A stretch of DNA of 64,000 nt from an uncultured Verrucomicrobiota bacterium (GTDB lineage Bacteria > Verrucomicrobiota > Verrucomicrobiia > Limisphaerales > UBA8199), in NCBI GenBank assembly GCA_942493075.1, contig OW818681.1, positions 5,379,509-5,443,508 on the forward strand, read 5' to 3'. Each line of letters begins with the position of its first letter. Position 1 is the stretch's first letter. The notes beneath the pieces were generated by a model. It saw only the letters and a list, made by a program, of their open reading frames with translations. It did no database searches and was not told where the DNA came from. A program made the translations under genes and the position numbers. Shown here piece by piece: positions 1-64,000 of this stretch.

Positions 1-2
1 TG

Positions 3-785
3 AACGCACAGAACAATTTTCCAGGAAATGACGCAGCCCCAACGCGCCTCGACGGAACAAGCCGGGGCCCAGAGGGCTCGTTTCCCTATGATCTTGGCAT
101 CATCGTGCCGGTCCGGGAAGGCAGCAGCCGCATCAAAGACAAAGTCCTTCTGCCCTTCGATGACCGTCTGACACTCCTGGAGTGGAAACTTCAGCAACTC
201 TGTGAGGTGATCGACCCCGCCCGTATTTACGTCAGCACGGATTCCGAAAACCTGCAGCGTCTGGCCCAGCCATACGGCGTGAGCATTCATCAACGCGATC
301 CGTATCTTTGCCGGGGCCACGATGCGACTTTCTCGGAAGTTATTTCCGGCATCGTCAAAGACATCCCCCACGAGCACATTGCGTGGGTCACGGTCGTTGT
401 TCCTTTGATGTCACCGGCGGAGTATCAGGAAGGTTTCCTCAGTTACTACAAGCACGTGATCGAGGAGGCCGCCCACGATTCTCTTTTCGCTGCCAATCTT
501 GTGAAGGAATACCTGTGGTGGCCCGACCGTCCGCTGAATTACCAGGCCGACAAGAACCACACAATCAGCCAGCATCTCCCGGACATATACCGGGTCACGA
601 ACGGCCTGTACATGCGCGATAAAGAATCCATTCTGCGCGAGGGCTACTTCCTCGGCCCGAACCCTTACAAATTTCCGGTGAGCAAAGTTGCCGGTGTGGA
701 TATTGATGTGCTGGAAGATTTCCAAATCGCCCGCAGCCTCCGCTGGCTATACGATGGCGCCGAACAACCCGCCGCCTTGCCCTGA
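3..785 (+). CDS. acylneuraminate/ulosonate cytidylyltransferase-family protein (CMP-sugar synthetase), probably 5'-partial
   Basis: ORF-track 105..785. 'GIIVPVREGSSRIKDKVLLPF' resembles the IIPARxGSxRxxxKN strand-loop of CMP-NeuAc/CMP-Kdo synthetases and is followed by 'VSTDSE'. The track start (GTG 105) would cut that first strand. The same frame is stop-free back to nt 3 and has no ATG/GTG/TTG, so the gene likely continues off the left edge. Confidence 0.7.
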   Translation, partial: NAQNNFPGNDAAPTRLDGTSRGPEGSFPYDLGIIVPVREGSSRIKDKVLLPFDDRLTLLEWKLQQLCEVIDPARIYVSTDSENLQRLAQPYGVSIHQRDPYLCRGHDATFSEVISGIVKDIPHEHIAWVTVVVPLMSPAEYQEGFLSYYKHVIEEAAHDSLFAANLVKEYLWWPDRPLNYQADKNHTISQHLPDIYRVTNGLYMRDKESILREGYFLGPNPYKFPVSKVAGVDIDVLEDFQIARSLRWLYDGAEQPAALP

Positions 786-817
786 TAATTAAGAGACCGC
801 GATTTTAACGAAAGACG

Positions 818-3800
818 ATGAGCCAGAGCGCCCACCTCCGCACGGATGCCCGGGCGCCCGGAACGAATAGCATGATGCACAACCATCTCTGTCTGGCCAG
901 CAACTACCTGATCATGTCCGAGGCGACTCGGCAAATGTGGATCGAATTGGATCGCCAACTGGACGCGGCCGGGAGCCGGCTGGTACTGTTGAATACGGTT
1001 CTGCCAGATCCCCCACTGCCCTTTCCGGTCATTCCCATTTCGTTCCTGCTTCGCGATTATGCGCGCAACTACCCTGGCGCACTGGCGCAGGGAGGCAGCA
1101 TTTCGACAGCCGATCTTGAGCTTCTCGAAAATGATTCAGCCCGCGCCGAAGGGTGTTATCCACCTGCGGACGCTTCTGCCGGCCTGATCGCCTGCCGCAA
1201 TTTTGTTTCCACTCTGTTAACGACGCTCCGGCCAAGCCATGTTCTGGCCTGGGATTCCACATCTCCCCTGGCCGCAGTCCTCCAAGCCGCAGCCCTCCAG
1301 CATAACCTGCCTTTTCACGCGATCGAACGCGGGTTGCTGCCGGAGACCTTAGGAGTCGAGAGTCGTGGCATTTTCGCATCGTCCGATCTGCGCAGCCATT
1401 GGCTTGCGCAGGATATTCCAGCGGCTGAACCGGCAGCTTACGAAAAAATCCGCTCCTATTATCTACAGCACAAGCCTCAGAAGTATGACCAACCCGCTTT
1501 TGGCGGAGGTGGAGCCGAGGTACGTGAACGGCTGGGAATCGGCAACCGAAAGGTTCTGGTTTTCTTCGGCCATTACGATGCCTGCGGTCTTGCGCCCAAG
1601 TCAGGTGGCCAGCGCCGGTATCATTCGCCCGCATTCAGTTCCACGCAGGAAGCACTGATGGCAGTCTGGGCCGAGGTTGAGAAAGACCCGGATGTTGCGC
1701 TCATTTTCAAACCGCACCCGATCGACCGTGATCCGTACGCAGTGGCCAAGATCGAAGGCGTCCACGTGGTACGTGATGAAAACCCCCATGCTCTGATTGA
1801 CCTTGCGGATGCGGTCATTGCGCAACTGACAACTCTTCAGTTCGAAGCCGCGCTTTATGACAAGCCCGTGGTATTGATGGGAGCCAGCGCCTGGTCGGGT
1901 AGAAATGCCACTTACGAGGTCAACTCTCGTGAAGATCTTCGCCCCGCTTTGCGTGCAGCACTAAAACGCACGGATTGGAAAGATGTCTCCGCCAACGCCC
2001 GGGCATTCCTTACCTGGTCGATGGAAAACTTTCACATCGGCTGCACGCCATCCTCACCCACCCGGCGCAAGCTGGACGATTTCGCGCGATTCATCGTTCG
2101 CACGTCGATGGACTGCCGCAACCTGCCCTCGCGTGAGGAACGCTGGGATCAGACGCAATCGGCGCTGCGCGAAATGGAATCAGGCGCTGTGGTTCGCCCC
2201 AGCCAGCGGGTTCCCGCTGCCCCACCGCCAATCGAACCGATGTCTTTCACAACCGTGCCTGGCTCCAACACAGCCGCCGCGCCGGCGGAGCAGCCAGTCC
2301 CGTTCGAGGCGCTGCCGGGAGACCGTGGAGACGTTAAAGGATTTAACTCCGAGCCTATGCTTGATGAGCAGGCCTGGCAAAGGTTGCTGGATCAAGCTCG
2401 TGAAGCGGTCGCAGGATCAAACTGGGCTGCAGCGTTTTTGAAGTACAGGCATCTGCTGGGGGCCACAGCCCGGTTGTTGCCCGCGCAGTCCGCCATACTA
2501 GCCAGCGAACTGGCCCGGGTACTGCCTGAGGCCCTACCCACGGCTTCCCAACCGCAACTAGCCGGGTTCTTGCGCGCCCTTGAACTCCATCCTGCGTTTG
2601 CCGTTGAACTGGCCGCAGTGCTGGGGAAGAAAACCGGAGAAACTGCTCCGGCTCTGCTGGCCCTGGGAATCAGTTCCGCCGGTTCAGGGCGCCATGATGC
2701 GGCCCTCGATGCCTTCAAGAAGGCCCAAACGGCTGCAACGAATACGCCTCAATTGCAGCCGGTGATCACCGAGTTTATCGATCTCGCCGCGACCAGCTTA
2801 AATGCGCGCCGGGCCAACGGTTGGGCCAGTCGAAACCCCACACCATTCCCGCTGGCAGCAGATGGCCGCCCGAAGCTTTCTCCTGTATGGTTCGAGGTCA
2901 CTTCCTTCTGCAACCAAACCTGCTCTTTCTGCCCGGATCAATGGCGCAAAACCAAACGCCAGTTTATCAGCCTCGAAGTGTTCAAGCGTTCTGTGGACGA
3001 ACTTAAGCGCGATTTCCACGTTGAATACCTGCAGCTTAACGCCTATGGCGAGCCGTTGCTCCATCCGCAATTCGAGCAAATGCTGACGTACCTTCGTGAA
3101 GGCCATGCGCCGTGTCCGTTCTTCTTCACTACTCACGGCATGACGCTGAACGACCGCAACATTGCCATGCTGGATCGCGCTCATCCTCACGGCATCTGCG
3201 TTTCCTTGCAGAATGACTGCAACGAATCCTACGCAGCCTCACGCGATGTGCGCCTTGGAGATTACGACAAACTGGCCAGGCAATGCCGCAACCTCGTGGA
3301 GCGCTTCGTGCAGAACCGCCGAGCCTGTCACGTGCGCCTCTATCAACTGGTCCGCAACGGCAAAGAAGGGTTCGGGGTTCCTGAGAAAGTGCTGGCCGCC
3401 TTTCCCCCCCAACTGGGAACGGTTTGCCGCTTCAGTGCGGCGCTGGGAAGACTCGCTTCGTCCCCTGGCGGATAATCGGGTTGTTTTCGCGGTGCGCAAC
3501 ACCGATGATCAGATTCGTGAAGCGTTTGAACAGGCAGATCATCCGGCCTGGTGGGTCAAGCTCGACCTGCTGCGCTGGAAAGATCAGTTCGGCGGGGAGC
3601 AAAGCGCGTTTATCTGTCCCCGGCCGGTTGGCACTTATGCCAATCAACTCCCTCATCACACGCCAGGCTGGCAGGTCACACAGGATACCTTTAACTCGGG
3701 AGACTGCTTCTTCACTCGCAAGCCCGGTCTGGCCGTTTTTTCCAATGGCAACCTGGGAGTGTGCTGTTTGAGCGTCGACCAGAACGCCTCCTTCGGGCGG

Positions 3801-3989
3801 CTCCAGGATTTCGGCAGCCTCAAAGCCGCCCTATCCAGCGAAGCCTGCTTCCGAATGTTCGCCGAGCTTTCCAATGGCGTCGCACGCTGCCAGGAATGCA
3901 AGGTCTGCCTTGGCCGTATTGAACGCTGCGCTGAAAACCCTTCACAACCCGCCGCGCCCTGCCCCGCGGAAGCCGTGTGCCAGGACTGA
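818..3989 (+). pseudogene. KpsC/KpsS-LpsZ-like capsule-biosynthesis domain fused to a radical SAM + SPASM/twitch domain, split by a 1-nt frameshift as sequenced
   Basis: ORFs 818..3475 and 3162..3989 join into one reading frame if the C7 run at 3404..3410 is read as C6 (...EKVLAAFPP|NWERFAASVRRWEDSL...). N-terminal motifs are 'KVLVFFGHYD', 'ALIFKPHPIDRD' and 'ADAVIAQLTTLQFEAALYDKPVVLMGASAW' (Capsule_synth-like). The radical SAM box is 'FEVTSFCNQTCSFCPDQW' (CX3CX2C). The downstream frame has Cys-rich 'GDCFF...GNLGVCC' and 'CQECKVCLGRIERC'. Confidence 0.65.
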
Positions 3990-3998
3990 TTACTTTTT

Positions 3999-6900
3999 AT
4001 GACCGACGCTACTTTTCCTTTGTCCGATCTGCCCGCCGATCTTTGGCGCCGCGAAGAATCCCTCTGCCGCGCCGACGAGATCATCTCTCAAAGCGAAGGT
4101 AAGATCGCCGCGGTGTCATTCGACTTCTTCGACACGATGGTCTGGCGGTTGGTAAACAAGCCAACCGATGTGTTCTGCGAACTCAGTACGCGGTTGCAGC
4201 GCCAGGGCCAGATGCGCCGTGCCTTTTCCCATCAGGAGTTCGAAGTCCTGCGACGGCACGCAGAGATCAAGACGCGCGAGCATCAGGCGATGAGGGACCA
4301 CACCCGCGAAGACATCAGCATCGTGGACATCTATAGCCGGATGTCCGCCGTGGTGACGGACACTGAGGCAGCCATTGAAACCGAATATCAAGCCGAGTGC
4401 GACCTATGTGTGCTCAATCCGTTTATGGCGTCCTTTGCGATGCACCAGCGGAGCCAGGGACGCAAGCTGATGATCGTCTCGGATATTTATCTTTCCGCTA
4501 CTCAACTGGGCGGCATCCTGCGAGCCAACAAGGTCGATCCTTCCCTTTTCGACGTGCTGGTGACCTCGTGTGACGAAGGTGTATGCAAAGGCACAGGAAA
4601 TCTCTTCAAACGCGCCCTTAAAAAGGCTGGTCTGGCTCCTGAAGAGGTGCTGCACCTGGGAGATAATGTGACCGCGGATGTCACCGGTGCCCGCAAGGCC
4701 GGCGTGCGTGGCTGCCACTATACGCAAGTCTCCCCGCGCACGCGCACCGTTATGGAGCGCGAACGGATTTTGCTCGGAGGCCAAAGCCCCGTGTTTGGTG
4801 CCCACTCGCTGCGCACCATGGCCACGCGCAGCCAGCCAAACGACTCGGAAGAAGCTTTCTTTGGACAGATGGGCGCCCTCCTGATGGGCCCACTGCTGAC
4901 ACGTTATGCTGCCTGGGCGTGCGAACAATGGGTGGCTGCGGGCGTGCGAAAGGTCGGGGCTCTCATGCGCGAAGGCGAGCTGTTTGGGAAGCTGCTGCAG
5001 CAGGAAGCAGATGCCCGCGGGCACGACCTCGAAGTAATTCCACTTTTCATTAACCGCAAGGCTACAGATCTCGCAGCCATTCACCGGCTCACGGCCGATA
5101 ATCTTATCGCCTGGCTTGAGGCCCGCCCCACCCTCTCGGTTAAAACCATCCTCAGTCATTTCGGACTCAGCGGCCCCGTGGTTGCTCAGCTTCCCCTGAA
5201 TCTGGAGGACAAGGCGGACAAGCCGGAGAAAATCCTCCGGCTGGCCAAGTTCCTGTTCACTCCGGAAATCGCGAGGCGCATCGAAGCTCGCAGCGCCGAG
5301 GAGCGGCGCAAAGTCATCGATTACCTGCGCCCCTGGCTGGAAGGCGGCTATCCAATCGGCCTCAGCGACATTGGTTACAGCGCCTCCGCTCAGACACAAC
5401 TCCAGCGCATCTTTGATTTGGAGGGGATCAAGACCCAGATGATCGGCTGTTACCTCGTCGGCTATGAACGAGCAGCGGATCGCGTGCTGGATGGAGTCGA
5501 TATCCGCACGTTCCTCGGGGATTACGGGCATCCTGATTTCTTCTTCCGTGCGTTCGTCCGCTCCCCGGCGTTCATGGAACAATCCCTGGTTGCCGCCATG
5601 GGCACGACGCTCGGTTACGAGCGGCTGGCTGACGGCTCGGTAAAACCGATCCTGGATCGCACCCCTTACGATGACACGATGATGGATCGCCAAAAGCGCT
5701 TCAAACAGGGCGTTTTGGATTTCCAACGACTCTGGCTCTGGGCAAGCTGCCTCCGCCCCGGCCTGATGGATGGCACGACCGAGCTCTCAAGACGTATCCT
5801 TGCGGATGTGGATCTAGGCTTCATGCCCATCCTGGCCCGCGCTACTGCATTCCCGCTCACCACTGAGGTTGCCCGTTTCGGCTCTCTGGCGCTGGATGAT
5901 TATTATTTCGAAGACAACTACAAGCCTCTCTGCGGCGATAAGGACGTCGAGAAACTGCGAACAAAAGGCCTGGCTCAAATCATGGGCGAGCCTGGAGTGC
6001 ACTGGCCCCATGGCGTCTTTCATAAAGAGAATCCCCGCACTGCCCGCGAATTCTTCTCGTGTGCCAAAGCGATGCTTTGGTGCAACGTCAAACCGGACAC
6101 CGACGGTGTCCAGTCGGACCTAACTGTGATCCTGCCTGCGGGCTCCCGGCCGGCTGCCCTGCGTGAATGCCTCGCCAGGTTGCGCAACACCACACAGCAA
6201 GGTTTGCGCGTGGATGTGGTCGTCCTGATCGCATCCGGCCAGAAGGAAATGTCAGCCGCAGCGCTGGAGTTTAGCCGTCCGAACATCTCGATCCACATCT
6301 ACGAGCGTGGCCCGGGACAGACCCTCACACAACAGATCAACAATGTGGCGGACGATTCCGAAGCGCCGTTCCTGCTTTTCCTCGATGAAGGAGTCCTGCT
6401 GCCCAGCGGCTGGGATGCACCATTGCTCGAGATGCTCAAGCCGGATTCCGATGTGGCAGCAGCCGTCCCGGTCATGCGCCGTCTCCGCGAAGCTTCTGAC
6501 AACCCGGTGGACGCGCTGCGCGTTTTCCTGATCAAGAGAAGGGCGTTTGTCGAAGGCCTGGGGCTGAGCGAAGAAGTCAGCATCACCGCCGCGATTTGGA
6601 AGCTTGCGCATCATCTGCAAGCCATGCGCCAGCCGGTTCAGCTTTGCCCGTCGGTAACTGTCGAATTGAAGCACGGCGAAAGCTGTGTTCCGATCAACGG
6701 CAGCGACCGCGCTTACCTGGCACAGCACTGCCCTGCTTATCCGCAACTGACTAGGACACTATGCCGTGAAACCGCTAACCCGGCGGCGCAAGCCGCAAAA
6801 GCGACCCAGACCACGCAATTGGATTGGGTCGGATCGTTCCTGGATCACGGAAGCTTGTCGCAGGTGAACCGCGAGCTTACGAGCGCTTTGCGAACGACAC

Positions 6901-9900
6901 CAGGTCTCACTCTCAGGTGTGTCTCAAACGGGGCAGCACCGGCCAAGGGTCTTTCCTGCCCGAAAGGTTTCGAGGTAGTCTCGCAACCCTCAGCCAACGC
7001 GGCGGTGACTGTTCGCCATGCGTGGCCACCGGATTGGAGTCCGATGAAACAAGGCGCACTGGTGGTTATCCAGCCATGGGAGTATGGCTCGCTGCCTGTG
7101 GATTGGGTGGAGAAGTCCGCGAACGTTCAACAGTTCTGGGTCCCCTCCGAGTACGTGCGCAAGGTCTATGTCGATTCAGGGATTCCTGAGGCCAAGCTCA
7201 AAGTGGTCCCCAACGGGATCGACCCGGCACGATTCAATCCTCAGGCTGTTCCGTTCCAACTGCCGACCAGGAAGACGTTCAAGTTTCTTTTTGTAGGTGG
7301 CACGATCCATCGCAAAGGTCCGGACGTGCTCCTCCAGGCGTTCGTGCAGGCCTTCAATGCCCAGGATGATGTTTGCCTGGTCATAAAGGATTTTGGCGGG
7401 AAAAGTTTCTACGCCGGCCAGACAATGGAGGACGCTGTGCGCTTTGCCCAAAGCCAGCCCAATGCGCCTGAAATCGTATATCTGAACGAGGAACTGCCTC
7501 CCGAAAGCTTGCCCGGGCTCTACACCGCTTGTGATTGCCTGGTGCATCCATACCGCGGTGAAGGTTTCGGCCTGCCGATTCTGGAAGCCATGGCCTGTAG
7601 TTTGCCTGTGATCGTCACCTCTGGTGGCGCCGCTGATGATTTTGCCCGGCCAGAACTGGTTTACCGTGTGGCAGCAACACGTCGCAACCTCGGCCGCCGT
7701 TTGGGCGACTACGATCTCGTGAAGGATGCGTGGGTACTCGAACCGTCTCTTCCGGAAACCGCAGCCCGCATGCGCCATGTCTTTGAGCATCGTGACGAGG
7801 CCCGGTCTCGCGGTCGCGCCGCTGGCGAGTACGCCCGCCAGAACTGGACCTGGGCGGCCGCCGCACAACAGATCAATGTCCATCTGCAAGGTCTCCTGCG
7901 TGAGCCGCGCACCGTCGAAGCACCCGCACCCGCGTCTCAGACGCTTGTTTCAAAACCCGCCGTCAAAGCCGCACGGATCGTTGTTCCAGCATGCGGTCTG
8001 CTCGCCCAACTGGGTGATGCTCGCGCCGCGTTGGGACGCAAAGATTACCCCAAAGCCTGGGGCGCCTGTCTCACAGCCGTCGAAGAGCGGCCCTTCCACC
8101 CCGAAGCTGCGCTGCTGATGGCTGAAATCGCCCTCGCCGCAGGCGATGGAGATTCCGCACGGCTTTGCGCCCAGCAAGCCTCGACCATGGCTCCCGGATG
8201 GAAGCCCGCCAAGAAATTTCTCAAAGGCAATCTGCGTGGCAAAGCTCACCCCGCCTGGCTCACCATGCCGGAGAGCTGGCGCAAAGACGCAACTGCGACC
8301 CCGAAACTTTCCGTCTGCTTAATTGCCAGGAACGAGGAGAAGTTCCTTGGCCAATGCCTCAAGTCCATTCAGGCTCTGGCCTCGCAAATTGTAGTCGTGG
8401 ATACCGGGTCCACTGATCGAACGGTGGAGATCGCTCGTGAACACGGGGCTGAAGTGCATCACTTCAAGTGGTGCGACGATTTTAGCGCCGCCCGCAATGC
8501 GGCCTTGCTGCACGCTCGTGGCGACTGGGTTCTGATGCTGGATGCCGACGAGGAGCTCACCGCTGAGAACCACGCCGCTCTGCAAAAACTGTTGCGCGAA
8601 AAGAATGTCATCGCCTGGCGCTTACCGCTGGTAGATATCGGACGCGAAAGCGATGGGTGTTCTTACGTGCCGCGCCTGTTCCGCAACGCTCCGGCCCTGT
8701 TTTATGTGAGCCGCGTCCACGAGCAGGTTTTCAGCAGCATTGAAGTGCGCCGGGCGCAATGGGACATGGAAAACCGGCTCGGCAATGCACCCCTGCTCCA
8801 TCACGGGTATCGCCCGGAAATTATCCAGGAGCGCGGCAAGATCGAGCGCAACCTGCGCTTGCTTGAGCTCGCCGTGCAGGAAATGCCTGGCGAATGCAGC
8901 CTGCTAATGAATTACGGACTGGAACTAACACGCTCCGGGCAGGCCGAAGCCGGGCTGGTCCAGTATCGTCTCGCGGTGGATGCCATGTCGGCACTCCCAC
9001 CGGTGCAGGTGGTCCCTGAAACGCGCGAAATGCTGCTCAGTCAGATCGCCACACAGTTACTGGCAGCGGGCCAATTGGAAGAGCTGGTACGCACCCTCAC
9101 CTCCCCCCTGGCCGCTGCAAAGCCCGGGCTGACCGCTTCACTCCATTTCTCCCTGGGCCTGGCCCTCATGCGACTCAAGCGCTTCGAGGAAGCTGCCGAG
9201 AACTTCAAAGCGTGTATCGATAAACGTCATTTGCCTGCCCTGGCACCGATTGTCAATGAGATCACCAAGGCCGGCCCTCGCCATTGCCTGGCACTCTGCC
9301 TGGTTCAATTGAACCGCAAGGAGGCCGGCGCAGAGGAGTTTGCCCGGGCCCTCAAGGACGACCCGGCTTCACGCCCGTTGCGCCTGGATTATGCGCAATT
9401 TCTCATGGCCGATAATCGCGCGGTTGATGCCCTGCAACAACTCCATGCGCTGGCTAGCGAGAATCCCTCAGATCCGCTGGCGTGGCGCCTTGGTGCGCAG
9501 GTCGCACTGAGCCACCCGGAGTTCATCGAGGTGGCCTGCGATTGGACGCAGGAAGCTCGGCAGCATCATCCCAACGATCAGGTCCTTATCGCCGCTGCGG
9601 GTGAAGCCCAGTTGCTCAGCGGTAAAATTTCCGAAGCACAACGCATCTGGAACGAGATGCGCACGGATGGCGCTCCGGATTCCCGGCAGGAGGCCGCCTC
9701 CATCATTTGTGCGCTGCTGAGCGGTTCGCTTGCTCAGGCGATCAGTGGTTCGGAAGCCGCGGTCAGTCGCGAGTTCCTACGCTGGTACCAGAGACTGCTC
9801 CAGTTTGGGGCGCATGAGACCATCGCCCAATTGAATAAATCCTGTGCACAATTGGCCAAGGTCCTGCCCACGGCAGCGGCAATGTTGGAGGCGGCCATTC

Positions 9901-9947
9901 GGGAAGCAGGTCCCGAACAGTCCGAAACTCTGGCGGCTCGCGCCTAG
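3999..9947 (+). CDS. 1982-aa multidomain glycosyltransferase: HAD-like hydrolase / unknown region / GT2-like / GT4 (GT-B) / TPR / GT2 / long TPR-like tail
   Basis: Single uninterrupted ORF starting 9 nt after the previous stop. HAD motif I is 'VSFDFFDTMVWR', with 'MIVSDIY' and 'HLGDNVTADV'. The first GT-A module is 'LTVILPAGSRPAALRECL...FLLFLDEG'. The GT-B module is 'FKFLFVGGTIHRKGPDVLL...RGEGFGLPILEAMACSLPVIVTSGGAADDF'. The second GT2 is 'LSVCLIARNEEKFLGQCL...VVVDTGSTDRT...LMLDADEEL'. The C-terminal ~450 aa are helical and repeat-like. Confidence 0.85.
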   Translation: MTDATFPLSDLPADLWRREESLCRADEIISQSEGKIAAVSFDFFDTMVWRLVNKPTDVFCELSTRLQRQGQMRRAFSHQEFEVLRRHAEIKTREHQAMRDHTREDISIVDIYSRMSAVVTDTEAAIETEYQAECDLCVLNPFMASFAMHQRSQGRKLMIVSDIYLSATQLGGILRANKVDPSLFDVLVTSCDEGVCKGTGNLFKRALKKAGLAPEEVLHLGDNVTADVTGARKAGVRGCHYTQVSPRTRTVMERERILLGGQSPVFGAHSLRTMATRSQPNDSEEAFFGQMGALLMGPLLTRYAAWACEQWVAAGVRKVGALMREGELFGKLLQQEADARGHDLEVIPLFINRKATDLAAIHRLTADNLIAWLEARPTLSVKTILSHFGLSGPVVAQLPLNLEDKADKPEKILRLAKFLFTPEIARRIEARSAEERRKVIDYLRPWLEGGYPIGLSDIGYSASAQTQLQRIFDLEGIKTQMIGCYLVGYERAADRVLDGVDIRTFLGDYGHPDFFFRAFVRSPAFMEQSLVAAMGTTLGYERLADGSVKPILDRTPYDDTMMDRQKRFKQGVLDFQRLWLWASCLRPGLMDGTTELSRRILADVDLGFMPILARATAFPLTTEVARFGSLALDDYYFEDNYKPLCGDKDVEKLRTKGLAQIMGEPGVHWPHGVFHKENPRTAREFFSCAKAMLWCNVKPDTDGVQSDLTVILPAGSRPAALRECLARLRNTTQQGLRVDVVVLIASGQKEMSAAALEFSRPNISIHIYERGPGQTLTQQINNVADDSEAPFLLFLDEGVLLPSGWDAPLLEMLKPDSDVAAAVPVMRRLREASDNPVDALRVFLIKRRAFVEGLGLSEEVSITAAIWKLAHHLQAMRQPVQLCPSVTVELKHGESCVPINGSDRAYLAQHCPAYPQLTRTLCRETANPAAQAAKATQTTQLDWVGSFLDHGSLSQVNRELTSALRTTPGLTLRCVSNGAAPAKGLSCPKGFEVVSQPSANAAVTVRHAWPPDWSPMKQGALVVIQPWEYGSLPVDWVEKSANVQQFWVPSEYVRKVYVDSGIPEAKLKVVPNGIDPARFNPQAVPFQLPTRKTFKFLFVGGTIHRKGPDVLLQAFVQAFNAQDDVCLVIKDFGGKSFYAGQTMEDAVRFAQSQPNAPEIVYLNEELPPESLPGLYTACDCLVHPYRGEGFGLPILEAMACSLPVIVTSGGAADDFARPELVYRVAATRRNLGRRLGDYDLVKDAWVLEPSLPETAARMRHVFEHRDEARSRGRAAGEYARQNWTWAAAAQQINVHLQGLLREPRTVEAPAPASQTLVSKPAVKAARIVVPACGLLAQLGDARAALGRKDYPKAWGACLTAVEERPFHPEAALLMAEIALAAGDGDSARLCAQQASTMAPGWKPAKKFLKGNLRGKAHPAWLTMPESWRKDATATPKLSVCLIARNEEKFLGQCLKSIQALASQIVVVDTGSTDRTVEIAREHGAEVHHFKWCDDFSAARNAALLHARGDWVLMLDADEELTAENHAALQKLLREKNVIAWRLPLVDIGRESDGCSYVPRLFRNAPALFYVSRVHEQVFSSIEVRRAQWDMENRLGNAPLLHHGYRPEIIQERGKIERNLRLLELAVQEMPGECSLLMNYGLELTRSGQAEAGLVQYRLAVDAMSALPPVQVVPETREMLLSQIATQLLAAGQLEELVRTLTSPLAAAKPGLTASLHFSLGLALMRLKRFEEAAENFKACIDKRHLPALAPIVNEITKAGPRHCLALCLVQLNRKEAGAEEFARALKDDPASRPLRLDYAQFLMADNRAVDALQQLHALASENPSDPLAWRLGAQVALSHPEFIEVACDWTQEARQHHPNDQVLIAAAGEAQLLSGKISEAQRIWNEMRTDGAPDSRQEAASIICALLSGSLAQAISGSEAAVSREFLRWYQRLLQFGAHETIAQLNKSCAQLAKVLPTAAAMLEAAIREAGPEQSETLAARA

Positions 9948-9971
9948 GAAGAACTCAAGGGGATCTCCAGT

Positions 9972-10493
9972 TTACAGGCTGGCGATCCGCTTCAGAATGG
10001 TCGTAGTGGATTTGCCGGGGACGAACGGTAGGATGCAAACTTTGCCGCCTGCGCTTTCCACGGTCCGCCGCTCCTCCTGGTTGATCGTGTCCAGGGTGTA
10101 ATCGCCGCCCTTAACGTAGATATCAGGGCGAGCCACCCCCAAGAACCGGTTGGCGCTCTTTTCGGAGAAAATACAAACCCCATCCACGCTCTGCAAGGCA
10201 GCCACCACGACAGCGCGGTCATTCTCGGTATTCACGGGACGGCCTTCGCCCTTGAGTTCGCGCACACCAGCATCTCCATTCAACCCGACGAGCATTACCT
10301 CACCAAGATTGCGAGCCGATTCCAAGTAAAGCACATGGCCGGGATGCAGCAAATCGAAGCAACCGTTGGTGGCCACCAACCGTTTTCCCGCTGCCCGAAT
10401 GGCGGCTCGCCATGCTGGCAAGTCCTCCCATGCTACCAGTTTTTCGCGCAAATTCACTGCCGCGATTCTGCTGGGGCGCAACGGATTCGACAA
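9972..10493 (-). CDS. rfaE2: D-glycero-beta-D-manno-heptose 1-phosphate adenylyltransferase (RfaE domain II / HldC-type cytidylyltransferase-fold protein)
   Basis: 'LVATNGCFDLLHPGHVLYLESARNLGEVMLVGLNGD...GEGRPVNTENDRAVVVAALQSVDGVCIF...PDIYVKGGDY...GKSTTTILKRI' matches the nucleotidyltransferase HxGH signature and the RfaE-II layout. The apparent start is TTG. It lies 2 nt downstream of nupC on the same strand. Confidence 0.85.
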   Translation of the reverse strand: MSNPLRPSRIAAVNLREKLVAWEDLPAWRAAIRAAGKRLVATNGCFDLLHPGHVLYLESARNLGEVMLVGLNGDAGVRELKGEGRPVNTENDRAVVVAALQSVDGVCIFSEKSANRFLGVARPDIYVKGGDYTLDTINQEERRTVESAGGKVCILPFVPGKSTTTILKRIASL

Positions 10494-10495
10494 TC

Positions 10496-11758
10496 CTAAA
10501 GAAGCATGCCCGCAATTGCCGCCGTCGTGTAGGTCGCCAGCAACCCGCCAATCATCGCCCGAACACCAAGCCTGGCAAGCTCAGATCGACGCTCCCCGGC
10601 TAGCGAGCCGATTCCTCCAACCTGGATTGCTATGCTTGAGAAATTGGCAAAACCGCATAAAGCATACGTCGCGATGGTAAAGCTGCGCTCCGCTACCTGG
10701 AGGTCAGGGCTGGTCAAAGATAGGTATCCAATAAATTCGTTCAGCACGATTCGTTTGCCCAGAACCTGGCCTATGGCAACACAGTCTTGTGCCGGCACCC
10801 CCATCAACCAGGCGAACGGCGCATTGATCCAGCCCAGCAAAGCCTCCATCGTCACCGGTTGGGCGATTCCGAGCAACGCTTGCTGTGGCCAGCCTAACAG
10901 GAAATTGGCCATGGCCACGAGCGCCACAAACGCAATCAGCATTGCCATGACATTAATCGAAAGCATCATGCCTTCGCTTGCGCCGCGGCATAGAGCATCG
11001 ATGCTGTTGACCGCCACCCGTGGCGGATCTTTTGGCGTCACCCCTGCCGTCTCGCTGATCTCAGTTTCTGGCAGCATGATCTTGGAAATGAGCAGCGCTG
11101 CGGGGGCGTTCAACACGGAAGCCGTTAACAGGTGACCAGCGATATCCGGATGCCCGGCATCCGTGCCCATCTTGGCATATACCGCAGCCACCCCGCCGGC
11201 AATCGTAGCCATGCCCCCGACCATCATGCATTGCAGTTCGCTCCGGGTCATTCGAGGGATGTAAGGCTTAATCAGGAGTGGCGCTTCCGTTTGGCCCATG
11301 AAAATATTGGCAGCAGCGGACAGCGTTTCGCTCCCGCTGGTGCCCATGGCTTTGCGCATCACCCAGGCGATAGCCCTCACCACCTTTTGCAAAATCCCCC
11401 AGTGATAGAGCACGCTGGAGAGACACGAAACAATGATGATCGTGCCAGTGACCAGAATGGCAAACACCAGAGCCTTCCCCGGGAAAACACCTCCCATGGT
11501 CGCATCATCAGCCAAGGGACCGAACACGAACCTGGAACCTTCGTTTGAAAACCCGATCAGTTTGCGAATGGCGCTTCCGGCGAAATCGAATGCAGCAGCT
11601 CCCCATGGCGTTTTTAGGATCAGAACTGCGAAACCAAACTGAAGAGCCACGCCCCATACGACCGTTCGCCAGGGAAATCTCCGCCGATGCGTGGAAAGAG
11701 ACCACGCCACCCCGATGAACGCCAACAACCCCAGCAAGCTGATCAGCTTCAGATGCAC
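10496..11758 (-). CDS. nupC: NupC/NupG-family concentrative nucleoside transporter
   Basis: 420-aa polytopic membrane protein. The N-terminus 'LLGLLAFIGVAWSLS..RRRFPWRTVVWGVALQFGFAVLILKTPWG', 'IFMGQTEAPLLIKPY' and the C-terminus 'ALCGFANFSSIAIQVGGIG' are typical of the CNT family. Confidence 0.9.
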   Translation of the reverse strand: MHLKLISLLGLLAFIGVAWSLSTHRRRFPWRTVVWGVALQFGFAVLILKTPWGAAAFDFAGSAIRKLIGFSNEGSRFVFGPLADDATMGGVFPGKALVFAILVTGTIIIVSCLSSVLYHWGILQKVVRAIAWVMRKAMGTSGSETLSAAANIFMGQTEAPLLIKPYIPRMTRSELQCMMVGGMATIAGGVAAVYAKMGTDAGHPDIAGHLLTASVLNAPAALLISKIMLPETEISETAGVTPKDPPRVAVNSIDALCRGASEGMMLSINVMAMLIAFVALVAMANFLLGWPQQALLGIAQPVTMEALLGWINAPFAWLMGVPAQDCVAIGQVLGKRIVLNEFIGYLSLTSPDLQVAERSFTIATYALCGFANFSSIAIQVGGIGSLAGERRSELARLGVRAMIGGLLATYTTAAIAGMLL

Positions 11759-11874
11759 CGCCGCAACCTACCCAGTGCACACACCGGAGTCGAGACTGCG
11801 CTGAAGAAGAGAGCATTCGCTAAGGGGTGCAGAATTTAGATGACACTTTTCCCAAGGATTCTAAACTCAAACCT

Positions 11875-14037
11875 ATGTTTCCTTTCTTTCGCTTGCCTCA
11901 ACTGCGCCGCCTGTCCGCGCTCGTTTTGGCAGCTTTCATCTGGCATGTGCCACCTGCGGTTCAGGCAGAAAAAGTCACGGTGCTGGTTATCAGCACACAT
12001 CCAGATGACGAAGGCATTTTCTTCGGAGGCACACTGCCGTACTACACGCAGGTGTTGAAAGTGCCTGCCGTGCTGATGTCGATGACTAGCGGAGATTGGA
12101 CGCCGAGCAACTTGGCCGTGCGTGAGGCGGAACTGAAGTGCGCCGCACGCATGTATGGATTTAGCGGCGAGCCAATATTCGGACGCTTTCGCGATGTGCC
12201 ATCTCACACCATGGTGAACAATCCCTATACCAACGTTCTGGCGCAAGCCCCGTTCACAAATCGGATCGATGCCACATGGGACTACTGGGCGGATGGTGTG
12301 CTGCAGGGAGATGGCAGCGACGTGGAAGCCGGCAAGAGACGCGCGATCAATTTTGTGGCTGAGCAGATTCGGCGCTACCAACCGGATGTCATCATCACCC
12401 AGGATTACCTGGGTGAGTATGGGCACGACAATCACCGGGCGCTGGCCTGGGCTGTGACGAACGCCTTTTACGTTGCGGCTGATCCGAGTGCGACTGCTAC
12501 CAACCTGGCGGGGTTGCTTCCCTGGCAAGCCAGCAAATTGTATCTTCATCTCTGGCCCAGCAATCGGCTCTTTCACACGGCGACAGCTTATCGTTTTGCC
12601 GAATTGGGCAATCTTACCCCGACGGAAGTGGCTGACGCGGGGTTGGATTGTCATGTGTCGCAAAAACAGCCTGATGTGGCGAGCGTGTTCAAGACCGGGG
12701 AAAACTATGACGCATATCCATCGCAATGGTGGGGGCTCTACGCCAGCACAGTAGGACCTGATACAATCCTAACGACGAATGCGACGGAGAAACGTTTCGT
12801 AATTCCCGCCGGAGTGGCTAAGGGCAACTTCCTGGAGCATATCCTCTCGGCGCCTGCCACAAGCGCACCACCAATTTTTATCACAAACCAGATCGCTGGC
12901 CAGGGTGCGCTGTCGGCTCGACCGTACACCGGGCCTGATCTTTCGGAACTCGTCACCGATTTCGATCTCGCATGGAGTGAGACACTGACCTTCTCGAAAG
13001 TCACCGGCCCGATTTGGTTGCAGGTGGCTGACGGCGGGGCGATCTCCGGTCTGCCGGGCAGCGCCGATCTTGGAACTAACATCTTCACTGTGCGTGTGAC
13101 CGACCATGCAGGCTTGATGGCCGATGCAACGCTCCGAGTCGTGGTTTCGGAGCCGCTGGACGATGCGGCTGCACTCGTTGGTTGGTGGAAGCTGGATGAA
13201 TCTGAGGGAGCCAATGCGCTCGATTTTGCGCCACCCGGGCAGGACGGCGTGTGCTCATCTGGAGTGACGTTAAATCAGCCCGGAGCTGCTCCCTGGACGA
13301 GCACCTCAGCCCTTTTCTCCGGCACGACTAACGGGAAGATAGATGTCGCATGGTCTGCGGAACTGAATCCGCCGGTGTTCACCGTTGCGTGCTGGGCCAA
13401 AGTAACAGGAGGAGCCGGAAGCTACCGCTCGCCGGTATCCAGCCGCCGGGATGGTCCGCAGAGTGGCTATATGCTCTACGCGGGGAATGACAATCGATGG
13501 CAGTTTTGGACGGGCAAATCGAGCGGTTACAATCGAATGGCTGCAGGGCCCGTGGTAAATGGAGAGTGGACGCATTTGACGGGGACATTCGACGGGAAAG
13601 TGGCGCGGTTTTACACCAATGGTGTGCTCGCGGTCTCAAACTCCGTAACCTTCCGGGCGAATGACATGTTTCCGCTGAGAATTGGCGCGGGCAGCTCGGA
13701 GCTCGCAACCGGGCAATACTTCTTCCCGGGCAGCGTGGATGATGTGCGGGTGTACACTATTCCTCTCAGCGCAACGCGCGTCGCCGCTTTATGCTCGAAT
13801 GCGCCACCAGTCACACCTCTGATCACAGAACCTCCGTCGATCAAAGCAGGCATATTGAATCTGGGTGGCGTCGGGTTTCCGGGGGAAGAGTATGTGCTGC
13901 TCGTTAGCACCGATTTGGGAGGCAACTGGAGCCGAGTGGCTACGAACTTCTCAGGTGCTGCAGGGTCCTTCAGTTTTTCAATCCCAACCCCGGATGGAAG
14001 CGAACCTCGCTTCTTCACGATTAGTACCGCTCACTAG
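11875..14037 (+). CDS. secreted PIG-L/LmbE-family deacetylase fused to a He_PIG/cadherin-like Ig domain, a LamG (Laminin_G_3) domain and a C-terminal R[FY][FY]-type module
   Basis: Start moved to ATG 11875, giving the signal peptide 'MFPFFRLPQLRRLSALVLAAFIWHVPPAVQA'. PIG-L motifs are 'VLVISTHPDDEGIFFGG' and 'YGHDNHRAL'. The LamG domain shows 'LVGWWKLDES...FPGSVDDVRVY'. The tail is 'EEYVLLVSTDLGGNWSRV...PRFFTISTAH'. Confidence 0.8.
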   Translation: MFPFFRLPQLRRLSALVLAAFIWHVPPAVQAEKVTVLVISTHPDDEGIFFGGTLPYYTQVLKVPAVLMSMTSGDWTPSNLAVREAELKCAARMYGFSGEPIFGRFRDVPSHTMVNNPYTNVLAQAPFTNRIDATWDYWADGVLQGDGSDVEAGKRRAINFVAEQIRRYQPDVIITQDYLGEYGHDNHRALAWAVTNAFYVAADPSATATNLAGLLPWQASKLYLHLWPSNRLFHTATAYRFAELGNLTPTEVADAGLDCHVSQKQPDVASVFKTGENYDAYPSQWWGLYASTVGPDTILTTNATEKRFVIPAGVAKGNFLEHILSAPATSAPPIFITNQIAGQGALSARPYTGPDLSELVTDFDLAWSETLTFSKVTGPIWLQVADGGAISGLPGSADLGTNIFTVRVTDHAGLMADATLRVVVSEPLDDAAALVGWWKLDESEGANALDFAPPGQDGVCSSGVTLNQPGAAPWTSTSALFSGTTNGKIDVAWSAELNPPVFTVACWAKVTGGAGSYRSPVSSRRDGPQSGYMLYAGNDNRWQFWTGKSSGYNRMAAGPVVNGEWTHLTGTFDGKVARFYTNGVLAVSNSVTFRANDMFPLRIGAGSSELATGQYFFPGSVDDVRVYTIPLSATRVAALCSNAPPVTPLITEPPSIKAGILNLGGVGFPGEEYVLLVSTDLGGNWSRVATNFSGAAGSFSFSIPTPDGSEPRFFTISTAH

Positions 14038-14039
14038 CT

Positions 14040-15422
14040 CTATCGATTCGCCAGTGAAGCGGGGTCTTCCGCTGGTGTGCCGCTCAGACGCCGCCACATA
14101 AAGCCGTAGGCGGCTACAATCGCGAAACAGGCCAGGGGCACGATGAAGCTGCGCGACATGTCCGTGCGATCAGCCACATGTCCCATGAGCTTCGGCAGAA
14201 TCGCCCCACCCATGATCGCCATGACGATGTAGGAAGAAGCGCGTTTGGCGCGGGCACCCAAGCCTGAGATGCCGAGTGCGAAGATCGTCGGGAACATGAT
14301 TGACATGAAAAAGTAACTGGCGAAAACGCAGGCTACCGAGAACCACCCGAGCTTCAAGAACACCAGGCCGCAGGCCAGCACGTTCAAGACGCCGTATGTT
14401 CCCAATACCAGGTGAGGCGAGAAGAACCTGACGAAAAAAGCGCCACTGAATCGTCCGGCAAGGAAACATCCGAAACCCACCGAAGCGAGGGTTGCCGCGC
14501 CCGCGTTGCTGATGTGCAGTTCCCCGTTCCGCGTTTCCGTTAACGCAGCTACCCAGCCAGAATTCCAACCCTCCGGGATCGGCGGCACCTGGGATGTCAT
14601 GTAGTTAATAAAGAAGCTGAAAATGCCGGCCTGGGCAGCGACGTAGAAGAATTGAGCTACGACTGCCAGATAGAAGTGGGGATGTCCCCAGATGGAGCGC
14701 GGGGCCCCCGTAGGAGCCTGGTTGTCATCCATGTGGTATTCGTCTTTGGTTTTAATATCCGGCACAGGGGCAAATACGAAGATGATCGCCAGGATCACGA
14801 CGACCAATCCCACGGCTGCGTAGGGAATCCAAAGCATTTCGCTCCCTGTGCTTTGCCCGGCTGCATCTTTTCCATAGAAAAACCTGGCGCCGGCAATTGG
14901 TCCGAATATCCAGCCTATTCCGTTGCAGGATTGGGCCAGGTTAATACGGGTGGCGGCGTATTGGGGCGCGCCCAGAACGGTGGAGTAAGGGTTGGCGATG
15001 GTTTCCAGAAAGGTAAGCCCCGAGGCGATCACGCAAACTCCAAGCAGAAAGGCCCAGAATGCAGCGATCTTTGTGGCAGGAATGAACCAGAATCCGCCGA
15101 CGGCGACCATGAGGAGCCCGGCAATGATGCCGCCCTTGTAACCGAGCTTAGAGGCGAGCCACCCGGCGGGGAGAGCCATCAGGAAATAACCAAGGTAATG
15201 CGCGAATTGCACCCAGGCCGATTGCGCCAGCGTGAGGTGCAACTCCTCCTGAAAATGCTTGTCCATGACATCAATCATCCCGTTGCAGAATCCCCAAAGC
15301 AGGAACAGGGAACTGACCAGGATAAAAGTGAAGACCACGTTTCGCCCTTCAGGCAGCGTGAAGAGACGTGGACGTGAGGAGCCGGTGGTTTGCGGGGTCG
15401 AAGAAATCGCCGGATTGTTCAT
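14040..15422 (-). CDS. fucP: MFS sugar transporter, L-fucose:H+ symporter (FucP/GluP) family
   Basis: About 12 predicted TM segments. 'FILVSSLFLLWGFCNGMIDVMDKHFQEELHLTLAQSAWVQFAHYLGYFLMALPAGW' aligns with the FucP N-terminal signature region. 'FLETIANPY' and 'SIMFPTIFALGI' are also FucP-like. Confidence 0.85.
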   Translation of the reverse strand: MNNPAISSTPQTTGSSRPRLFTLPEGRNVVFTFILVSSLFLLWGFCNGMIDVMDKHFQEELHLTLAQSAWVQFAHYLGYFLMALPAGWLASKLGYKGGIIAGLLMVAVGGFWFIPATKIAAFWAFLLGVCVIASGLTFLETIANPYSTVLGAPQYAATRINLAQSCNGIGWIFGPIAGARFFYGKDAAGQSTGSEMLWIPYAAVGLVVVILAIIFVFAPVPDIKTKDEYHMDDNQAPTGAPRSIWGHPHFYLAVVAQFFYVAAQAGIFSFFINYMTSQVPPIPEGWNSGWVAALTETRNGELHISNAGAATLASVGFGCFLAGRFSGAFFVRFFSPHLVLGTYGVLNVLACGLVFLKLGWFSVACVFASYFFMSIMFPTIFALGISGLGARAKRASSYIVMAIMGGAILPKLMGHVADRTDMSRSFIVPLACFAIVAAYGFMWRRLSGTPAEDPASLANR

Positions 15423-15461
15423 GGATCTCCTCTAGAAGTGCGCAGTTTTCCCGGCCAGCGC

Positions 15462-15502
15462 AATGCAAAAAAACAAAAAGGGCAGCCTTTGGGGCTGCCC
15501 TT
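15462..15502 (-). terminator. rho-independent terminator after the Gfo/Idh/MocA gene
   Basis: 10-bp stem AAGGGCAGCC/GGCTGCCCTT (about 15478..15502). On the minus strand it is followed by a T-rich run (the complement of 'gcaaaaaaacaaaa'). Confidence 0.7.
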
Positions 15503-15521
15503 CCCAACTGATCACTTAGAA

Positions 15522-16712
15522 TCAGATCTTCTTCGGCATGGGGGTCCAACCGCCCTTCTTCTTGCTGCTCTTGACGCAAGTCTCGATGAAGGCGATGCCC
15601 ATCCAGCCGTCATCGACGGTGGCATATTTCGCGCCGGAGGTATCGAACTTCTTGCCATCTTTCCATTTCCGCACATCGACTTCGAAGCTGCGATGCAGGC
15701 GTGCGAACGCATCATGGAACGCCTCAGGATGGCCGGACGGAATTGTTGGCTCAGCCATCAGGTCGGCAGGGACGTCTTTGGGCAGGAAACCGTCGCCCGG
15801 GTTCACCGCACCGCGCCAGTAAACGCGATCAGGCTGGTTGTTCAGCAGGATGGTAACGGATTCCGGTTCTTCCTGACGCCAAACGAGTGTGCCCTTGGTG
15901 CCGGCGACCACGATACCGAGGTCGTTCTTGCGCCCGATGCAGATCTGGGAAGCGCGAACCAGGGCTTTGCCGCCGTTGTTCAATTTGCAGTAGATGGTGA
16001 AATGGTCGTCGAGCATGCGGCCTTCGACGAAGGTCTCAAGCTGGGCGCTGACCTGTTCAACTTCAAGCCCCGTAACGTAGCGCAGTTGCATGAGCGCGTG
16101 CGTGCCGATATCGCCGCCGCAGCCGGAGCCGCCGGCGCGCTTGGGATCAACCCGCCAAGAGGCCTGCTGCTGGCCTGTGGCTTCGATCTTGGAGGCCAGC
16201 CAGCCTTGATTGTAATAGCTGTCCACCCAGCGGATATCGCCCAGCAACCCGCTCTGCACGATGTACCGGCTGAAACGGGTAGTCCAATGGCCAAGGTAGG
16301 TGTGCGAAACGGCAAAGGGAACGCCCAGCTTGCGCGAGGTCTTTACCAGTTCATTCGCTTCCTTCAGATTCAAGCAAAGCGGTTTTTCGCAGAACACCGC
16401 GATCCCGGCTTTCATCGCCTTCATCGCCGGATCAAAATGGACGAAATTCGGAGTGACGATCAGGATGTAATCCAGCTTCTCCTCTTCGGGCAGGGAGGCG
16501 TTGGCATCGATCATCTCAGTATATGACGCGTAACCCTTGATTGGGAACGGCCAGTTGGCGGCTTCTTCCATAGCCACTTTAGGGTCTGGGAACAGCGCGC
16601 CTGCTACTACCCGGCGGGTGCCGTCGAAGTGAATCGCCTTTTGGTGCGGGTGCACGATAAACGCGCCTTTGCCGCCACCGACCAAACCGACATTTAGGGG
16701 TCTCTTGGACAT
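15522..16712 (-). CDS. Gfo/Idh/MocA-family NAD(P)-dependent oxidoreductase
   Basis: N-terminal Rossmann motif 'LNVGLVGGGKGAFIVHPHQKA', then 'ILIVTPNFVHFDPAMKAMKAGIAVFCEKPL' (the EKP motif typical of the family). Confidence 0.9.
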   Translation of the reverse strand: MSKRPLNVGLVGGGKGAFIVHPHQKAIHFDGTRRVVAGALFPDPKVAMEEAANWPFPIKGYASYTEMIDANASLPEEEKLDYILIVTPNFVHFDPAMKAMKAGIAVFCEKPLCLNLKEANELVKTSRKLGVPFAVSHTYLGHWTTRFSRYIVQSGLLGDIRWVDSYYNQGWLASKIEATGQQQASWRVDPKRAGGSGCGGDIGTHALMQLRYVTGLEVEQVSAQLETFVEGRMLDDHFTIYCKLNNGGKALVRASQICIGRKNDLGIVVAGTKGTLVWRQEEPESVTILLNNQPDRVYWRGAVNPGDGFLPKDVPADLMAEPTIPSGHPEAFHDAFARLHRSFEVDVRKWKDGKKFDTSGAKYATVDDGWMGIAFIETCVKSSKKKGGWTPMPKKI

Positions 16713-16780
16713 TGTGTTCTCCTGTATGACTGACTTTTTCTGGTTTTAGTTTCCGCGAACACGGCTGACTCGGCGGAAAC

Positions 16781-16796
16781 TCTGTAATAACGCAGA
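16781..16796. promoter_or_regulatory. candidate operator half of a repeated motif TCTGTAAT-N3-GCAGA
   Basis: Lies in the 320-nt divergent region between the Gfo/fucP operon and the PEP-CTERM LamG gene. A second copy is at 16952..16969. Confidence 0.3.
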
Positions 16797-16951
16797 ATAG
16801 GAAGCGCCCCCAACCATTTCAAGAGCAGATCGCATATCGACAGGATGAAGATGGGCCTGGCCGAAGTGAACGGTTCGCCCTTCGAAAACTCGCCACTTTC
16901 CTTTACCCACTTTTAACCGCGCGCGGTACCACCACCCCCTATTTAGGGTAT

Positions 16952-16969
16952 TCTGTAATCGTTTGCAGA
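16952..16969. promoter_or_regulatory. second copy of the motif, TCTGTAAT-N5-GCAGA, next to an AT-rich 'TATATAT' box
   Basis: Same 8-mer and 5-mer in the same orientation, about 170 nt from the first copy and about 65 nt upstream of ATG 17034. Confidence 0.3.
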
Positions 16970-17033
16970 CTGCTATATATCTCCTCATATCCATGTGTCC
17001 GCACCGGTATATCAGAAGAAACCGAACGCAATT

Positions 17034-17849
17034 ATGAACAACTCCTTTCTCATCATCACTGCTCTCGTCGCCGCAACGGTCGCACAGGCGGCCGACGTTC
17101 CCGCCGGAGTGACCGGCCTTTGGCGCTTTCAGGACAGTGCCAACAAGCTCAGTGCCACCTTGGGCTCGCCCCTTGTGTCCAGCCATGTCGATAACAGCGC
17201 CTGGATGGGTGGCCCAATCACCGTCATCAATCCGGGCCTCACCGATAGCGGAGTTGTCCAGGAACGCACCTCTGATTTTCTCACGGTGAACCCAAACTTC
17301 ACGGCGAACGGCGGTGGTGAGGGTATCTACGTAAACGAATACACGGTCGCCATCGATTATGTTCAAACCAGCGGTGCCACTACCTGGAACAGCCTTTTCC
17401 AAACCGCTGCTACGGGCACTGCCAACGACGGCGACCTCTGGACGGATGGTGCCGGCCATATCGGGGTAGGAGATGTCGGCTACTCCACCCTGACTTACGA
17501 CGCCTCATCCTGGCATCGCATCGTCTGGTCAGTGGATAACGGCAGCTTTTTCCGAGTTTACGTGGACGGCACTCTGTATTTGGACGGTGCTGGCCAAGCG
17601 GTGGATGGCCGATTCGCTCTGTATACGGACACATTCCACCTATTTGCTGATAATGACGGGGAAGATCAATGGGGTTTGGTCGGAACCGTCGCCACCTGGG
17701 ACCGTGCGCTGACTACTGACGAGGTCTCCGGCATGGGCGGCTGGATCGGCGGGTCCCCCACACCCACGGCGTTAACTATCCCCGAACCTAGTGTGTTAAG
17801 TCTTCTGGGGCTTGGCGCTCTGTCACTGCTTCTCCGCAGGCGGAGCTAA
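17034..17849 (+). CDS. PEP-CTERM sorting-domain protein with a LamG/concanavalin-like domain
   Basis: Start moved to ATG 17034, giving the signal peptide 'MNNSFLIITALVAATVAQA'. The C-terminus 'PEPSVLSLLGLGALSLLLRRRS' is a PEP motif, a TM helix and a basic tail. 'WHRIVWSVDNGSFFRVYVDGTLY' is LamG-like. Confidence 0.8.
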   Translation: MNNSFLIITALVAATVAQAADVPAGVTGLWRFQDSANKLSATLGSPLVSSHVDNSAWMGGPITVINPGLTDSGVVQERTSDFLTVNPNFTANGGGEGIYVNEYTVAIDYVQTSGATTWNSLFQTAATGTANDGDLWTDGAGHIGVGDVGYSTLTYDASSWHRIVWSVDNGSFFRVYVDGTLYLDGAGQAVDGRFALYTDTFHLFADNDGEDQWGLVGTVATWDRALTTDEVSGMGGWIGGSPTPTALTIPEPSVLSLLGLGALSLLLRRRS

Positions 17850-17892
17850 ATTCTGTTTCTTATCGGTTTGGGCTCGCAAGATCTGAGCTAAA

Positions 17893-17926
17893 GGGCGCCG
17901 GGGACACAATCCCCGGCGCCCTTTTC
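17893..17926 (+). terminator. rho-independent terminator after the PEP-CTERM gene
   Basis: 12-bp stem GGGCGCCGGGGA/TCCCCGGCGCCC with loop CACAA, followed by TTTTC. Confidence 0.8.
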
Positions 17927-17990
17927 ATACATTTTTTCGTCTCACGCGTTCGTAAATTTGCGCAAAGCGTTCAAACCGCTTGAACTCACT

Positions 17991-20579
17991 ATGAACAGAC
18001 CCTCTTTGATGAAGCTGTTTAACTGCGTCGCAGCACTGGGCTTTCTCGCATGCCTCCCGGTTCGAGCCGCCACCAACTTGCCTTCATACTACGCGCATCC
18101 CGCGGCCTTGGACGAACACGGGGTCATTGCGCCGTGGTATCAGGGATTAAACGGTCAACTCGATGAGAGGGTGAGCATCGCGGTGAATGTCTATAAACGC
18201 TATCCGTGGGTGGATCAGCCCAAGGCGGTCATGGCTGCTCCGGATTTTGTTTACAACTCCCATTGGAGCATCAAGCCGGATGGCACGATCCTGATACCTC
18301 CCACCACGGATTGGATGTGTGGCGATCTGGGTGCGCGCGCCTGGAGCATCGTTAAAGGCCTCACTGCCTATTATCAGTACAGCGGCGATCCTATCGCCTT
18401 CCTGTACATTCCATTGGCTGTCGATTATATACTGGATTACGGACTCACACCTGATAACGCGGAATGGCCATTATTCCCGATCAGCACCCCTACCCTGGGG
18501 AAAGCTTATGGCAAGTGCGATCCCAAGGGCCGCATCCAACTGGATCTCTGCGCCATCGTCGGCACCGAGGTCCTCCGCGCTCACAAGCTCACCGGCAATC
18601 CGCGTTACCTGCAAATGGCAAAACACTGGGGAGACGTTTTTGCCGCTAAATGCCAGTTTACCGATCCCACGGTGTCTCCCTGGAATCGGTATGTGGACCC
18701 ATCGGTGGTGGGTTGGTCGGATGTCCTCACCGGCAGTTCCTCCATTATTGTGGATTTTCTGGATGACCTCCTGGCTATTGGCTATGACGGGAAGGGTGGA
18801 GCGATCCGCAAAGCACGTGATGCCGGACGCAAGTTTCTGAACGAGCAGATGCTCCCCGCCTGGTGGGTCAATGATACCTGGGGCCGGACTTACTGGGATT
18901 GGGATAACTCCATGATCTGCGGGATGGCGTCCATGTGCGCCGATCATTTAATGAAACACCCCGGCGTTTATACCAACTGGAAGAATGACCTTCGAAATGT
19001 TTTATCGCTGGTGTGGCATCGCAACGGTGCCGACCCGGCGTCCCATGGAGATGTGTATGCCGGTGCGTGGACATTCCCCGAGTCGTCTGTCTGCTGCGGC
19101 ACCTCACTTTCCTACAATCAGTATACTGCCGGACCTACCTTGATCCGTTACGGGGTGCTGGCGAACAGTGGATGGGCGCGCGAGGTCGGACGCCGAATGA
19201 TGCTCATGGCCACTTACGACAGCCTTCCAAACGGCGTGGTAAAGGACGGGATCTTTGGCCAATCGGTTGCGACTGGCGAATGGTCGAACCTGGCTCATCC
19301 ATGGCCGCTTTGCCAGGTGCTCGAAGCTATCGCATGGATGCCGAAAGAGTTCGCGCCTTCCCGAGAGAACCACATCGTCCGTTCCACCACAGTTATCAAT
19401 GAAGTCCTTTATCGCCCGGGGCGGATCGCCTATTCAACGTTCGATCAGCCAAAGAATACGCACGAAGTGCTACGCCTCGCGTTTGAGCCCAGCCGAATCG
19501 AAGCCGACGGACGCCGCCTCAAACAGCGCAGCGATCTGAATGCAAATGGGTATACTGTCGAGAAGCTCGCGAACGGAGATGTGATCTGTTCCATCCGCCA
19601 TGATGGCCGAAAGCGTTTGTTGATTGAAGGTCCAGACCCGCAGAAAGCAATCGACGACACTGCGTTTGCTTCTTCCGGAAATTGGACGACCAGGACGGAC
19701 GCCGCTGCTCACGACCGGTCTTCCCGGACCGCCAGCGAAGCTGACGCCAGCATGATCTGCAAGTTCGACGGGAACCAAGTGCGTTTGATCGGTTCAGTAG
19801 GGCCGACAGGCGGCTGGGCCGAAGCATTCATTGACGGTCAGAAAGAGCCCACACTGATTGAGTGCTGGAATCCAACACGACGAGTTCAACAGCCAATATT
19901 CCAGAAGAAGGGTCTCACCACCGGAGAACATGAACTCAAGATTGTTGCCCTGGGAAAGAAAAACCCGCTGGCCCATGGGACCGAAGTCAACATTGATGCG
20001 ATCCATTTCTCGGCGGCAACCGGCCAGACTGGATTCGATTCCGAGGGAGGTCAAAGCGACGCCCAGCGCCTTATCTTCGGATATGCAGGACGAAATGATC
20101 ATATCGATTCACAAGGCCATTCGTGGAGGCCTGCCACCGAGTGGATGGTCCGACTCGGGTTTGGAGTTGATACAGTGACGCGTTGCTGGTGGCGAAATCG
20201 GCGCAGCATGTACATTGGCGGCACCAAGGACGAGGAGATCTATCGCTACGGCGTGCATGCGCCTGAGTTCTGGGTGAACCTGACGGTCGCCCCGGGCACG
20301 TACACTGTGCGTCTGCATTGGGCGGATACGCCCGAGACCCCTTGGGTTGAACGTGAAGGCAAATGGGACCCCGTCTCGCGCCCGACTTCAGTCGCCATCA
20401 ACGGCGAGAGCGTCATTCAGAATCTCAATGTACGGGAAGCAGTTGGCACGTTCCGCGCGTATGTGCGCGAGTTCACCGGGATCAAGCCGCAGAATGGGAT
20501 TATCGAGGTTCGCTGCACATCCACTCCTGGCCACGATGCCATGCTCCAGGCGCTTGAGCTTTTGCCGGAACGGAAGTAA
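17991..20579 (+). CDS. secreted protein: putative (alpha/alpha)-toroid carbohydrate-active domain + beta-sandwich CBM-like domain + C-terminal malectin-like domain
   Basis: Start moved to ATG 17991, giving the signal peptide 'MNRPSLMKLFNCVAALGFLACLPVRAA'. The C-terminal 'IYRYGVHAPEFWVNLTVAPGTYTVRLHWAD...VAINGESVIQNLNVREAVGTFRAYVREF...GIIEVRCT...AMLQALELL' follows the malectin pattern. The catalytic assignment is uncertain. Confidence 0.75.
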   Translation: MNRPSLMKLFNCVAALGFLACLPVRAATNLPSYYAHPAALDEHGVIAPWYQGLNGQLDERVSIAVNVYKRYPWVDQPKAVMAAPDFVYNSHWSIKPDGTILIPPTTDWMCGDLGARAWSIVKGLTAYYQYSGDPIAFLYIPLAVDYILDYGLTPDNAEWPLFPISTPTLGKAYGKCDPKGRIQLDLCAIVGTEVLRAHKLTGNPRYLQMAKHWGDVFAAKCQFTDPTVSPWNRYVDPSVVGWSDVLTGSSSIIVDFLDDLLAIGYDGKGGAIRKARDAGRKFLNEQMLPAWWVNDTWGRTYWDWDNSMICGMASMCADHLMKHPGVYTNWKNDLRNVLSLVWHRNGADPASHGDVYAGAWTFPESSVCCGTSLSYNQYTAGPTLIRYGVLANSGWAREVGRRMMLMATYDSLPNGVVKDGIFGQSVATGEWSNLAHPWPLCQVLEAIAWMPKEFAPSRENHIVRSTTVINEVLYRPGRIAYSTFDQPKNTHEVLRLAFEPSRIEADGRRLKQRSDLNANGYTVEKLANGDVICSIRHDGRKRLLIEGPDPQKAIDDTAFASSGNWTTRTDAAAHDRSSRTASEADASMICKFDGNQVRLIGSVGPTGGWAEAFIDGQKEPTLIECWNPTRRVQQPIFQKKGLTTGEHELKIVALGKKNPLAHGTEVNIDAIHFSAATGQTGFDSEGGQSDAQRLIFGYAGRNDHIDSQGHSWRPATEWMVRLGFGVDTVTRCWWRNRRSMYIGGTKDEEIYRYGVHAPEFWVNLTVAPGTYTVRLHWADTPETPWVEREGKWDPVSRPTSVAINGESVIQNLNVREAVGTFRAYVREFTGIKPQNGIIEVRCTSTPGHDAMLQALELLPERK

Positions 20580-20740
20580 TGGCGGCATCACCGCCGCGTT
20601 GAAGGCCCAATCTCCGCGCCGGGCGGGTCCGTGTAACATAATCCAGCAACCGCAACGAGCACGTGCCCTGTGATTCCGGACGGCCCCAAGGTGCCCGCCG
20701 CGTCGGGAGACGCGGCTCCAAGCCGAAGGCTTGGCAGAGA

Positions 20741-20822
20741 GTAGCCGGAGCGTCGTAGCGTAGCGGAGACCTCCGGTTTACAGGAGCCCGATTCAGCACC
20801 CCGGAGACGGGGTGCCAGAACC
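20741..20822. repeat. REP-like module L (hairpin CCGGAG...CTCCGG plus hairpin GCACCCCG-GAGA-CGGGGTGC at 20796..20815)
   Basis: Read directly from the sequence. The second hairpin ends 16 nt from the transposase stop codon. Confidence 0.75.
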
Positions 20823-20830
20823 ATGGGTGT

Positions 20831-21274
20831 TCATTCCAAATACTCCGGGTCGTAAGAAACACCATTCTTCTCAAGCAATCTCTTCAGCTCTTCGGTAAAA
20901 GGAGTTTGAGCGTGGTGCTGCTCCTGTGCTTGGATGTAGTGACTTACAGATTCTGCATGCGTCCAACTCACGGAAAAGATCGAGTATCCCTCCTGCCACG
21001 CAAAATCTCGTTCGTGGTTCTCCGCCGCCCAGAATGAGGTCGCTTTCTTTATTTCGCGCACGATGTCCGCTGGAGCACCCGTGGTCTTAAGGATTGCCAA
21101 CAGATGCACGTGGTCTTCGACCCCGCCTACCATTTCAGCCACACCACCCAATCCTCGAACGGTGCCTCCCAGGTACTCATGGAGTTGCTGTCGCCAACTC
21201 GTCCGGATAAACCGTTTCCGAAGCTTTGTGCTAAAGACAATATGATATCGAAGACTGTAGAAGGTGGATCCCAT
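20831..21274 (-). CDS. REP-associated tyrosine transposase / IS200-IS605-family Y1 transposase (HUH nuclease)
   Basis: Start moved to ATG 21274 ('MGSTFYSLRYHIVFSTK...'). The HUH motif is 'EDHVHLL'. The catalytic Tyr region is 'SHYIQAQEQHH' (the YxxxQxxHH pattern of Y1_Tnp). The protein is 147 aa. Confidence 0.85.
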   Translation of the reverse strand: MGSTFYSLRYHIVFSTKLRKRFIRTSWRQQLHEYLGGTVRGLGGVAEMVGGVEDHVHLLAILKTTGAPADIVREIKKATSFWAAENHERDFAWQEGYSIFSVSWTHAESVSHYIQAQEQHHAQTPFTEELKRLLEKNGVSYDPEYLE

Positions 21275-21282
21275 GATCGAAT

Positions 21283-21364
21283 GTTCTAGCACCCCGATTC
21301 CGGGGTGCAATTCCAATCTGCGACTTGACCGGAGGTCTCCACTTCGTTGCGACCTCCGGCTACG
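21283..21364. repeat. REP-like module R (hairpin GCACCCCG-ATTC-CGGGGTGC at 21289..21308 plus hairpin CCGGAGGTC-N13-GACCTCCGG)
   Basis: Read directly from the sequence. The first hairpin begins 15 nt from the transposase start codon. Confidence 0.75.
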
Positions 21365-21748
21365 CTCTGGCAACCCTTCTGGTTGCGGCCCCATGCTTCA
21401 CTTCACCATGAGGACATCCCAACACTGCCGTTCTAGAACGTAGCGTCAGGAGACGCGGCCTACAGAACGGAGTGCCTTCCCCATTAGATTGGTGCGGTCA
21501 AACCCGCACACACCGAAGAACCAGGGCTTGCTTTGTGTGTGACTTTTAGCTGGGGAGAGCCTTAAGGGGCATCATCGAAGCGCTTGCGGTGTTCAAAATG
21601 GCGGCCTCGGCGAAGCCGCCCTACCCGCCGCGTCGGTATCATTTTTCACTATCTGCGTGCATCTGTGAAATCGGTGGATGATTTCCTTTCGGCTTTTTTA
21701 GCATACTTGACATTTTGATGCTGAAATTGAGAATACGACCCTGTTGTG

Positions 21749-24700
21749 ATGTATATTCAAAGGTTCGCTAAGCACATTCTCCTACTTTTGGCATTGGTTT
21801 CGCCCGGCATGCTGGCTCAGGCAGACTTCGTCATTGGCACTCTAGATCCCACCTTCGATCCGGCTCCCGACGGTGCCGTGACCTCCATTGCCCCACAAAT
21901 CGACGGGAAGATTGTCGTTGGAGGGCGATTCCTGGCCCTGGGAGTGGTGCCGCGCGATTATATCGGGCGTCTCAATGCGAATGGGAGCGTCGATGCAGGA
22001 TTTAATCCAGGCGCGAATAGTGAGATATTGGCTATCGCAATACAGACGAACGGAGGAATCCTCGTGGGAGGTAGGTTCACAATTCTTGAAGGGAGTCTCC
22101 GTTACTACTTGGCACGCATTAAGCCTGATGGACATGTTGATTTCAAATTCAACCCCGGCAACGCAGTCGACTACATCTTCCCTTCCCCTGGCGCGGACGC
22201 TCCTGTGCGTTGTCTGGCTCTGCAAGCAGATGGACGAATCCTGGTCGGAGGCGAGTTCACCAGGATGGGCCCGCATACGCGCAACCATATTGCACGGCTC
22301 AATACCGATGGAAGTGTGGATACCACGTTCAACCCCGGCGCAGATTCTGAGGTGCGCGCCATGGCATTACAGCCAGACGGCAAGATCATCGCAGGCGGGT
22401 GGTTTACTGAACTAGGGGGAGCAGTGCGTGCGGGTGTAGGCCGCCTCAATCTGGATGGAACCCTGGATACGACTTTTGTGCCTGCTGGTGTCGAGTCTGC
22501 GACAAGACTTGCTCTGCAGGCAGATGGCAGAATCGTTGTCGTCGGGGATTGGACAGGATTGCCGCAAAAGAAGATTGGCCGGCTGAATGCGGACGGCAGC
22601 CTGGATGAAACTTTCAACGTGGACACCGACGAAGATGTTGCCTCCATGGAAATTCAGGCTGATGGCAAGATCCTGGTAGCAGGGCTGTTTACACAGATCG
22701 GCGGACAATCGCGCAAAGGAATCGCACGTCTTAATCCGGACGGCACCATCGATAACACATTTACTCCGACAGCGAATGACACCGTTATATCCTTGGCATT
22801 GGAGCAGGATGGAGATCTCCTGGTTGGTGGTTTGTTCACCGAATTGGCCGGGCAGCCGTGCACGAATATCGGGTTGATCACCAACATTGGGCCGGTGGCT
22901 CAGACTCTCACGTTCAATGCCTCAAAGATTACCTGGCTGCGAGGGGGCAACTCACCGGAGGTGTATCGGACCACGTTTGAGTTTTCCACGAATAGAGGCA
23001 TTTCCTGGACCCAGTTGTCTGAAGGCACTCGGATTGATGGTGGCTGGGAACTTTCGAGTCCCAACCTGCCTGTAACCTCAACGCTCCGCGCTCGTGGTTA
23101 CGTAGGTGGGGCTCACGCAAATTGGTTCTTCGAGTCTCTTGGTGGCCAGCCGGCAATTTGGCGGCAACCGGTCAGCCGAGATGAACTCGTAGGCGCTACG
23201 ACGCTTTTTGAAGTCGGGGTATGGACGGGCGGCCTTACGGGGACCAGTTATCAGTGGCTCAAAAACGGAACCAATCTAATGAATGGAGACGGTATCAGCG
23301 GAGCACAAACGACCTCGCTGACAGTAACCAATCTCACCAAGGAGGATCATGGCAGTTACGCCTTCGTGCTCAACTATAACCTGGGGAGTGTCACCAGTGT
23401 GGTAGCCCGGTTGAATGTTTCAGCTCCTGCAAGGTTTGATGCGAGCTTCCATCTTGAAACCGACTCGGTAGGGGACATTCAATGCCTCGTCCCACAAGCA
23501 GACGGCAAACTCCTCGTCGGAGCCTGGTTCAGCCAGTTATCCGGGCAGCCGCGGAGTTGCATCGGACGTCTCAATGCCGATGGCAGCGTGGATGCCTCTT
23601 TCGATCCGAACATAGACGACCGGGTTTGCTCGATCGCAGTTCAGGCGGATGGGCGCGTTCTCGTTGGAGGAAGTTTTCTGAAGGTTAATGGTGAGATTCA
23701 TCGTTATATGGTGCGGCTCAATCCTGACGGAACGGTGGACAATACGTTTTCTGCGAAACCCGACTACGACGTTCGCGGTATTGTGGTGCAGTCCGATGGT
23801 AAGATCCTTATCACAGGCGATTTCAACCAATTGGATGGACACCCCAGTGAACATATCGGGCGACTGAACGCCGATGGTAGCATTGATAGCACTTTCAACT
23901 CTGGTGTGGACAATGAGGTCTATTGTGTAGCCTTGCAGGCAGACGGCAAGATTCTGGTCGGCGGAGATTTTGAGGAGCTGAGCGGGCAGCCATGTGAATC
24001 TTTTGGACGGCTCAATGTCGATGGCAGCCTCGATACTGCTTTTCTCTCAACAGTGGACGGCCGTGTCTGGACAATCGCTGTTCAGCCGGATCAAAAAATA
24101 CTGCTTGCAGGCGATTTCACTGAACTAAATGGGACACTACGGTTCAACACTGGCCGTCTGAACGCGGGTGGAAGTGTGGATGACACATTTGATGCCAGTG
24201 CCTATGAGGAGGTGCTTTCCATGGCGGTACAGGCTGACGGGAGGATTCTACTCGGCGGGTCATTCGACACATTGAACTACCAGTCCCGGCAGCGTCTTGG
24301 ACGGCTTTACGCTGACGGAACTCTGGACGCCACTTTCAACCTGGAAGCCGATGATGAGGTGAACTCCATTGTGATTCAGCCGGACGGGAAGATACTGTTA
24401 ACGGGCGAATTTAATGAACTCGGCGGAAAGCCTTGCAACGGTTTCGGACGGCTAAACAATACGGACCCAGCTACAGAGGAACTCACCTTTGATGGTTCCA
24501 GAATTACCTGGGTGCGCGGTGGAACCAGCCCGGGGGTATATCGCACGACGTTTGATGTCTCGACGGATGGGGGTGTCCAATGGACCGCTTTAGGCAACGG
24601 GGCATGGACCGGAGAGGCGTGGGAACTTTCGGGACTCACCTTGCCAGCCAACTCAACCATCCGGGCAAGCGGCCATTCAATTATGGGCAGCTCTAGTTTT

Positions 24701-26509
24701 GTCTGTGAGTCTTACTTTGGAAAGCTGGCGATTTCCGTCCAACCGTTCAACCGAATCAGCAGCGCGTCCACAACAACCTCCTTTTCCGTGCACGCATGGG
24801 GCGGAGGTGAAGCTTGCCATTACCAGTGGCACCGGGACGGCACGAACCTGGTGGATGGAGGTAACATTAGCGGAGCACAGACTTCCACTCTTTTCCTGAA
24901 TAACGTGCTCAAGCCGGACGAAGGCAACTATACGGTTGTGATCAGCAACTCGTCAGGAAGTGTTACGAGTGTCGTTGCCATGCTGACCGTTGCAGATCCT
25001 GCGATCTTGTCACAACCAACAGTCCTGGTGAGAGAACTGGGCACATCAGCAACACTCTCCATTACGGCGGGTGGAACCGCGCCGCTCAGCTATCAGTGGT
25101 GGAAGGACGGAGCAGCGTTGAACGGTCACACAAGCAGCGCCCTCGCCCTGAACAGTCTGAGCGCGACCGATGCCGGGTATTATTCCGTTGTGATTTCCAA
25201 TATCTGGGGCCACATGAACAGCGTTACTGTTCCCCTGACCGTGAATACTGCAACCGTGGATCCCAGCTTCATCGCAGGAACGGATGGGTATGTCACTTGC
25301 ATCGCGTTGCAATCTGACGGAAAAGCGTTGATTGGCGGGCATTTTAGCCAACTCGGCGGGCAACCACGAAATCATATTGGTCGTCTCAACGCAGACGGCA
25401 CAGTGGACTCGGCCTTTAATCCAGGGGCGGATGGCACAATTTGTGCCCTCACTGTGCAACCGGACGGCAAAATCCTGACTGGCGGATATTTCAGCATTTT
25501 AGGCGGACAACCACGCAAGTATATTGCACGGCTTAACCCGGACGGCACTTTGGATGCAAACTTCAAGCCGACCCTAGACCTTTACGCTTTTTCCATAGCA
25601 ATGCAGAAGGACGGAAAAATTCTGGTTGGTGGCGCGGCGATTGAGATACCTCTCAACCATTTAGTGCGACTTAACGCAGACGGTACAGTAGACACGACCT
25701 TCAACCCTGGAGCGGATCATGTTGTGTACTCTCTGGCAATTCAAGCCGACGAGAAAATCGTGGTCGGAGGTGCTTTCGAATCCTTAGGCGGGGAGAGCCG
25801 CAGTCGGATTGGGCGTCTCAATCCTGATGGGAGTTTGGATACCAGCTTCAATCCGGGAACTGACAACACGGTATCTTCATTAGCCGTACAGAGCGATGGC
25901 AAAATTCTGGTGGGTGGCTTGTTCACGACCGTAGCAGGACAGTATCGTGATCACCTCGCACGTCTCAACTCCGATGGGAGCCTGGATACCAGTTTCACTT
26001 CAGAAGCGGACTATTTCGTAAATACTCTGGCAGTCCAAGCTAATGGGAAGATCCTCGTTGGAGGCCCTTTTGGGACTGTCGCAGGACAGACACGCAACCG
26101 CATCGCGCGGCTTAATCGCGATGGCAGGCTGGATACCAGCTTTAATCCGGGAACCGGAGGAATATACCCAAACGTGAATTGCCTCGCTGTCAGAAATGAC
26201 GGGGGCATCTTTGTGGGCGGGAGCTTTGAAACATTAGGCGGGCAGCCTCGTAATTCTCTCGGTCTGCTAAAGGGTGATGCTCCAGCACGGCCTCACATTG
26301 TCTCGGATGGCTCTACGCAAGTTTCAACGGACGGTTTCAAATTCAACTTCTCAGGCATCGCCGGTTCATCAATCGTCATTGAGAGCTCCACCGACCTAAT
26401 GAATTGGGAGGCAATACAAACGAACGTCATAACAGGCGGAGCGGGTTCCTTCACAGACTCCGCAGCAGCGAATTCACCGGGACGCTATTACCGACTTCGA
26501 ATGAAATAA
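21749..26509 (+). CDS. giant secreted delta-60 repeat (DUF5122-type beta-propeller) protein with Ig-like I-set domains
   Basis: Signal peptide 'MYIQRFAKHILLLLALVSPGMLAQA'. About 18-20 copies of the ~50-aa unit 'DGKILVGGxFtxlgGqxRnxIaRLNaDGSlDtsFnpg' fall in three blocks, separated by Ig modules ('YQWxKxGxxL...DxGxYxxVxSNxxGSVTSxxAxLxV'). The C-terminal module is 'SSIVIESSTDLMNWEAI...GRYYRLRMK'. Confidence 0.9.
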   Translation: MYIQRFAKHILLLLALVSPGMLAQADFVIGTLDPTFDPAPDGAVTSIAPQIDGKIVVGGRFLALGVVPRDYIGRLNANGSVDAGFNPGANSEILAIAIQTNGGILVGGRFTILEGSLRYYLARIKPDGHVDFKFNPGNAVDYIFPSPGADAPVRCLALQADGRILVGGEFTRMGPHTRNHIARLNTDGSVDTTFNPGADSEVRAMALQPDGKIIAGGWFTELGGAVRAGVGRLNLDGTLDTTFVPAGVESATRLALQADGRIVVVGDWTGLPQKKIGRLNADGSLDETFNVDTDEDVASMEIQADGKILVAGLFTQIGGQSRKGIARLNPDGTIDNTFTPTANDTVISLALEQDGDLLVGGLFTELAGQPCTNIGLITNIGPVAQTLTFNASKITWLRGGNSPEVYRTTFEFSTNRGISWTQLSEGTRIDGGWELSSPNLPVTSTLRARGYVGGAHANWFFESLGGQPAIWRQPVSRDELVGATTLFEVGVWTGGLTGTSYQWLKNGTNLMNGDGISGAQTTSLTVTNLTKEDHGSYAFVLNYNLGSVTSVVARLNVSAPARFDASFHLETDSVGDIQCLVPQADGKLLVGAWFSQLSGQPRSCIGRLNADGSVDASFDPNIDDRVCSIAVQADGRVLVGGSFLKVNGEIHRYMVRLNPDGTVDNTFSAKPDYDVRGIVVQSDGKILITGDFNQLDGHPSEHIGRLNADGSIDSTFNSGVDNEVYCVALQADGKILVGGDFEELSGQPCESFGRLNVDGSLDTAFLSTVDGRVWTIAVQPDQKILLAGDFTELNGTLRFNTGRLNAGGSVDDTFDASAYEEVLSMAVQADGRILLGGSFDTLNYQSRQRLGRLYADGTLDATFNLEADDEVNSIVIQPDGKILLTGEFNELGGKPCNGFGRLNNTDPATEELTFDGSRITWVRGGTSPGVYRTTFDVSTDGGVQWTALGNGAWTGEAWELSGLTLPANSTIRASGHSIMGSSSFVCESYFGKLAISVQPFNRISSASTTTSFSVHAWGGGEACHYQWHRDGTNLVDGGNISGAQTSTLFLNNVLKPDEGNYTVVISNSSGSVTSVVAMLTVADPAILSQPTVLVRELGTSATLSITAGGTAPLSYQWWKDGAALNGHTSSALALNSLSATDAGYYSVVISNIWGHMNSVTVPLTVNTATVDPSFIAGTDGYVTCIALQSDGKALIGGHFSQLGGQPRNHIGRLNADGTVDSAFNPGADGTICALTVQPDGKILTGGYFSILGGQPRKYIARLNPDGTLDANFKPTLDLYAFSIAMQKDGKILVGGAAIEIPLNHLVRLNADGTVDTTFNPGADHVVYSLAIQADEKIVVGGAFESLGGESRSRIGRLNPDGSLDTSFNPGTDNTVSSLAVQSDGKILVGGLFTTVAGQYRDHLARLNSDGSLDTSFTSEADYFVNTLAVQANGKILVGGPFGTVAGQTRNRIARLNRDGRLDTSFNPGTGGIYPNVNCLAVRNDGGIFVGGSFETLGGQPRNSLGLLKGDAPARPHIVSDGSTQVSTDGFKFNFSGIAGSSIVIESSTDLMNWEAIQTNVITGGAGSFTDSAAANSPGRYYRLRMK

Positions 26510-27074
26510 GGCCGCTGAGGCCTTTCAGGGTGGTTGTGGTTAAAAGCGAGACATCGCTTTGTTGAAGCCCCTGAACAGGGGCGACCGCAAATAGCCCGGC
26601 ACGGGAGTGCTGGGTATTGCGCACCATTTAGATCAATCAAGTCCCGGCGGGGACGACCGGTCCGGGCGTTTCGGCTAATCGCAGAATCATGGACGCTACG
26701 ACGTACGGATGGGAATGGCCGGGTCAACGAAGGAGGCATCCTATGTTTTATCATATTTGTGGGATTGCCATCCGGACACGCCGCGCTACGATAGGGTGAG
26801 AACACCCATTCTGAACCGGCAAGAGTGAGACGCACTCTGTCATTAGGCTGAACGAGGTGCTGGAAGCAGTGGTTGGGAGGGTGTCGGTTCATGACGAGCG
26901 GTGGACGTGCAAAACATGAAGAAATTGCCGATCAAGAAAGGACGCTTGGTGGACGTGGTCTGCGCCAGCATGTATGCAACCTCGTTTCGACCCGCCTGCA
27001 AACCGTGCGCTAAGCCGCGAATCGCCGAGATTCATCCGAACTCCCAGAAACCAGGAACTGCGCCCCTTGCGACT

Positions 27075-28109
27075 ATGGTCAAGTCGGGATTGACGAAACA
27101 TGGAACCGCCTTTCTCGCGTGCATTTTCATTTCGTTGGCGACTCCCGTTTCGGCTGCGGAGGCGTTGGATTACACGTTGCAGGGCAACCTCGAAGTGCAA
27201 TATCCCGACTTGGGTTTGGGGACGTCCCGTTATGCTTTCAAAGTGGACGTTCAAGACACTAACTGGGTCATTTCAAGCAAACCTTTGAATCAGAGAACGG
27301 AAGCAGCATCAGAGTGGATAGTAGCTCACTTCGACGACCGCATCTTTGGTTTGACACGCCTTGCAGACGCTGCTTTGTCACAAATGAACCGCACTTCCGG
27401 TGCGGAGAATGTTGCCTTCGCGGAGGTGCATAACGGTTGGCAACCGGCGGCTTCGTCGTCTTTAGTCTCAAGGATATCGTTCGTCTGGTTCGGCTGTGCG
27501 CCGCATAACGACTTGGCAGACGGCAAAGTGTCGCTTAAACCAGTGTGGGCAACACCTGAAGGCCACAACCATGAGTTGGTTCGTGCATTTCTAAAGACGC
27601 ATGTGTCCGAGCCTCATTTGCCGGCCAATGCTGCTTTTGTGGCACCCAATCGGCAGGGTTGGGGAGATGTGTCGAACTTCCTGTATCGGGTTACAGTGTG
27701 GACGAATGTTGCGGGTTTCGAGTTTCCGGCTGAGTTCCTCGGCCAACGGTACGCTCAAACGAAATCCGGCTTGTCGCTACGCACGGCTTACAAGGGAGCG
27801 GTAACCGGCGTCATTGTTCAACCATCCCGAGCTCTGGTATTGCCTGATCTGCCAAATCCGACAGTGGTCACGGACTTCAGCCAGACTACAGATGCTCAAG
27901 CATACTTTGAGTACACATCAACGGATGGAAAATACAGAAACCCAACCAATGGGGGCGAGCCGTTGTATCCGAAAATACAGCTCAAGGCTGCTGTGGAACA
28001 ACCCGGCACAAGAGCAGCGAGAGCATTGATTGTCGGCTTCCTGGTCTGCACGACTGTCGCTTTGATCGTCATCGCGGTAAAACGCCTGAGAGGTCAACAA
28101 AGTGGATAG
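27075..28109 (+). CDS. hypothetical protein with a signal peptide and a C-terminal TM anchor
   Basis: Start moved to ATG 27075 ('MVKSGLTKHGTAFLACIFISLATPVSAAEA'). The C-terminal anchor is 'ALIVGFLVCTTVALIVIAVKRLRGQQ'. No family was recognised. Confidence 0.6.
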   Translation: MVKSGLTKHGTAFLACIFISLATPVSAAEALDYTLQGNLEVQYPDLGLGTSRYAFKVDVQDTNWVISSKPLNQRTEAASEWIVAHFDDRIFGLTRLADAALSQMNRTSGAENVAFAEVHNGWQPAASSSLVSRISFVWFGCAPHNDLADGKVSLKPVWATPEGHNHELVRAFLKTHVSEPHLPANAAFVAPNRQGWGDVSNFLYRVTVWTNVAGFEFPAEFLGQRYAQTKSGLSLRTAYKGAVTGVIVQPSRALVLPDLPNPTVVTDFSQTTDAQAYFEYTSTDGKYRNPTNGGEPLYPKIQLKAAVEQPGTRAARALIVGFLVCTTVALIVIAVKRLRGQQSG

Positions 28110-28280
28110 TGCAAATCAAACCAAACAACCAGTGCTGAGAGCTTCGCCCTCACTGAACGGGAATACCGCGGTGGCCAACCCTGCGCCAAAGAAGGCCATG
28201 GCCCAAGAGCCACGATCCTGATTGATCGTGAGTAATGTCCGACGAAAAGGTGCGCCATAGAGCGCAGTCTGGAGTGACAC

Positions 28281-29045
28281 ATGCCACAGAACAACGACCA
28301 ACACAGGAAGCCGGTTGTCCGCGGCTTTCTGGCATTTACCTTGATCGAGTTGCTGGTTGTCATCGCAATCATCGGCATCCTCACGGCCATGCTGCTGCCA
28401 ACGTTGGGCCGCGCGAAGGAGCGCGCTCGCCGGATCGCGTGCCGGAATAACTTGAAGCAGTTGGGCACGGGGAACCTGCTGTTCGCTGGGGACAACAACG
28501 GGCAATTCACCGGATGCACCAATTACAAGCAGGACGACCTGAACTGGCTTTACCCCACGTACATTCCGACTCCGAAAACCTATGCCTGTCCGAGCACCCA
28601 GAACGAAGTGCATCCGGACGAGTTGATTGGCATCAGTTCGCTTACCGGCCTGCCCATCTTAAGGGACTTAGCGAACTTCGCCCGATCCAACAGCGACATC
28701 CACGGGCACAGCTATGAGCAGTACGGATGGTGGCTCGATCCGTCGCCTTCGGGAACCATGAAGACCGAACACCTTGTGCTTTCGCGAGCACACACGCACG
28801 ACGCGTTTGGTCTGCGGGGGCAGATTCCCGGTCCGGCACGCACGTGGCTGATGGTAGATAGCGATGACCTCAAATACCCACCCAGCCCACGCAACCACAA
28901 TAATTGGCCCGACGCGGTTGACCACCATGGTGCCGATGGAATCAACTGCGTTTTCGCGGATGGGCACGCCGAGTGGATTTTGCAGGCGCATTACCTGTTC
29001 AGCTATGAGATGTCGGCGGATGAGGGGAGGACAAAGCCGTACTGA
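28281..29045 (+). CDS. prepilin-type N-terminal cleavage/methylation domain protein, DUF1559 / H-X9-DG family pseudopilin
   Basis: '[49 protein letters not shown]' is a class III signal (G|FTLIE) with the DUF1559 N-terminal region. The C-terminal '[18 protein letters not shown]' is the H-X(9-10)-DG motif. Confidence 0.9.
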
Positions 29046-29140
29046 CCCATTCGCTGGAGGATTTCCAACGGCTCTGCGCAAATTTCAACGGACGGTTTCA
29101 AATCCAGCTCGCCGGTTTCGCGTTGTCCATTGAACACAGT
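29046..29140 (+). pseudogene. decayed relic of the C-terminal R[FY][FY]-type module
   Basis: 29070..29110 'ggctctgcgcaaatttcaacggacggtttcaaatccagctc' matches 26309..26350 of the delta-60 gene at about 36/40 nt (G-S-T-Q-V-S-T-D-G-F-K). Homology then degrades with small deletions. No intact ORF remains. Confidence 0.5.
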
Positions 29141-29169
29141 TTACATTCGGGTTCGTGCCACGTAGGATG

Positions 29170-29197
29170 TTGACGTCACGTTTTTTCGGCGGATAAT
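29170..29197 (+). promoter_or_regulatory. candidate sigma70-type promoter (TTGACG - 16 nt - GATAAT)
   Basis: The hexamers were read directly from the sequence. The -10 element ends 14 nt upstream of ATG 29212. Confidence 0.4.
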
Positions 29198-29211
29198 GCC
29201 GAGCCAATAAT

Positions 29212-29616
29212 ATGCCTGAGCATCGTATGACTCGCTTAAGTGCGACGTCTCTGTTGGGGTTGTGCGTCGGGAACTGTTCCACAAGTTCCATCCCCGCCAG
29301 CGCCCGCGTGCAAGACCTCGGCGTCCTGGCCCTGAAGGCCGATGTGCCCAGGCAAATCCCCCTCTCAGGCACCGCTTCCAGTTATTGCGTGGCTCTCAAG
29401 CCCGAGCAACTGCCGCAAAAAGTCGAATTGTTCGCCACCTTAGCCCGACTGCCGGACAAGACTCTTCGCATCTGGCTCGAGCTCGTGCCCACACCTTCGG
29501 ATTACGATCGTCTGTGGTTGAAGCGGCTTTCCGCCCAGGTCCGCTCCGGTGACCGATGCGAAATACGGGTCGGCGAGCATGAATGGATTCGGTTTACCCC
29601 GACTCTGGAAGAATGA
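29212..29616 (+). CDS. hypothetical small secreted protein or lipoprotein
   Basis: 134-aa ORF with a hydrophobic N-terminus 'MTRLSATSLLGLCVGNCS' (alternative start 29227). A candidate promoter lies just upstream. No family was recognised. Confidence 0.45.
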   Translation: MPEHRMTRLSATSLLGLCVGNCSTSSIPASARVQDLGVLALKADVPRQIPLSGTASSYCVALKPEQLPQKVELFATLARLPDKTLRIWLELVPTPSDYDRLWLKRLSAQVRSGDRCEIRVGEHEWIRFTPTLEE

Positions 29617-29726
29617 AGCCTAAATCGGCGGCTTTGCTGCCGCCGAACCTACTCCCCTTCCTATAACGCACTTCTGCCGTTCTTGACCGGAGGGCACTGG
29701 TCCGGTAGGTTGCCGCACTGGAGATA

Positions 29727-30371
29727 ATGTCTATGGATAACTTTTTAGTGCCGATGGTGGTTGAACAAACCGGACGCGGTGAGCGCGGCTACGATATTTA
29801 TTCGCGGCTGCTCGTTGATCGCATCGTGTTCCTTGGAACACCCGTTGATGACATGGTGGCAAACGTCATCATCGCCCAACTGCTTTTTCTGCAAATGAGT
29901 GATCCTAAGAAGGATATTCATCTCTACATCAATTCTCCGGGCGGGAGTGTCACCGCAGGATTGGCGATTTATGACACGATGCAGTTCCTAACCTGTGACG
30001 TGAATACCTATTGCATTGGCCAGGCCGCCAGCATGGGTGCCGTGTTGCTGTGCGGCGGAACCGCCGGCAAGCGATATGCCCTGCCGAACTCGAACATCAT
30101 GATTCACCAGGTCCTGGGCGGAGCCGAAGGCGCTGCCAGCGATGTCGAGATCCGGGTGCGCTACATGCTGCGCCTGAAGCAGCGGCTCAATACGATCATT
30201 TCCAAGCACACCGGTCGCAGCATCGACCAAGTGGAGAAGGATTGCGATCGTGACAACTTCATGTCAGCCGAAGAGGCCAAGACCTATGGGCTGGTCGATG
30301 AAGTGGTGCAATCCCGCAAAGAAATCAAGACCATGGCCGAGCAAACAAGCCTGGCCGACAAGAAAGAATAG
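29727..30371 (+). CDS. clpP: ATP-dependent Clp protease proteolytic subunit ClpP
   Basis: '[16 protein letters not shown]', '[24 protein letters not shown]', '[11 protein letters not shown]' (Ser), 'IMIHQVLGG' (His) and '[20 protein letters not shown]' (Asp). Confidence 0.95.
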
Positions 30372-30381
30372 TTGGATTAGA

Positions 30382-31692
30382 ATGGCGCGCCCCACCACCA
30401 TTACATTGTGCAGTTTTTGCGGCAAATCGCACGCCGAGGTTAAGAAGCTCATTCAAGGACCTGGCGTTTACATCTGCGACAACTGCGTTGTTCTGTGCAA
30501 ACAGGTTCTGGACAAGGAACTAGCACCGACTGGCAAAAAGGCGCGGGGCCGGATGAGTGTGCCAAAGCCCACTGAAATCAAGCAACAGCTTGATATCGCC
30601 TGCATTGGCCAGGAGCACGCAAAAAGGACCCTTTCTGTCGCGGTCCATAACCATTACAAACGCATTATGCAAGGTCCGGCTGAAACGCCGGAAGCTCAGC
30701 CCGGGGAAGAGGCAGAGTCTGCTCCGTCGCACAGTGATCCACATGCAGATGTGGAAATTGAGAAGAGCAATATTCTCATGATTGGGCCGACGGGCTCAGG
30801 GAAGACGCTTTTAGCGCGAACTTTAGCTCAGATTTTGGACGTTCCGTTCGCAATTGCCGATGCTACAACGTTAACGGAAGCCGGATACGTGGGTGAGGAC
30901 GTTGAGAACATCATTCTCCGTCTTGTTCAAAACGCCGATTACGATGTTAAACGCGCTCAGCGCGGTATCATCTATATTGACGAGATCGATAAGATCGCGC
31001 GTAAAACCGAGAATGTATCCATTACGAGGGACGTTTCAGGAGAGGGAGTCCAGCAGGCACTGTTGAAGATTCTGGAAGGAACAACCTGCAACGTGCCACC
31101 GCAAGGCGGCCGCAAGCATCCTCAGCAGGAATACATACGGGTTGATACATCGGATATTCTGTTCATAGTTGGCGGAGCGTTTGTGGGGTTGGAGCGGATT
31201 ATTCAACGTCGTCTGGGTAAGCATGTTATGGGTTTCCGCGCGGTGGAGGAAGGTTACAAGACATCCACGATCAATCGTCAGGAGATCCTCCAGTACGTCG
31301 AGCCTGAAGATTTGCTCGCATTTGGTTTTATTCCGGAATTCATCGGTCGCTTACCGATGGTTAGTGTGTTAGCTGAGCTAACGGAAGACAATCTCGTGTC
31401 AATTCTTACCGAGACACGTAATGCTCTGACTCGGCAATATGCCAAGCTATTGGCAATGGAAGGCGTTGACCTCGAATTCACGCCCGACGCGCTCCGTGAA
31501 CTAGCGGTTCAAGCCATTAAGAAAGGCACCGGCGCCCGGGCGCTGCGGAGCCTGCTCGAACGGATCATGCTCGATATCATGTATGAGGTTCCAAGTAGCG
31601 AGGACATCGCGCATGTCGAGATTACCCGCGAAGTGATCACCGGCACTAACAAGCCGCATATCACCCGCAAGGTTACTCGCGAAGCCGCCTAG
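30382..31692 (+). CDS. clpX: ATP-dependent Clp protease ATP-binding subunit ClpX
   Basis: Start moved to ATG 30382. The zinc finger is '[26 protein letters not shown]'. Walker A is '[11 protein letters not shown]' and Walker B is '[10 protein letters not shown]'. '[11 protein letters not shown]' is also present. Confidence 0.95.
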
Positions 31693-31777
31693 CAGGGCTC
31701 CCCCCATTCGTTTCCAATCGGCCAACCCCGGGCGCGTACTGCTCTGCGCTGAGCCAGCGATTTCTCCGGTCCTGAAA

Positions 31778-32359
31778 CTACAGTAGATTAAAAGGCAGAT
31801 CCCCGTCATTGGCATTCGTTGCAGCGTCAGTTTCAGCCTGCGGGGTGGGAGCAGACGTCCCGCTTGGGCGCTCCCCACGCAGCCATTGTGCACGCAAGAT
31901 CCGCAACGTGCGCAAGGCGGCGCTCAATTCTTCGAGGGAAAGCTCCGAATGATCGACGGGTTGGAAGCCTTTTTCCTGGAAGCGGTCTAGCAGTTGTCGT
32001 CCAGCCGGAGTGAGTTGAATCAGCTTGGATCTTCTATGAGCGGGGTTCGAGACCGATTCGACCAATCCCATCTTCGACAACTTGTTGACAACTATCTGAA
32101 TGTTCTGCCTCGACGTCGTGCGGTTCTTTGCAAGGGCTGGCACTGCCTGCGGCCCGCGCAAGGCCAAAGCCTGCAAGACCTGGCGCTGAGCCGAAAGAGC
32201 CCGACCGTCCAGTCCCCTGTCACCGCGCCGGGCCAAATTGACCAAGCCATTCGCTTCTGCGATTAAGTATTGAATGGCCTCCTGAGTGGTCAGAGGCAAG
32301 CGGACGGCTGAGTTTGGCATGAGTATATTCTGTCTAAGAAACAATGCATTGTCAATCAT
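31778..32359 (-). CDS. MarR-family transcriptional regulator
   Basis: The winged-helix region 'LSAQRQVLQALALRGPQAVPALAKNRTTSRQNIQIVVNKLSKMGLVESVSNPAHRRSKLIQLTPAGRQLL' is MarR-like. The gene is divergent from the Mla-like operon. Confidence 0.8.
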   Translation of the reverse strand: MIDNALFLRQNILMPNSAVRLPLTTQEAIQYLIAEANGLVNLARRGDRGLDGRALSAQRQVLQALALRGPQAVPALAKNRTTSRQNIQIVVNKLSKMGLVESVSNPAHRRSKLIQLTPAGRQLLDRFQEKGFQPVDHSELSLEELSAALRTLRILRAQWLRGERPSGTSAPTPQAETDAATNANDGDLPFNLL

Positions 32360-32411
32360 TCGTTCAGGGGCATGCTGCCAGTGCTGCCGGTTCGCTGGAC
32401 CGTCCTCACAG

Positions 32412-32427
32412 CTTGCCCATGGGCAAG
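32412..32427. promoter_or_regulatory. perfect 16-bp palindrome CTTGCCCATGGGCAAG, a candidate MarR operator
   Basis: Lies in the 125-nt divergent region between marR and the mlaE-like gene. Confidence 0.4.
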
Positions 32428-32484
32428 GTCCTTCTTATGAAGTAGGTCCGTAAGCATTTGACCGCCTGAGCCCTGGCACTTAGC

Positions 32485-33354
32485 TTGGTGCGCATGCAGC
32501 ATGGCCAAGCCAGCGCATATGACGCTCCCCGACTCCGCGCCCTGGCACGCGGTCCTTTGCCGCGCTCATGGAGCCATTGGGCTGGCCGGAAGATTTTTCG
32601 ATTTGCCTTCACACTTCAAGGATTGGGCGCGTTCTTCCTGATTACGCTGGGCGTGCTGCTGACCAAGTGGAGTCTTTCGCGCCGAGTTCTTTGGCCTGCC
32701 ATTCTTCATGAGATAAGCGGCGCGGGGGTGCGGTTAATGCCGATGTTCTTCTTTCTCTCTGGCGCGCTTGGTTTCCTGGTGATCGGCCAGGCGGTATCGT
32801 GGCTGACCCGTGTGGGCGCGATTAACTACCTGGGAACCATCATGGTACTGGTTGTGGTCCGCGAACTTGGCCCCTTGCTGACGGCATTTCTAGTGCTTGC
32901 GCGGGTGGGAACCTCGAATGTCATTGAGTTGGGCACCGCACGGGCCATGGGGGAACTGGAGGCGTTGGAGGCTCTGGGGATCGATCCCGTACACTACCTC
33001 GTGGTCCCTAGAGTCATCGGCATGGCTGTCAGTGTGTTTGCCTTGACGGTTTATTTGATCCTTGGTGCGCTTTTGAGCGGCTACTTGTGGGCGTTCATTC
33101 AAGATGTGCCATTGCGGCCATCGGATTACTTCCGCCAGCTCGCAGGATCACTGACTTTCATGGACTTTGCGTTGCTGGCGCTGAAGTCATTGGCGTTCGG
33201 CTTTATCGTGGCAACGGTCACCTGCTTTCATGGACTAGCTCAACCTTTGCGACTGGAGGAAGTCTCTCAACAAACAGTCCGGGCTGTCGGTCAAAGCGTA
33301 GTGGCCTGTGTGTTAATCGACGCGCTATTCATTATTATCTATCTCACGATCTGA
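32485..33354 (+). CDS. mlaE: MlaE-family ABC transporter permease
   Basis: 'VVRELGPLLTAFLVLARVGTSNVIELGTARAMGELEALEALGIDPVHYLVVPRVIGMAVS' is the MlaE/Ttg2B core. The start could be ATG 32494. Confidence 0.85.
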   Translation: MVRMQHGQASAYDAPRLRALARGPLPRSWSHWAGRKIFRFAFTLQGLGAFFLITLGVLLTKWSLSRRVLWPAILHEISGAGVRLMPMFFFLSGALGFLVIGQAVSWLTRVGAINYLGTIMVLVVVRELGPLLTAFLVLARVGTSNVIELGTARAMGELEALEALGIDPVHYLVVPRVIGMAVSVFALTVYLILGALLSGYLWAFIQDVPLRPSDYFRQLAGSLTFMDFALLALKSLAFGFIVATVTCFHGLAQPLRLEEVSQQTVRAVGQSVVACVLIDALFIIIYLTI

Positions 33355-34145
33355 TGTCTGAAACCAACGCCAGCCTGCCTGAGCCGATCATCGAGATGAG
33401 CGGGATGACCGCGCCCTCGTTGAAGGATCCTCGGTTACCTGTGGCAACGGACATCAACTGGACCGTGCGCCCTGGAGATTACTGGGTCGTTGGTGGGCTG
33501 CAGGGGTCAGGAAAGACGGATTTTCTGATGATGACCGCCGGGCTCATAGCCGGACGCAACGGTTCCTATCGCCTCTTCGGACATGATATGCCGATCTTCG
33601 AAGGCGAGCTCCTGAAAGAACGGCTGCGAGTTGGGTTTGTCTTCGAGACCGGCCAGCTTTTCAATCATCTGACCGTTGAAGAGAACGTGTCCCTGCCCTT
33701 GCGTTATCACGAGAACCTCTCGCCAGAAGCGGCGCATGAACAAACGCGGCAGATGCTGGACTGGCTTGAACTAGGTCCTTTGGCCGATTCCACACCCGGC
33801 TCAATTGGAAGAAACTGGCAGAAGCGGGCGGGGCTGGCGCGTGCACTGATGCTGCGCCCGGAGCTGTTGCTGCTGGATAATCCGTTGAGCGGTTTGGATC
33901 TAAGGCATTCGAACTGGTGGTTGAATCTCTTGGACAATCTTAACGCAGGGCATCCCTGGATGGGCAACCGGCGCACCACGCTGGTTGTCACGGTGTCCGA
34001 TCTGCGCCCCTGGAAAGGGCGAGCGCGCCAATTTGCGGCGCTGCATGATAAACGGCTCAAACCGTTGGGAACATGGAGCGAGTTGACTATAATGTCGGAG
34101 CAAATGGTGAACGACCTGCTGAACGCGGATTCGAGGGAAGTTTGA
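33354..34145 (+). CDS. MlaF-like ABC nucleotide-binding protein with degenerate catalytic motifs
   Basis: Start ATG 33354 overlaps the mlaE stop (TGATG). Walker A is intact ('GLQGSGKT'). The Q-loop reads 'FVFETG' (Q to E), the signature 'IGRNWQKR' replaces LSGGxxxR, Walker B reads 'LLLLDNP' (E to N), and the H-switch reads 'VVTVSD' (H to S). Confidence 0.8.
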   Translation: MSETNASLPEPIIEMSGMTAPSLKDPRLPVATDINWTVRPGDYWVVGGLQGSGKTDFLMMTAGLIAGRNGSYRLFGHDMPIFEGELLKERLRVGFVFETGQLFNHLTVEENVSLPLRYHENLSPEAAHEQTRQMLDWLELGPLADSTPGSIGRNWQKRAGLARALMLRPELLLLDNPLSGLDLRHSNWWLNLLDNLNAGHPWMGNRRTTLVVTVSDLRPWKGRARQFAALHDKRLKPLGTWSELTIMSEQMVNDLLNADSREV

Positions 34146-34184
34146 CCTGAACCGAGATTTCTGAAATAAACCGGACCAGGATAT

Positions 34185-35510
34185 ATGGCATTGCAGGACC
34201 TGACACCGCAGTTACGAACCCGCCTAAGCCGCATGGAGCGGGCGGTGGGATGGTTTGTCTCGCTGGCGGTAGCCCTGCTGGTGTTTGGCTTCGGGTATTA
34301 CCTGTATAACACGGCCGAGCGCAAAGGGTGGTTCAAAGCCAAAGCGACTTACTTCACCTTTACACAGCGCGCCACAGGACTCCGTGTGGGTGACCCGGTC
34401 ATGCTAATGGGGTTGCCGGTGGGGCAGATCACAGTTTTAAAACCGATGCCGCCAGAGGTCCCCTATAATATTTACATTGAGTTTGAACTGGTTGACCCCA
34501 ACTACGGATATATGTGGACCAAGGGCTCCTATGCCCGCGTGGCAACCGCCGACCTGCTCGGCAAGCGAGAACTTGAGGTGACAAAAGGCACAAACGGCTA
34601 CCCTACTTATATTTTTCATCCAATGCAGACACTCAGTTTGGCGGAAGCCCGATCCAAGGGTGATAAGTGGCAGTTGGCAGAAGATCTGTATGATGAGACT
34701 GAAACGAACCTGGTTTTGGCAGCATTGGCTCCGCTAACCGCCGATAACCTAAACAAGGCCCAGGCCGCAGGGGTCCAGCAAGTGGTGGCATTCAACACGA
34801 AAGAGGACCGTAAGAAGCCGACCGCGGTCTGGAATGACAGGAAAGGCAGTTACGAAGTTTACGGAGGGACAAACAACTACTGGCTGATGGCCAGCGAGTC
34901 GGCAGCAGTAACGGAGCGCCTGGAGGAACTCATTGGCCAGGTGGAAGCAGCCCTGCCAAATATTTTCGCGCTGACCAATGATATCTCCCGGCTGCTGACG
35001 AACAGCACGGATCTTACTTCAAATCTCAATGTCCTGGCGGTGAGTGCACGTCCCGCTGTGAGCAATCTGGCGGCCGTCACAGCAGAACTCGACCGCCCAG
35101 GCGCGCTGGGCGAATGGCTTCTGCCCACGAATATCAACAGCCAGCTTGATGCGACGCTTGGCAACGCGAACACGATGATCGTGTCGGCGAACACCAACCT
35201 CGTGACCGTTGTCGATAATCTCAATGAATCGTTGGAGAACCTGGCCAGCATCACCGGTGGATTGAACCAGCAGGTGGAGGCGAATACCAATATACTCTCG
35301 GTCATCAGCAAGACCATCCAGGATGCGGACGACCTCATGCAGGGGTTGAAACGGCATTGGCTCCTGCGTTCAGCCTTCAAAGACAAGCCGGGGTCAAAAG
35401 CCAAAGCTCCGAGGCAAAACCCGGCAACCAACGCAGTACAATCCGGCTCCGCGCTTACGCCGGAGGAGGAGGCGGCGCAGAAGCTCCGCTCCCCCAAAGA
35501 TAGACGTTAG
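34185..35510 (+). CDS. MlaD/MCE-domain protein with a long C-terminal helical extension
   Basis: The N-terminal TM segment is 'AVGWFVSLAVALLVFGFGYYLY'. The MCE domain is 'LRVGDPVMLMGLPVGQITVLKP...ADLLGKRELEVTKG'. About 230 aa of Asn/Leu-rich helical sequence follow. Confidence 0.8.
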   Translation: MALQDLTPQLRTRLSRMERAVGWFVSLAVALLVFGFGYYLYNTAERKGWFKAKATYFTFTQRATGLRVGDPVMLMGLPVGQITVLKPMPPEVPYNIYIEFELVDPNYGYMWTKGSYARVATADLLGKRELEVTKGTNGYPTYIFHPMQTLSLAEARSKGDKWQLAEDLYDETETNLVLAALAPLTADNLNKAQAAGVQQVVAFNTKEDRKKPTAVWNDRKGSYEVYGGTNNYWLMASESAAVTERLEELIGQVEAALPNIFALTNDISRLLTNSTDLTSNLNVLAVSARPAVSNLAAVTAELDRPGALGEWLLPTNINSQLDATLGNANTMIVSANTNLVTVVDNLNESLENLASITGGLNQQVEANTNILSVISKTIQDADDLMQGLKRHWLLRSAFKDKPGSKAKAPRQNPATNAVQSGSALTPEEEAAQKLRSPKDRR

Positions 35511-35644
35511 GAGAAAGGCTAAAGGCTGAGGTGGCAAGTATGGTTGCCTTGACCATGGTCGTTCTCTCGCCTCCCATGGGCTGGACTTCGGCCTGCTCAC
35601 GGCTCATGATAGCCCCATCAGCCTTGGGATATTTACCAAAACCT

Positions 35645-37543
35645 ATGGACCGATCCTATTCCTTCACCCGAACGCTGCCCGTTTTTCTTGGCATTGCATG
35701 GATGCTGCTCTCAGGCGTGCCCGCCGTTAACGGAGCTCCGAACACCAATACCCCAACACAGATCCAGGAACGCCTCAAGCAGGCCCCGGCACATCCCCGC
35801 CTGTTTTGGTTAGCCTCAGACGAAGCGCGTGTTCGGAAAAATCTGACAGGAGAGCCCCGATTGCAGGACGCATGGGACGCAGTGCGGATTACCGCAGACC
35901 ACATGCTAAAGGAGCCGCCGGTAGTCTATCGCAAGGATGGACGCCGTCTCCTGGGCCGGTCGCGTGAGGCGCTAGGGCGGGTGATGCACCTGGGTTTCGC
36001 CTATCGAATGACCCACGATCGACGCTACGCGGAGCGGGCCATTAAAGAAATGGAAGCCATGGCGGAGATGCCAGATTGGAACCCGTCTCACTTTCTGGAT
36101 ACGGCTGAGATGACCCTTGCAATGGCGGTGGGTTACGACTGGCTCTACTCGATGTTGACGGTTGAACAGCGTCACAAGGCCCGCATGGCTATCGAGGAAA
36201 AGGGGTTGAAACCTTATCTGGAAGCAAAGTCACGTCATTGGTGGGAGAAAGGTGGAAACAACTGGAACCAGGTTTGCCACGCTGGAATGGTTTCCGGCGC
36301 GCTCGCGTTGCTGGAGGATGACTCCGAACGTGCCGTGCAGGTGGTGAGTCGCGCGCTGGCCGGGTTGCCGCATGCCATGAAAGTGTATGAGCCTGATGGC
36401 ACCTATCCCGAAGGACCCGGTTACTGGAATTACGGGACCACATTTAATGTGCTGCTGATCGAGATGCTCGAATCCGTATGCCGAACAGATTTTGGCCTTA
36501 GCCAGAGCCCCGGTTTTCTGAAGTCGGGCGAGTTCATGTTGCAGATCATGGGGCCGACTCGCCGCACCTATAACTTCAGCGATTGCGGCACGGGCACAGG
36601 CTTTTCGCCTGGCATGGCATGGTTTGCCGCTCGCGCAGGCCGCCCGGAATGGCTTTCGTACGAATGGGAACTGCTTGCCGAACAGGTTCAAAGGACCAAG
36701 GCCAGCCAGGGTAGAAACCAGGGCGAACGGTATTTTCCATTGGTGCTGACCTGGGCGAAGCCCCCGTTCAAGAATGACTTCCCACGCGAGCTGAATTGGC
36801 TCGGCAAAGGACAGAACTCCATTGCCGTGTTGCGCAGTTCCTGGACCAATCCAAACGCCACCTACCTTGCGATCAAAGCCGGAACGCCTGGCGCCAGCCA
36901 CGGGCATATGGATGTGGGTTCGTTTGTGCTCGATGCCTTGGGCGAGCGCTGGTCGCTCGATTTAGGCGCAGAGGATTATAATAAACTGGAGCAGCGCGGG
37001 ATCGGGCTCTGGAACAACAAGCCGGGGTCAGATCGCTGGCGCATCTTCCGTTATCATACCCGCGCACACAGCACCCTGATGGTAAATGATGCTGAGCAGG
37101 TGGTGTCCAGCAAGGCTCCCATTTCGGCGTTCTCTGCACGGCCCAGCAACGCCTACACAGAAGTTGATTTAACCGAGACCTACGCTGGACAACTCAAGCG
37201 GGCCAATCGCCGGTTTTCTTTGGCTGCTGATCAAAGCGTGACGATTGAAGACATGTTGACCGGTGGAACGGAACCCGCCCAGGTGCGCTGGGGAATGACC
37301 ACGACAGCCGAACTCAAGGCGGATGGCTCGAATGCCGCGTGGCTGGTAAAGAACGGCAAACGGCTTCGGATGGAGGTGAAGTCCCCCGAATCCGTCTCCG
37401 TCCGATCGTGGCCCGCCAATCCGCCACCCAACGATTTCGATACGCCTAACCCGGGAACAAGTGTGGTGGGTTTTGTTGTCCCTCTAAAGGCCGGACAGGA
37501 GATGGTGATCAAGGTGGTGCTCACACCGGCGCAGGCGCGCTGA
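35645..37543 (+). CDS. heparinase II/III-family (polysaccharide lyase-like) protein
   Basis: Start moved to ATG 35645, giving the signal peptide 'MDRSYSFTRTLPVFLGIAWMLLSGVPAVNG'. Family motifs are 'DWNPSHFLDTAEMTLAMAVGYDWLY', 'NNWNQVCHAGMV', 'YPEGPGYWNYGT', 'HGHMDVGSFVLDALGERW' and 'YHTRAHSTLMVN'. Confidence 0.85.
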   Translation: MDRSYSFTRTLPVFLGIAWMLLSGVPAVNGAPNTNTPTQIQERLKQAPAHPRLFWLASDEARVRKNLTGEPRLQDAWDAVRITADHMLKEPPVVYRKDGRRLLGRSREALGRVMHLGFAYRMTHDRRYAERAIKEMEAMAEMPDWNPSHFLDTAEMTLAMAVGYDWLYSMLTVEQRHKARMAIEEKGLKPYLEAKSRHWWEKGGNNWNQVCHAGMVSGALALLEDDSERAVQVVSRALAGLPHAMKVYEPDGTYPEGPGYWNYGTTFNVLLIEMLESVCRTDFGLSQSPGFLKSGEFMLQIMGPTRRTYNFSDCGTGTGFSPGMAWFAARAGRPEWLSYEWELLAEQVQRTKASQGRNQGERYFPLVLTWAKPPFKNDFPRELNWLGKGQNSIAVLRSSWTNPNATYLAIKAGTPGASHGHMDVGSFVLDALGERWSLDLGAEDYNKLEQRGIGLWNNKPGSDRWRIFRYHTRAHSTLMVNDAEQVVSSKAPISAFSARPSNAYTEVDLTETYAGQLKRANRRFSLAADQSVTIEDMLTGGTEPAQVRWGMTTTAELKADGSNAAWLVKNGKRLRMEVKSPESVSVRSWPANPPPNDFDTPNPGTSVVGFVVPLKAGQEMVIKVVLTPAQAR

Positions 37544-37581
37544 GTTTCGCCACGGCAACCGGTGAGCGCTCCAGACGCACA

Positions 37582-37605
37582 AAGGGACCGCGCGAGCGGT
37601 CCCTT
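37582..37605 (-). terminator. hairpin terminator between convergent genes (AAGGGACCGC-GCGA-GCGGTCCCTT)
   Basis: 10-bp stem. On the minus strand it is followed by TTTGTG, so it fits best as the terminator of the GAF gene. Confidence 0.55.
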
Positions 37606-37631
37606 CAAAATGAACGGCTAAGTGAAGTCGA

Positions 37632-38399
37632 TTACTTCTTTGCCTTGCGTTTGGCCGGCTTCACCGCTTTGACGGCTTTGGCAGGTTCGGCGCCCTTGAG
37701 TTTGGCGATTTTGCGGTTGGCCTTCGCGAGTTCTTCACGGAGTTGCCCGACCTCCGTTCGGATGCGGCGGCCTTCTTTCTGCGCGATGCTAAGCGCCCGG
37801 GTGCGGTTGCGCAGTTCCAACTGGGACACCACGTGCCGAGCCAGGATGCGCAGCGCTTGCCGCTGGTCGGGCAGCAGATCTCGCGGCACTTTGTCGATGA
37901 CGCACAGCGTTCCAAGAGCGTAACCATCGGCGGTAATCAGAGGCGCACCGGCGTAAAAACGAATTTTGGGTTCGGACGTCACCAGCGGGTTATCGGCGAA
38001 ACGTTTGTCGCGGGTGGCGTCAGGCACGATGAACAGGTCCGTCTGTTTGATTGCATGGGCGCAGAAGGAAATGTCGCGGGAGGTTTCGCCGAGAGTGACG
38101 CCGAGCTTGGCTTTAAACCACTGGCGGTTTTCATCCACGAGGGAGATCAGGGCGATCGGCGCCTCACAAATGCGTGCGGCCAGTTCCGTCAGGTCGTCGA
38201 ATACCTCCTCTGGAACGGTATCCAGCACTTCATATTCCCACAGAACCTTGAGCCGTTTTGCTTCCAATCGATTAGGCGATACACTCATGTTTTTAGGTGG
38301 ATGCGTGCAGGCTGGCAGGTGCAAACAATCCGTCATGCTCCGCCGATCCTGCAACTGATCCAAGGCGCTGAGGATGCGCTCCCCGTGCGCTAAAGTCAA
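37632..38399 (-). CDS. GAF-domain protein with a coiled coil and a Lys/Ala/Pro-rich histone-H1-like tail
   Basis: 'VLDTVPEEVFDDLTELAARICEAPIALISLVDENRQWFKAKLG...FCAHAI...PLVTSEPKIRFYAGAPLITADGYALGTLCVID' is a GAF domain. The C-terminus is '...LREELAKANRKIAKLKGAEPAKAVKAVKPAKRKAKK'. The start is uncertain (TTG or an internal ATG). Confidence 0.8.
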   Translation of the reverse strand: MTLAHGERILSALDQLQDRRSMTDCLHLPACTHPPKNMSVSPNRLEAKRLKVLWEYEVLDTVPEEVFDDLTELAARICEAPIALISLVDENRQWFKAKLGVTLGETSRDISFCAHAIKQTDLFIVPDATRDKRFADNPLVTSEPKIRFYAGAPLITADGYALGTLCVIDKVPRDLLPDQRQALRILARHVVSQLELRNRTRALSIAQKEGRRIRTEVGQLREELAKANRKIAKLKGAEPAKAVKAVKPAKRKAKK

Positions 38400-38488
38400 T
38401 TCTCGGGACTTTCGGGTTTCGCACTTAGAACCGTCGTGAGAGTCGATCCAGCTTGTGCCGGGCGGTTGTTGTGGTAACTTCCCCCCGC

Positions 38489-39346
38489 ATGAATCCGCAG
38501 GCCCTCGCTCGTTTGATAGGCATCGCCATTCTCATTTTTGTGGTGGTGATCATGGCGTCTTCCGGCACCTATGTGGTGCAGCCGGGCTACCGTGGCGTGG
38601 AGGTCACACTGGGACAAGTGTCGTCCGGGTTCAAGCCTGAGGGGTTCGGCCTCAAGGTCCCGATGATCACGGCTATTCGCCAGATATCCATCCGGCAGCA
38701 GACGGCCAACGAAAACGCTGAAAGCTATTCATCGGATCTTCAGCAGATAAAAGTTGAAATGAAAGTTTTGTTTCGGATTCCCGAAAGCTCCGTTGTTAAA
38801 CTGTTTCGGGAGTATGATGGGGAACCCTTCCAGAGCCTGATTGCGCCACGAGTCCATGAGGCCCTCAAGGAAGTTGTCGCTCTGCAGAGCGCCGAGCAGA
38901 TCGTCAAGAATCGCGAACAGATTAAGGCCAAGGCCTTGGAAATTGCTCGCCGCAAAATCGGCACTCTGCTGGTGGTGGAGGACATCGTCATTCAGAACAT
39001 CGCTCTGACCCGCGAACTCGAGAGCGCGATCGAGGCGAAAATGGTTCAGGAACAGGAAGCCGCTAAAAGTAAATTCCTGCAGCAACGCGCCCAGATTGAG
39101 GCCGACACCGCGGTGATTCAGGCCAAGGGTGAAGCGGAATCGATCCGCATTCGGGGACAGGCGCTGAAAGACACCCCGGCTTTTGTTGATTTAAAGATCG
39201 TTGATAAATGGGACGGGCTCACTCCGCTGGTGATCGGCGGGGGTGAAGGTCTCGTCTTCCAGCTCCAGGACTTGGAGCGCCTAAGAACCAATCCAACCCA
39301 TGCCCAACCCGCCGCGAATGCCGCGCCCGCCGTACGGCGCCGCTGA
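38489..39346 (+). CDS. SPFH/Band-7 prohibitin-like protein (paralog 1)
   Basis: Start moved to ATG 38489, giving the TM segment 'LIGIAILIFVVVIMASSG'. 'YVVQPGYRGVEVTLG', 'LIAPRVHEALKEVVALQSAEQIV' and 'VEDIVIQNIALTRELESAIEAKMVQEQEA' are also present. Confidence 0.85.
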   Translation: MNPQALARLIGIAILIFVVVIMASSGTYVVQPGYRGVEVTLGQVSSGFKPEGFGLKVPMITAIRQISIRQQTANENAESYSSDLQQIKVEMKVLFRIPESSVVKLFREYDGEPFQSLIAPRVHEALKEVVALQSAEQIVKNREQIKAKALEIARRKIGTLLVVEDIVIQNIALTRELESAIEAKMVQEQEAAKSKFLQQRAQIEADTAVIQAKGEAESIRIRGQALKDTPAFVDLKIVDKWDGLTPLVIGGGEGLVFQLQDLERLRTNPTHAQPAANAAPAVRRR

Positions 39347-39365
39347 TCCCTTTGCTCGTTACATC

Positions 39366-40172
39366 ATGCCAAGGCTGGCCGCGGTCGCCGCGGTGGTTTT
39401 TGCCTTCCTGATCCTGGCGTCCACCAGCACTTACGTGGTAGATCCCGGCACGCGGGGCATTAAGGTCACGCTGGGCAAGACCGAAACCAAGTTTTTGCCC
39501 GAAGGTTTCGGGTTTCGCACACCGTTTGTCACCCGTGTTGAATCCGTGAATGTGAAGCAACGCACGCGCAGTGTTTCTGCGAACTGCTTCTCCTCGGATA
39601 TGCAACAGGTGGAACTGGAGCTCAATGTGCTCTTCCGCGTGCCCCAGGAATCGGTCGTTCAGATTTACCGTGATTTCGCCGGTGATCCATTTGATAGCTT
39701 GATCGCCCCTCGCGTGCAGGAGGCGGTGAAAGAGGTAACCGCCATGTTGACTGCGGAGCAAATCGTCAAGAAGCGCGAGGAGATTAAAGATAAGACCATG
39801 GTTGCTGCCCGGACCAAGATCGGCACCATGCTCATGGTGGAGGACATCGTGATCAAGAATCTGGATTTGTCTCAGGAGCTTGAACGCGCCATCGAGGCAA
39901 AGATGGTGGCGGAACAGCAAGCCGTCCAGGCCAAGTTCACCCAGATCCAGACCCAAACAGAGGCAGAGACCGCTGTGATCCGCGCCCGTGGCGAAGCAGA
40001 CGCCATCCGCGCCCGCGGTGAGGCGCTGAAGCTTAATCCCGAATTTGTGCGGCTGCAGATTGTTGAACGCTGGAACGGCAAATCGCCGCTGGTCGTGCCC
40101 TCAAACCCGGGAGCAGGCCCATCCGAATTACTTCTGCCGCTTGGTGTCCCGCCCAAGCTTGTTGATCCATGA
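39366..40172 (+). CDS. SPFH/Band-7 prohibitin-like protein (paralog 2)
   Basis: Start moved to ATG 39366. By eye it is about 50-55% identical to paralog 1 ('YVVDPGTRGIKVTLG', 'LIAPRVQEAVKEVTAMLTAEQIV', 'VEDIVIKNLDLSQELERAIEAKMVAEQQA'). Confidence 0.85.
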   Translation: MPRLAAVAAVVFAFLILASTSTYVVDPGTRGIKVTLGKTETKFLPEGFGFRTPFVTRVESVNVKQRTRSVSANCFSSDMQQVELELNVLFRVPQESVVQIYRDFAGDPFDSLIAPRVQEAVKEVTAMLTAEQIVKKREEIKDKTMVAARTKIGTMLMVEDIVIKNLDLSQELERAIEAKMVAEQQAVQAKFTQIQTQTEAETAVIRARGEADAIRARGEALKLNPEFVRLQIVERWNGKSPLVVPSNPGAGPSELLLPLGVPPKLVDP

Positions 40173-40363
40173 ACCCACGGCTTCGAGCCTTGCTGCGGAT
40201 CATTGTCTTGCTGGCGATTTTTGGGGGATTACTCCTGCTTTTTCCCCGGGCGGTGGGGTTCATGGAAATGGCAGCCCGCGAACTGCGGTACTTGTGGTGG
40301 GTGGTATTGCTTGTGGCCCTGGCCATCTGGTTGATTTGGGGCATTGGCAGAAGACCGAAATAA
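40169..40363 (+). CDS. small two-TM membrane protein translationally coupled to SPFH paralog 2
   Basis: ATGA start/stop overlap with the upstream gene. The two hydrophobic helices are 'LLRIIVLLAIFGGLLLLF' and 'WWVVLLVALAIWLIWGI'. There is no OB-fold, so it is not an NfeD protein. Confidence 0.5.
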   Translation: MNPRLRALLRIIVLLAIFGGLLLLFPRAVGFMEMAARELRYLWWVVLLVALAIWLIWGIGRRPK

Positions 40364-40366
40364 AAC

Positions 40367-41194
40367 GTGAGCTCTTCGATTAAATTATCTGTAAAGCCCA
40401 AGGGGCTTTTTTGGGAAATCCCCGTGTTGTTCGAGGATGCCGATTACCTGGCACTGGACAAACCTCCAGGCCTGCCTGTCGCTTCCAACCCGGAACATCC
40501 GGAGCGGATCTGTCTGACGGATCTGCTTCATGCTGGCATTAAGGACGGCAAACCCTGGGCTGTGGAGCGAGGTCTGGATTTTCTGATGCATACGCATCGA
40601 CTGGATGCGGAAGCCTCCGGTGTTCTGCTCCTGGCGCGCAGTCGGGCGATGGTTTCCAAGACGGCCAGCGTGTTCGGCTCCGAGCTCCCCAGTTGGCGTT
40701 ATTTGGCAATCGTTAACCGCCCTCCTGATGATGATGAATTCACAGTGGATGCCGCGATTGCCACCCGGCCGGCCCCCAATGGATTCTATCGAGTGGACCC
40801 GCAACGTGGCAAAAAAGCCAAAACCCGGTTCAAGGTCCTGGAGCGTTTCTCACGTCATGCTCTGGTTGAATGCCTGCCCCTAACCGACCGTGTGCACCAG
40901 GTGCGCGCGCATCTGCGATTCCGTGGGGCACCCATCGCCGGGGACCCGCTTTACAGTGGGAAGCCTTTGTTCCTATCAAGCCTAAAGCCCGAGTATCATC
41001 TCAAGCCGAATCGAACTGAGCGCCCCCTGACTCCTCTGCCCGCGTTGCATTGCGAGGCTGTGCGTCTCATACACCCGCGCACGGGGCAATCCCTGGAAAT
41101 CACGACGCCCCCGGCGAAAGATTTTGAGGTCGCCCTCCGCTATTTGCGGCGGCATTCCAGCCCAACGAGCTTCACACCCGAGTCACCGTCATAG
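40367..41194 (+). CDS. RluA-family pseudouridine synthase
   Basis: 'YLALDKPPGLPV', the catalytic 'HRLDAEASGVLLLARS' and 'HQVRAHLRFRGAPIAGDPLY'. GTG start. Confidence 0.85.
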   Translation: MSSSIKLSVKPKGLFWEIPVLFEDADYLALDKPPGLPVASNPEHPERICLTDLLHAGIKDGKPWAVERGLDFLMHTHRLDAEASGVLLLARSRAMVSKTASVFGSELPSWRYLAIVNRPPDDDEFTVDAAIATRPAPNGFYRVDPQRGKKAKTRFKVLERFSRHALVECLPLTDRVHQVRAHLRFRGAPIAGDPLYSGKPLFLSSLKPEYHLKPNRTERPLTPLPALHCEAVRLIHPRTGQSLEITTPPAKDFEVALRYLRRHSSPTSFTPESPS

Positions 41195-41208
41195 ACGGCA
41201 GGTTCGGA

Positions 41209-42084
41209 TCATTTCTTAACAACCTCAGCCGGCAAGGTGCTGATGAAATTGTCAGATGCCGGAGCTTTGCCCGGGAGCTCGATCATGCTGCGCAGTTCGC
41301 GGCTCATCTTTGTTTCTCCTCCAGTGGCTAGATAAAACCAATTGGATGCCACACCTGCATCGATTGTTTCTTTCGCTTCCCATTCGGCTCCAGAGGCCGT
41401 GAATCGAGCCTGGCGCAAGGGCATCCATTCGTTCTTCATGGTCTTCACCCAGCCGTTGCCATAGCGGGCACGGTGGACATCCAGAGCGCTCCGATAATCC
41501 CGGCGAAAATCCTCCACAAATGAATAGTAACCGCCAAGTGGCCGCCCCTTCGTGTGCGTCCTGAAGGTCGCCAGCTTCTTCCATCCGTTGGTCACACCAA
41601 GCCATGCGGTGTAGGCTGTCTTTGTATCCTGAAGCTCGGCTGCTATCAGGAATCGGTTGGTGTGCCCAAGGACCCAGGGAAAGTTCCACATGCATTGTCC
41701 GCCCGTCCCCTCGCCTCCGAAGCGCTTGATCCGCACGCCTTCACCCTCGTAAAGGACTTCCACCCGGTCTTCGCTTTTCACCCGATTAGGGTCATCTCCG
41801 GTGGTAGGATCCCAAACAGAGAAGATAGCTACTTTTTCATCGGCACTGTTAATTTGCTGAATTCCAAAGTAACCCGTATTCCAACCGCAGGCCATGAAGT
41901 AGGAGCCATTCACCGATTTTTCCACGGCCATTTCGGTATAGAAAGCCAAGCCTTCAGGGGCCGAATATCCCAAGTGCACGGAACGAGCGGCGCGAAAATC
42001 GTTGGTGTCCTGGGCACGCCCAATTCCACCGACCAGGACTGCTGCGATTGCCAGCAGCCTCCAGGAGCGAACAATAGATATCAT
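41209..42084 (-). CDS. DUF3472/DUF5077-like secreted protein
   Basis: Start moved to ATG 42084, giving the signal peptide 'MISIVRSWRLLAIAAVLVGGIGRAQD'. 'GYFGIQQINSADEKVAIFSVWD' and 'RFGGEGTGGQCMWNFPW' are as I recall for DUF3472. Confidence 0.7.
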   Translation of the reverse strand: MISIVRSWRLLAIAAVLVGGIGRAQDTNDFRAARSVHLGYSAPEGLAFYTEMAVEKSVNGSYFMACGWNTGYFGIQQINSADEKVAIFSVWDPTTGDDPNRVKSEDRVEVLYEGEGVRIKRFGGEGTGGQCMWNFPWVLGHTNRFLIAAELQDTKTAYTAWLGVTNGWKKLATFRTHTKGRPLGGYYSFVEDFRRDYRSALDVHRARYGNGWVKTMKNEWMPLRQARFTASGAEWEAKETIDAGVASNWFYLATGGETKMSRELRSMIELPGKAPASDNFISTLPAEVVKK

Positions 42085-42107
42085 CAGTAATGCTTTCGAA
42101 GCGGTGA

Positions 42108-43490
42108 CTAAACCTCGCTCAGTTCCTGCCACAAGTGCGCGCTCATGATTTGGCCCTTGGCGAAGCAATCGAGATCAAACTTCTCGTTGGGCGAATGGGG
42201 GTTGTCGTCCGGCAAGGCCAGGCCCAGGAGCAGTGAATCCGCCTTCAGGATCTTCTTGAACGAATTCACAATGGGGATCGATCCGCCTTCCCTCATCAGG
42301 ATCGGTTTCGCCTTAAACGCAGCTTCGAGGGCCCGCAACGCGGCTTTCGCTTGCGCGCTGGTGGGGGAGACGATGTAGGGTTCCGCGCCGTGACCGGACT
42401 TGATCTCGATCGTGACCGTCGGCGGACAGAGCTTTTTCAGATAATCGCGCATCGACTTAACGATTTTCCGCGGGTCCTGGCTCGGCACGAGGCGTGTGGT
42501 GATTTTCACGCGGGCCCAGGAGGGCACGATGGTCTTGCTGCCTTCGCCCTGATACCCGCTGGTGAGGCCATTAATCTCCAATGTCGGACGCGCTGATCGA
42601 TGCTCAATGTGGTTAAAGCCTTTCTCGCCGAAGAGTTCCGGCACGCCCAGGAACTTCCGGTAATCCGCCGCCTTCGATGGGAACCGGGCGAACTCTTTGC
42701 GCTCAAAAGCTGATAGCTTCTCCACATCATCGTAGAACCCTGGGACGGTGACACGACCGTTTTTGTCTCGGAGCTTGGCCAGCAATTGGCACAAGGCCAT
42801 CGCTGGATTCTCAACTGATCCGCCGAAAATCCCCGAGTGCAGGTCGCGGGAAGGCCCATGCAAAGTGACCTCAAAAGCCGCAATGCCTCGCAATGCATAA
42901 GTCAACGCCGGATGTTTTTTATCCGGCATGCCAGTATCCGAAACAATGATTGCCTGGCACGCGAGCTCGGCACGGTTCTGTTGAAGGAACTCTCCGAGGC
43001 TCTTGCTGCCGACTTCCTCCTCACCCTCAATGACGAACGTGATGTCGCAAGGCAGTTCCGTGCCGGTTTTCAGATACGCTTCAACGGCTTTGAGGTGGGC
43101 CAGGTTCTGCCCTTTATTGTCGCTCGCGCCGCGGCCGAAGAGAGAACGGCCTTCAATGCGCGGTTCAAAAGGTGCGGATTTCCAGAGGTCGAACGGCTCA
43201 GGAGGCTGGACATCGTAGTGTCCATAAACAACAAAATGAGGCCGCTTGCTGCCGGCACGGCGAGGTGTCTTCGCAAGCACGATCGGATGACCTGAGGTGG
43301 GACAGACCCGGGCTTCAAGCCCGATGCTTTGGCAGTGGCTAACCAGCCATTCCGCGCAGCGGAGCATATCGGGTTGATGAACTGGTTGCGCCGAAACACT
43401 GGGGAACCGGACGTACTCGCACAGTTGCTCGATGAAGCGGCTCTCGTTATCCCGCAAATAGTCTAGGACAGCTTGCATGGCATTGGACAT
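42108..43490 (-). CDS. M20-family metallopeptidase/dipeptidase (ArgE/DapE/ACY1/CPG2 superfamily)
   Basis: Start moved to ATG 43490. 'HFVVYGHYDVQP', 'GRGASDNKGQ' and 'FVIEGEEEVGS' are metal-ligand and catalytic motifs of M20. Confidence 0.85.
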   Translation of the reverse strand: MSNAMQAVLDYLRDNESRFIEQLCEYVRFPSVSAQPVHQPDMLRCAEWLVSHCQSIGLEARVCPTSGHPIVLAKTPRRAGSKRPHFVVYGHYDVQPPEPFDLWKSAPFEPRIEGRSLFGRGASDNKGQNLAHLKAVEAYLKTGTELPCDITFVIEGEEEVGSKSLGEFLQQNRAELACQAIIVSDTGMPDKKHPALTYALRGIAAFEVTLHGPSRDLHSGIFGGSVENPAMALCQLLAKLRDKNGRVTVPGFYDDVEKLSAFERKEFARFPSKAADYRKFLGVPELFGEKGFNHIEHRSARPTLEINGLTSGYQGEGSKTIVPSWARVKITTRLVPSQDPRKIVKSMRDYLKKLCPPTVTIEIKSGHGAEPYIVSPTSAQAKAALRALEAAFKAKPILMREGGSIPIVNSFKKILKADSLLLGLALPDDNPHSPNEKFDLDCFAKGQIMSAHLWQELSEV

Positions 43491-43600
43491 ATCAGAACCC
43501 TGCGGGTAAACAAAGCCCAGAATTGAGGGGGAACATCTGTCCCTTCCGGGACAAGAGAAAGGCATGGAAAGGGGTCTTAAGCTATCGGCTACGGTATGGA

Positions 43601-46576
43601 CTAGCCGCTCTGCGTCTTGAGGCCTGGAAGGCTTTCACGAAGGTTGCGCCCGAGATCAGTTAAGGCGGCTTCCAGCACGGCCATTTGGGACTGCGCCCGC
43701 TCAAGGTCACCTGCGGCTGCGGCTTTCTCAAGAGTTAGCGCGGCAGCCTCAGCAGGCCTGCCCCAGAACTGGGCGGCCGATCCCTTAATCGTGTGCGCAG
43801 CGGTTCGAACGGCCAGGCAATCCCCGCCCGCCAGCGCTTGCTTTAAGTTCTGAATGAACTTGGGCGTAGTTTCTTCATACAGTTCAACCATGCGTTCGAG
43901 AACCGCTTCATCTCCGCCCAACTCCTGAAGGAGTCGGCCCAGATCCGCCACTGGCTTTGGCGCTTGATTGGTCTCTGACGTTTCAGCATCCGATCTTGCC
44001 TGTGGATTTGCTGGCAGCACTTTTACAAGCGCGTCCACCAACTCTTCCCGGCGGATCGGCTTGGCTATATACTCATCCATTCCGGAGGAGAGGCAGCGTT
44101 CCCGATCCGATTTCATGGCGTGCGCAGTCAGTGCGATCACTGGAATATGGCTCCCGGTGACCTGTTCGCGCTGGCGCAACAGCCTGGTAGCTTCCAGCCC
44201 GTCCATCCCCGGCATTTGAACATCCATCAAAATGACGTCGAACTTGGCATGCTCCAGCGCTGCCAAGGCTTGTCGCCCGTTCCCAGCCGTCAGGACTGAG
44301 TGCCCCATCTTTTCCAGCAACCGGGAAGCGAGCTCCAGGTTGATCGGGTTGTCTTCAGCCACCAGGATTCGGAGCGGACGTCTCGGGAGTCTTGATTTGC
44401 GGGATTTCTCTGAATCGGGCGTCCCCGCCGGCTCTGTACCGGTGGCTGTAAGAATCGTGTTTAGCAGTTCCGATTGGCCCACCGGTTTGACGACGTAGTT
44501 CCCAATTCCGAGCTCGCGGCAGCGAGCAAAATCCTGCGCGCAATTCGCTGAGGAAAGCATCAGCACAAGCCCGGCATGCAGTTCGGGACGCCGGCGGACC
44601 TCATCTACAAGGTTGAACCCGCTCAATCCGGGAAGGCTGGAGTCTACGAGGAGCAGTTGGAAAGGCCTTTCGGCAGCCTGGGCATCGATCATCGCCTGCA
44701 ACCCGGCTGGGCCGTCATTCGCAAGGGTTGCTTCCATATTCCAGTTCAGGCAAAGCTCATGGAGTATTTCACGGCTGGCGGGATGGTCTTCGACGATAAG
44801 AACACGAAGTCCGGAGAAATCGTGGGAGGCTGCGGGCGCCTGGGCTGCGGGGGGAGCCAGAAACGATGCTGTGAAATGAAAATGGCTGCCACGCCCGGGG
44901 CTGCTCTCCACCCAGATCTGACCTCCCATGAGGTGGACCAGCTTGGCGGAGATTGCCAGACCGAGCCCGGTGCCGCCGTAACGACGTGAGATGCTGGTAT
45001 CAGCCTGCATGAAGGGCTGAAAAATAAGCCTCTGTTTTTCGTACGGGATGCCAATTCCGGTATCGCTCACCGTGACGTGCAGAGCTTTCGGATTGCCCAA
45101 GTTGCTGGCAGCTCCAGCCAACGGTGTACGCCGTCGGAAAGAGGTGTCCTGCCCCGCAGTGCCGACTTCCAGGCGCACTTCGCCTCGTTCGGTAAACTTG
45201 ATGGCATTACCGAGCAGGTTGATGATCACCTGGTGCAACCGGCCCGAATCGCCAACCAGATTTTCCGGCACCTCAGGATGAACGCGAAAGCTCAGTTCCA
45301 ACCCCTTTTGCTGTGCCCGCAATCCCAGCATCTTCATCAATCCGGCCAGACTGTCGCGCAGAGCGAAAGGCTCTGACTGCAAATCGATTTTGCCGGCCTC
45401 GATTTTCGAAAAATCCAGGATATCATTAATGATGTCGTGCAGGGCCTCGCCTGAAGTCTTGATTGCCTTGAAGTACGTGCGCTGTTCGGGGGTCAACTGC
45501 GTGTCCAGGCCCAGCTCGGACATGCCGATGATCCCGTTCATCGGCGTCCGAATCTCATGGCTTAAGCTGGCGAGAAACTCACTCTTTGCGCGATTGGCAG
45601 CCTCAGCGGAGTCACACGCGCTGCGGAGGTTTTCGACCATTCGCCAGCGGGCAACGGCTGCCGCAGCACGGTTGGCCAGGGCTCGCAAGAAATCAATGTC
45701 TTCGGGGGCAAAGGGGCGTGCGTGAAAATCCACCGCATAAAGCACCCCGAGCGCTTCTCCTTCTGAAATCAGCGGAACCCCAGCGAAGGCGCGAAATCCG
45801 TAAACGCTGAGCACGAGGTTGCCGGGGAAAGGTTCCTGGACAGCGTCATTTATTACAAGGGGTTCACCATGATCGGTAATCCATCGAATGGCGCCCGATT
45901 CGCGGCTAAGGCGCTCCAAACCCGAGATATCTGAATTCGGCGCGAAACTGGCGCCCTCGGTCAGTACCTTCGTGGTTTGGCCCAGCAACACCACACTCAC
46001 ACCGGCGGAGGCCGGAAGAAGATCGGCCGCGATGTTGACCAGGTGAGCCAATGCCGCCTGCAATTCACCGGGGGTGCTGATGGCTAATTCAACCTGGGCA
46101 AGGGCTGACTGCCGCCGATACTGCCGGTTCAGCCGCCGCTGTTCCTCTAACAGGGCTTGTTCGACGCCTTTATGCTGTGAGATGTTCCACAGCAAACCCG
46201 CCGCAAGCCGGGGCTTTCCGTTCTCAGCTCGTTCCAGCACACTGCCACGGGCGAATGCCCACAGCCAGCCGCCTGCCTGCCGTCTCACGCGGAACTCCGC
46301 TTCAAAAACCATTAGCTTTCCGGCCAAATGGGCTCGCCAATTGTCCTGAACCATTGGCAGGTCTTCGGGATGCACAAGGTCTTCCCATGTGCCCGCGATC
46401 TCGCCTTTCCGCCCTGCAGGAGCTCCTTCGGAAGCCAGCGCGTGAAACGCACGGGTGAGGGTCTCCTCACCCGTGGTGAAGTCCCACGTCCAGGGCAGAA
46501 TACTGGCGGCCCGCAGGCACAGATCAAGCGGTGGCTGATGCTCCTTGTGGTGAGCCTGCGAGCGCTTCTCGGTCAT
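43601..46576 (-). CDS. hybrid sensor histidine kinase: PAS - GAF - HisKA - HATPase_c - REC - REC - HPt
   Basis: The H-box is 'FLASLSHEIRTPMNGIIG'. The ATPase motifs are 'GNAIKFT...DTGIGIP...GGTGLGLAIS'. The receivers are 'LRVLIVEDHP...LLLVDSSLPGLSG' and 'LRILVAEDNPINL...VILMDVQMPGMDG'. The HPt motif is 'AAHTIKGSAAQF'. Confidence 0.9.
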   Translation of the reverse strand: MTEKRSQAHHKEHQPPLDLCLRAASILPWTWDFTTGEETLTRAFHALASEGAPAGRKGEIAGTWEDLVHPEDLPMVQDNWRAHLAGKLMVFEAEFRVRRQAGGWLWAFARGSVLERAENGKPRLAAGLLWNISQHKGVEQALLEEQRRLNRQYRRQSALAQVELAISTPGELQAALAHLVNIAADLLPASAGVSVVLLGQTTKVLTEGASFAPNSDISGLERLSRESGAIRWITDHGEPLVINDAVQEPFPGNLVLSVYGFRAFAGVPLISEGEALGVLYAVDFHARPFAPEDIDFLRALANRAAAAVARWRMVENLRSACDSAEAANRAKSEFLASLSHEIRTPMNGIIGMSELGLDTQLTPEQRTYFKAIKTSGEALHDIINDILDFSKIEAGKIDLQSEPFALRDSLAGLMKMLGLRAQQKGLELSFRVHPEVPENLVGDSGRLHQVIINLLGNAIKFTERGEVRLEVGTAGQDTSFRRRTPLAGAASNLGNPKALHVTVSDTGIGIPYEKQRLIFQPFMQADTSISRRYGGTGLGLAISAKLVHLMGGQIWVESSPGRGSHFHFTASFLAPPAAQAPAASHDFSGLRVLIVEDHPASREILHELCLNWNMEATLANDGPAGLQAMIDAQAAERPFQLLLVDSSLPGLSGFNLVDEVRRRPELHAGLVLMLSSANCAQDFARCRELGIGNYVVKPVGQSELLNTILTATGTEPAGTPDSEKSRKSRLPRRPLRILVAEDNPINLELASRLLEKMGHSVLTAGNGRQALAALEHAKFDVILMDVQMPGMDGLEATRLLRQREQVTGSHIPVIALTAHAMKSDRERCLSSGMDEYIAKPIRREELVDALVKVLPANPQARSDAETSETNQAPKPVADLGRLLQELGGDEAVLERMVELYEETTPKFIQNLKQALAGGDCLAVRTAAHTIKGSAAQFWGRPAEAAALTLEKAAAAGDLERAQSQMAVLEAALTDLGRNLRESLPGLKTQSG

Positions 46577-46578
46577 TC

Positions 46579-47322
46579 TTAGAACTTGTAGGCAACCGCA
46601 GTCACGAGCTTCAGGTCATTCCGATCGCGGCCTTTGGCAGGCACGTTATCATACACATCCTGCAGATAAGTTCGCAGGCTCAACCGCTTGGATAAGGCAG
46701 TCTCCAGGCCGATTTCAGCCGTCATGATGAAGTTTTCAAAATCCTCGATCTCGGGCAGGATTTCCGCCGATTGCCAGATCTTCAGGGTGGTGCTGAACTT
46801 CTTATCAAACCGCTCTGCGAGGCGGAGGGTCAGATAGTTGTTCCGATCACTCCCCACTTTCTCGAACACGTAGCCAGGACCCACTTCAGCCCGGAGACTG
46901 GTATCCTCATTCTTGATGAAGTAATAACCGGCACCAGGGCTGAGCGCCAAACGGTACTCAACGTCTGCAATCGCGTCATGCACGGCATCCACGCGCATGT
47001 AGCCGAAAAAGCGTTCCGTGAAGAGTCTGTTATACTGGGCATAACCCCTGAGCTGTTCAGCGCTCTTCTCGTCCCGATCCTCGGCGTAAACTCCGCTCGC
47101 GCCCATGCTCAGCTCGTTCTTCTCCCACTTCCGGGCAGTTTGGACATCTCCGATGATGTTCATCGTTTCCGTGTTGCCGCGGGTCAGTGTCAGACCCAGG
47201 GAGGCACTGCTGTCCCACAGGCTTTTGGGTGTGGACGGCGCCCCGGCATCTGTTGCCTGGCCGAAAGCCGCACCCGCCCCTAAACTCAGCGCCAGTCCGA
47301 TTGTGGTTAGTTTCTGATTCAT
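46579..47322 (-). CDS. DUF481-family outer-membrane beta-barrel protein (YdiY-like)
   Basis: Signal peptide 'MNQKLTTIGLALSLGAGAAFGQ'. 'ASLGLTLTRGNTET', alternating beta-strand patterning and a C-terminal '...VTAVAYKF' are present. Its stop is 2 nt from the kinase start. Confidence 0.8.
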   Translation of the reverse strand: MNQKLTTIGLALSLGAGAAFGQATDAGAPSTPKSLWDSSASLGLTLTRGNTETMNIIGDVQTARKWEKNELSMGASGVYAEDRDEKSAEQLRGYAQYNRLFTERFFGYMRVDAVHDAIADVEYRLALSPGAGYYFIKNEDTSLRAEVGPGYVFEKVGSDRNNYLTLRLAERFDKKFSTTLKIWQSAEILPEIEDFENFIMTAEIGLETALSKRLSLRTYLQDVYDNVPAKGRDRNDLKLVTAVAYKF

Positions 47323-47615
47323 TGTCTTTTAGCTTGGTTTTTGTTGCCCGTTCTCCGCCCCTTCGGTGATATCGAACTTACGTCATCGCCGCAAAAAGCG
47401 ATGCTCCATTCACCAGCGGATTTAGGGGTTATCGTAGCCCAATATTCGCTGCTGGCAACCGAAAGATGGACCGTTTGCCGCCCCTCACTAAGCTCACAAA
47501 AGGCAGCGTCCTTTCTGCTTTGAACGTGGTGAGGAGTGTCCGCTGCATGCGCTCATGCCGGGCAGGACTAAAATGCTTGCTTCCCCGGGGTGCAAATGGG
47601 AAATTATTTTACCGC

Positions 47616-50600
47616 ATGACCTCACATCTTCACTTTCGGCTCAGCCGGCCGGTGGCCTCCACATTTCTCCTGTTGCTAAGCCTGGCGTGCTCCGCTTTAT
47701 TGGCCCGCGCGCAGTCCACCACCCCGGAGTTCCGTGGATTCTGGGTCGATAGCTGGGGGAGCGAACTCTGGACCGCCCCCGCCATCTCCAACGTGATCCG
47801 CACGACCCGCTCGGCGAATATGAATGCGCTGGTCGTGCAGATGCGGCGCCGCGGGGATGCGCTTTACAACTCGCATTATGAACCCAAATGCAAGGATATC
47901 GCGGCCAATTTCGATCCGCTGGCTGAACTCATAGCGCGCGCCAAAGACACCAACGGTCCGGCAGTTGAGGTCCATGCATGGATGGTCACCTATCACATTT
48001 ATAAAGGCTCCACGCCTCCGGCTTCCCAACCCACGCATCCATTAAAGCTGCATCCTGACTGGCTGCTTAAGGATATCAATGGCAACACCGTCATTAATGG
48101 AGAGTACACCTTCGACCCCGGCCATCCTGAGGTGCAAAAGCACACCTTCAACGTGGCGATGGATATTATCACTAACTACATGGTGGACGGTCTGAACTTC
48201 GATTATATCCGCTATTCAAGCGCCAGCGAAGGTTACAACGACGTCACAGTTGCCCGTTTCAACCGATTGTTCAACCGGACTGGCGTGCCCGCAACAGGGG
48301 ATGCTCTCTGGAAGCAATTCCGCCGTGACCAGGTGACCTCCTTGCTGCGGAAAGTTTATCTCCACGCGATTACTTACCGGCCCGAGGTGAAGATTTCTTG
48401 CGATACGATTACATGGGCGCCAGGCCCTACGGACGATCAAACCTGGTACAACTCGTCAGCGGCCTGGAACAGTATCATGCAGGATTGGCGGGGATGGATG
48501 GAGGAAGGAATCCTGGACATTAACATGCCCATGAACTATTTCCGCCAGCACACCCATCCGCAGGATTACCTCAACTGGCTGAACTTTGCCAAAGACCGAA
48601 AGTTTAACCGGCACCTGGTCAACGGACCGGGGATCTACCTCAATTACACCAGCAATGCCATCGCGCAAATGCGCATGTCCCGGGATCTAAGTCCAGGCGG
48701 GAACAGGGCTGAAGGCGTCTGCGGTTATAGCTATAAAGTCACCAACAACGAGGGTGTTTCTCGCGCCGACTTCATCAATTCGCTCGTGGCCTTGAGCGAA
48801 TACGACCCTGTCATGCCGCCGATGTTCGGAAAACCGGTTCCGACGCCCACGATGCCTTGGAAAACCGCTCCCACCCGCGGCCACCTCAAAGGCTTCGTGT
48901 TTGGGGATAGCCCCGCGAACGCGTTGGATGGTGCGGTGGTTATTCTCACTGGACCTTCTTCGCGCGCTCAGACCAACGACGCCACCGGTTTCTACGGGTT
49001 TGTGGATTTGACGCCTGGCACATACACAGTCTCAGCCACATTCCCGGGCTACCTCCCCACCACGAACCAAGTGAGTGTGAGCGTCGGGCAGGTCCAAACA
49101 GCCGACATCAGCCTCATGCTGATTAGGGCGCCTGTTATCATTCAGGAACCGCTCTCAACGAACGGCTATATTGGAAGCAACGTCACTTTCAACGTTACCG
49201 CTAACGGAACCCAGCCGTTGAGCTATCAATGGCGTTTTGAAGGCTTGGATTTGCCTCAGGGGACCAACTCCTGGTTGACGTTGGGCCAGCTTTCGACCAA
49301 TAGCACGGGGTCGTATGATGTGGTTATCACTAACAACTATGGTTCCGTCACAAGCACTGTGGCGGTCCTCCAAGTGGTGCCACCTCCTCCTCCTTCACGC
49401 GTGGGCGTGATCTGGCACTTAGCTCCCCAAACCCGCCCGTATCTGACCGTCAACAGCCTGCCCCTGGAGCGCGGGCTCGCTTATAACAAAGCAACTGACC
49501 GACTCCTCATCGTCAGCCGCTCAGGCCCGCATGTTTACGCACTCAACTCGCAAACGGGTAGTGATCTGCATGAACTAAACGTCACGGGGGTAGTCGGCGG
49601 CACCTATCCACTGCTGATGGTCGGCGCTGCTGATGACGGGGCCGTTTACGCTGCGAACCTGACTACCGATGGCTCGACTTCGCCCTTTCGGCTGTACCGC
49701 TGGGCAAATGATAGCGCGGATACAACTCCGACACTGGCCTATTCGGGAAATCCGACTCCAGGCATCAGCCTCCGTTGGGGTGATACGTTGGATGTACGCG
49801 GCAGCGGCAGCGGGACCCAGGTGCTGATTGGATCGCGCCAGGGCACGAACGCGGTTGTGTTCACAACCACGGATGGAACCACCTTTACCGCAAACAGTGT
49901 CAGTATTACCGGAGCTGCGGGCGGGGACTTTGGACTCGGCATCGCCTTTGCCGAGGGCGACACCTTCTGGGGCAAGGCCAACGGCCGCTCTCTGCGGCAG
50001 TTCAGCTATGACCTGGCTGTGGGAACGGGCGCCGTTCTTCGGGCGCATGGATCGCCAGGGGTGCCAAACGCCGTTTCCCCCATTGGTTACAGCCCGGACC
50101 TGAAGATGCTCGCGGGCATCAATGTCTCCTCAGTGAATCACGTGCGAGTCTATGAGATACCCGTGGGCTCGGAAACGCCCGTGCTCATCGCGACGAATGC
50201 CTTTGCGACTGACAATGACAATACGTCGGCAGGAACTGGTGCAGTGGACTTTGGCGGGGATCGGCTGTTCGCCCTGGATTCGAACAATGGTTTGATGGCG
50301 ATGACCATTGCGCGGCCACCCACTATCTCCATCGCCCCACACGATCTCGATATCTATCAGGGAGCCCAAGCGCTCCTTTCCGTGGAGAATGGTGGATCAT
50401 TGCCATTCGGCTATCAATGGTGGTTCAACAACGCGCCCCTTGTAGAGGCAACCAACAGCACACTAACCCGCGCACCTGCCCTTGCAGCACACTCCGGCCT
50501 GTACTTCGTGGTCGTTACGAATGTAGCCGGCGCAGTGACCAGCAGTCCCGCCGAGTTGTTGGTGAGAATCCCGCAAACGCCGGCTTTCTCTCAGCTCGTG

Positions 50601-50789
50601 ATGCCAGCCGACGGCCCTATTTCGATCAAAGGAGCAGGCTCTCCCGGGCAGTATGTCATTGAATTCTCGGAGAATCTGGTCGATTGGCAGGAGCTGATAA
50701 CGATCCCCAGCACCGATGGCAGCTTCAACTATTGGGATCCCGAGAGCTCACGAACGCGCCGGTTTTATCGGGTGCACTGGGAGCCCTGA
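47616..50789 (+). CDS. secreted GHL10 (DUF187/YngK-like glycoside-hydrolase-like) protein with carboxypeptidase-regulatory-like, Ig I-set and propeller-like domains and a C-terminal R[FY][FY]-type module
   Basis: Start moved to ATG 47616, giving a signal peptide ending '...LLLLSLACSALLARAQS'. GHL10 motifs are 'FRGFWVDSWG...NALVVQMRRRGDALYNSHYEP'. 'GFYGFVDLTPGTYTVSA' is also present. The Ig module is 'YQWRFEGLDL...GSYDVVITNNYGSVTS'. The tail is 'QYVIEFSENLVDWQEL...RRFYRVHWEP'. Confidence 0.85.
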   Translation: MTSHLHFRLSRPVASTFLLLLSLACSALLARAQSTTPEFRGFWVDSWGSELWTAPAISNVIRTTRSANMNALVVQMRRRGDALYNSHYEPKCKDIAANFDPLAELIARAKDTNGPAVEVHAWMVTYHIYKGSTPPASQPTHPLKLHPDWLLKDINGNTVINGEYTFDPGHPEVQKHTFNVAMDIITNYMVDGLNFDYIRYSSASEGYNDVTVARFNRLFNRTGVPATGDALWKQFRRDQVTSLLRKVYLHAITYRPEVKISCDTITWAPGPTDDQTWYNSSAAWNSIMQDWRGWMEEGILDINMPMNYFRQHTHPQDYLNWLNFAKDRKFNRHLVNGPGIYLNYTSNAIAQMRMSRDLSPGGNRAEGVCGYSYKVTNNEGVSRADFINSLVALSEYDPVMPPMFGKPVPTPTMPWKTAPTRGHLKGFVFGDSPANALDGAVVILTGPSSRAQTNDATGFYGFVDLTPGTYTVSATFPGYLPTTNQVSVSVGQVQTADISLMLIRAPVIIQEPLSTNGYIGSNVTFNVTANGTQPLSYQWRFEGLDLPQGTNSWLTLGQLSTNSTGSYDVVITNNYGSVTSTVAVLQVVPPPPPSRVGVIWHLAPQTRPYLTVNSLPLERGLAYNKATDRLLIVSRSGPHVYALNSQTGSDLHELNVTGVVGGTYPLLMVGAADDGAVYAANLTTDGSTSPFRLYRWANDSADTTPTLAYSGNPTPGISLRWGDTLDVRGSGSGTQVLIGSRQGTNAVVFTTTDGTTFTANSVSITGAAGGDFGLGIAFAEGDTFWGKANGRSLRQFSYDLAVGTGAVLRAHGSPGVPNAVSPIGYSPDLKMLAGINVSSVNHVRVYEIPVGSETPVLIATNAFATDNDNTSAGTGAVDFGGDRLFALDSNNGLMAMTIARPPTISIAPHDLDIYQGAQALLSVENGGSLPFGYQWWFNNAPLVEATNSTLTRAPALAAHSGLYFVVVTNVAGAVTSSPAELLVRIPQTPAFSQLVMPADGPISIKGAGSPGQYVIEFSENLVDWQELITIPSTDGSFNYWDPESSRTRRFYRVHWEP

Positions 50790-50811
50790 CCGCCACTGAG
50801 CCAGCGCGAGG

Positions 50812-51522
50812 TTAAGGCAGTTCGCGCACGCGGAGATCTTGAAACTCTATCGGGGCGCCTTCCGATTCCAGGCAAAGATAGCCAGAAGCCGGTTGAGCCC
50901 CTGATCCGCCTGAGACTTCCTCTCCGTTGACCCAGAGCCGCACCTCACCATTGATGCAGCGGACATAATAATGGTTCCATTCCCCTACCCCGCGGCTGAG
51001 CTGTTTGCGGGGAAAACTCCGGGCACCGTTTGGCGAAGTTGGAGGAAAAGGAATCAGTTTGGAACTCCCGACAGGGAAGATGTCGCCGTTGGTTGTAAAC
51101 CAGTCGCCCTTTTGGCCGCTCGATTTCTCGTATTTCTCAATGTACCCATGATCCAGCATCTGGACTTCAATGCCCTGGGTGGGGAGCTTGCCCGGGACGA
51201 GTCCCTCCAATCCGGCTGCGCCGGCCCAGACGAACATACCGGAATTGCCGCCGGATTCCATGTGCCGCCACCGGACCACAGCCTCGAAATTGGTGAAGGT
51301 CTGCACGGTCCGCATGACCCCGATCGGCTGGCCAGTGCAACGAATACTATTCTCTGAGAAACTCCAGGTGTTACTAGCGCAGTTCACATTTGTAAAATCG
51401 GCTTGGCCCAGGGTCCGCCACCCCGGACCGGTGCCATCAATGAATGCTTTGGAGGCAGGTTCAGCAGCCATCAAAGGCAACATGCCGCAGCACACAAGCG
51501 CGAGGATAGATTTGAAAGGCAT
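50812..51522 (-). CDS. DUF1080 (3-keto-disaccharide hydrolase-like) domain protein
   Basis: Start moved to ATG 51522, giving the signal peptide 'MPFKSILALVCCGMLPLMAA'. 'FTNFEAVVRWRH...GNSGMFVW', 'NHYYVRCINGEVRLWVNGEEV' and 'GYLCLESEGAPIEFQDLRVREL' are present. Confidence 0.85.
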   Translation of the reverse strand: MPFKSILALVCCGMLPLMAAEPASKAFIDGTGPGWRTLGQADFTNVNCASNTWSFSENSIRCTGQPIGVMRTVQTFTNFEAVVRWRHMESGGNSGMFVWAGAAGLEGLVPGKLPTQGIEVQMLDHGYIEKYEKSSGQKGDWFTTNGDIFPVGSSKLIPFPPTSPNGARSFPRKQLSRGVGEWNHYYVRCINGEVRLWVNGEEVSGGSGAQPASGYLCLESEGAPIEFQDLRVRELP

Positions 51523-51874
51523 GCGGCAAGTTATTAGCCGCGCGAGTGCAGGACAAGCTCGTAAAAGCCTGACATTCGATTGCTGGAATCCCGACAGAAC
51601 CGGAATCCGTATTGTTGGTAACAAGCGGGCCTTTATTGATCGTTCCTCGTTCCTCGGGGCTGGTGCGAAACAGTGCCAACCCCGAAGAACCAGGAACTGT
51701 TTTTGTTTTGATTGGAGACTTTCCAAAGGTGCTGCCGGACCGCGAGGTGCCGGAAAGCTACTCATAAAAATAATGTCCAAGCACCTAAGGCAACGGATTG
51801 ACATCTCCTATGAGCCCGGTACCCTGTCGTTTAGCTCTTCACGCGCATGTCGTGTCTAGTGCGAAAAGCAAGCC

Positions 51875-53590
51875 GTGGCTGAAAAAGACGATTATTTGGT
51901 AGATATTCTGGTGGATCTCGGGTTCGTTACCCCCGATAAGGTTGATGAACTCCGCCCCGAAGCCCTATCCGCCGGGGTAGGACTAGTAGATCTGATGGTG
52001 GCCAACAAGTTGGTCCGCCAGGCAGATGTCACCCAGGCCAAAGCGGCTCACTTCGGAGCTGAGGTGGTTAACCTCTCCGAGGTAAAGATCGAGGACGAGG
52101 TGATTCAGGCGGTGCCACGCCACGTGGCACGCAAATACCGGGTGGTGCCTGTTTTTAAACACGATGGTTCCATCACAGTTGCCCTTGCCGACCCGTCCGA
52201 CCTCGCCACAATCGATAGCTTAGCTCACCTTCTCCACGCCGACATCACCATCCAGGTAGCCTCTGAATCCGATATCGAGGCAGCCTTGTCGAAGTATTAT
52301 GGCGGCGAGCGCGGTGGCATGAGCGCGGACCCGCGCCTGAAGGAGACCATCGAGGAGCTGACCCGCGAGCATGTCGTCGTTGAGGCGGCTGCCGCAGCGG
52401 ACGGCGCCACTGTTCAGGCTGACGCTCCGCTGATCAAACTGGTCAATTCGTTGATCATTGAGGCTTTCAAATTGCGTGCCTCAGATATTCATCTGGAGCC
52501 GCTCGATAAGAAATTTCGAGTTCGTTACCGCATTGACGGTGTGCTTCATGAGATGAAGTCTCCGCCCAAGCGCTTGCAGGCGGCCATCGTCAGTCGGCTG
52601 AAGATTCAGTCGAACATGTCGATTTCCGAGCACCGGATTCCCCAAGACGGTCGTATCCAGACCCAGGTAGGAGCCAAAACGATCGATTTGCGTGTGTCCT
52701 GTCTGCCCACAAACCACGGCGAAAGTATCGTCATGCGTATTCTGGACAAGGAAGGGCTGCGGCTCGGCTTGCCGGAATTGGGCTTTTTTACGGACGACCA
52801 GCAAACGTTCGAACGGTTGATTGGTTTGCCGGACGGCATCCTGCTGGTAACCGGACCTACCGGTTCAGGCAAGACCACCACGCTTTATTCGTGTCTGCAC
52901 TTCATCAACCGCCCGGACCGCAAGATCATCACGGTCGAAGATCCTGTTGAGTATTTGCTGGCGGGCATTAACCAGGTGCAAGTGAACGAGCCCGTAGGGC
53001 TAACGTTTGGCGCGGCATTACGCTCTATTCTGCGCCAGGCGCCCAACGTGATCATGATTGGTGAAATTCGTGACTTGGAGACAGCCTCCATCGCGATCAA
53101 TGCGTCGCTGACCGGTCACTTGGTCTTTTCGACGCTGCACACCAACGATGCGCCGAGCGCGGTCACGCGTCTCATTGATATCGGAGTGAAGCCCTTCCTT
53201 GTGGCCTCTTCCACCCGCGCGCTGATGGCCCAACGTCTGGTGCGTAAGATTTGCAAGCAATGCGCCGCGCCTAAGATGCTAACTGAGGCGGAGTTGCGCA
53301 CGCTGAACCTGGACGCCGCCACGATTAAGAATGCCAATTTCATGGGGGGCCGGGGTTGCGCCAATTGCTCCAATACCGGTTACCGAGGCCGGTTTGGGAT
53401 ATTTGAGGTTTTCGTCATTGATGACGATTCGCGGAAGCTTATCTACGAGAAAGTGCCATCTTCCGTGCTCCGCACGCGGGCGCGGGAGGCCGGTATGAGG
53501 TCCCTGCGTGAAGACGGAATTCGCAAGGTGATCGCCGGCCTTACCAGTGCCGAGGAAGTTATTCGCGCGACCGTGGGGGATGAAGAATGA
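51875..53590 (+). CDS. GspE/PilB-family type II/IV filament assembly ATPase (copy 1)
   Basis: GTG start. T2SSE_N-like N-terminus. Walker A is 'GPTGSGKTT'. 'APNVIMIGEIRD', '[13 protein letters not shown]' and the tetracysteine 'CKQCAAP...GCANCSNTGYRGR' are present. Confidence 0.9.
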   Translation: MAEKDDYLVDILVDLGFVTPDKVDELRPEALSAGVGLVDLMVANKLVRQADVTQAKAAHFGAEVVNLSEVKIEDEVIQAVPRHVARKYRVVPVFKHDGSITVALADPSDLATIDSLAHLLHADITIQVASESDIEAALSKYYGGERGGMSADPRLKETIEELTREHVVVEAAAAADGATVQADAPLIKLVNSLIIEAFKLRASDIHLEPLDKKFRVRYRIDGVLHEMKSPPKRLQAAIVSRLKIQSNMSISEHRIPQDGRIQTQVGAKTIDLRVSCLPTNHGESIVMRILDKEGLRLGLPELGFFTDDQQTFERLIGLPDGILLVTGPTGSGKTTTLYSCLHFINRPDRKIITVEDPVEYLLAGINQVQVNEPVGLTFGAALRSILRQAPNVIMIGEIRDLETASIAINASLTGHLVFSTLHTNDAPSAVTRLIDIGVKPFLVASSTRALMAQRLVRKICKQCAAPKMLTEAELRTLNLDAATIKNANFMGGRGCANCSNTGYRGRFGIFEVFVIDDDSRKLIYEKVPSSVLRTRAREAGMRSLREDGIRKVIAGLTSAEEVIRATVGDEE

Positions 53591-53669
53591 AGCCGGTTTG
53601 ACCCGTGAGGTGTTCCCGTTTCCCTGGTCTAATCTATTAACATTACGCACCGTCTGAATTGGATTTAAG

Positions 53670-54794
53670 ATGTCCTACTCAATGTCCGATCTGTTGCAGT
53701 TGGTAGTGTCGGAAGGTTCTTCCGACCTCCATATCCGCGTGGGCACGCCCCCCGTTATCCGGGTGCATGGCATTCTGCATCGCGTGGAGGGCCCCTCCCT
53801 GACCCCGGAAGATACTGAAGAACTGATGCGCAGCATCACCTCCGAAGATCACATCCAGCACGTGCGCGAGCGCGGTGGCGCTGACTTCGGGTTCGCGTTT
53901 GGCGAAGCAGCCCGCTTCCGCGTCAGCGTATTCAAAGAGAAGGGCCAATTTGGGTTGGTGCTTCGCCAAATTCCGAGCAAGTTGCTGACAATGGAGCAGA
54001 TCGGCATTCCAATGTCGGCCAAGGAGCTCCTGTATAAGCCTCGTGGACTCGTCCTTGTGACCGGGCCGACCGGTTCGGGCAAAACCACGACGCTGGCGTC
54101 GATGATCAACATCATCAACGAGGAGCGAGACGAAGCGCACATCATCACAATTGAGGACCCGATCGAGTACTACCACAAACACAAGAAGGCGCTCGTCACC
54201 CAGCGCGAGATCGGCGTGGACGTGCCGAACTTCGCCGAAGCGCTGAGGCGCGCGTTGCGCCAGGACCCGGACGTGATCCTGGTCGGTGAAATGCGCGATT
54301 TGGAAACGATCGATGCCGCTATCACAGCGGCGGAAACGGGCCACTTGGTGTTCGGCACGCTGCACACGACCGGTGCGGCAAAGACGATTGACCGTGTCGT
54401 CAACGCCTTCCCTACCAACCAGCAGGAGCAGATCCGTATTCAGCTTTCGACCGTATTGCAGGCGGTGATTTCGCAGTTGCTGATCCCGCGCGTGGACAAG
54501 CCCGGGCGGGCGGCTGTGTTCGAGATCATGGTTAACACACCTTCTATTGCGGCGCTGATTCGCGACAACAAGTCTTTCCGCATTCAGTCTGATATTCAAA
54601 CCGGCGCAAAGTATGGCATGGTGACGCTCGACAGCTTCCTGCTCGAGAAGTATCTGGCCGGCATGATTGCCCGTGATGAGGTCATCACCAAGGCGCAGGA
54701 TCCCATTACCATCCAGGCCAAACTCCAGGAACTGGAACTGGCCCAGGCAGTCGGAATTGACCCCAATGCGCAGCCGCCTGAAAAAGCTCAATAG
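53670..54794 (+). CDS. pilT: PilT-family twitching-motility (retraction) ATPase
   Basis: '[27 protein letters not shown]', '[15 protein letters not shown]', '[16 protein letters not shown]', '[13 protein letters not shown]' and the PilT-type C-terminus. Confidence 0.9.
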
Positions 54795-54803
54795 TTTTTA
54801 GTT

Positions 54804-56525
54804 ATGGCCGAAGAAATCTCCAACCCGCTGCTCGCCCTGATCAAAAGCCAGGGCATGATCGATGACCTTCAGTACGAGGAGGTATCGGCCGAATTCAAGC
54901 GAAGTGGCAAACCCATCATCCAAATCCTCCAGGATTTTGGCGTGATGGATATTGATAGCATCCTTCAGGTGATTGCCAACCATCTCAGCACAGAGGTGGT
55001 CACGATCAACGAACGCAACTTAACGCCCGAAACCATCGCGAGCGTGCCCGCGAAGACTGCCCGGATGTACGAATGCGTGCCGGTCGCAATCTCCGGTTCA
55101 ACCCTGCAAATCGCCCTCTCCGACCCTCTGAACCCGGGGCGAGCCGATGAACTCAGCTATATCCTCAAAGGTAAAGACCTGCAGCTTGTCGTAGCGGACC
55201 CGGCGTCCATTCAAAAGATTATCGAGAAGATTTACCCCGAGGGGGATGGCGGCGGAGATAGTGTCTCGGACATTCTTAAAGAACTCGGGGCGGATCAGGA
55301 AATAGCCAAGGAAGTCAGCCACGTGGAGGTCACCGATGACGCCACGATCATGGAGAACCTGGCGAACGGTGCGCCGATTGTGCGATTCGTGAACCTGGTT
55401 GTGTTTCAGGCCGTTCAGGACCGGGCGAGTGATATCCATTTCGAGCCGTTCGAAACAGAATTCCGCATCCGTTACCGCGTGGACGGAGCCTTGTATGAGA
55501 TGTCTCCACCGCCCAAGCACCTTGCGCTGCCGGTCATCTCACGTATCAAGGTTATGGCGAACCTGAATATTTCGGAACGCCGTGTTCCCCAGGACGGTCG
55601 CATTAACTTCCCGCTGGGCGGCAACCGCTCCGTGGACTTGCGTGTTTCCACCTTGCCGACGCAATTCGGTGAATCTGTCGTGTTGCGCGTACTGGATCGC
55701 AGCGCGGTGAACCTGGAGATTGAGTCGCTGGGACTGCCCAAGTTCATTCACGAATACGTCAATGACGCAATCCTGCGTCCGAACGGCATTTTCGTCGTAA
55801 CCGGACCTACCGGCTGCGGCAAAACCACTACGCTTTACTCCTGCCTGCGCCGGGTCAACACCATGGATTCGAAGCTGCTCACAGCGGAAGATCCTGTGGA
55901 ATATGACATCGAAGGCATCATGCAGGTGGCCATTAATGAAGGGGTGGGCCTGACCTTCAGCAAAGCGCTCCGCTCCTTCCTTCGTCAAGATCCCGACATC
56001 ATCATGGTCGGTGAAATGCGCGATTTGGAAACCGCGCAGATCAGCATCCAGGCGTCATTGACTGGTCACTTGGTGCTGAGCACGCTGCACACCAACGATG
56101 CGCCAGGCGCCGTTACCCGTTTGATCGATATGGGTGTCGAGCCGTTCCTGATTTCTTCGACGCTTATGGGCGTGTTGGGACAACGGCTCGTGCGCCGCGT
56201 CTGCCGTGAGTGCCGCACACCGTTCGAACCCACAGAGACCCAGTTGGCCCTGTTAAACCTTTCTCCACACGATTTAGGCGAGAAGGTGTTCTATTACGGG
56301 CGTGGCTGCGGCACCTGCCATGATACAGGGTATAAAGGCCGAAAAGGCATTTTTGAGCTGATGGTTATTTCCGAAGCGATCCGCACCTTGATCAACGAGC
56401 GTGCACCGACTGTGGTGCTGCGTCAGAAATCCGTTGAGCTCGGAATGGTGACTCTCCGAGAAGACGGCATGCGCAGTATTTTCGACGGTGACACCACGAT
56501 TGAAGAAGTAGTGAAATACACTTAA
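54804..56525 (+). CDS. GspE/PilB-family type II/IV filament assembly ATPase (copy 2)
   Basis: T2SSE_N-like N-terminus '[19 protein letters not shown]'. Walker A is 'GPTGCGKTT'. '[12 protein letters not shown]', '[13 protein letters not shown]' and the tetracysteine 'CRECRTP...[13 protein letters not shown]' are present. Confidence 0.9.
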
Positions 56526-56539
56526 ACAAAGGACCCGGT

Positions 56540-57844
56540 ATGCCAAAATACAATTACGTAGCCATGGATGCCCATGGCAAGGAAACCAAGGGCACACTCG
56601 AGGTAACCAGCCAGAACGAAGCCATCGCGCGCGTCAAGGAGATGAACTTGTTCCCCACGAAGATCGTGGAGGTGGACAAGCCCAAGGAAAAAGGCGCGGA
56701 TAAGAAAGCCCCGCTTAGAAAGGGTGCGAAGCCCGGGAAGAAGGGCCAGATGAACCTGAACATCAGGATCCCGGGGCTGGGCGGAAAAGTGAAGTCCAAG
56801 GTGTTGACTACTTTTACTCGCCAGTTGGCCACGCTGGTGGACGCCGGGTTGCCCTTATTGCGCGGTTTGCGCGTGCTGGAGAAGCAGGAACGCAACGCGA
56901 CTCTTAAGGGGATTATTGCTGAACTGGCCCTCTCAATCGAAGGTGGCAGCACCTTTTCCGAAGGCTTGGCTCAGCATCCGAAGGTTTTCGATCGTCTGTT
57001 CGTGAACATGGTAAAAGCCGGCGAATTGGGCGGTGTGCTTGAAGTCGTGCTTACACGCCTTTCCGAGTTCATGGAAAAGGCGCAGAAAATCAAAGGCAAG
57101 GTGGTCGCAGCCATGTTCTATCCAATCGCCGTGCTCGTTGTCGCGGTGGGCATTCTAATGATCCTGATGGTGAAGGTCATTCCCTCGTTCCGGACAGTGT
57201 TCGACGGCATGAACATGGAATTGCCAGGGTTCACAAAGCTTGTGCTGGGCATCAGCGAAGCGGTAAAAAACCATTTCGTCCAGGTGCTTATTGGCATGGC
57301 CGTTGTCTATGTGCTCTTCAAGTTGTTCACCAAAACAAAGTTCGGCCGGTATATGTGGGACAAGGTAAAACTCAAGATCCCGGCAGTCGGTCCTGTGGTC
57401 AGCAAGGTGGCCATCGCCCGCTTCACTCGTACCCTTGGGACTCTGGTCAGCAGCGGTGTGCCGATCTTGCAGGCGTTAACCATCGTGAAAGAAACGGCTG
57501 GTAATGTGATCATTGCCAATGCCGTTAATGCCGTTCACGAGAGCGTCAAAGAAGGTGAAACCATTACAGCGCCTCTGGAAGCTTCTGGAGTGTTCCCTCC
57601 AATGGTCATCTCCATGGTGGACGTCGGTGAGCAGACCGGTGCGCTCCCGGAAATGTTACTTAAAATCGCAGATAACTACGATGATGAGGTCGATAACGCG
57701 GTGGCCGCCATGACCTCCCTGTTGGAACCGATTATGATCGTGTTCCTGGCGGTGATCGTCGGCAGTATCGTCATCGCGATGTTCATGCCCCTGATCTCGA
57801 TGATGAACAACGTCGGTGACAGTAGCGGCGGCAAAGAAGAGTAG
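56540..57844 (+). CDS. pilC: PilC/GspF-family platform protein
   Basis: Two T2SSF repeats ('FTRQLATLVDAGLPLLRGL' and 'FTRTLGTLVSSGVPILQAL'), 3-4 TM segments, and a Lys-rich insertion after the N-terminal domain. Confidence 0.9.
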   Translation: MPKYNYVAMDAHGKETKGTLEVTSQNEAIARVKEMNLFPTKIVEVDKPKEKGADKKAPLRKGAKPGKKGQMNLNIRIPGLGGKVKSKVLTTFTRQLATLVDAGLPLLRGLRVLEKQERNATLKGIIAELALSIEGGSTFSEGLAQHPKVFDRLFVNMVKAGELGGVLEVVLTRLSEFMEKAQKIKGKVVAAMFYPIAVLVVAVGILMILMVKVIPSFRTVFDGMNMELPGFTKLVLGISEAVKNHFVQVLIGMAVVYVLFKLFTKTKFGRYMWDKVKLKIPAVGPVVSKVAIARFTRTLGTLVSSGVPILQALTIVKETAGNVIIANAVNAVHESVKEGETITAPLEASGVFPPMVISMVDVGEQTGALPEMLLKIADNYDDEVDNAVAAMTSLLEPIMIVFLAVIVGSIVIAMFMPLISMMNNVGDSSGGKEE

Positions 57845-57858
57845 GCTTTCATTGCACC

Positions 57859-57894
57859 AACCGGCCAGGCCCTTTCAGCCTGGCCGGTTTTTTG
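57859..57894 (+). terminator. strong rho-independent terminator ending the pil operon
   Basis: 12-bp stem AACCGGCCAGGC/GCCTGGCCGGTT with loop CCTTTCA, followed by T6. Confidence 0.9.
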
Positions 57895-57932
57895 TACCTG
57901 GCAGGCAATCCGCTTGTCGGCAGGCCTGTTCC

Positions 57933-58571
57933 ATGGAAACCTTCCGTGTGTCTGTAACGGTCAAAATCTGTGGAATTACGAATTCTGGGGATGCGGAAGC
58001 AGCCGTAAACGCGGGTGCGAACGCTCTCGGGTTCATCTTTTATCCCCGTAGCCCTCGAGCCGTAACGCTAACTCAGGCAAGCAGCATCTGCCGCACGCTG
58101 CCCGGACATTTGGCCAGAGTAGGCGTGTTTGTCAATGCGTCACCAAACGAGGTCCACGAAGCTTCGGCTGTGTGCGGACTGAACATTCTCCAGTTCCATG
58201 GCGATGAGTCCCCGGAGTATTGCGGCCAGTTCGGGCTAATGACCATGAAAGCTTTCAGGGTGCGAGATCGCGAGACTCTTGCCACCCTGCCCCGTTTCGC
58301 CACCCATGCCTGGCTGTTGGATGCCTATAATCCCGTCCAACTGGGTGGCAGTGGAGAGACCTTCGATTGGCAGCTAGCCGTCGCTGCCAATCAACTGGGA
58401 AGGCCCATATTCCTGGCGGGTGGCCTGACACCCGAGAACGTTGCTCAAGCCATCCAGCAGGTAAAACCGTTCGGCGTCGATGTTTCCAGCGGGGTCGAAA
58501 TCGCCCCTGGCCGCAAGGACCACGAGAGGATCAGAGCCTTCGTGGCTGCGGCGAAAAGCGTCGATTACTGA
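57933..58571 (+). CDS. trpF: phosphoribosylanthranilate isomerase
   Basis: Start moved to ATG 57933. 'VKICGIT', 'GANALGFIFYPRSPR', 'LQFHGDE', 'LLDAYNPVQLGGSGETFDW' and 'FLAGGLTPENV'. Confidence 0.85.
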   Translation: METFRVSVTVKICGITNSGDAEAAVNAGANALGFIFYPRSPRAVTLTQASSICRTLPGHLARVGVFVNASPNEVHEASAVCGLNILQFHGDESPEYCGQFGLMTMKAFRVRDRETLATLPRFATHAWLLDAYNPVQLGGSGETFDWQLAVAANQLGRPIFLAGGLTPENVAQAIQQVKPFGVDVSSGVEIAPGRKDHERIRAFVAAAKSVDY

Positions 58572-59554
58572 CTGATCCGCTGCACCAGCCAATCTTCAAA
58601 CGCCTGTTGATCCTTCCATCCGGTGGCAACGCGGCAGACCGGTGCTTTGGGATCAATCAGGGTGAAGCCGTCATCGGTCACCTTGAGCCCAAGCGGCTCA
58701 ATCGTGCACAATTCCTCAGTCACTGCCAGGTAAGCAGCCACGCAATCAAATAAGGTGCTCGACCGGTTGTTGACCGCTTCACCTTCGAACCCTTTGCGAT
58801 CCTGAGCCCATATACGGTAGTTGACAAGGATGTCACTGGCGATACCACCCCGGCTCTTCCGAATCTTCTGAAACTCCTCGCCATCCAGCACGATCAAGCC
58901 ACATGTATCCAAAGGCGTGATGGTCTTTGTCCATGGTGCTTCGAAGACCGTCCGGCAGGCTTTGGGCGCGACTTTTACATTCCATTCGGGATCGATTTTG
59001 GTTTTGCCGCCATAACCTTTGCGGACACTCCCGTGCATGCCTACAAACACTGCTTTTTGAGCGATGCGTGGCTCTTGAGCCAGTGCGGCCTCAATGTTTG
59101 AAAGCGGGCCGATTGCCAGCAAAGTGACGGGCTCTGGCGATTTCATAATGGTATCGATGAGCGCGGCTACGCCGTTGGTGAACACGCGCCCGGGATAGGA
59201 TTTGAGATCGTAATCCCGAATCCATTCAAGCTGTGAATCGCGCCCAGCCGCTTCTGGCACTTCCCTTCCAATCCCAACTGGAATGTCTGTGCGACCGGCG
59301 CGCTGGAGAAACTTGGCCAGAATCTTCGCGCGATACTCGGGTTTTCCGTAGTCGCCCACCACAAGCTTCACATCGAGTTCAGGGGAATTCAGCACCAGGC
59401 CCAATGCCCAGGTGTCATCAATATCATCCCCGATGTCGGTATCCAAAATTACCGGTATTCTTTTTTTGGGTGAATCCTTGGCAGCCCAGGCCGAGAGCGA
59501 ACAGAGCAGCACACCACAAAGCAGGACCAGTCCGAATTTCGTGCATGTTTTCAT
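58565..59554 (-). CDS. secreted nucleoside hydrolase (IUNH family)
   Basis: Signal peptide, then 'IPVILDTDIGDDIDDTWALGLVL' (the DXDXXXDD fingerprint). The 3' end overlaps trpF convergently by 7 nt. Confidence 0.85.
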   Translation of the reverse strand: MKTCTKFGLVLLCGVLLCSLSAWAAKDSPKKRIPVILDTDIGDDIDDTWALGLVLNSPELDVKLVVGDYGKPEYRAKILAKFLQRAGRTDIPVGIGREVPEAAGRDSQLEWIRDYDLKSYPGRVFTNGVAALIDTIMKSPEPVTLLAIGPLSNIEAALAQEPRIAQKAVFVGMHGSVRKGYGGKTKIDPEWNVKVAPKACRTVFEAPWTKTITPLDTCGLIVLDGEEFQKIRKSRGGIASDILVNYRIWAQDRKGFEGEAVNNRSSTLFDCVAAYLAVTEELCTIEPLGLKVTDDGFTLIDPKAPVCRVATGWKDQQAFEDWLVQRISQ

Positions 59555-60408
59555 AAATTGCCGGCAAACGGATTGCCTTTAACTGACACCCCGGAGATCT
59601 GGGGTAAACAGTAAATCCCACCTGCCATATAAAGCCATCCGACTAGAAAATGAATTCCCCATCCGGCGAGCAATTCCAGCAGGTTGAGGGAGCCCAGACC
59701 GTAAAGCACAACCAGACACCCCAGGAGGGCGGCGCCAGGCAGCATCGCAGCGCCGGCCAACCGCCAGCCGATGCCAAAGCCCGCGGTTCGATTAGCGAAA
59801 AATGCGAGCAGACAAATGGGCCCGGCGTATAGCAACGCCAGAAGAGCCCAACTGATCAGCAAGCCGGCCATTGATCCCAGGACAAGCAGCGCCAAACCCG
59901 GGGGCGCCCAAGCCCCCCACCATGGTTCAACCTCAGGCTGGTTAAAGGCAACGACGACACCCTCTGGATATGGAAGCGTGAAAGCTCCGAAGATGGAAAT
60001 CAGGAGAACGCTTTGGCGGCCAAACTCGACCAGGACATGAGCGGGAGCACGGGCCTGTCCCGAGTGCTCAGGATCAACAGAAATGGCAAGCAGACGGTGC
60101 TCCGCCAGGACCTGGGGAGCACGTCCGCCCCAATGCAACTCGCCTTGCCGGATCTCACCTTCCGCAGGGAGTTGTTTTACGGCCGCGGTGATTTGTGGAA
60201 AATAATTAGCCCCAACGAACCAAGCGATGGCAGCGGCAACCAAGGCCGCCATCGCCACTTGAAAGACAAAGAGCCTTAGGAAGGACGCCTGTGCGAAGGC
60301 AGCTACCCCTCCTGGAGTAAACGGCTGCCAGGCGCATGGCTCGTCCGGCTCCTCTGGGCCAGAGTTGGCTGCCTGCGTCGGTGCGCCGCCTGCCTCCTCT
60401 GCGACCAT
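59551..60408 (-). CDS. hypothetical polytopic membrane protein
   Basis: 285 aa with at least 5 hydrophobic helices. 4-nt overlap with the downstream gene and a 3-nt gap to the upstream gene. No family was recognised. Confidence 0.6.
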   Translation of the reverse strand: MVAEEAGGAPTQAANSGPEEPDEPCAWQPFTPGGVAAFAQASFLRLFVFQVAMAALVAAAIAWFVGANYFPQITAAVKQLPAEGEIRQGELHWGGRAPQVLAEHRLLAISVDPEHSGQARAPAHVLVEFGRQSVLLISIFGAFTLPYPEGVVVAFNQPEVEPWWGAWAPPGLALLVLGSMAGLLISWALLALLYAGPICLLAFFANRTAGFGIGWRLAGAAMLPGAALLGCLVVLYGLGSLNLLELLAGWGIHFLVGWLYMAGGIYCLPQISGVSVKGNPFAGNL

Positions 60409-60411
60409 AAA

Positions 60412-60873
60412 TCAAACTCCCTGGGCTGGCTGATCTCCCGAAGGCACCTGGGGCTGACCCGGTTGCTGGCCCTGCGGTGGCGCCAGAATCACGGGCACCG
60501 GGTAACGCAGTTTCATCACGTCATCCACCAGCACCTCCACATAGTAAGTGCCGGGAACCTTAAATTCGATCTGCGCGAACATCGTCACGTTCGTCGCGTG
60601 CATTCCCGCATCCTGGAGCGCGAATTTCACTTCGCCTTTTCGCAACAGGGTGGTTTGGTCTGGTCCCACCAGGCGTGTGGTTTCGGTGAACTGGCCAACA
60701 CCCGCGGTCCAACGGTTGAACACCGCCAGCTTGAGGGCCACAACAGGCAACTGGGGCACGCGGATGAAATTGATCACTCCGATCAGGAAGAAGTTGCCGG
60801 TAACTTCCTGACGGACTTCCTCGCACACCAGCGAGCATTGAAGGTCAGGCAAAATTCGTGTTGGTTGCATCAT
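60412..60873 (-). CDS. hypothetical beta-rich protein with a Pro/Gln-rich tail (possibly DUF6941-like, uncertain)
   Basis: 153-aa ORF 9 nt downstream of folD. 'CSLVCEEVRQEVTGNFFLIGVI...FNRWTAG.GQFTETTRLVGPD' and the tail 'PPQGQQPGQPQVPSGDQPAQGV' are present. Confidence 0.6.
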   Translation of the reverse strand: MMQPTRILPDLQCSLVCEEVRQEVTGNFFLIGVINFIRVPQLPVVALKLAVFNRWTAGVGQFTETTRLVGPDQTTLLRKGEVKFALQDAGMHATNVTMFAQIEFKVPGTYYVEVLVDDVMKLRYPVPVILAPPQGQQPGQPQVPSGDQPAQGV

Positions 60874-60882
60874 AATTGTTTG

Positions 60883-61773
60883 TTAGGCGCTGGCGGTTTC
60901 CGCCGCCCTCACCGTGTTGTGCATCAGCATCGCGATCGTCATAGGGCCCACGCCGCCGGGGTTGGGCGTGATCAATCCAGCTTTGGGCTGCACGGCTGCG
61001 AAATCAACGTCTCCTACGAGGCGCGACCCCGTTTTAGCTGTGGGATCACTCACCCGGTTAACCCCCACATCGATCACCACTGCCCCGGGTTTGACCATAT
61101 CAGCCTTCACAAACTCGGCCACCCCCATCGCAGCAATTAAAATATCGGCTCTGCGGCAATGTGCCCCAATGTCGCGCGTTGCTGAATGACATATCGTGAC
61201 GGTGGCGTTGGCGTGTTTGTCCTTCTGACAAAGCAGTGCGGTCATGGGTTTGCCCACGATGTTGCCGCGCCCCAGCACCGCCACCTCGGCCCCGCTGGTC
61301 TTCACCTGGGAACGCACCAACAACTCCCGGATACCTCCAGGGGTGCATGGCACAAACCCCGTGGTGTCGCCCAGCATCAGCTTTCCGACATTGACCGGGT
61401 GAAACCCATCGACGTCTTTTTCGGGGAGCACGGAGGCGTAGATGACTTCCTGGCGAATTTGCTTCGGCAAGGGAGCTTGCACGAGGATGCCGTGCAAACT
61501 TGAATTCTGGTTGAGCTGCCTGATGAGCTTCAGTAAATCAGCTTCGGAGGTGGCCTCCGGCAGCACATGCGTTTCCGATAGGATGCCTAGCTCGGCGCAC
61601 GTCTTCTCTTTTCGTCCAACGTAAACTTTTGAGGCCGGATCTTCACCGACTCGCACGAAAGCCAAGCCCGGCTGAATCCCCCGGGAAGCCAAATGGGCGA
61701 TCCGCCCGCGCAGCTCACTCTGTAACTGCGCGGCAATCGCCCGCCCGTCGATCAAGTTGCCAGCGGCACCCAT
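60883..61773 (-). CDS. folD: bifunctional methylenetetrahydrofolate dehydrogenase / methenyl-THF cyclohydrolase
   Basis: 'LAFVRVGEDPASKVYV', 'HGILVQAPLP', 'DVDGFHPVNVG', 'VLGRGNIVGKPM' and 'PGGVGPMTIAML'. Confidence 0.95.
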   Translation of the reverse strand: MGAAGNLIDGRAIAAQLQSELRGRIAHLASRGIQPGLAFVRVGEDPASKVYVGRKEKTCAELGILSETHVLPEATSEADLLKLIRQLNQNSSLHGILVQAPLPKQIRQEVIYASVLPEKDVDGFHPVNVGKLMLGDTTGFVPCTPGGIRELLVRSQVKTSGAEVAVLGRGNIVGKPMTALLCQKDKHANATVTICHSATRDIGAHCRRADILIAAMGVAEFVKADMVKPGAVVIDVGVNRVSDPTAKTGSRLVGDVDFAAVQPKAGLITPNPGGVGPMTIAMLMHNTVRAAETASA

Positions 61774-62940
61774 TTATTCCACCACTTCGATTTTATCGAT
61801 AGTCAGCACTGGAGTATTTCCCCAGCGCTCTTCCAAGCCTTCCTCGCCAGTCACGATGACTTGCATACCTTTGAACCGGCGCAGGTCCAGCTCAGGGCTT
61901 GGGCTGATGAGGTAATTAATCAACTGCTTGGTGTCTGGGCTAACCAGGGAGAAATAGCTGGGTGCCTGGATGCTCACCGTTCCGCGCACCAATCCTTCGC
62001 GCTGGACAATCCGGCGAGGTGGCGGCTCGTCGGCTACAGGAGCCTCGGTCGTGGTTTCAGGGGCTATTGGCTCAACAGAAGGCGTCTCGGGTGCCGGGAC
62101 CGCAGGCTCGGGTGCAGGCACAACTGGCTGGCCAACCGGAGCATCGGCCATGGCTGGCGCCTCGGGCACGGGGGCAGGCTCGGCTGGAGCGGGCGTTGGC
62201 TCTGGCTTCTTAGTATCAGCAATCTCTGGAGGAACAGGTGTTGCTTCTGATTTTAGATACTGTGCAGCCACAAAGGCATATGCATTGGTGGGAGTCTCAA
62301 TTTTGATCCAGTCACCTTTGGTATCGATCGCTGTGAAATCGGTGCCTTTTTCGAGACGTCCAAGAACGCTGTAGTTTTCGCCCGGACCTCCGCGCATGTT
62401 AATCCGAGTCGATGTCGTGTTCTTGTTTGTGTCCACGAAGAGTGCGCTGATCCAGACGGGACGCTCAGAAGGCAATTGGATTTTGGCCCAGGCGGATGGC
62501 TCATCCGGGCCGGAGTTGGTCAGGATGATCTCTTCCAGGACAACCACATTCTCTCCCTTGGAGAGGCGGGTCAGCACCTCGCTGTTGAGCTTGGCTTGCC
62601 CACGGACATTGACGTTGCTGGCGATGACGGTGGCAGGCCCCATCGTGAGAGGCTCTGTGCGGGTCACGGCGTAGGAGGGCTTGGCGGCGGCCTTAGCCTT
62701 GGGCGCAGGCACTGCGCTGGCGGGTTTCCTGGCGCGTTTCTTCTTTTTGGAGACCGCAGGTTTCGCAGGCGCGTTTGTCTTCGCGTCAGACAGGGCTGGC
62801 GCGCCATTCGTCGCTGCCGGAACAGCAGGCAGTGCCGGAGGAGCAGATACCGGCGCGGCGGGCGGCACATTTGATAATTGCTGGGCAAAAAGATTCCCTG
62901 CGAGCAAAAGACCCACAAGCAGCCAACACTTTGTTTTCAT
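61774..62940 (-). CDS. secreted SH3b-domain protein with Pro/Ala-rich linkers
   Basis: Start moved to ATG 62940, giving the signal peptide 'MKTKCWLLVGLLLAGNLFAQQ'. Two SH3_3-like segments are present ('NVNVRGQAKLNSEVLTRLSKGENVVVLE' and 'RINMRGGPGENYSVLGRLEKGTDFTAIDTKGDWIKI'). Confidence 0.75.
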   Translation of the reverse strand: MKTKCWLLVGLLLAGNLFAQQLSNVPPAAPVSAPPALPAVPAATNGAPALSDAKTNAPAKPAVSKKKKRARKPASAVPAPKAKAAAKPSYAVTRTEPLTMGPATVIASNVNVRGQAKLNSEVLTRLSKGENVVVLEEIILTNSGPDEPSAWAKIQLPSERPVWISALFVDTNKNTTSTRINMRGGPGENYSVLGRLEKGTDFTAIDTKGDWIKIETPTNAYAFVAAQYLKSEATPVPPEIADTKKPEPTPAPAEPAPVPEAPAMADAPVGQPVVPAPEPAVPAPETPSVEPIAPETTTEAPVADEPPPRRIVQREGLVRGTVSIQAPSYFSLVSPDTKQLINYLISPSPELDLRRFKGMQVIVTGEEGLEERWGNTPVLTIDKIEVVE

Positions 62941-63650
62941 AACGTTCCCGTAAGTAGAGATTTTATCTCGGGCGCTGTCAATGTCCGCCATTTGCCAGTT
63001 TTCAATTCTCCGAGCTTGATTTTTCCGATCTGGAGGCGTTGGAGGCGTTTGACGGTGCGTCCCTGAGATTCAAAAAGGCGCCGAACTTCCCGGTATTTGC
63101 CCTCTGCGAGCTCGAGCTCAACAACGCTTTGAGTTGAGCTGGCGGAGATTAAAACGGCTTTTTTGGCCTGAAATTTTTCACCTTCGTACCAGAGGCCGCG
63201 AGTGAAGCGCTCCAGTATTTCCGGATCGACTTTACCCTCAACGGTGGCCAGATATTTCTTATGCACCCCGTAGCGTGGATGGGTAAGGTGTAGGGTGAAG
63301 TCTCCGTCGTTTGTAAGGAAAATGAGCCCCTCGCTGTTAAAATCGAGGCGTCCAACAGAATGCAGATGCCCGTATTCACGGGGAAGCAAATCGTAGATGG
63401 TGGGACGATTGCGCTCGTCGTTTCTCGAGCACACCAAGCCTTTGGGCTTGTTCAGCGCGAGATACATCTTGCGCTTCACCCGGACTGGCCTGCCATCCAC
63501 GACAACTTTGTCGTGGTCAGGATCCACTTTTGCACCCAGCTCAGTGACGAGGTGGCCGTTGACGGCCACCAAGCCCGCGCGAATCAGTTGCTCGCCCGCA
63601 CGCCGCGAGCTAATACCGGCATCCGCTAGGAATTTCTGCAACCGAATCAC
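62937..63650 (-). CDS. rluB: RsuA/RluB-family pseudouridine synthase with an S4 domain
   Basis: GTG start. The S4 domain is 'IRLQKFLADAGISSRRAGEQLIRAGLVAVNG'. The catalytic motif is 'GRLDFNSEGLIFLTNDG'. 'YLATVEG' is also present. Confidence 0.85.
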   Translation of the reverse strand: MIRLQKFLADAGISSRRAGEQLIRAGLVAVNGHLVTELGAKVDPDHDKVVVDGRPVRVKRKMYLALNKPKGLVCSRNDERNRPTIYDLLPREYGHLHSVGRLDFNSEGLIFLTNDGDFTLHLTHPRYGVHKKYLATVEGKVDPEILERFTRGLWYEGEKFQAKKAVLISASSTQSVVELELAEGKYREVRRLFESQGRTVKRLQRLQIGKIKLGELKTGKWRTLTAPEIKSLLTGTL

Positions 63651-63737
63651 AGGTGCATTGCTGAAAAACCAAAACCCGAATCAGACCCGCCTGACGCGTG
63701 CCAGATTCGGACTTTGGTCTCAGCCGTTAAATTGTAA

Positions 63738-63893
63738 TCAGGCTTCGCCTTTGGTCTTGCGCAGACCTGTGATGCGGTCTCCCGCCTTCCACTGGCCGCG
63801 CTTCTTGAGCAACTCAAGACGCTCAAAGCGCTTAAGCACATTTCGCTTGCCGCCGAGGGCGGACGCCGCACGCAAACTCCGATGCTGTGACAT
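63738..63893 (-). CDS. small basic protein (51 aa; resembles the PVC-restricted TIGR04137 family)
   Basis: Below the 60-aa ORF-track cut-off, so translated by hand: MSQHRSLRAASALGGKRNVLKRFERLELLKKRGQWKAGDRITGLRKTKGEA*. ATG start, TGA stop, 156 nt. It replaces the overlapping track ORF 63647..63871. Confidence 0.6.
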   Translation of the reverse strand: MSQHRSLRAASALGGKRNVLKRFERLELLKKRGQWKAGDRITGLRKTKGEA

Positions 63894-64000
63894 ATCGTTC
63901 TAAATTAAGTTTTCCGCCCCCGAATCGAAGCGGACGGCTTAAATACCACAACGCCCCGGGCCTTGCCAATCCAAATCTTGGAGAAATCAAGTAATTGAGC

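Follow-up and report, generated by a model that had tools for sequence, protein, structure and literature searches.

Three exoproteins encoded in a 64-kb window from an uncultured Verrucomicrobiota bacterium (by window, we mean the whole stretch of 64,000 nucleotides that was analysed) end in the same small, homologous module. This module is a member of a large family without a name, whose carriers in this analysis are mainly Verrucomicrobiota, and it is strongly biased towards the C-terminus of very diverse extracellular proteins. We tentatively propose that it might bind a common partner and in this way target proteins to the cell surface or retain them there, a reading that we regard as possible rather than probable.

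Three exoproteins with a common C-terminal module

The original prediction described a shared module at the ends of three proteins, and the module indeed forms the final ~72-76 residues of ORFs 11827..14037, 21746..26509 and 47466..50789. The relevant features of the window are the following, in order of position.

11827..14037 (+): gene of an exoprotein with PIG-L deacetylase, He_PIG and Laminin_G_3 domains; likely start ATG 11875; module at the end
11875-11967: signal peptide of the deacetylase protein, MFPFFRLPQLRRLSALVLAAFIWHVPPAVQA
13807..14034 (+): module copy 2, C-terminal 76 aa of the PIG-L deacetylase/LamG protein, …VSTDLGGNWS…PRFFTISTAH
16995..17849 (+): classical PEP-CTERM protein devoid of the module, the contrast case in the window, …IPEPSVLSLLGLGALSLLLRRRS
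21746..26509 (+): gene of a delta-60 repeat exoprotein of 1587 aa, with ~20 DUF5122 repeats and Ig_3/I-set; module at the end
21746-21823: signal peptide of the delta-60 protein, MMYIQRFAKHILLLLALVSPGMLAQA
26282..26506 (+): module copy 1, C-terminal 75 aa of the delta-60 repeat protein, PARPH...STDLMNW...GRYYRLRMK; stop codon 26507-26509
47466..50789 (+): gene of an exoprotein with GHL10, CarboxypepD_reg, Ig and DUF4623 domains; likely start ATG 47616; module at the end
47616-47711: signal peptide of the GHL10 protein, MTSHLHFRLSRPVASTFLLLLSLACSALLARA
50571..50786 (+): module copy 3, C-terminal 72 aa of the GHL10 protein, …FSENLVDWQ…RRFYRVHWEP

Pairwise BLASTP comparisons confirmed that the three tails are related (E = 9e-6 and 3e-5; 24-27% identity over ~72 aligned columns). 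When the window was scanned with the A3 profile, the domain E-values were 1.4e-22 for the copy of the delta-60 protein, 2.7e-21 for that of the GHL10 protein and 4.1e-17 for that of the deacetylase. The latter is the most divergent of the three, with RFFT in place of RFYR; it is retained in an orthologue fragment (P0017), and the GHL10 copy is retained in the orthologues P0026 and P0034. The ends of the tails were correctly placed by the original prediction, but the domain begins somewhat further upstream (at ~13807, 26282 and 50571) and includes two extra strands. Sec-type signal peptides are readable in all three proteins, and their N-terminal parts are unrelated as had been proposed, with PIG-L, He_PIG and Laminin_G_3 in the first, DUF5122/delta-60 repeats and Ig in the second and GHL10, CarboxypepD_reg, Ig and DUF4623 in the third. 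Six-frame scans with the 3-sequence and 32-sequence profiles and a C-terminal motif scan yielded these three copies only, the next best E being > 0.7, and the putative fourth copy, described as a relic, was thus not recovered.

Searching 1.84 billion proteins with the three-tail profile matched 14,503 cluster representatives (clusters at 50% identity) at E <= 0.001, with a common motif layout, and 590 clusters at the stricter cut-off of E <= 1e-10. The module has no model in Pfam-A or NCBIfam, as determined by hmmscan with the three tails and 32 family members at E <= 1, and no sequence relative among PDB sequences. The precomputed Pfam annotation of module-only fragments, from a newer release, shows no match either. 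A word-indexed homology search with the 3-tail and 32-sequence profiles returned nothing, or six fragments only, because the domain is too short and too divergent for a word index. We found no description of the module in the literature on verrucomicrobial C-terminal domains and 'RFYR'. The broad family alignment contains no conserved stretch of 7-10 columns, and there are weak motif-level echoes in glycoside-hydrolase propeller blades and F5/8-type domains. Verrucomicrobiota labels are carried by 65 of the 80 genome loci that harbour the module; since these loci were collected with one subfamily alignment, this taxonomic picture is that of the subfamily.

AlphaFold2 modelled copy 1 as six strands and a short helix (pLDDT 85), and copy 3 adopts the same six-strand layout (pLDDT 89.3). 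The top Foldseek matches are generic FN3/Ig scaffolds, including TENCON and titin FN3 (best E 7.6e-3, range to 0.3; TM 0.45-0.69), and the 50 matches listed for either model do not include any T9SS CTD structure. According to these models, the tail of ~65-70 residues folds autonomously as an FN3-like beta sandwich of six strands. Two elements characterise it and are the best conserved of the module, namely a hairpin similar to an Asp-box, S-T-[DN]-L-x-x-W, that connects strands 3 and 4, and the final strand, with the sequence R-F-Y-R. As the R[FY][FY]R motif is also kept in internal copies, it belongs to the fold as its final strand and is no terminal tag. The charge of the module is close to neutral, with a mean net charge of 0 and a median pI of 6.2.

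C-terminal bias, cargo and exclusion of PEP-CTERM tails

In the 80 genome loci, 92 of 99 genes (93%) have their last copy of the module at most 5 residues from the stop codon, and 6 of the 99 have it more than 15 aa away; other domains follow the module in ~7% of the genes. Similarly, 128 of the top 150 database matches have a module <= 3 aa from the terminus. The module is always at the extreme C-terminus in the window, as initially described, but family-wide this is a strong tendency only. Copy numbers also vary: 87 of the 99 genes in the loci have a single copy and 12 have 2-10 copies, and 146 of the top 150 database matches have 2-10 copies; both tandem arrays and a few internal copies occur. 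The original prediction took the module to be position-locked and regarded internal occurrence as evidence to the contrary; the internal copies and the arrays of 2-10 copies argue against such a lock. It also regarded a generic FN3/Ig fold with no positional bias or co-occurring machinery as unfavourable to a sorting role. The predicted fold is indeed a generic FN3/Ig sandwich, but the positional bias is very strong. The nearest neighbours of terminal copies are themselves terminal in 59% of cases vs a background of 37%, an excess for which common ancestry of whole arrays is an equally good explanation.

In 80 genes, the cargo represents 57 Pfam families, which are without exception of an extracellular kind and include Ig, fn3, sedolisin, DUF11, LRR, SBBP, LamG and S8; in some matches, three modules accompany a cohesin domain (P0016). 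Among the listed delta-60 homologues, 95 of 120 have the module at their end. At least eight further delta-60 homologues terminate in a short variant, which is related to the module according to hhalign (probability 79%, E = 1.7e-5); the C-terminal slot is kept as its sequence drifts. PF28321.1, a newer Pfam family, was rejected as a tracker of the module, since it was found in 22/99 cases with the module and 4/21 without it.

Signal peptides are present in the module-bearing NHL proteins as well as in the three proteins of the window. Across the loci, a signal-peptide heuristic, insensitive and confounded by mis-called starts, was positive for 42 of 78 module ORFs (54%) vs 120 of 443 other ORFs (27%); with the same insensitivity and confounding, 29-35 of ~92 database matches were positive. 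The density of the module is three copies per 64 kb in the window, and the loci contain ~19 bystander genes with it per Mb. We take this density to be typical of a paralogous targeting domain, an extrapolation that is our own.

The module was also proposed to be a second tag distinct from PEP-CTERM, and the data bear out that the two are distinct. No PEP-CTERM tail follows the module in the ~300 module proteins examined, hydrophobic (TM-like) tails are absent from all of 93 module proteins and none of the 10 PEP-CTERM ORFs of the loci has a module. Genuine PEP-CTERM tails were detected in L084 and in window ORF 16995..17849, and the module tails have no PF07589 match. The two alternate on one family of NHL-propeller proteins that are 50-98% identical: 74 complete genes include 31 with a PEP-CTERM end, 12 with the module or its short variant and none with both. 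In this family, the C-terminal slot is also filled by FG-GAP, Kelch, CHB_HEX_C_1 and one other domain ('VEVYRLN'), for which a PPC-like label was withdrawn because it has no Pfam support. Since the slot also holds ordinary accessory domains, the alternation with PEP-CTERM is not by itself the mark of a targeting device. BLAST revealed no cargo shared between the PEP-CTERM protein of the window and any of the module proteins collected.

We found no candidate secretion or processing machinery in the 64-kb window, where the T9SS components PorK/L/M/N, Sov/SprA, PorU and PorV are all absent. None recurs beside the module genes of the 80 loci either, contrary to the expectation of a co-occurring processing or secretion gene. 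The recurrent neighbours in these loci are a LuxR-type response regulator and CoaE (nine loci each), plus antisense ORFs; recurrence of the first two is probably due to synteny of one orthologue.

Possible roles of the module

In the mechanism that we tentatively favour, the proteins would be exported by Sec through their N-terminal signal peptides. The C-terminal domain would then bind non-covalently to a shared cell-surface partner, which could be a polymer of the envelope or a protein that acts as a receptor, such that unrelated enzymes and adhesin-like proteins would be kept on the cell. Beside the covalent or membrane route of PEP-CTERM proteins, the module would provide another one; tandem copies would raise avidity and the logic would be akin to that of dockerins, SLH and GW modules. 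Arrays of 2-10 copies are more readily reconciled with binding through avidity than with a signal that is used once for translocation. In contrast, the prevalence of single copies argues against a non-covalent anchor, as SLH, GW and LysM modules are usually multi-copy, and the neutral charge does not support a polyanion-binding anchor, many such anchors being basic. The generic FN3/Ig fold and the lack of a recurrent neighbour gene in the 80 loci also count against surface targeting, as does, weakly, the rate of 54% positives among module ORFs in the insensitive signal-peptide heuristic. Of the initial proposal of a sorting or anchoring domain, the homology, the C-terminal bias and the diversity of the cargo stand, but the position lock and the terminal-signal motif do not, and no co-occurring gene was found in the window or beside the module genes of the loci; the role itself is plausible.

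Rather unlikely in our view, though second to retention, is that the module plays no part in sorting and is an accessory domain of a generic FN3-like kind, such as a ligand- or glycan-binding, stabilising or spacer unit. Its C-terminal bias would then come from the shuffling and inheritance of 3' modules in the lineage, for which CHB_HEX_C_1 and BACON ('often N-terminal') can be compared. The generic fold is what one would expect of such a domain, as are its ability to be repeated and to sit internally, with all copies alike, the sharing of the NHL slot with ordinary accessory domains, the lack of machinery beside the module genes and the weak motif echoes in propeller blades of glycoside hydrolases and F5/8-type domains. 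A lone spacer at a free C-terminus, however, has nothing to space, and the 93% terminal placement that the module displays across more than 50 unrelated cargo families is far from what is known of FN3, PKD and Big domains. The retention of the slot in delta-60 homologues despite the drift to a short variant, and the consistent absence of PEP-CTERM downstream of the module in ~300 proteins, also fit poorly with an accessory domain.

It is less likely still that the module is an outer-membrane export or sorting signal, possibly cleaved, that is read by dedicated verrucomicrobial machinery as a functional analogue of the T9SS CTD. With similarly low probability, Verrucomicrobiota could have an as yet undescribed pathway for outer-membrane export or surface attachment in which the module marks the cargo. 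It would then be a functional parallel of the T9SS CTD, unrelated in sequence, and would serve about a hundred exoproteins per genome in bacteria that abound in soil and peat. The combination of Sec signal peptides, a small C-terminal Ig-like sandwich and many cargoes in one lineage follows a T9SS-like logic, and the hairpin and last strand match the essential CTD motifs in position (PMC11285876). The exclusivity with PEP-CTERM and the swap on homologous cargo point in the same direction, tail swaps of this kind having been treated as a sign of sorting signals (PMC3237569). However, the arrays of 2-10 copies, the domains downstream in ~7% of the genes and the equal conservation of internal copies do not suit a signal of this type. 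Only a weak proline-rich PPxP linker precedes the module, with no conserved cleavage motif, and neither the profile searches, nor the top Foldseek matches, nor the window and the neighbourhoods of the 80 loci yielded a T9SS counterpart. The least probable reading is that the module works like a dockerin, docking exoproteins onto a scaffold protein and so assembling a complex of several enzymes or of adhesins. The mostly single C-terminal copy on many unrelated enzymes and binding proteins, many of them per genome, is compatible with it, as is the association of cohesin with three modules. Dockerins, however, are helical, calcium-binding EF-hand-like repeats, and the module is predicted to be an all-beta sandwich with no Pfam dockerin match; nor did the analysis bring up a candidate scaffold in which a receptor domain is repeated.

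Soils and peat are rich in Verrucomicrobiota of the Limisphaerales/Pedosphaerales type, most of which have not been cultured, and we know of no account of how they move large exoproteins across or onto the outer membrane. An estimated tens to perhaps a hundred unrelated exoproteins per genome would end in the module, which provides a handle on this question. A profile of the module would flag the surface and secreted proteome in metagenomes and enable phylogenetic profiling for a partner or machinery, and if it were a targeting domain, it could be used as a display tag. Were it a mere accessory FN3-like domain, the gain would be modest, namely a new Pfam family of ~14,500 clusters at 50% identity.

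Comparison with known systems

One of the closest known systems is the T9SS type A CTD of Bacteroidota (Por_Secre_tail PF18962/TIGR04183). Many Sec cargoes of a single lineage terminate in this Ig-like sandwich, which is ~60-80 aa in size, and a small C-terminal sandwich is also predicted for the module. After export, T9SS CTDs are cut off by the sortase PorU; upstream of the module there is no conserved motif other than the weak proline-rich linker. T9SS cargo proteins combine a Sec signal peptide with a small Ig-like C-terminal sandwich (PMC4804311, PMC11285876). The latter is a compact seven-strand 3+4 sandwich, in which 'motif Lβ3β4' and 'motif C-t.' are essential (PMC11285876); the conserved strand 3-4 hairpin and last strand of our module correspond to both elements in position. 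In contrast, the module has six predicted strands, Verrucomicrobiota labels and tandem as well as internal copies, and hmmscan of the three tails and 32 members against Pfam-A and NCBIfam at E <= 1 gave no PF18962/TIGR04183 match. The cargo of the module does not follow the T9SS rule of a single terminal copy either, as 12 of the 99 genes in the loci and 146 of the top 150 matches are multi-copy. To our knowledge, there are no arrays of T9SS CTDs.

PEP-CTERM/exosortase tails (PF07589, TIGR02595) resemble the module as C-terminal suffixes of unrelated signal-peptide proteins, with many per genome, and occupy the same NHL slot. They are short tripartite signals composed of a PEP motif, a transmembrane helix and a basic cluster (PMC3237569), whereas the module folds as a soluble domain and contains no hydrophobic stretch. 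PPC domains (PF04151) are also small beta-rich C-terminal additions to secreted enzymes, in one or two tandem copies; thus, protease E495 has two of them, and its mature forms have none, one or two (PMC3327674). However, the module has no PF04151 match at E <= 1, and its cargo is far broader than peptidases.

FN3/Ig domains (PF00041 and relatives) belong to the fold class predicted for the module and provide the best Foldseek matches, with TM 0.5-0.69 for FN3 scaffolds such as TENCON and titin FN3. The module differs from FN3 by being ~20 aa shorter (about 65-70 aa), with six strands and a strong C-terminal bias; hmmscan gave no fn3 match, and hhalign returned a probability of 0.2% when 28 FN3 domains of these very proteins were used for comparison. 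Its S-T-[DN]-L-x-x-W hairpin is reminiscent of the Asp-box/BNR motif (S-x-D-x-G-x-x-W), but the glycine is usually missing, and there is one motif per sandwich and no propeller blade. The deacetylase tail remained below the Pfam BNR threshold (E = 0.16-0.17; ~12 bits vs a cut-off of 27).

SLH, GW and dockerin modules are modular, often C-terminal and present in variable copy numbers on diverse exoproteins. Our module has no sequence or fold kinship with them, is neutral rather than basic and is most often found as a single copy, but it is likewise modular, C-terminal, carried by diverse exoproteins and variable in copy number.

The shared C-terminal module and its predicted fold

As originally predicted, three ORFs of the window carry a homologous C-terminal module on bodies that, according to Pfam and NCBIfam, are unrelated to one another:

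11827..14037, + strand: PIG-L deacetylase ORF (736 aa), with PIG-L, He_PIG and Laminin_G_3 domains
21746..26509, + strand: delta-60 repeat ORF (1587 aa), with ~20 DUF5122/delta-60 repeats and Ig_3/I-set domains
47466..50789, + strand: GHL10 ORF (1107 aa), with GHL10, CarboxypepD_reg, Ig_3 and DUF4623 domains

A Sec-type signal peptide is readable in all three (MFPFFRLPQLRRLSALVLAAFIWHVPPAVQA, MMYIQRFAKHILLLLALVSPGMLAQA and MTSHLHFRLSRPVASTFLLLLSLACSALLARA). The tails share 24-27% identity across their final ~72-75 residues; the tryptophan in S-x-[DN]-L-x-x-W and the arginine in R-[FY]-[FY] are among the invariant columns. Pairwise BLASTP between tails gave E = 9e-6 and 3e-5. The proposed fourth copy, a 'relic', was not recovered: two profiles and a motif scan applied to all six frames of the window returned three copies only. 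The relic may correspond to two internal Asp-box-like domains of the delta-60 protein, located between propeller repeats and Ig domains, which have weak BNR and Reelin_subrepeat-B matches in Pfam and no match to the module profile:

~22950..23020, + strand: Asp-box-like motif FEFSTNRGISWTQL, residues ~405-425
~24500..24570, + strand: Asp-box-like motif FDVSTDGGVQWTAL, residues ~925-945

AlphaFold2 predicted one confident model shared by the delta-60 tail (32-sequence alignment, pLDDT 85.0) and the GHL10 tail (23-sequence alignment, pLDDT 89.3), with six strands and a short helical turn ahead of the last one. The S-T-D-L-x-x-W motif forms the strand 3-4 hairpin, and R-F-Y-R lies within the last strand. 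Foldseek searches of the PDB with these models yielded nothing at E <= 0.001; the top matches were FN3/Ig scaffolds (TENCON, titin FN3, a de novo Ig domain and EMMPRIN; E = 7.6e-3 to 0.3, TM 0.45-0.69), and the T9SS CTD was absent among the matches listed. Since only FN3/Ig scaffolds were matched and profile-profile comparison with the FN3 domains of the same proteins detected no relationship (probability 0.2%), the module constitutes a sequence family of its own, with a short FN3-like fold.

Family size, position and copy number

An exhaustive HMMER search of 1.84 billion cluster representatives with the three-tail profile retrieved 14,503 proteins at E <= 0.001, including 590 at E <= 1e-10. 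No Pfam-A or NCBIfam entry matched the tails at E <= 1, except for a sub-threshold BNR/Asp-box echo (E = 0.17), and no relative was found among PDB sequences. Neither did Pfam give a convincing family match for 32 family members, or a precomputed match for module-only fragments, newer release included. In each of ten of the top matches, a Pfam scan left the module region uncovered while identifying other domains (DUF11, Big_9, fn3, cohesin, LVIVD, LRR_5, DUF5122, RCC1, Laminin_G_3, CARDB and CBM_4_9). The names given to the 32 family members in their source records refer to the N-terminal cargo only, and our literature search found no published description of the module. At the sequence level, the family is thus real, large and unnamed.

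The module had been described as always located at the extreme C-terminus. This holds as a very strong bias; internal copies nevertheless exist. Among the best 150 of the 14,503 matches (the ranking, by summed score, favours proteins with several copies), 146 contain 2-10 tandem copies, and the last copy ends at most three residues from the protein end in 128. Internal and terminal copies share one consensus, RFYR included, and RFYR is therefore part of the fold rather than a terminal tag. A sample with less bias was obtained with a subfamily pattern in a single scan of 185,579 species genomes, which gave 360 confirmed sites, and 80 loci (1.01 Mb) were retained for counting stop-to-stop ORFs. 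They comprise 99 module genes, 87 of them with a single copy. The last copy lies within five residues of the stop codon in 92/99 genes and more than 15 residues upstream in six, for example with a LamG-like domain after it. About 19 of the 99 are non-seed genes, i.e. roughly 19 per Mb, compared with three copies per 64 kb in the window; by extrapolation, a genome might harbour tens to about a hundred module genes.

The best 120 homologues of the delta-60 protein carry the module at their terminus in 95 cases (one copy in 73, two in 22) and 7-13 residues from the end in four. Eight of the 21 without a profile match (P0223, P0224, P0225, P0232, P0236, P0237, P0239 and P0272) close in a short variant, …YQVQQSxNLxxPNSWQxVGxP…LFLRVR, also found in ORFs of loci L066 and L073, and another four close in …[FY][FYL]RL…. 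Thus, the C-terminal slot persists as the sequence drifts. The short variant aligns with the module over 58 columns (hhalign probability 79%, E = 1.7e-5), and the family is therefore wider than our profile indicates. Precomputed Pfam lists also place PF28321.1 in 26 of the 120 homologues; its occurrence does not track the module.

Cargo proteins, hosts and genetic context

Fifty-seven different Pfam families were identified on 80 module genes from the 80 loci, the commonest (Ig_3, fn3, I-set, Pro-kumamolisin, DUF11, LRR, SBBP and DUF5122) all being of extracellular type. All 93 complete-looking module proteins lack a hydrophobic segment at the C-terminus, and none of the ten PEP-CTERM-like ORFs of these loci carries the module. 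The window itself codes for a classical PEP-CTERM protein, which has no cargo in common with the collected module proteins:

16995..17849, + strand: PEP-CTERM protein with a LamG-like body and the tail …IPEPSVLSLLGLGALSLLLRRRS

A family of NHL-repeat propellers was collected in a metagenome scan (80 loci, 50-98% identity to the query), and the endings of its 74 ORFs terminated by a stop codon were tallied.

Endings of 74 NHL-propeller ORFs
PEP-CTERM-type tail (confirmed in L084 by a PF07589 match): 31
Module: 11
Module, short variant: 1
Other domain closing in VEVYRLN: 11
Others, including FG-GAP, Kelch and CHB_HEX_C_1/Fn3_assoc: 20

The module and PEP-CTERM never occur together in these 74 ORFs, and the NHL-propeller proteins that bear the module have clear signal peptides. 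The extension …GVALVEVYRLN, which ends 11 proteins (L086, L089, L091, L093, L098 and others), has no Pfam name.

Host labels were taken from the single subfamily pattern (80 loci) rather than from the full family. Sixty-five loci are in Verrucomicrobiota-labelled records (Verrucomicrobiia/-ae, Limisphaerales, Pedosphaera, 'subdivision 3' and Methylacidimicrobium). The other 15 are labelled 'bacterium' (4), Acidoferrum (2), Limnocylindrales (1) or, for eight from co-assembly bins (L016, L017, L021, L034, L042, L052, L073 and L080), 'uncultured Bifidobacteriaceae' or 'Bifidobacterium sp.'. The latter labels are probably wrong, because the subfamily is otherwise almost confined to Verrucomicrobiota-labelled records. 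Every named delta-60 homologue bears a Verrucomicrobiota/-ae/-ales label.

Clustering of all ORFs of the 80 loci revealed no recurrent neighbours of module genes beyond a LuxR-type regulator and CoaE (nine loci each), which probably reflect synteny of one orthologue. Upstream of the module there is no conserved motif, only a weak PPxP linker, and the module is neutral (mean net charge 0, median pI 6.2). Other genes of the window are as follows:

818..3475, + strand: 885-aa fusion of a capsule-synthesis domain and a radical SAM domain
3999..9947, + strand: 1982-aa fusion with HAD hydrolase, GT4, GT2 and TPR parts
28281..29045, + strand: N_methyl + DUF1559 prepilin-like protein
46579..47322, - strand: DUF481 protein, divergent neighbour of the GHL10 gene
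51875..57841, + strand: type IV pilus/type II secretion-like cluster of four consecutive genes, just downstream of the GHL10 gene region

Two genes of the cluster code for PilB/GspE-like ATPases with MshEN domains, one for a PilT-like ATPase and one for a T2SSF platform protein. We found no tie between the module and this cluster, or between the module and the DUF481 protein, a putative outer-membrane beta-barrel. Prepilin-like proteins of the N_methyl/DUF1559 type are typical of the PVC group (Planctomycetota/Verrucomicrobiota), and the one found here agrees with the taxonomic placement of the window. The two fusion genes look like polysaccharide synthesis genes.

Possible roles of the module

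The module is a new FN3-like domain family, with a host range of Verrucomicrobiota as far as sampled. It has a very strong, not absolute, C-terminal bias, resides on very diverse signal-peptide cargo, can form arrays and is exclusive with PEP-CTERM. The original idea of a sorting or anchoring domain is plausible and partly supported, but two observations named beforehand as refuting it apply in part, as some copies are internal and the fold is a generic one. The role that we rank first, tentatively, is non-covalent surface targeting or retention by docking, which would explain why the module is mostly terminal, resides on such diverse cargo, has many paralogues, alternates with PEP-CTERM and occurs in tandem arrays. 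An assembly function like that of dockerins would be a special case of this docking role, and an improbable one. Suffix swapping on homologous cargo has been taken as a sign of sorting signals (PMC3237569). By this analogy, the swapping on NHL cargo is only suggestive of a sorting signal, because the same C-terminal slot also houses ordinary domains. These mixed occupants, like the fold, agree with a generic accessory domain; this explanation, somewhat less likely than docking, leaves the 93% terminal placement unexplained.

Finally, the module might be an export signal resembling the T9SS CTD, which we consider unlikely given its arrays and internal copies, and as no machinery was found in the window or among the neighbours in the 80 loci. 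The attraction of this reading lies in a likeness of position: the conserved strand 3-4 hairpin and last strand of the module occupy the places at which T9SS CTDs have their two functional motifs (PMC11285876). Membership tests for known C-terminal tags placed the module family with none of them, and we file it among the C-terminal beta-sandwich add-ons of exported proteins.
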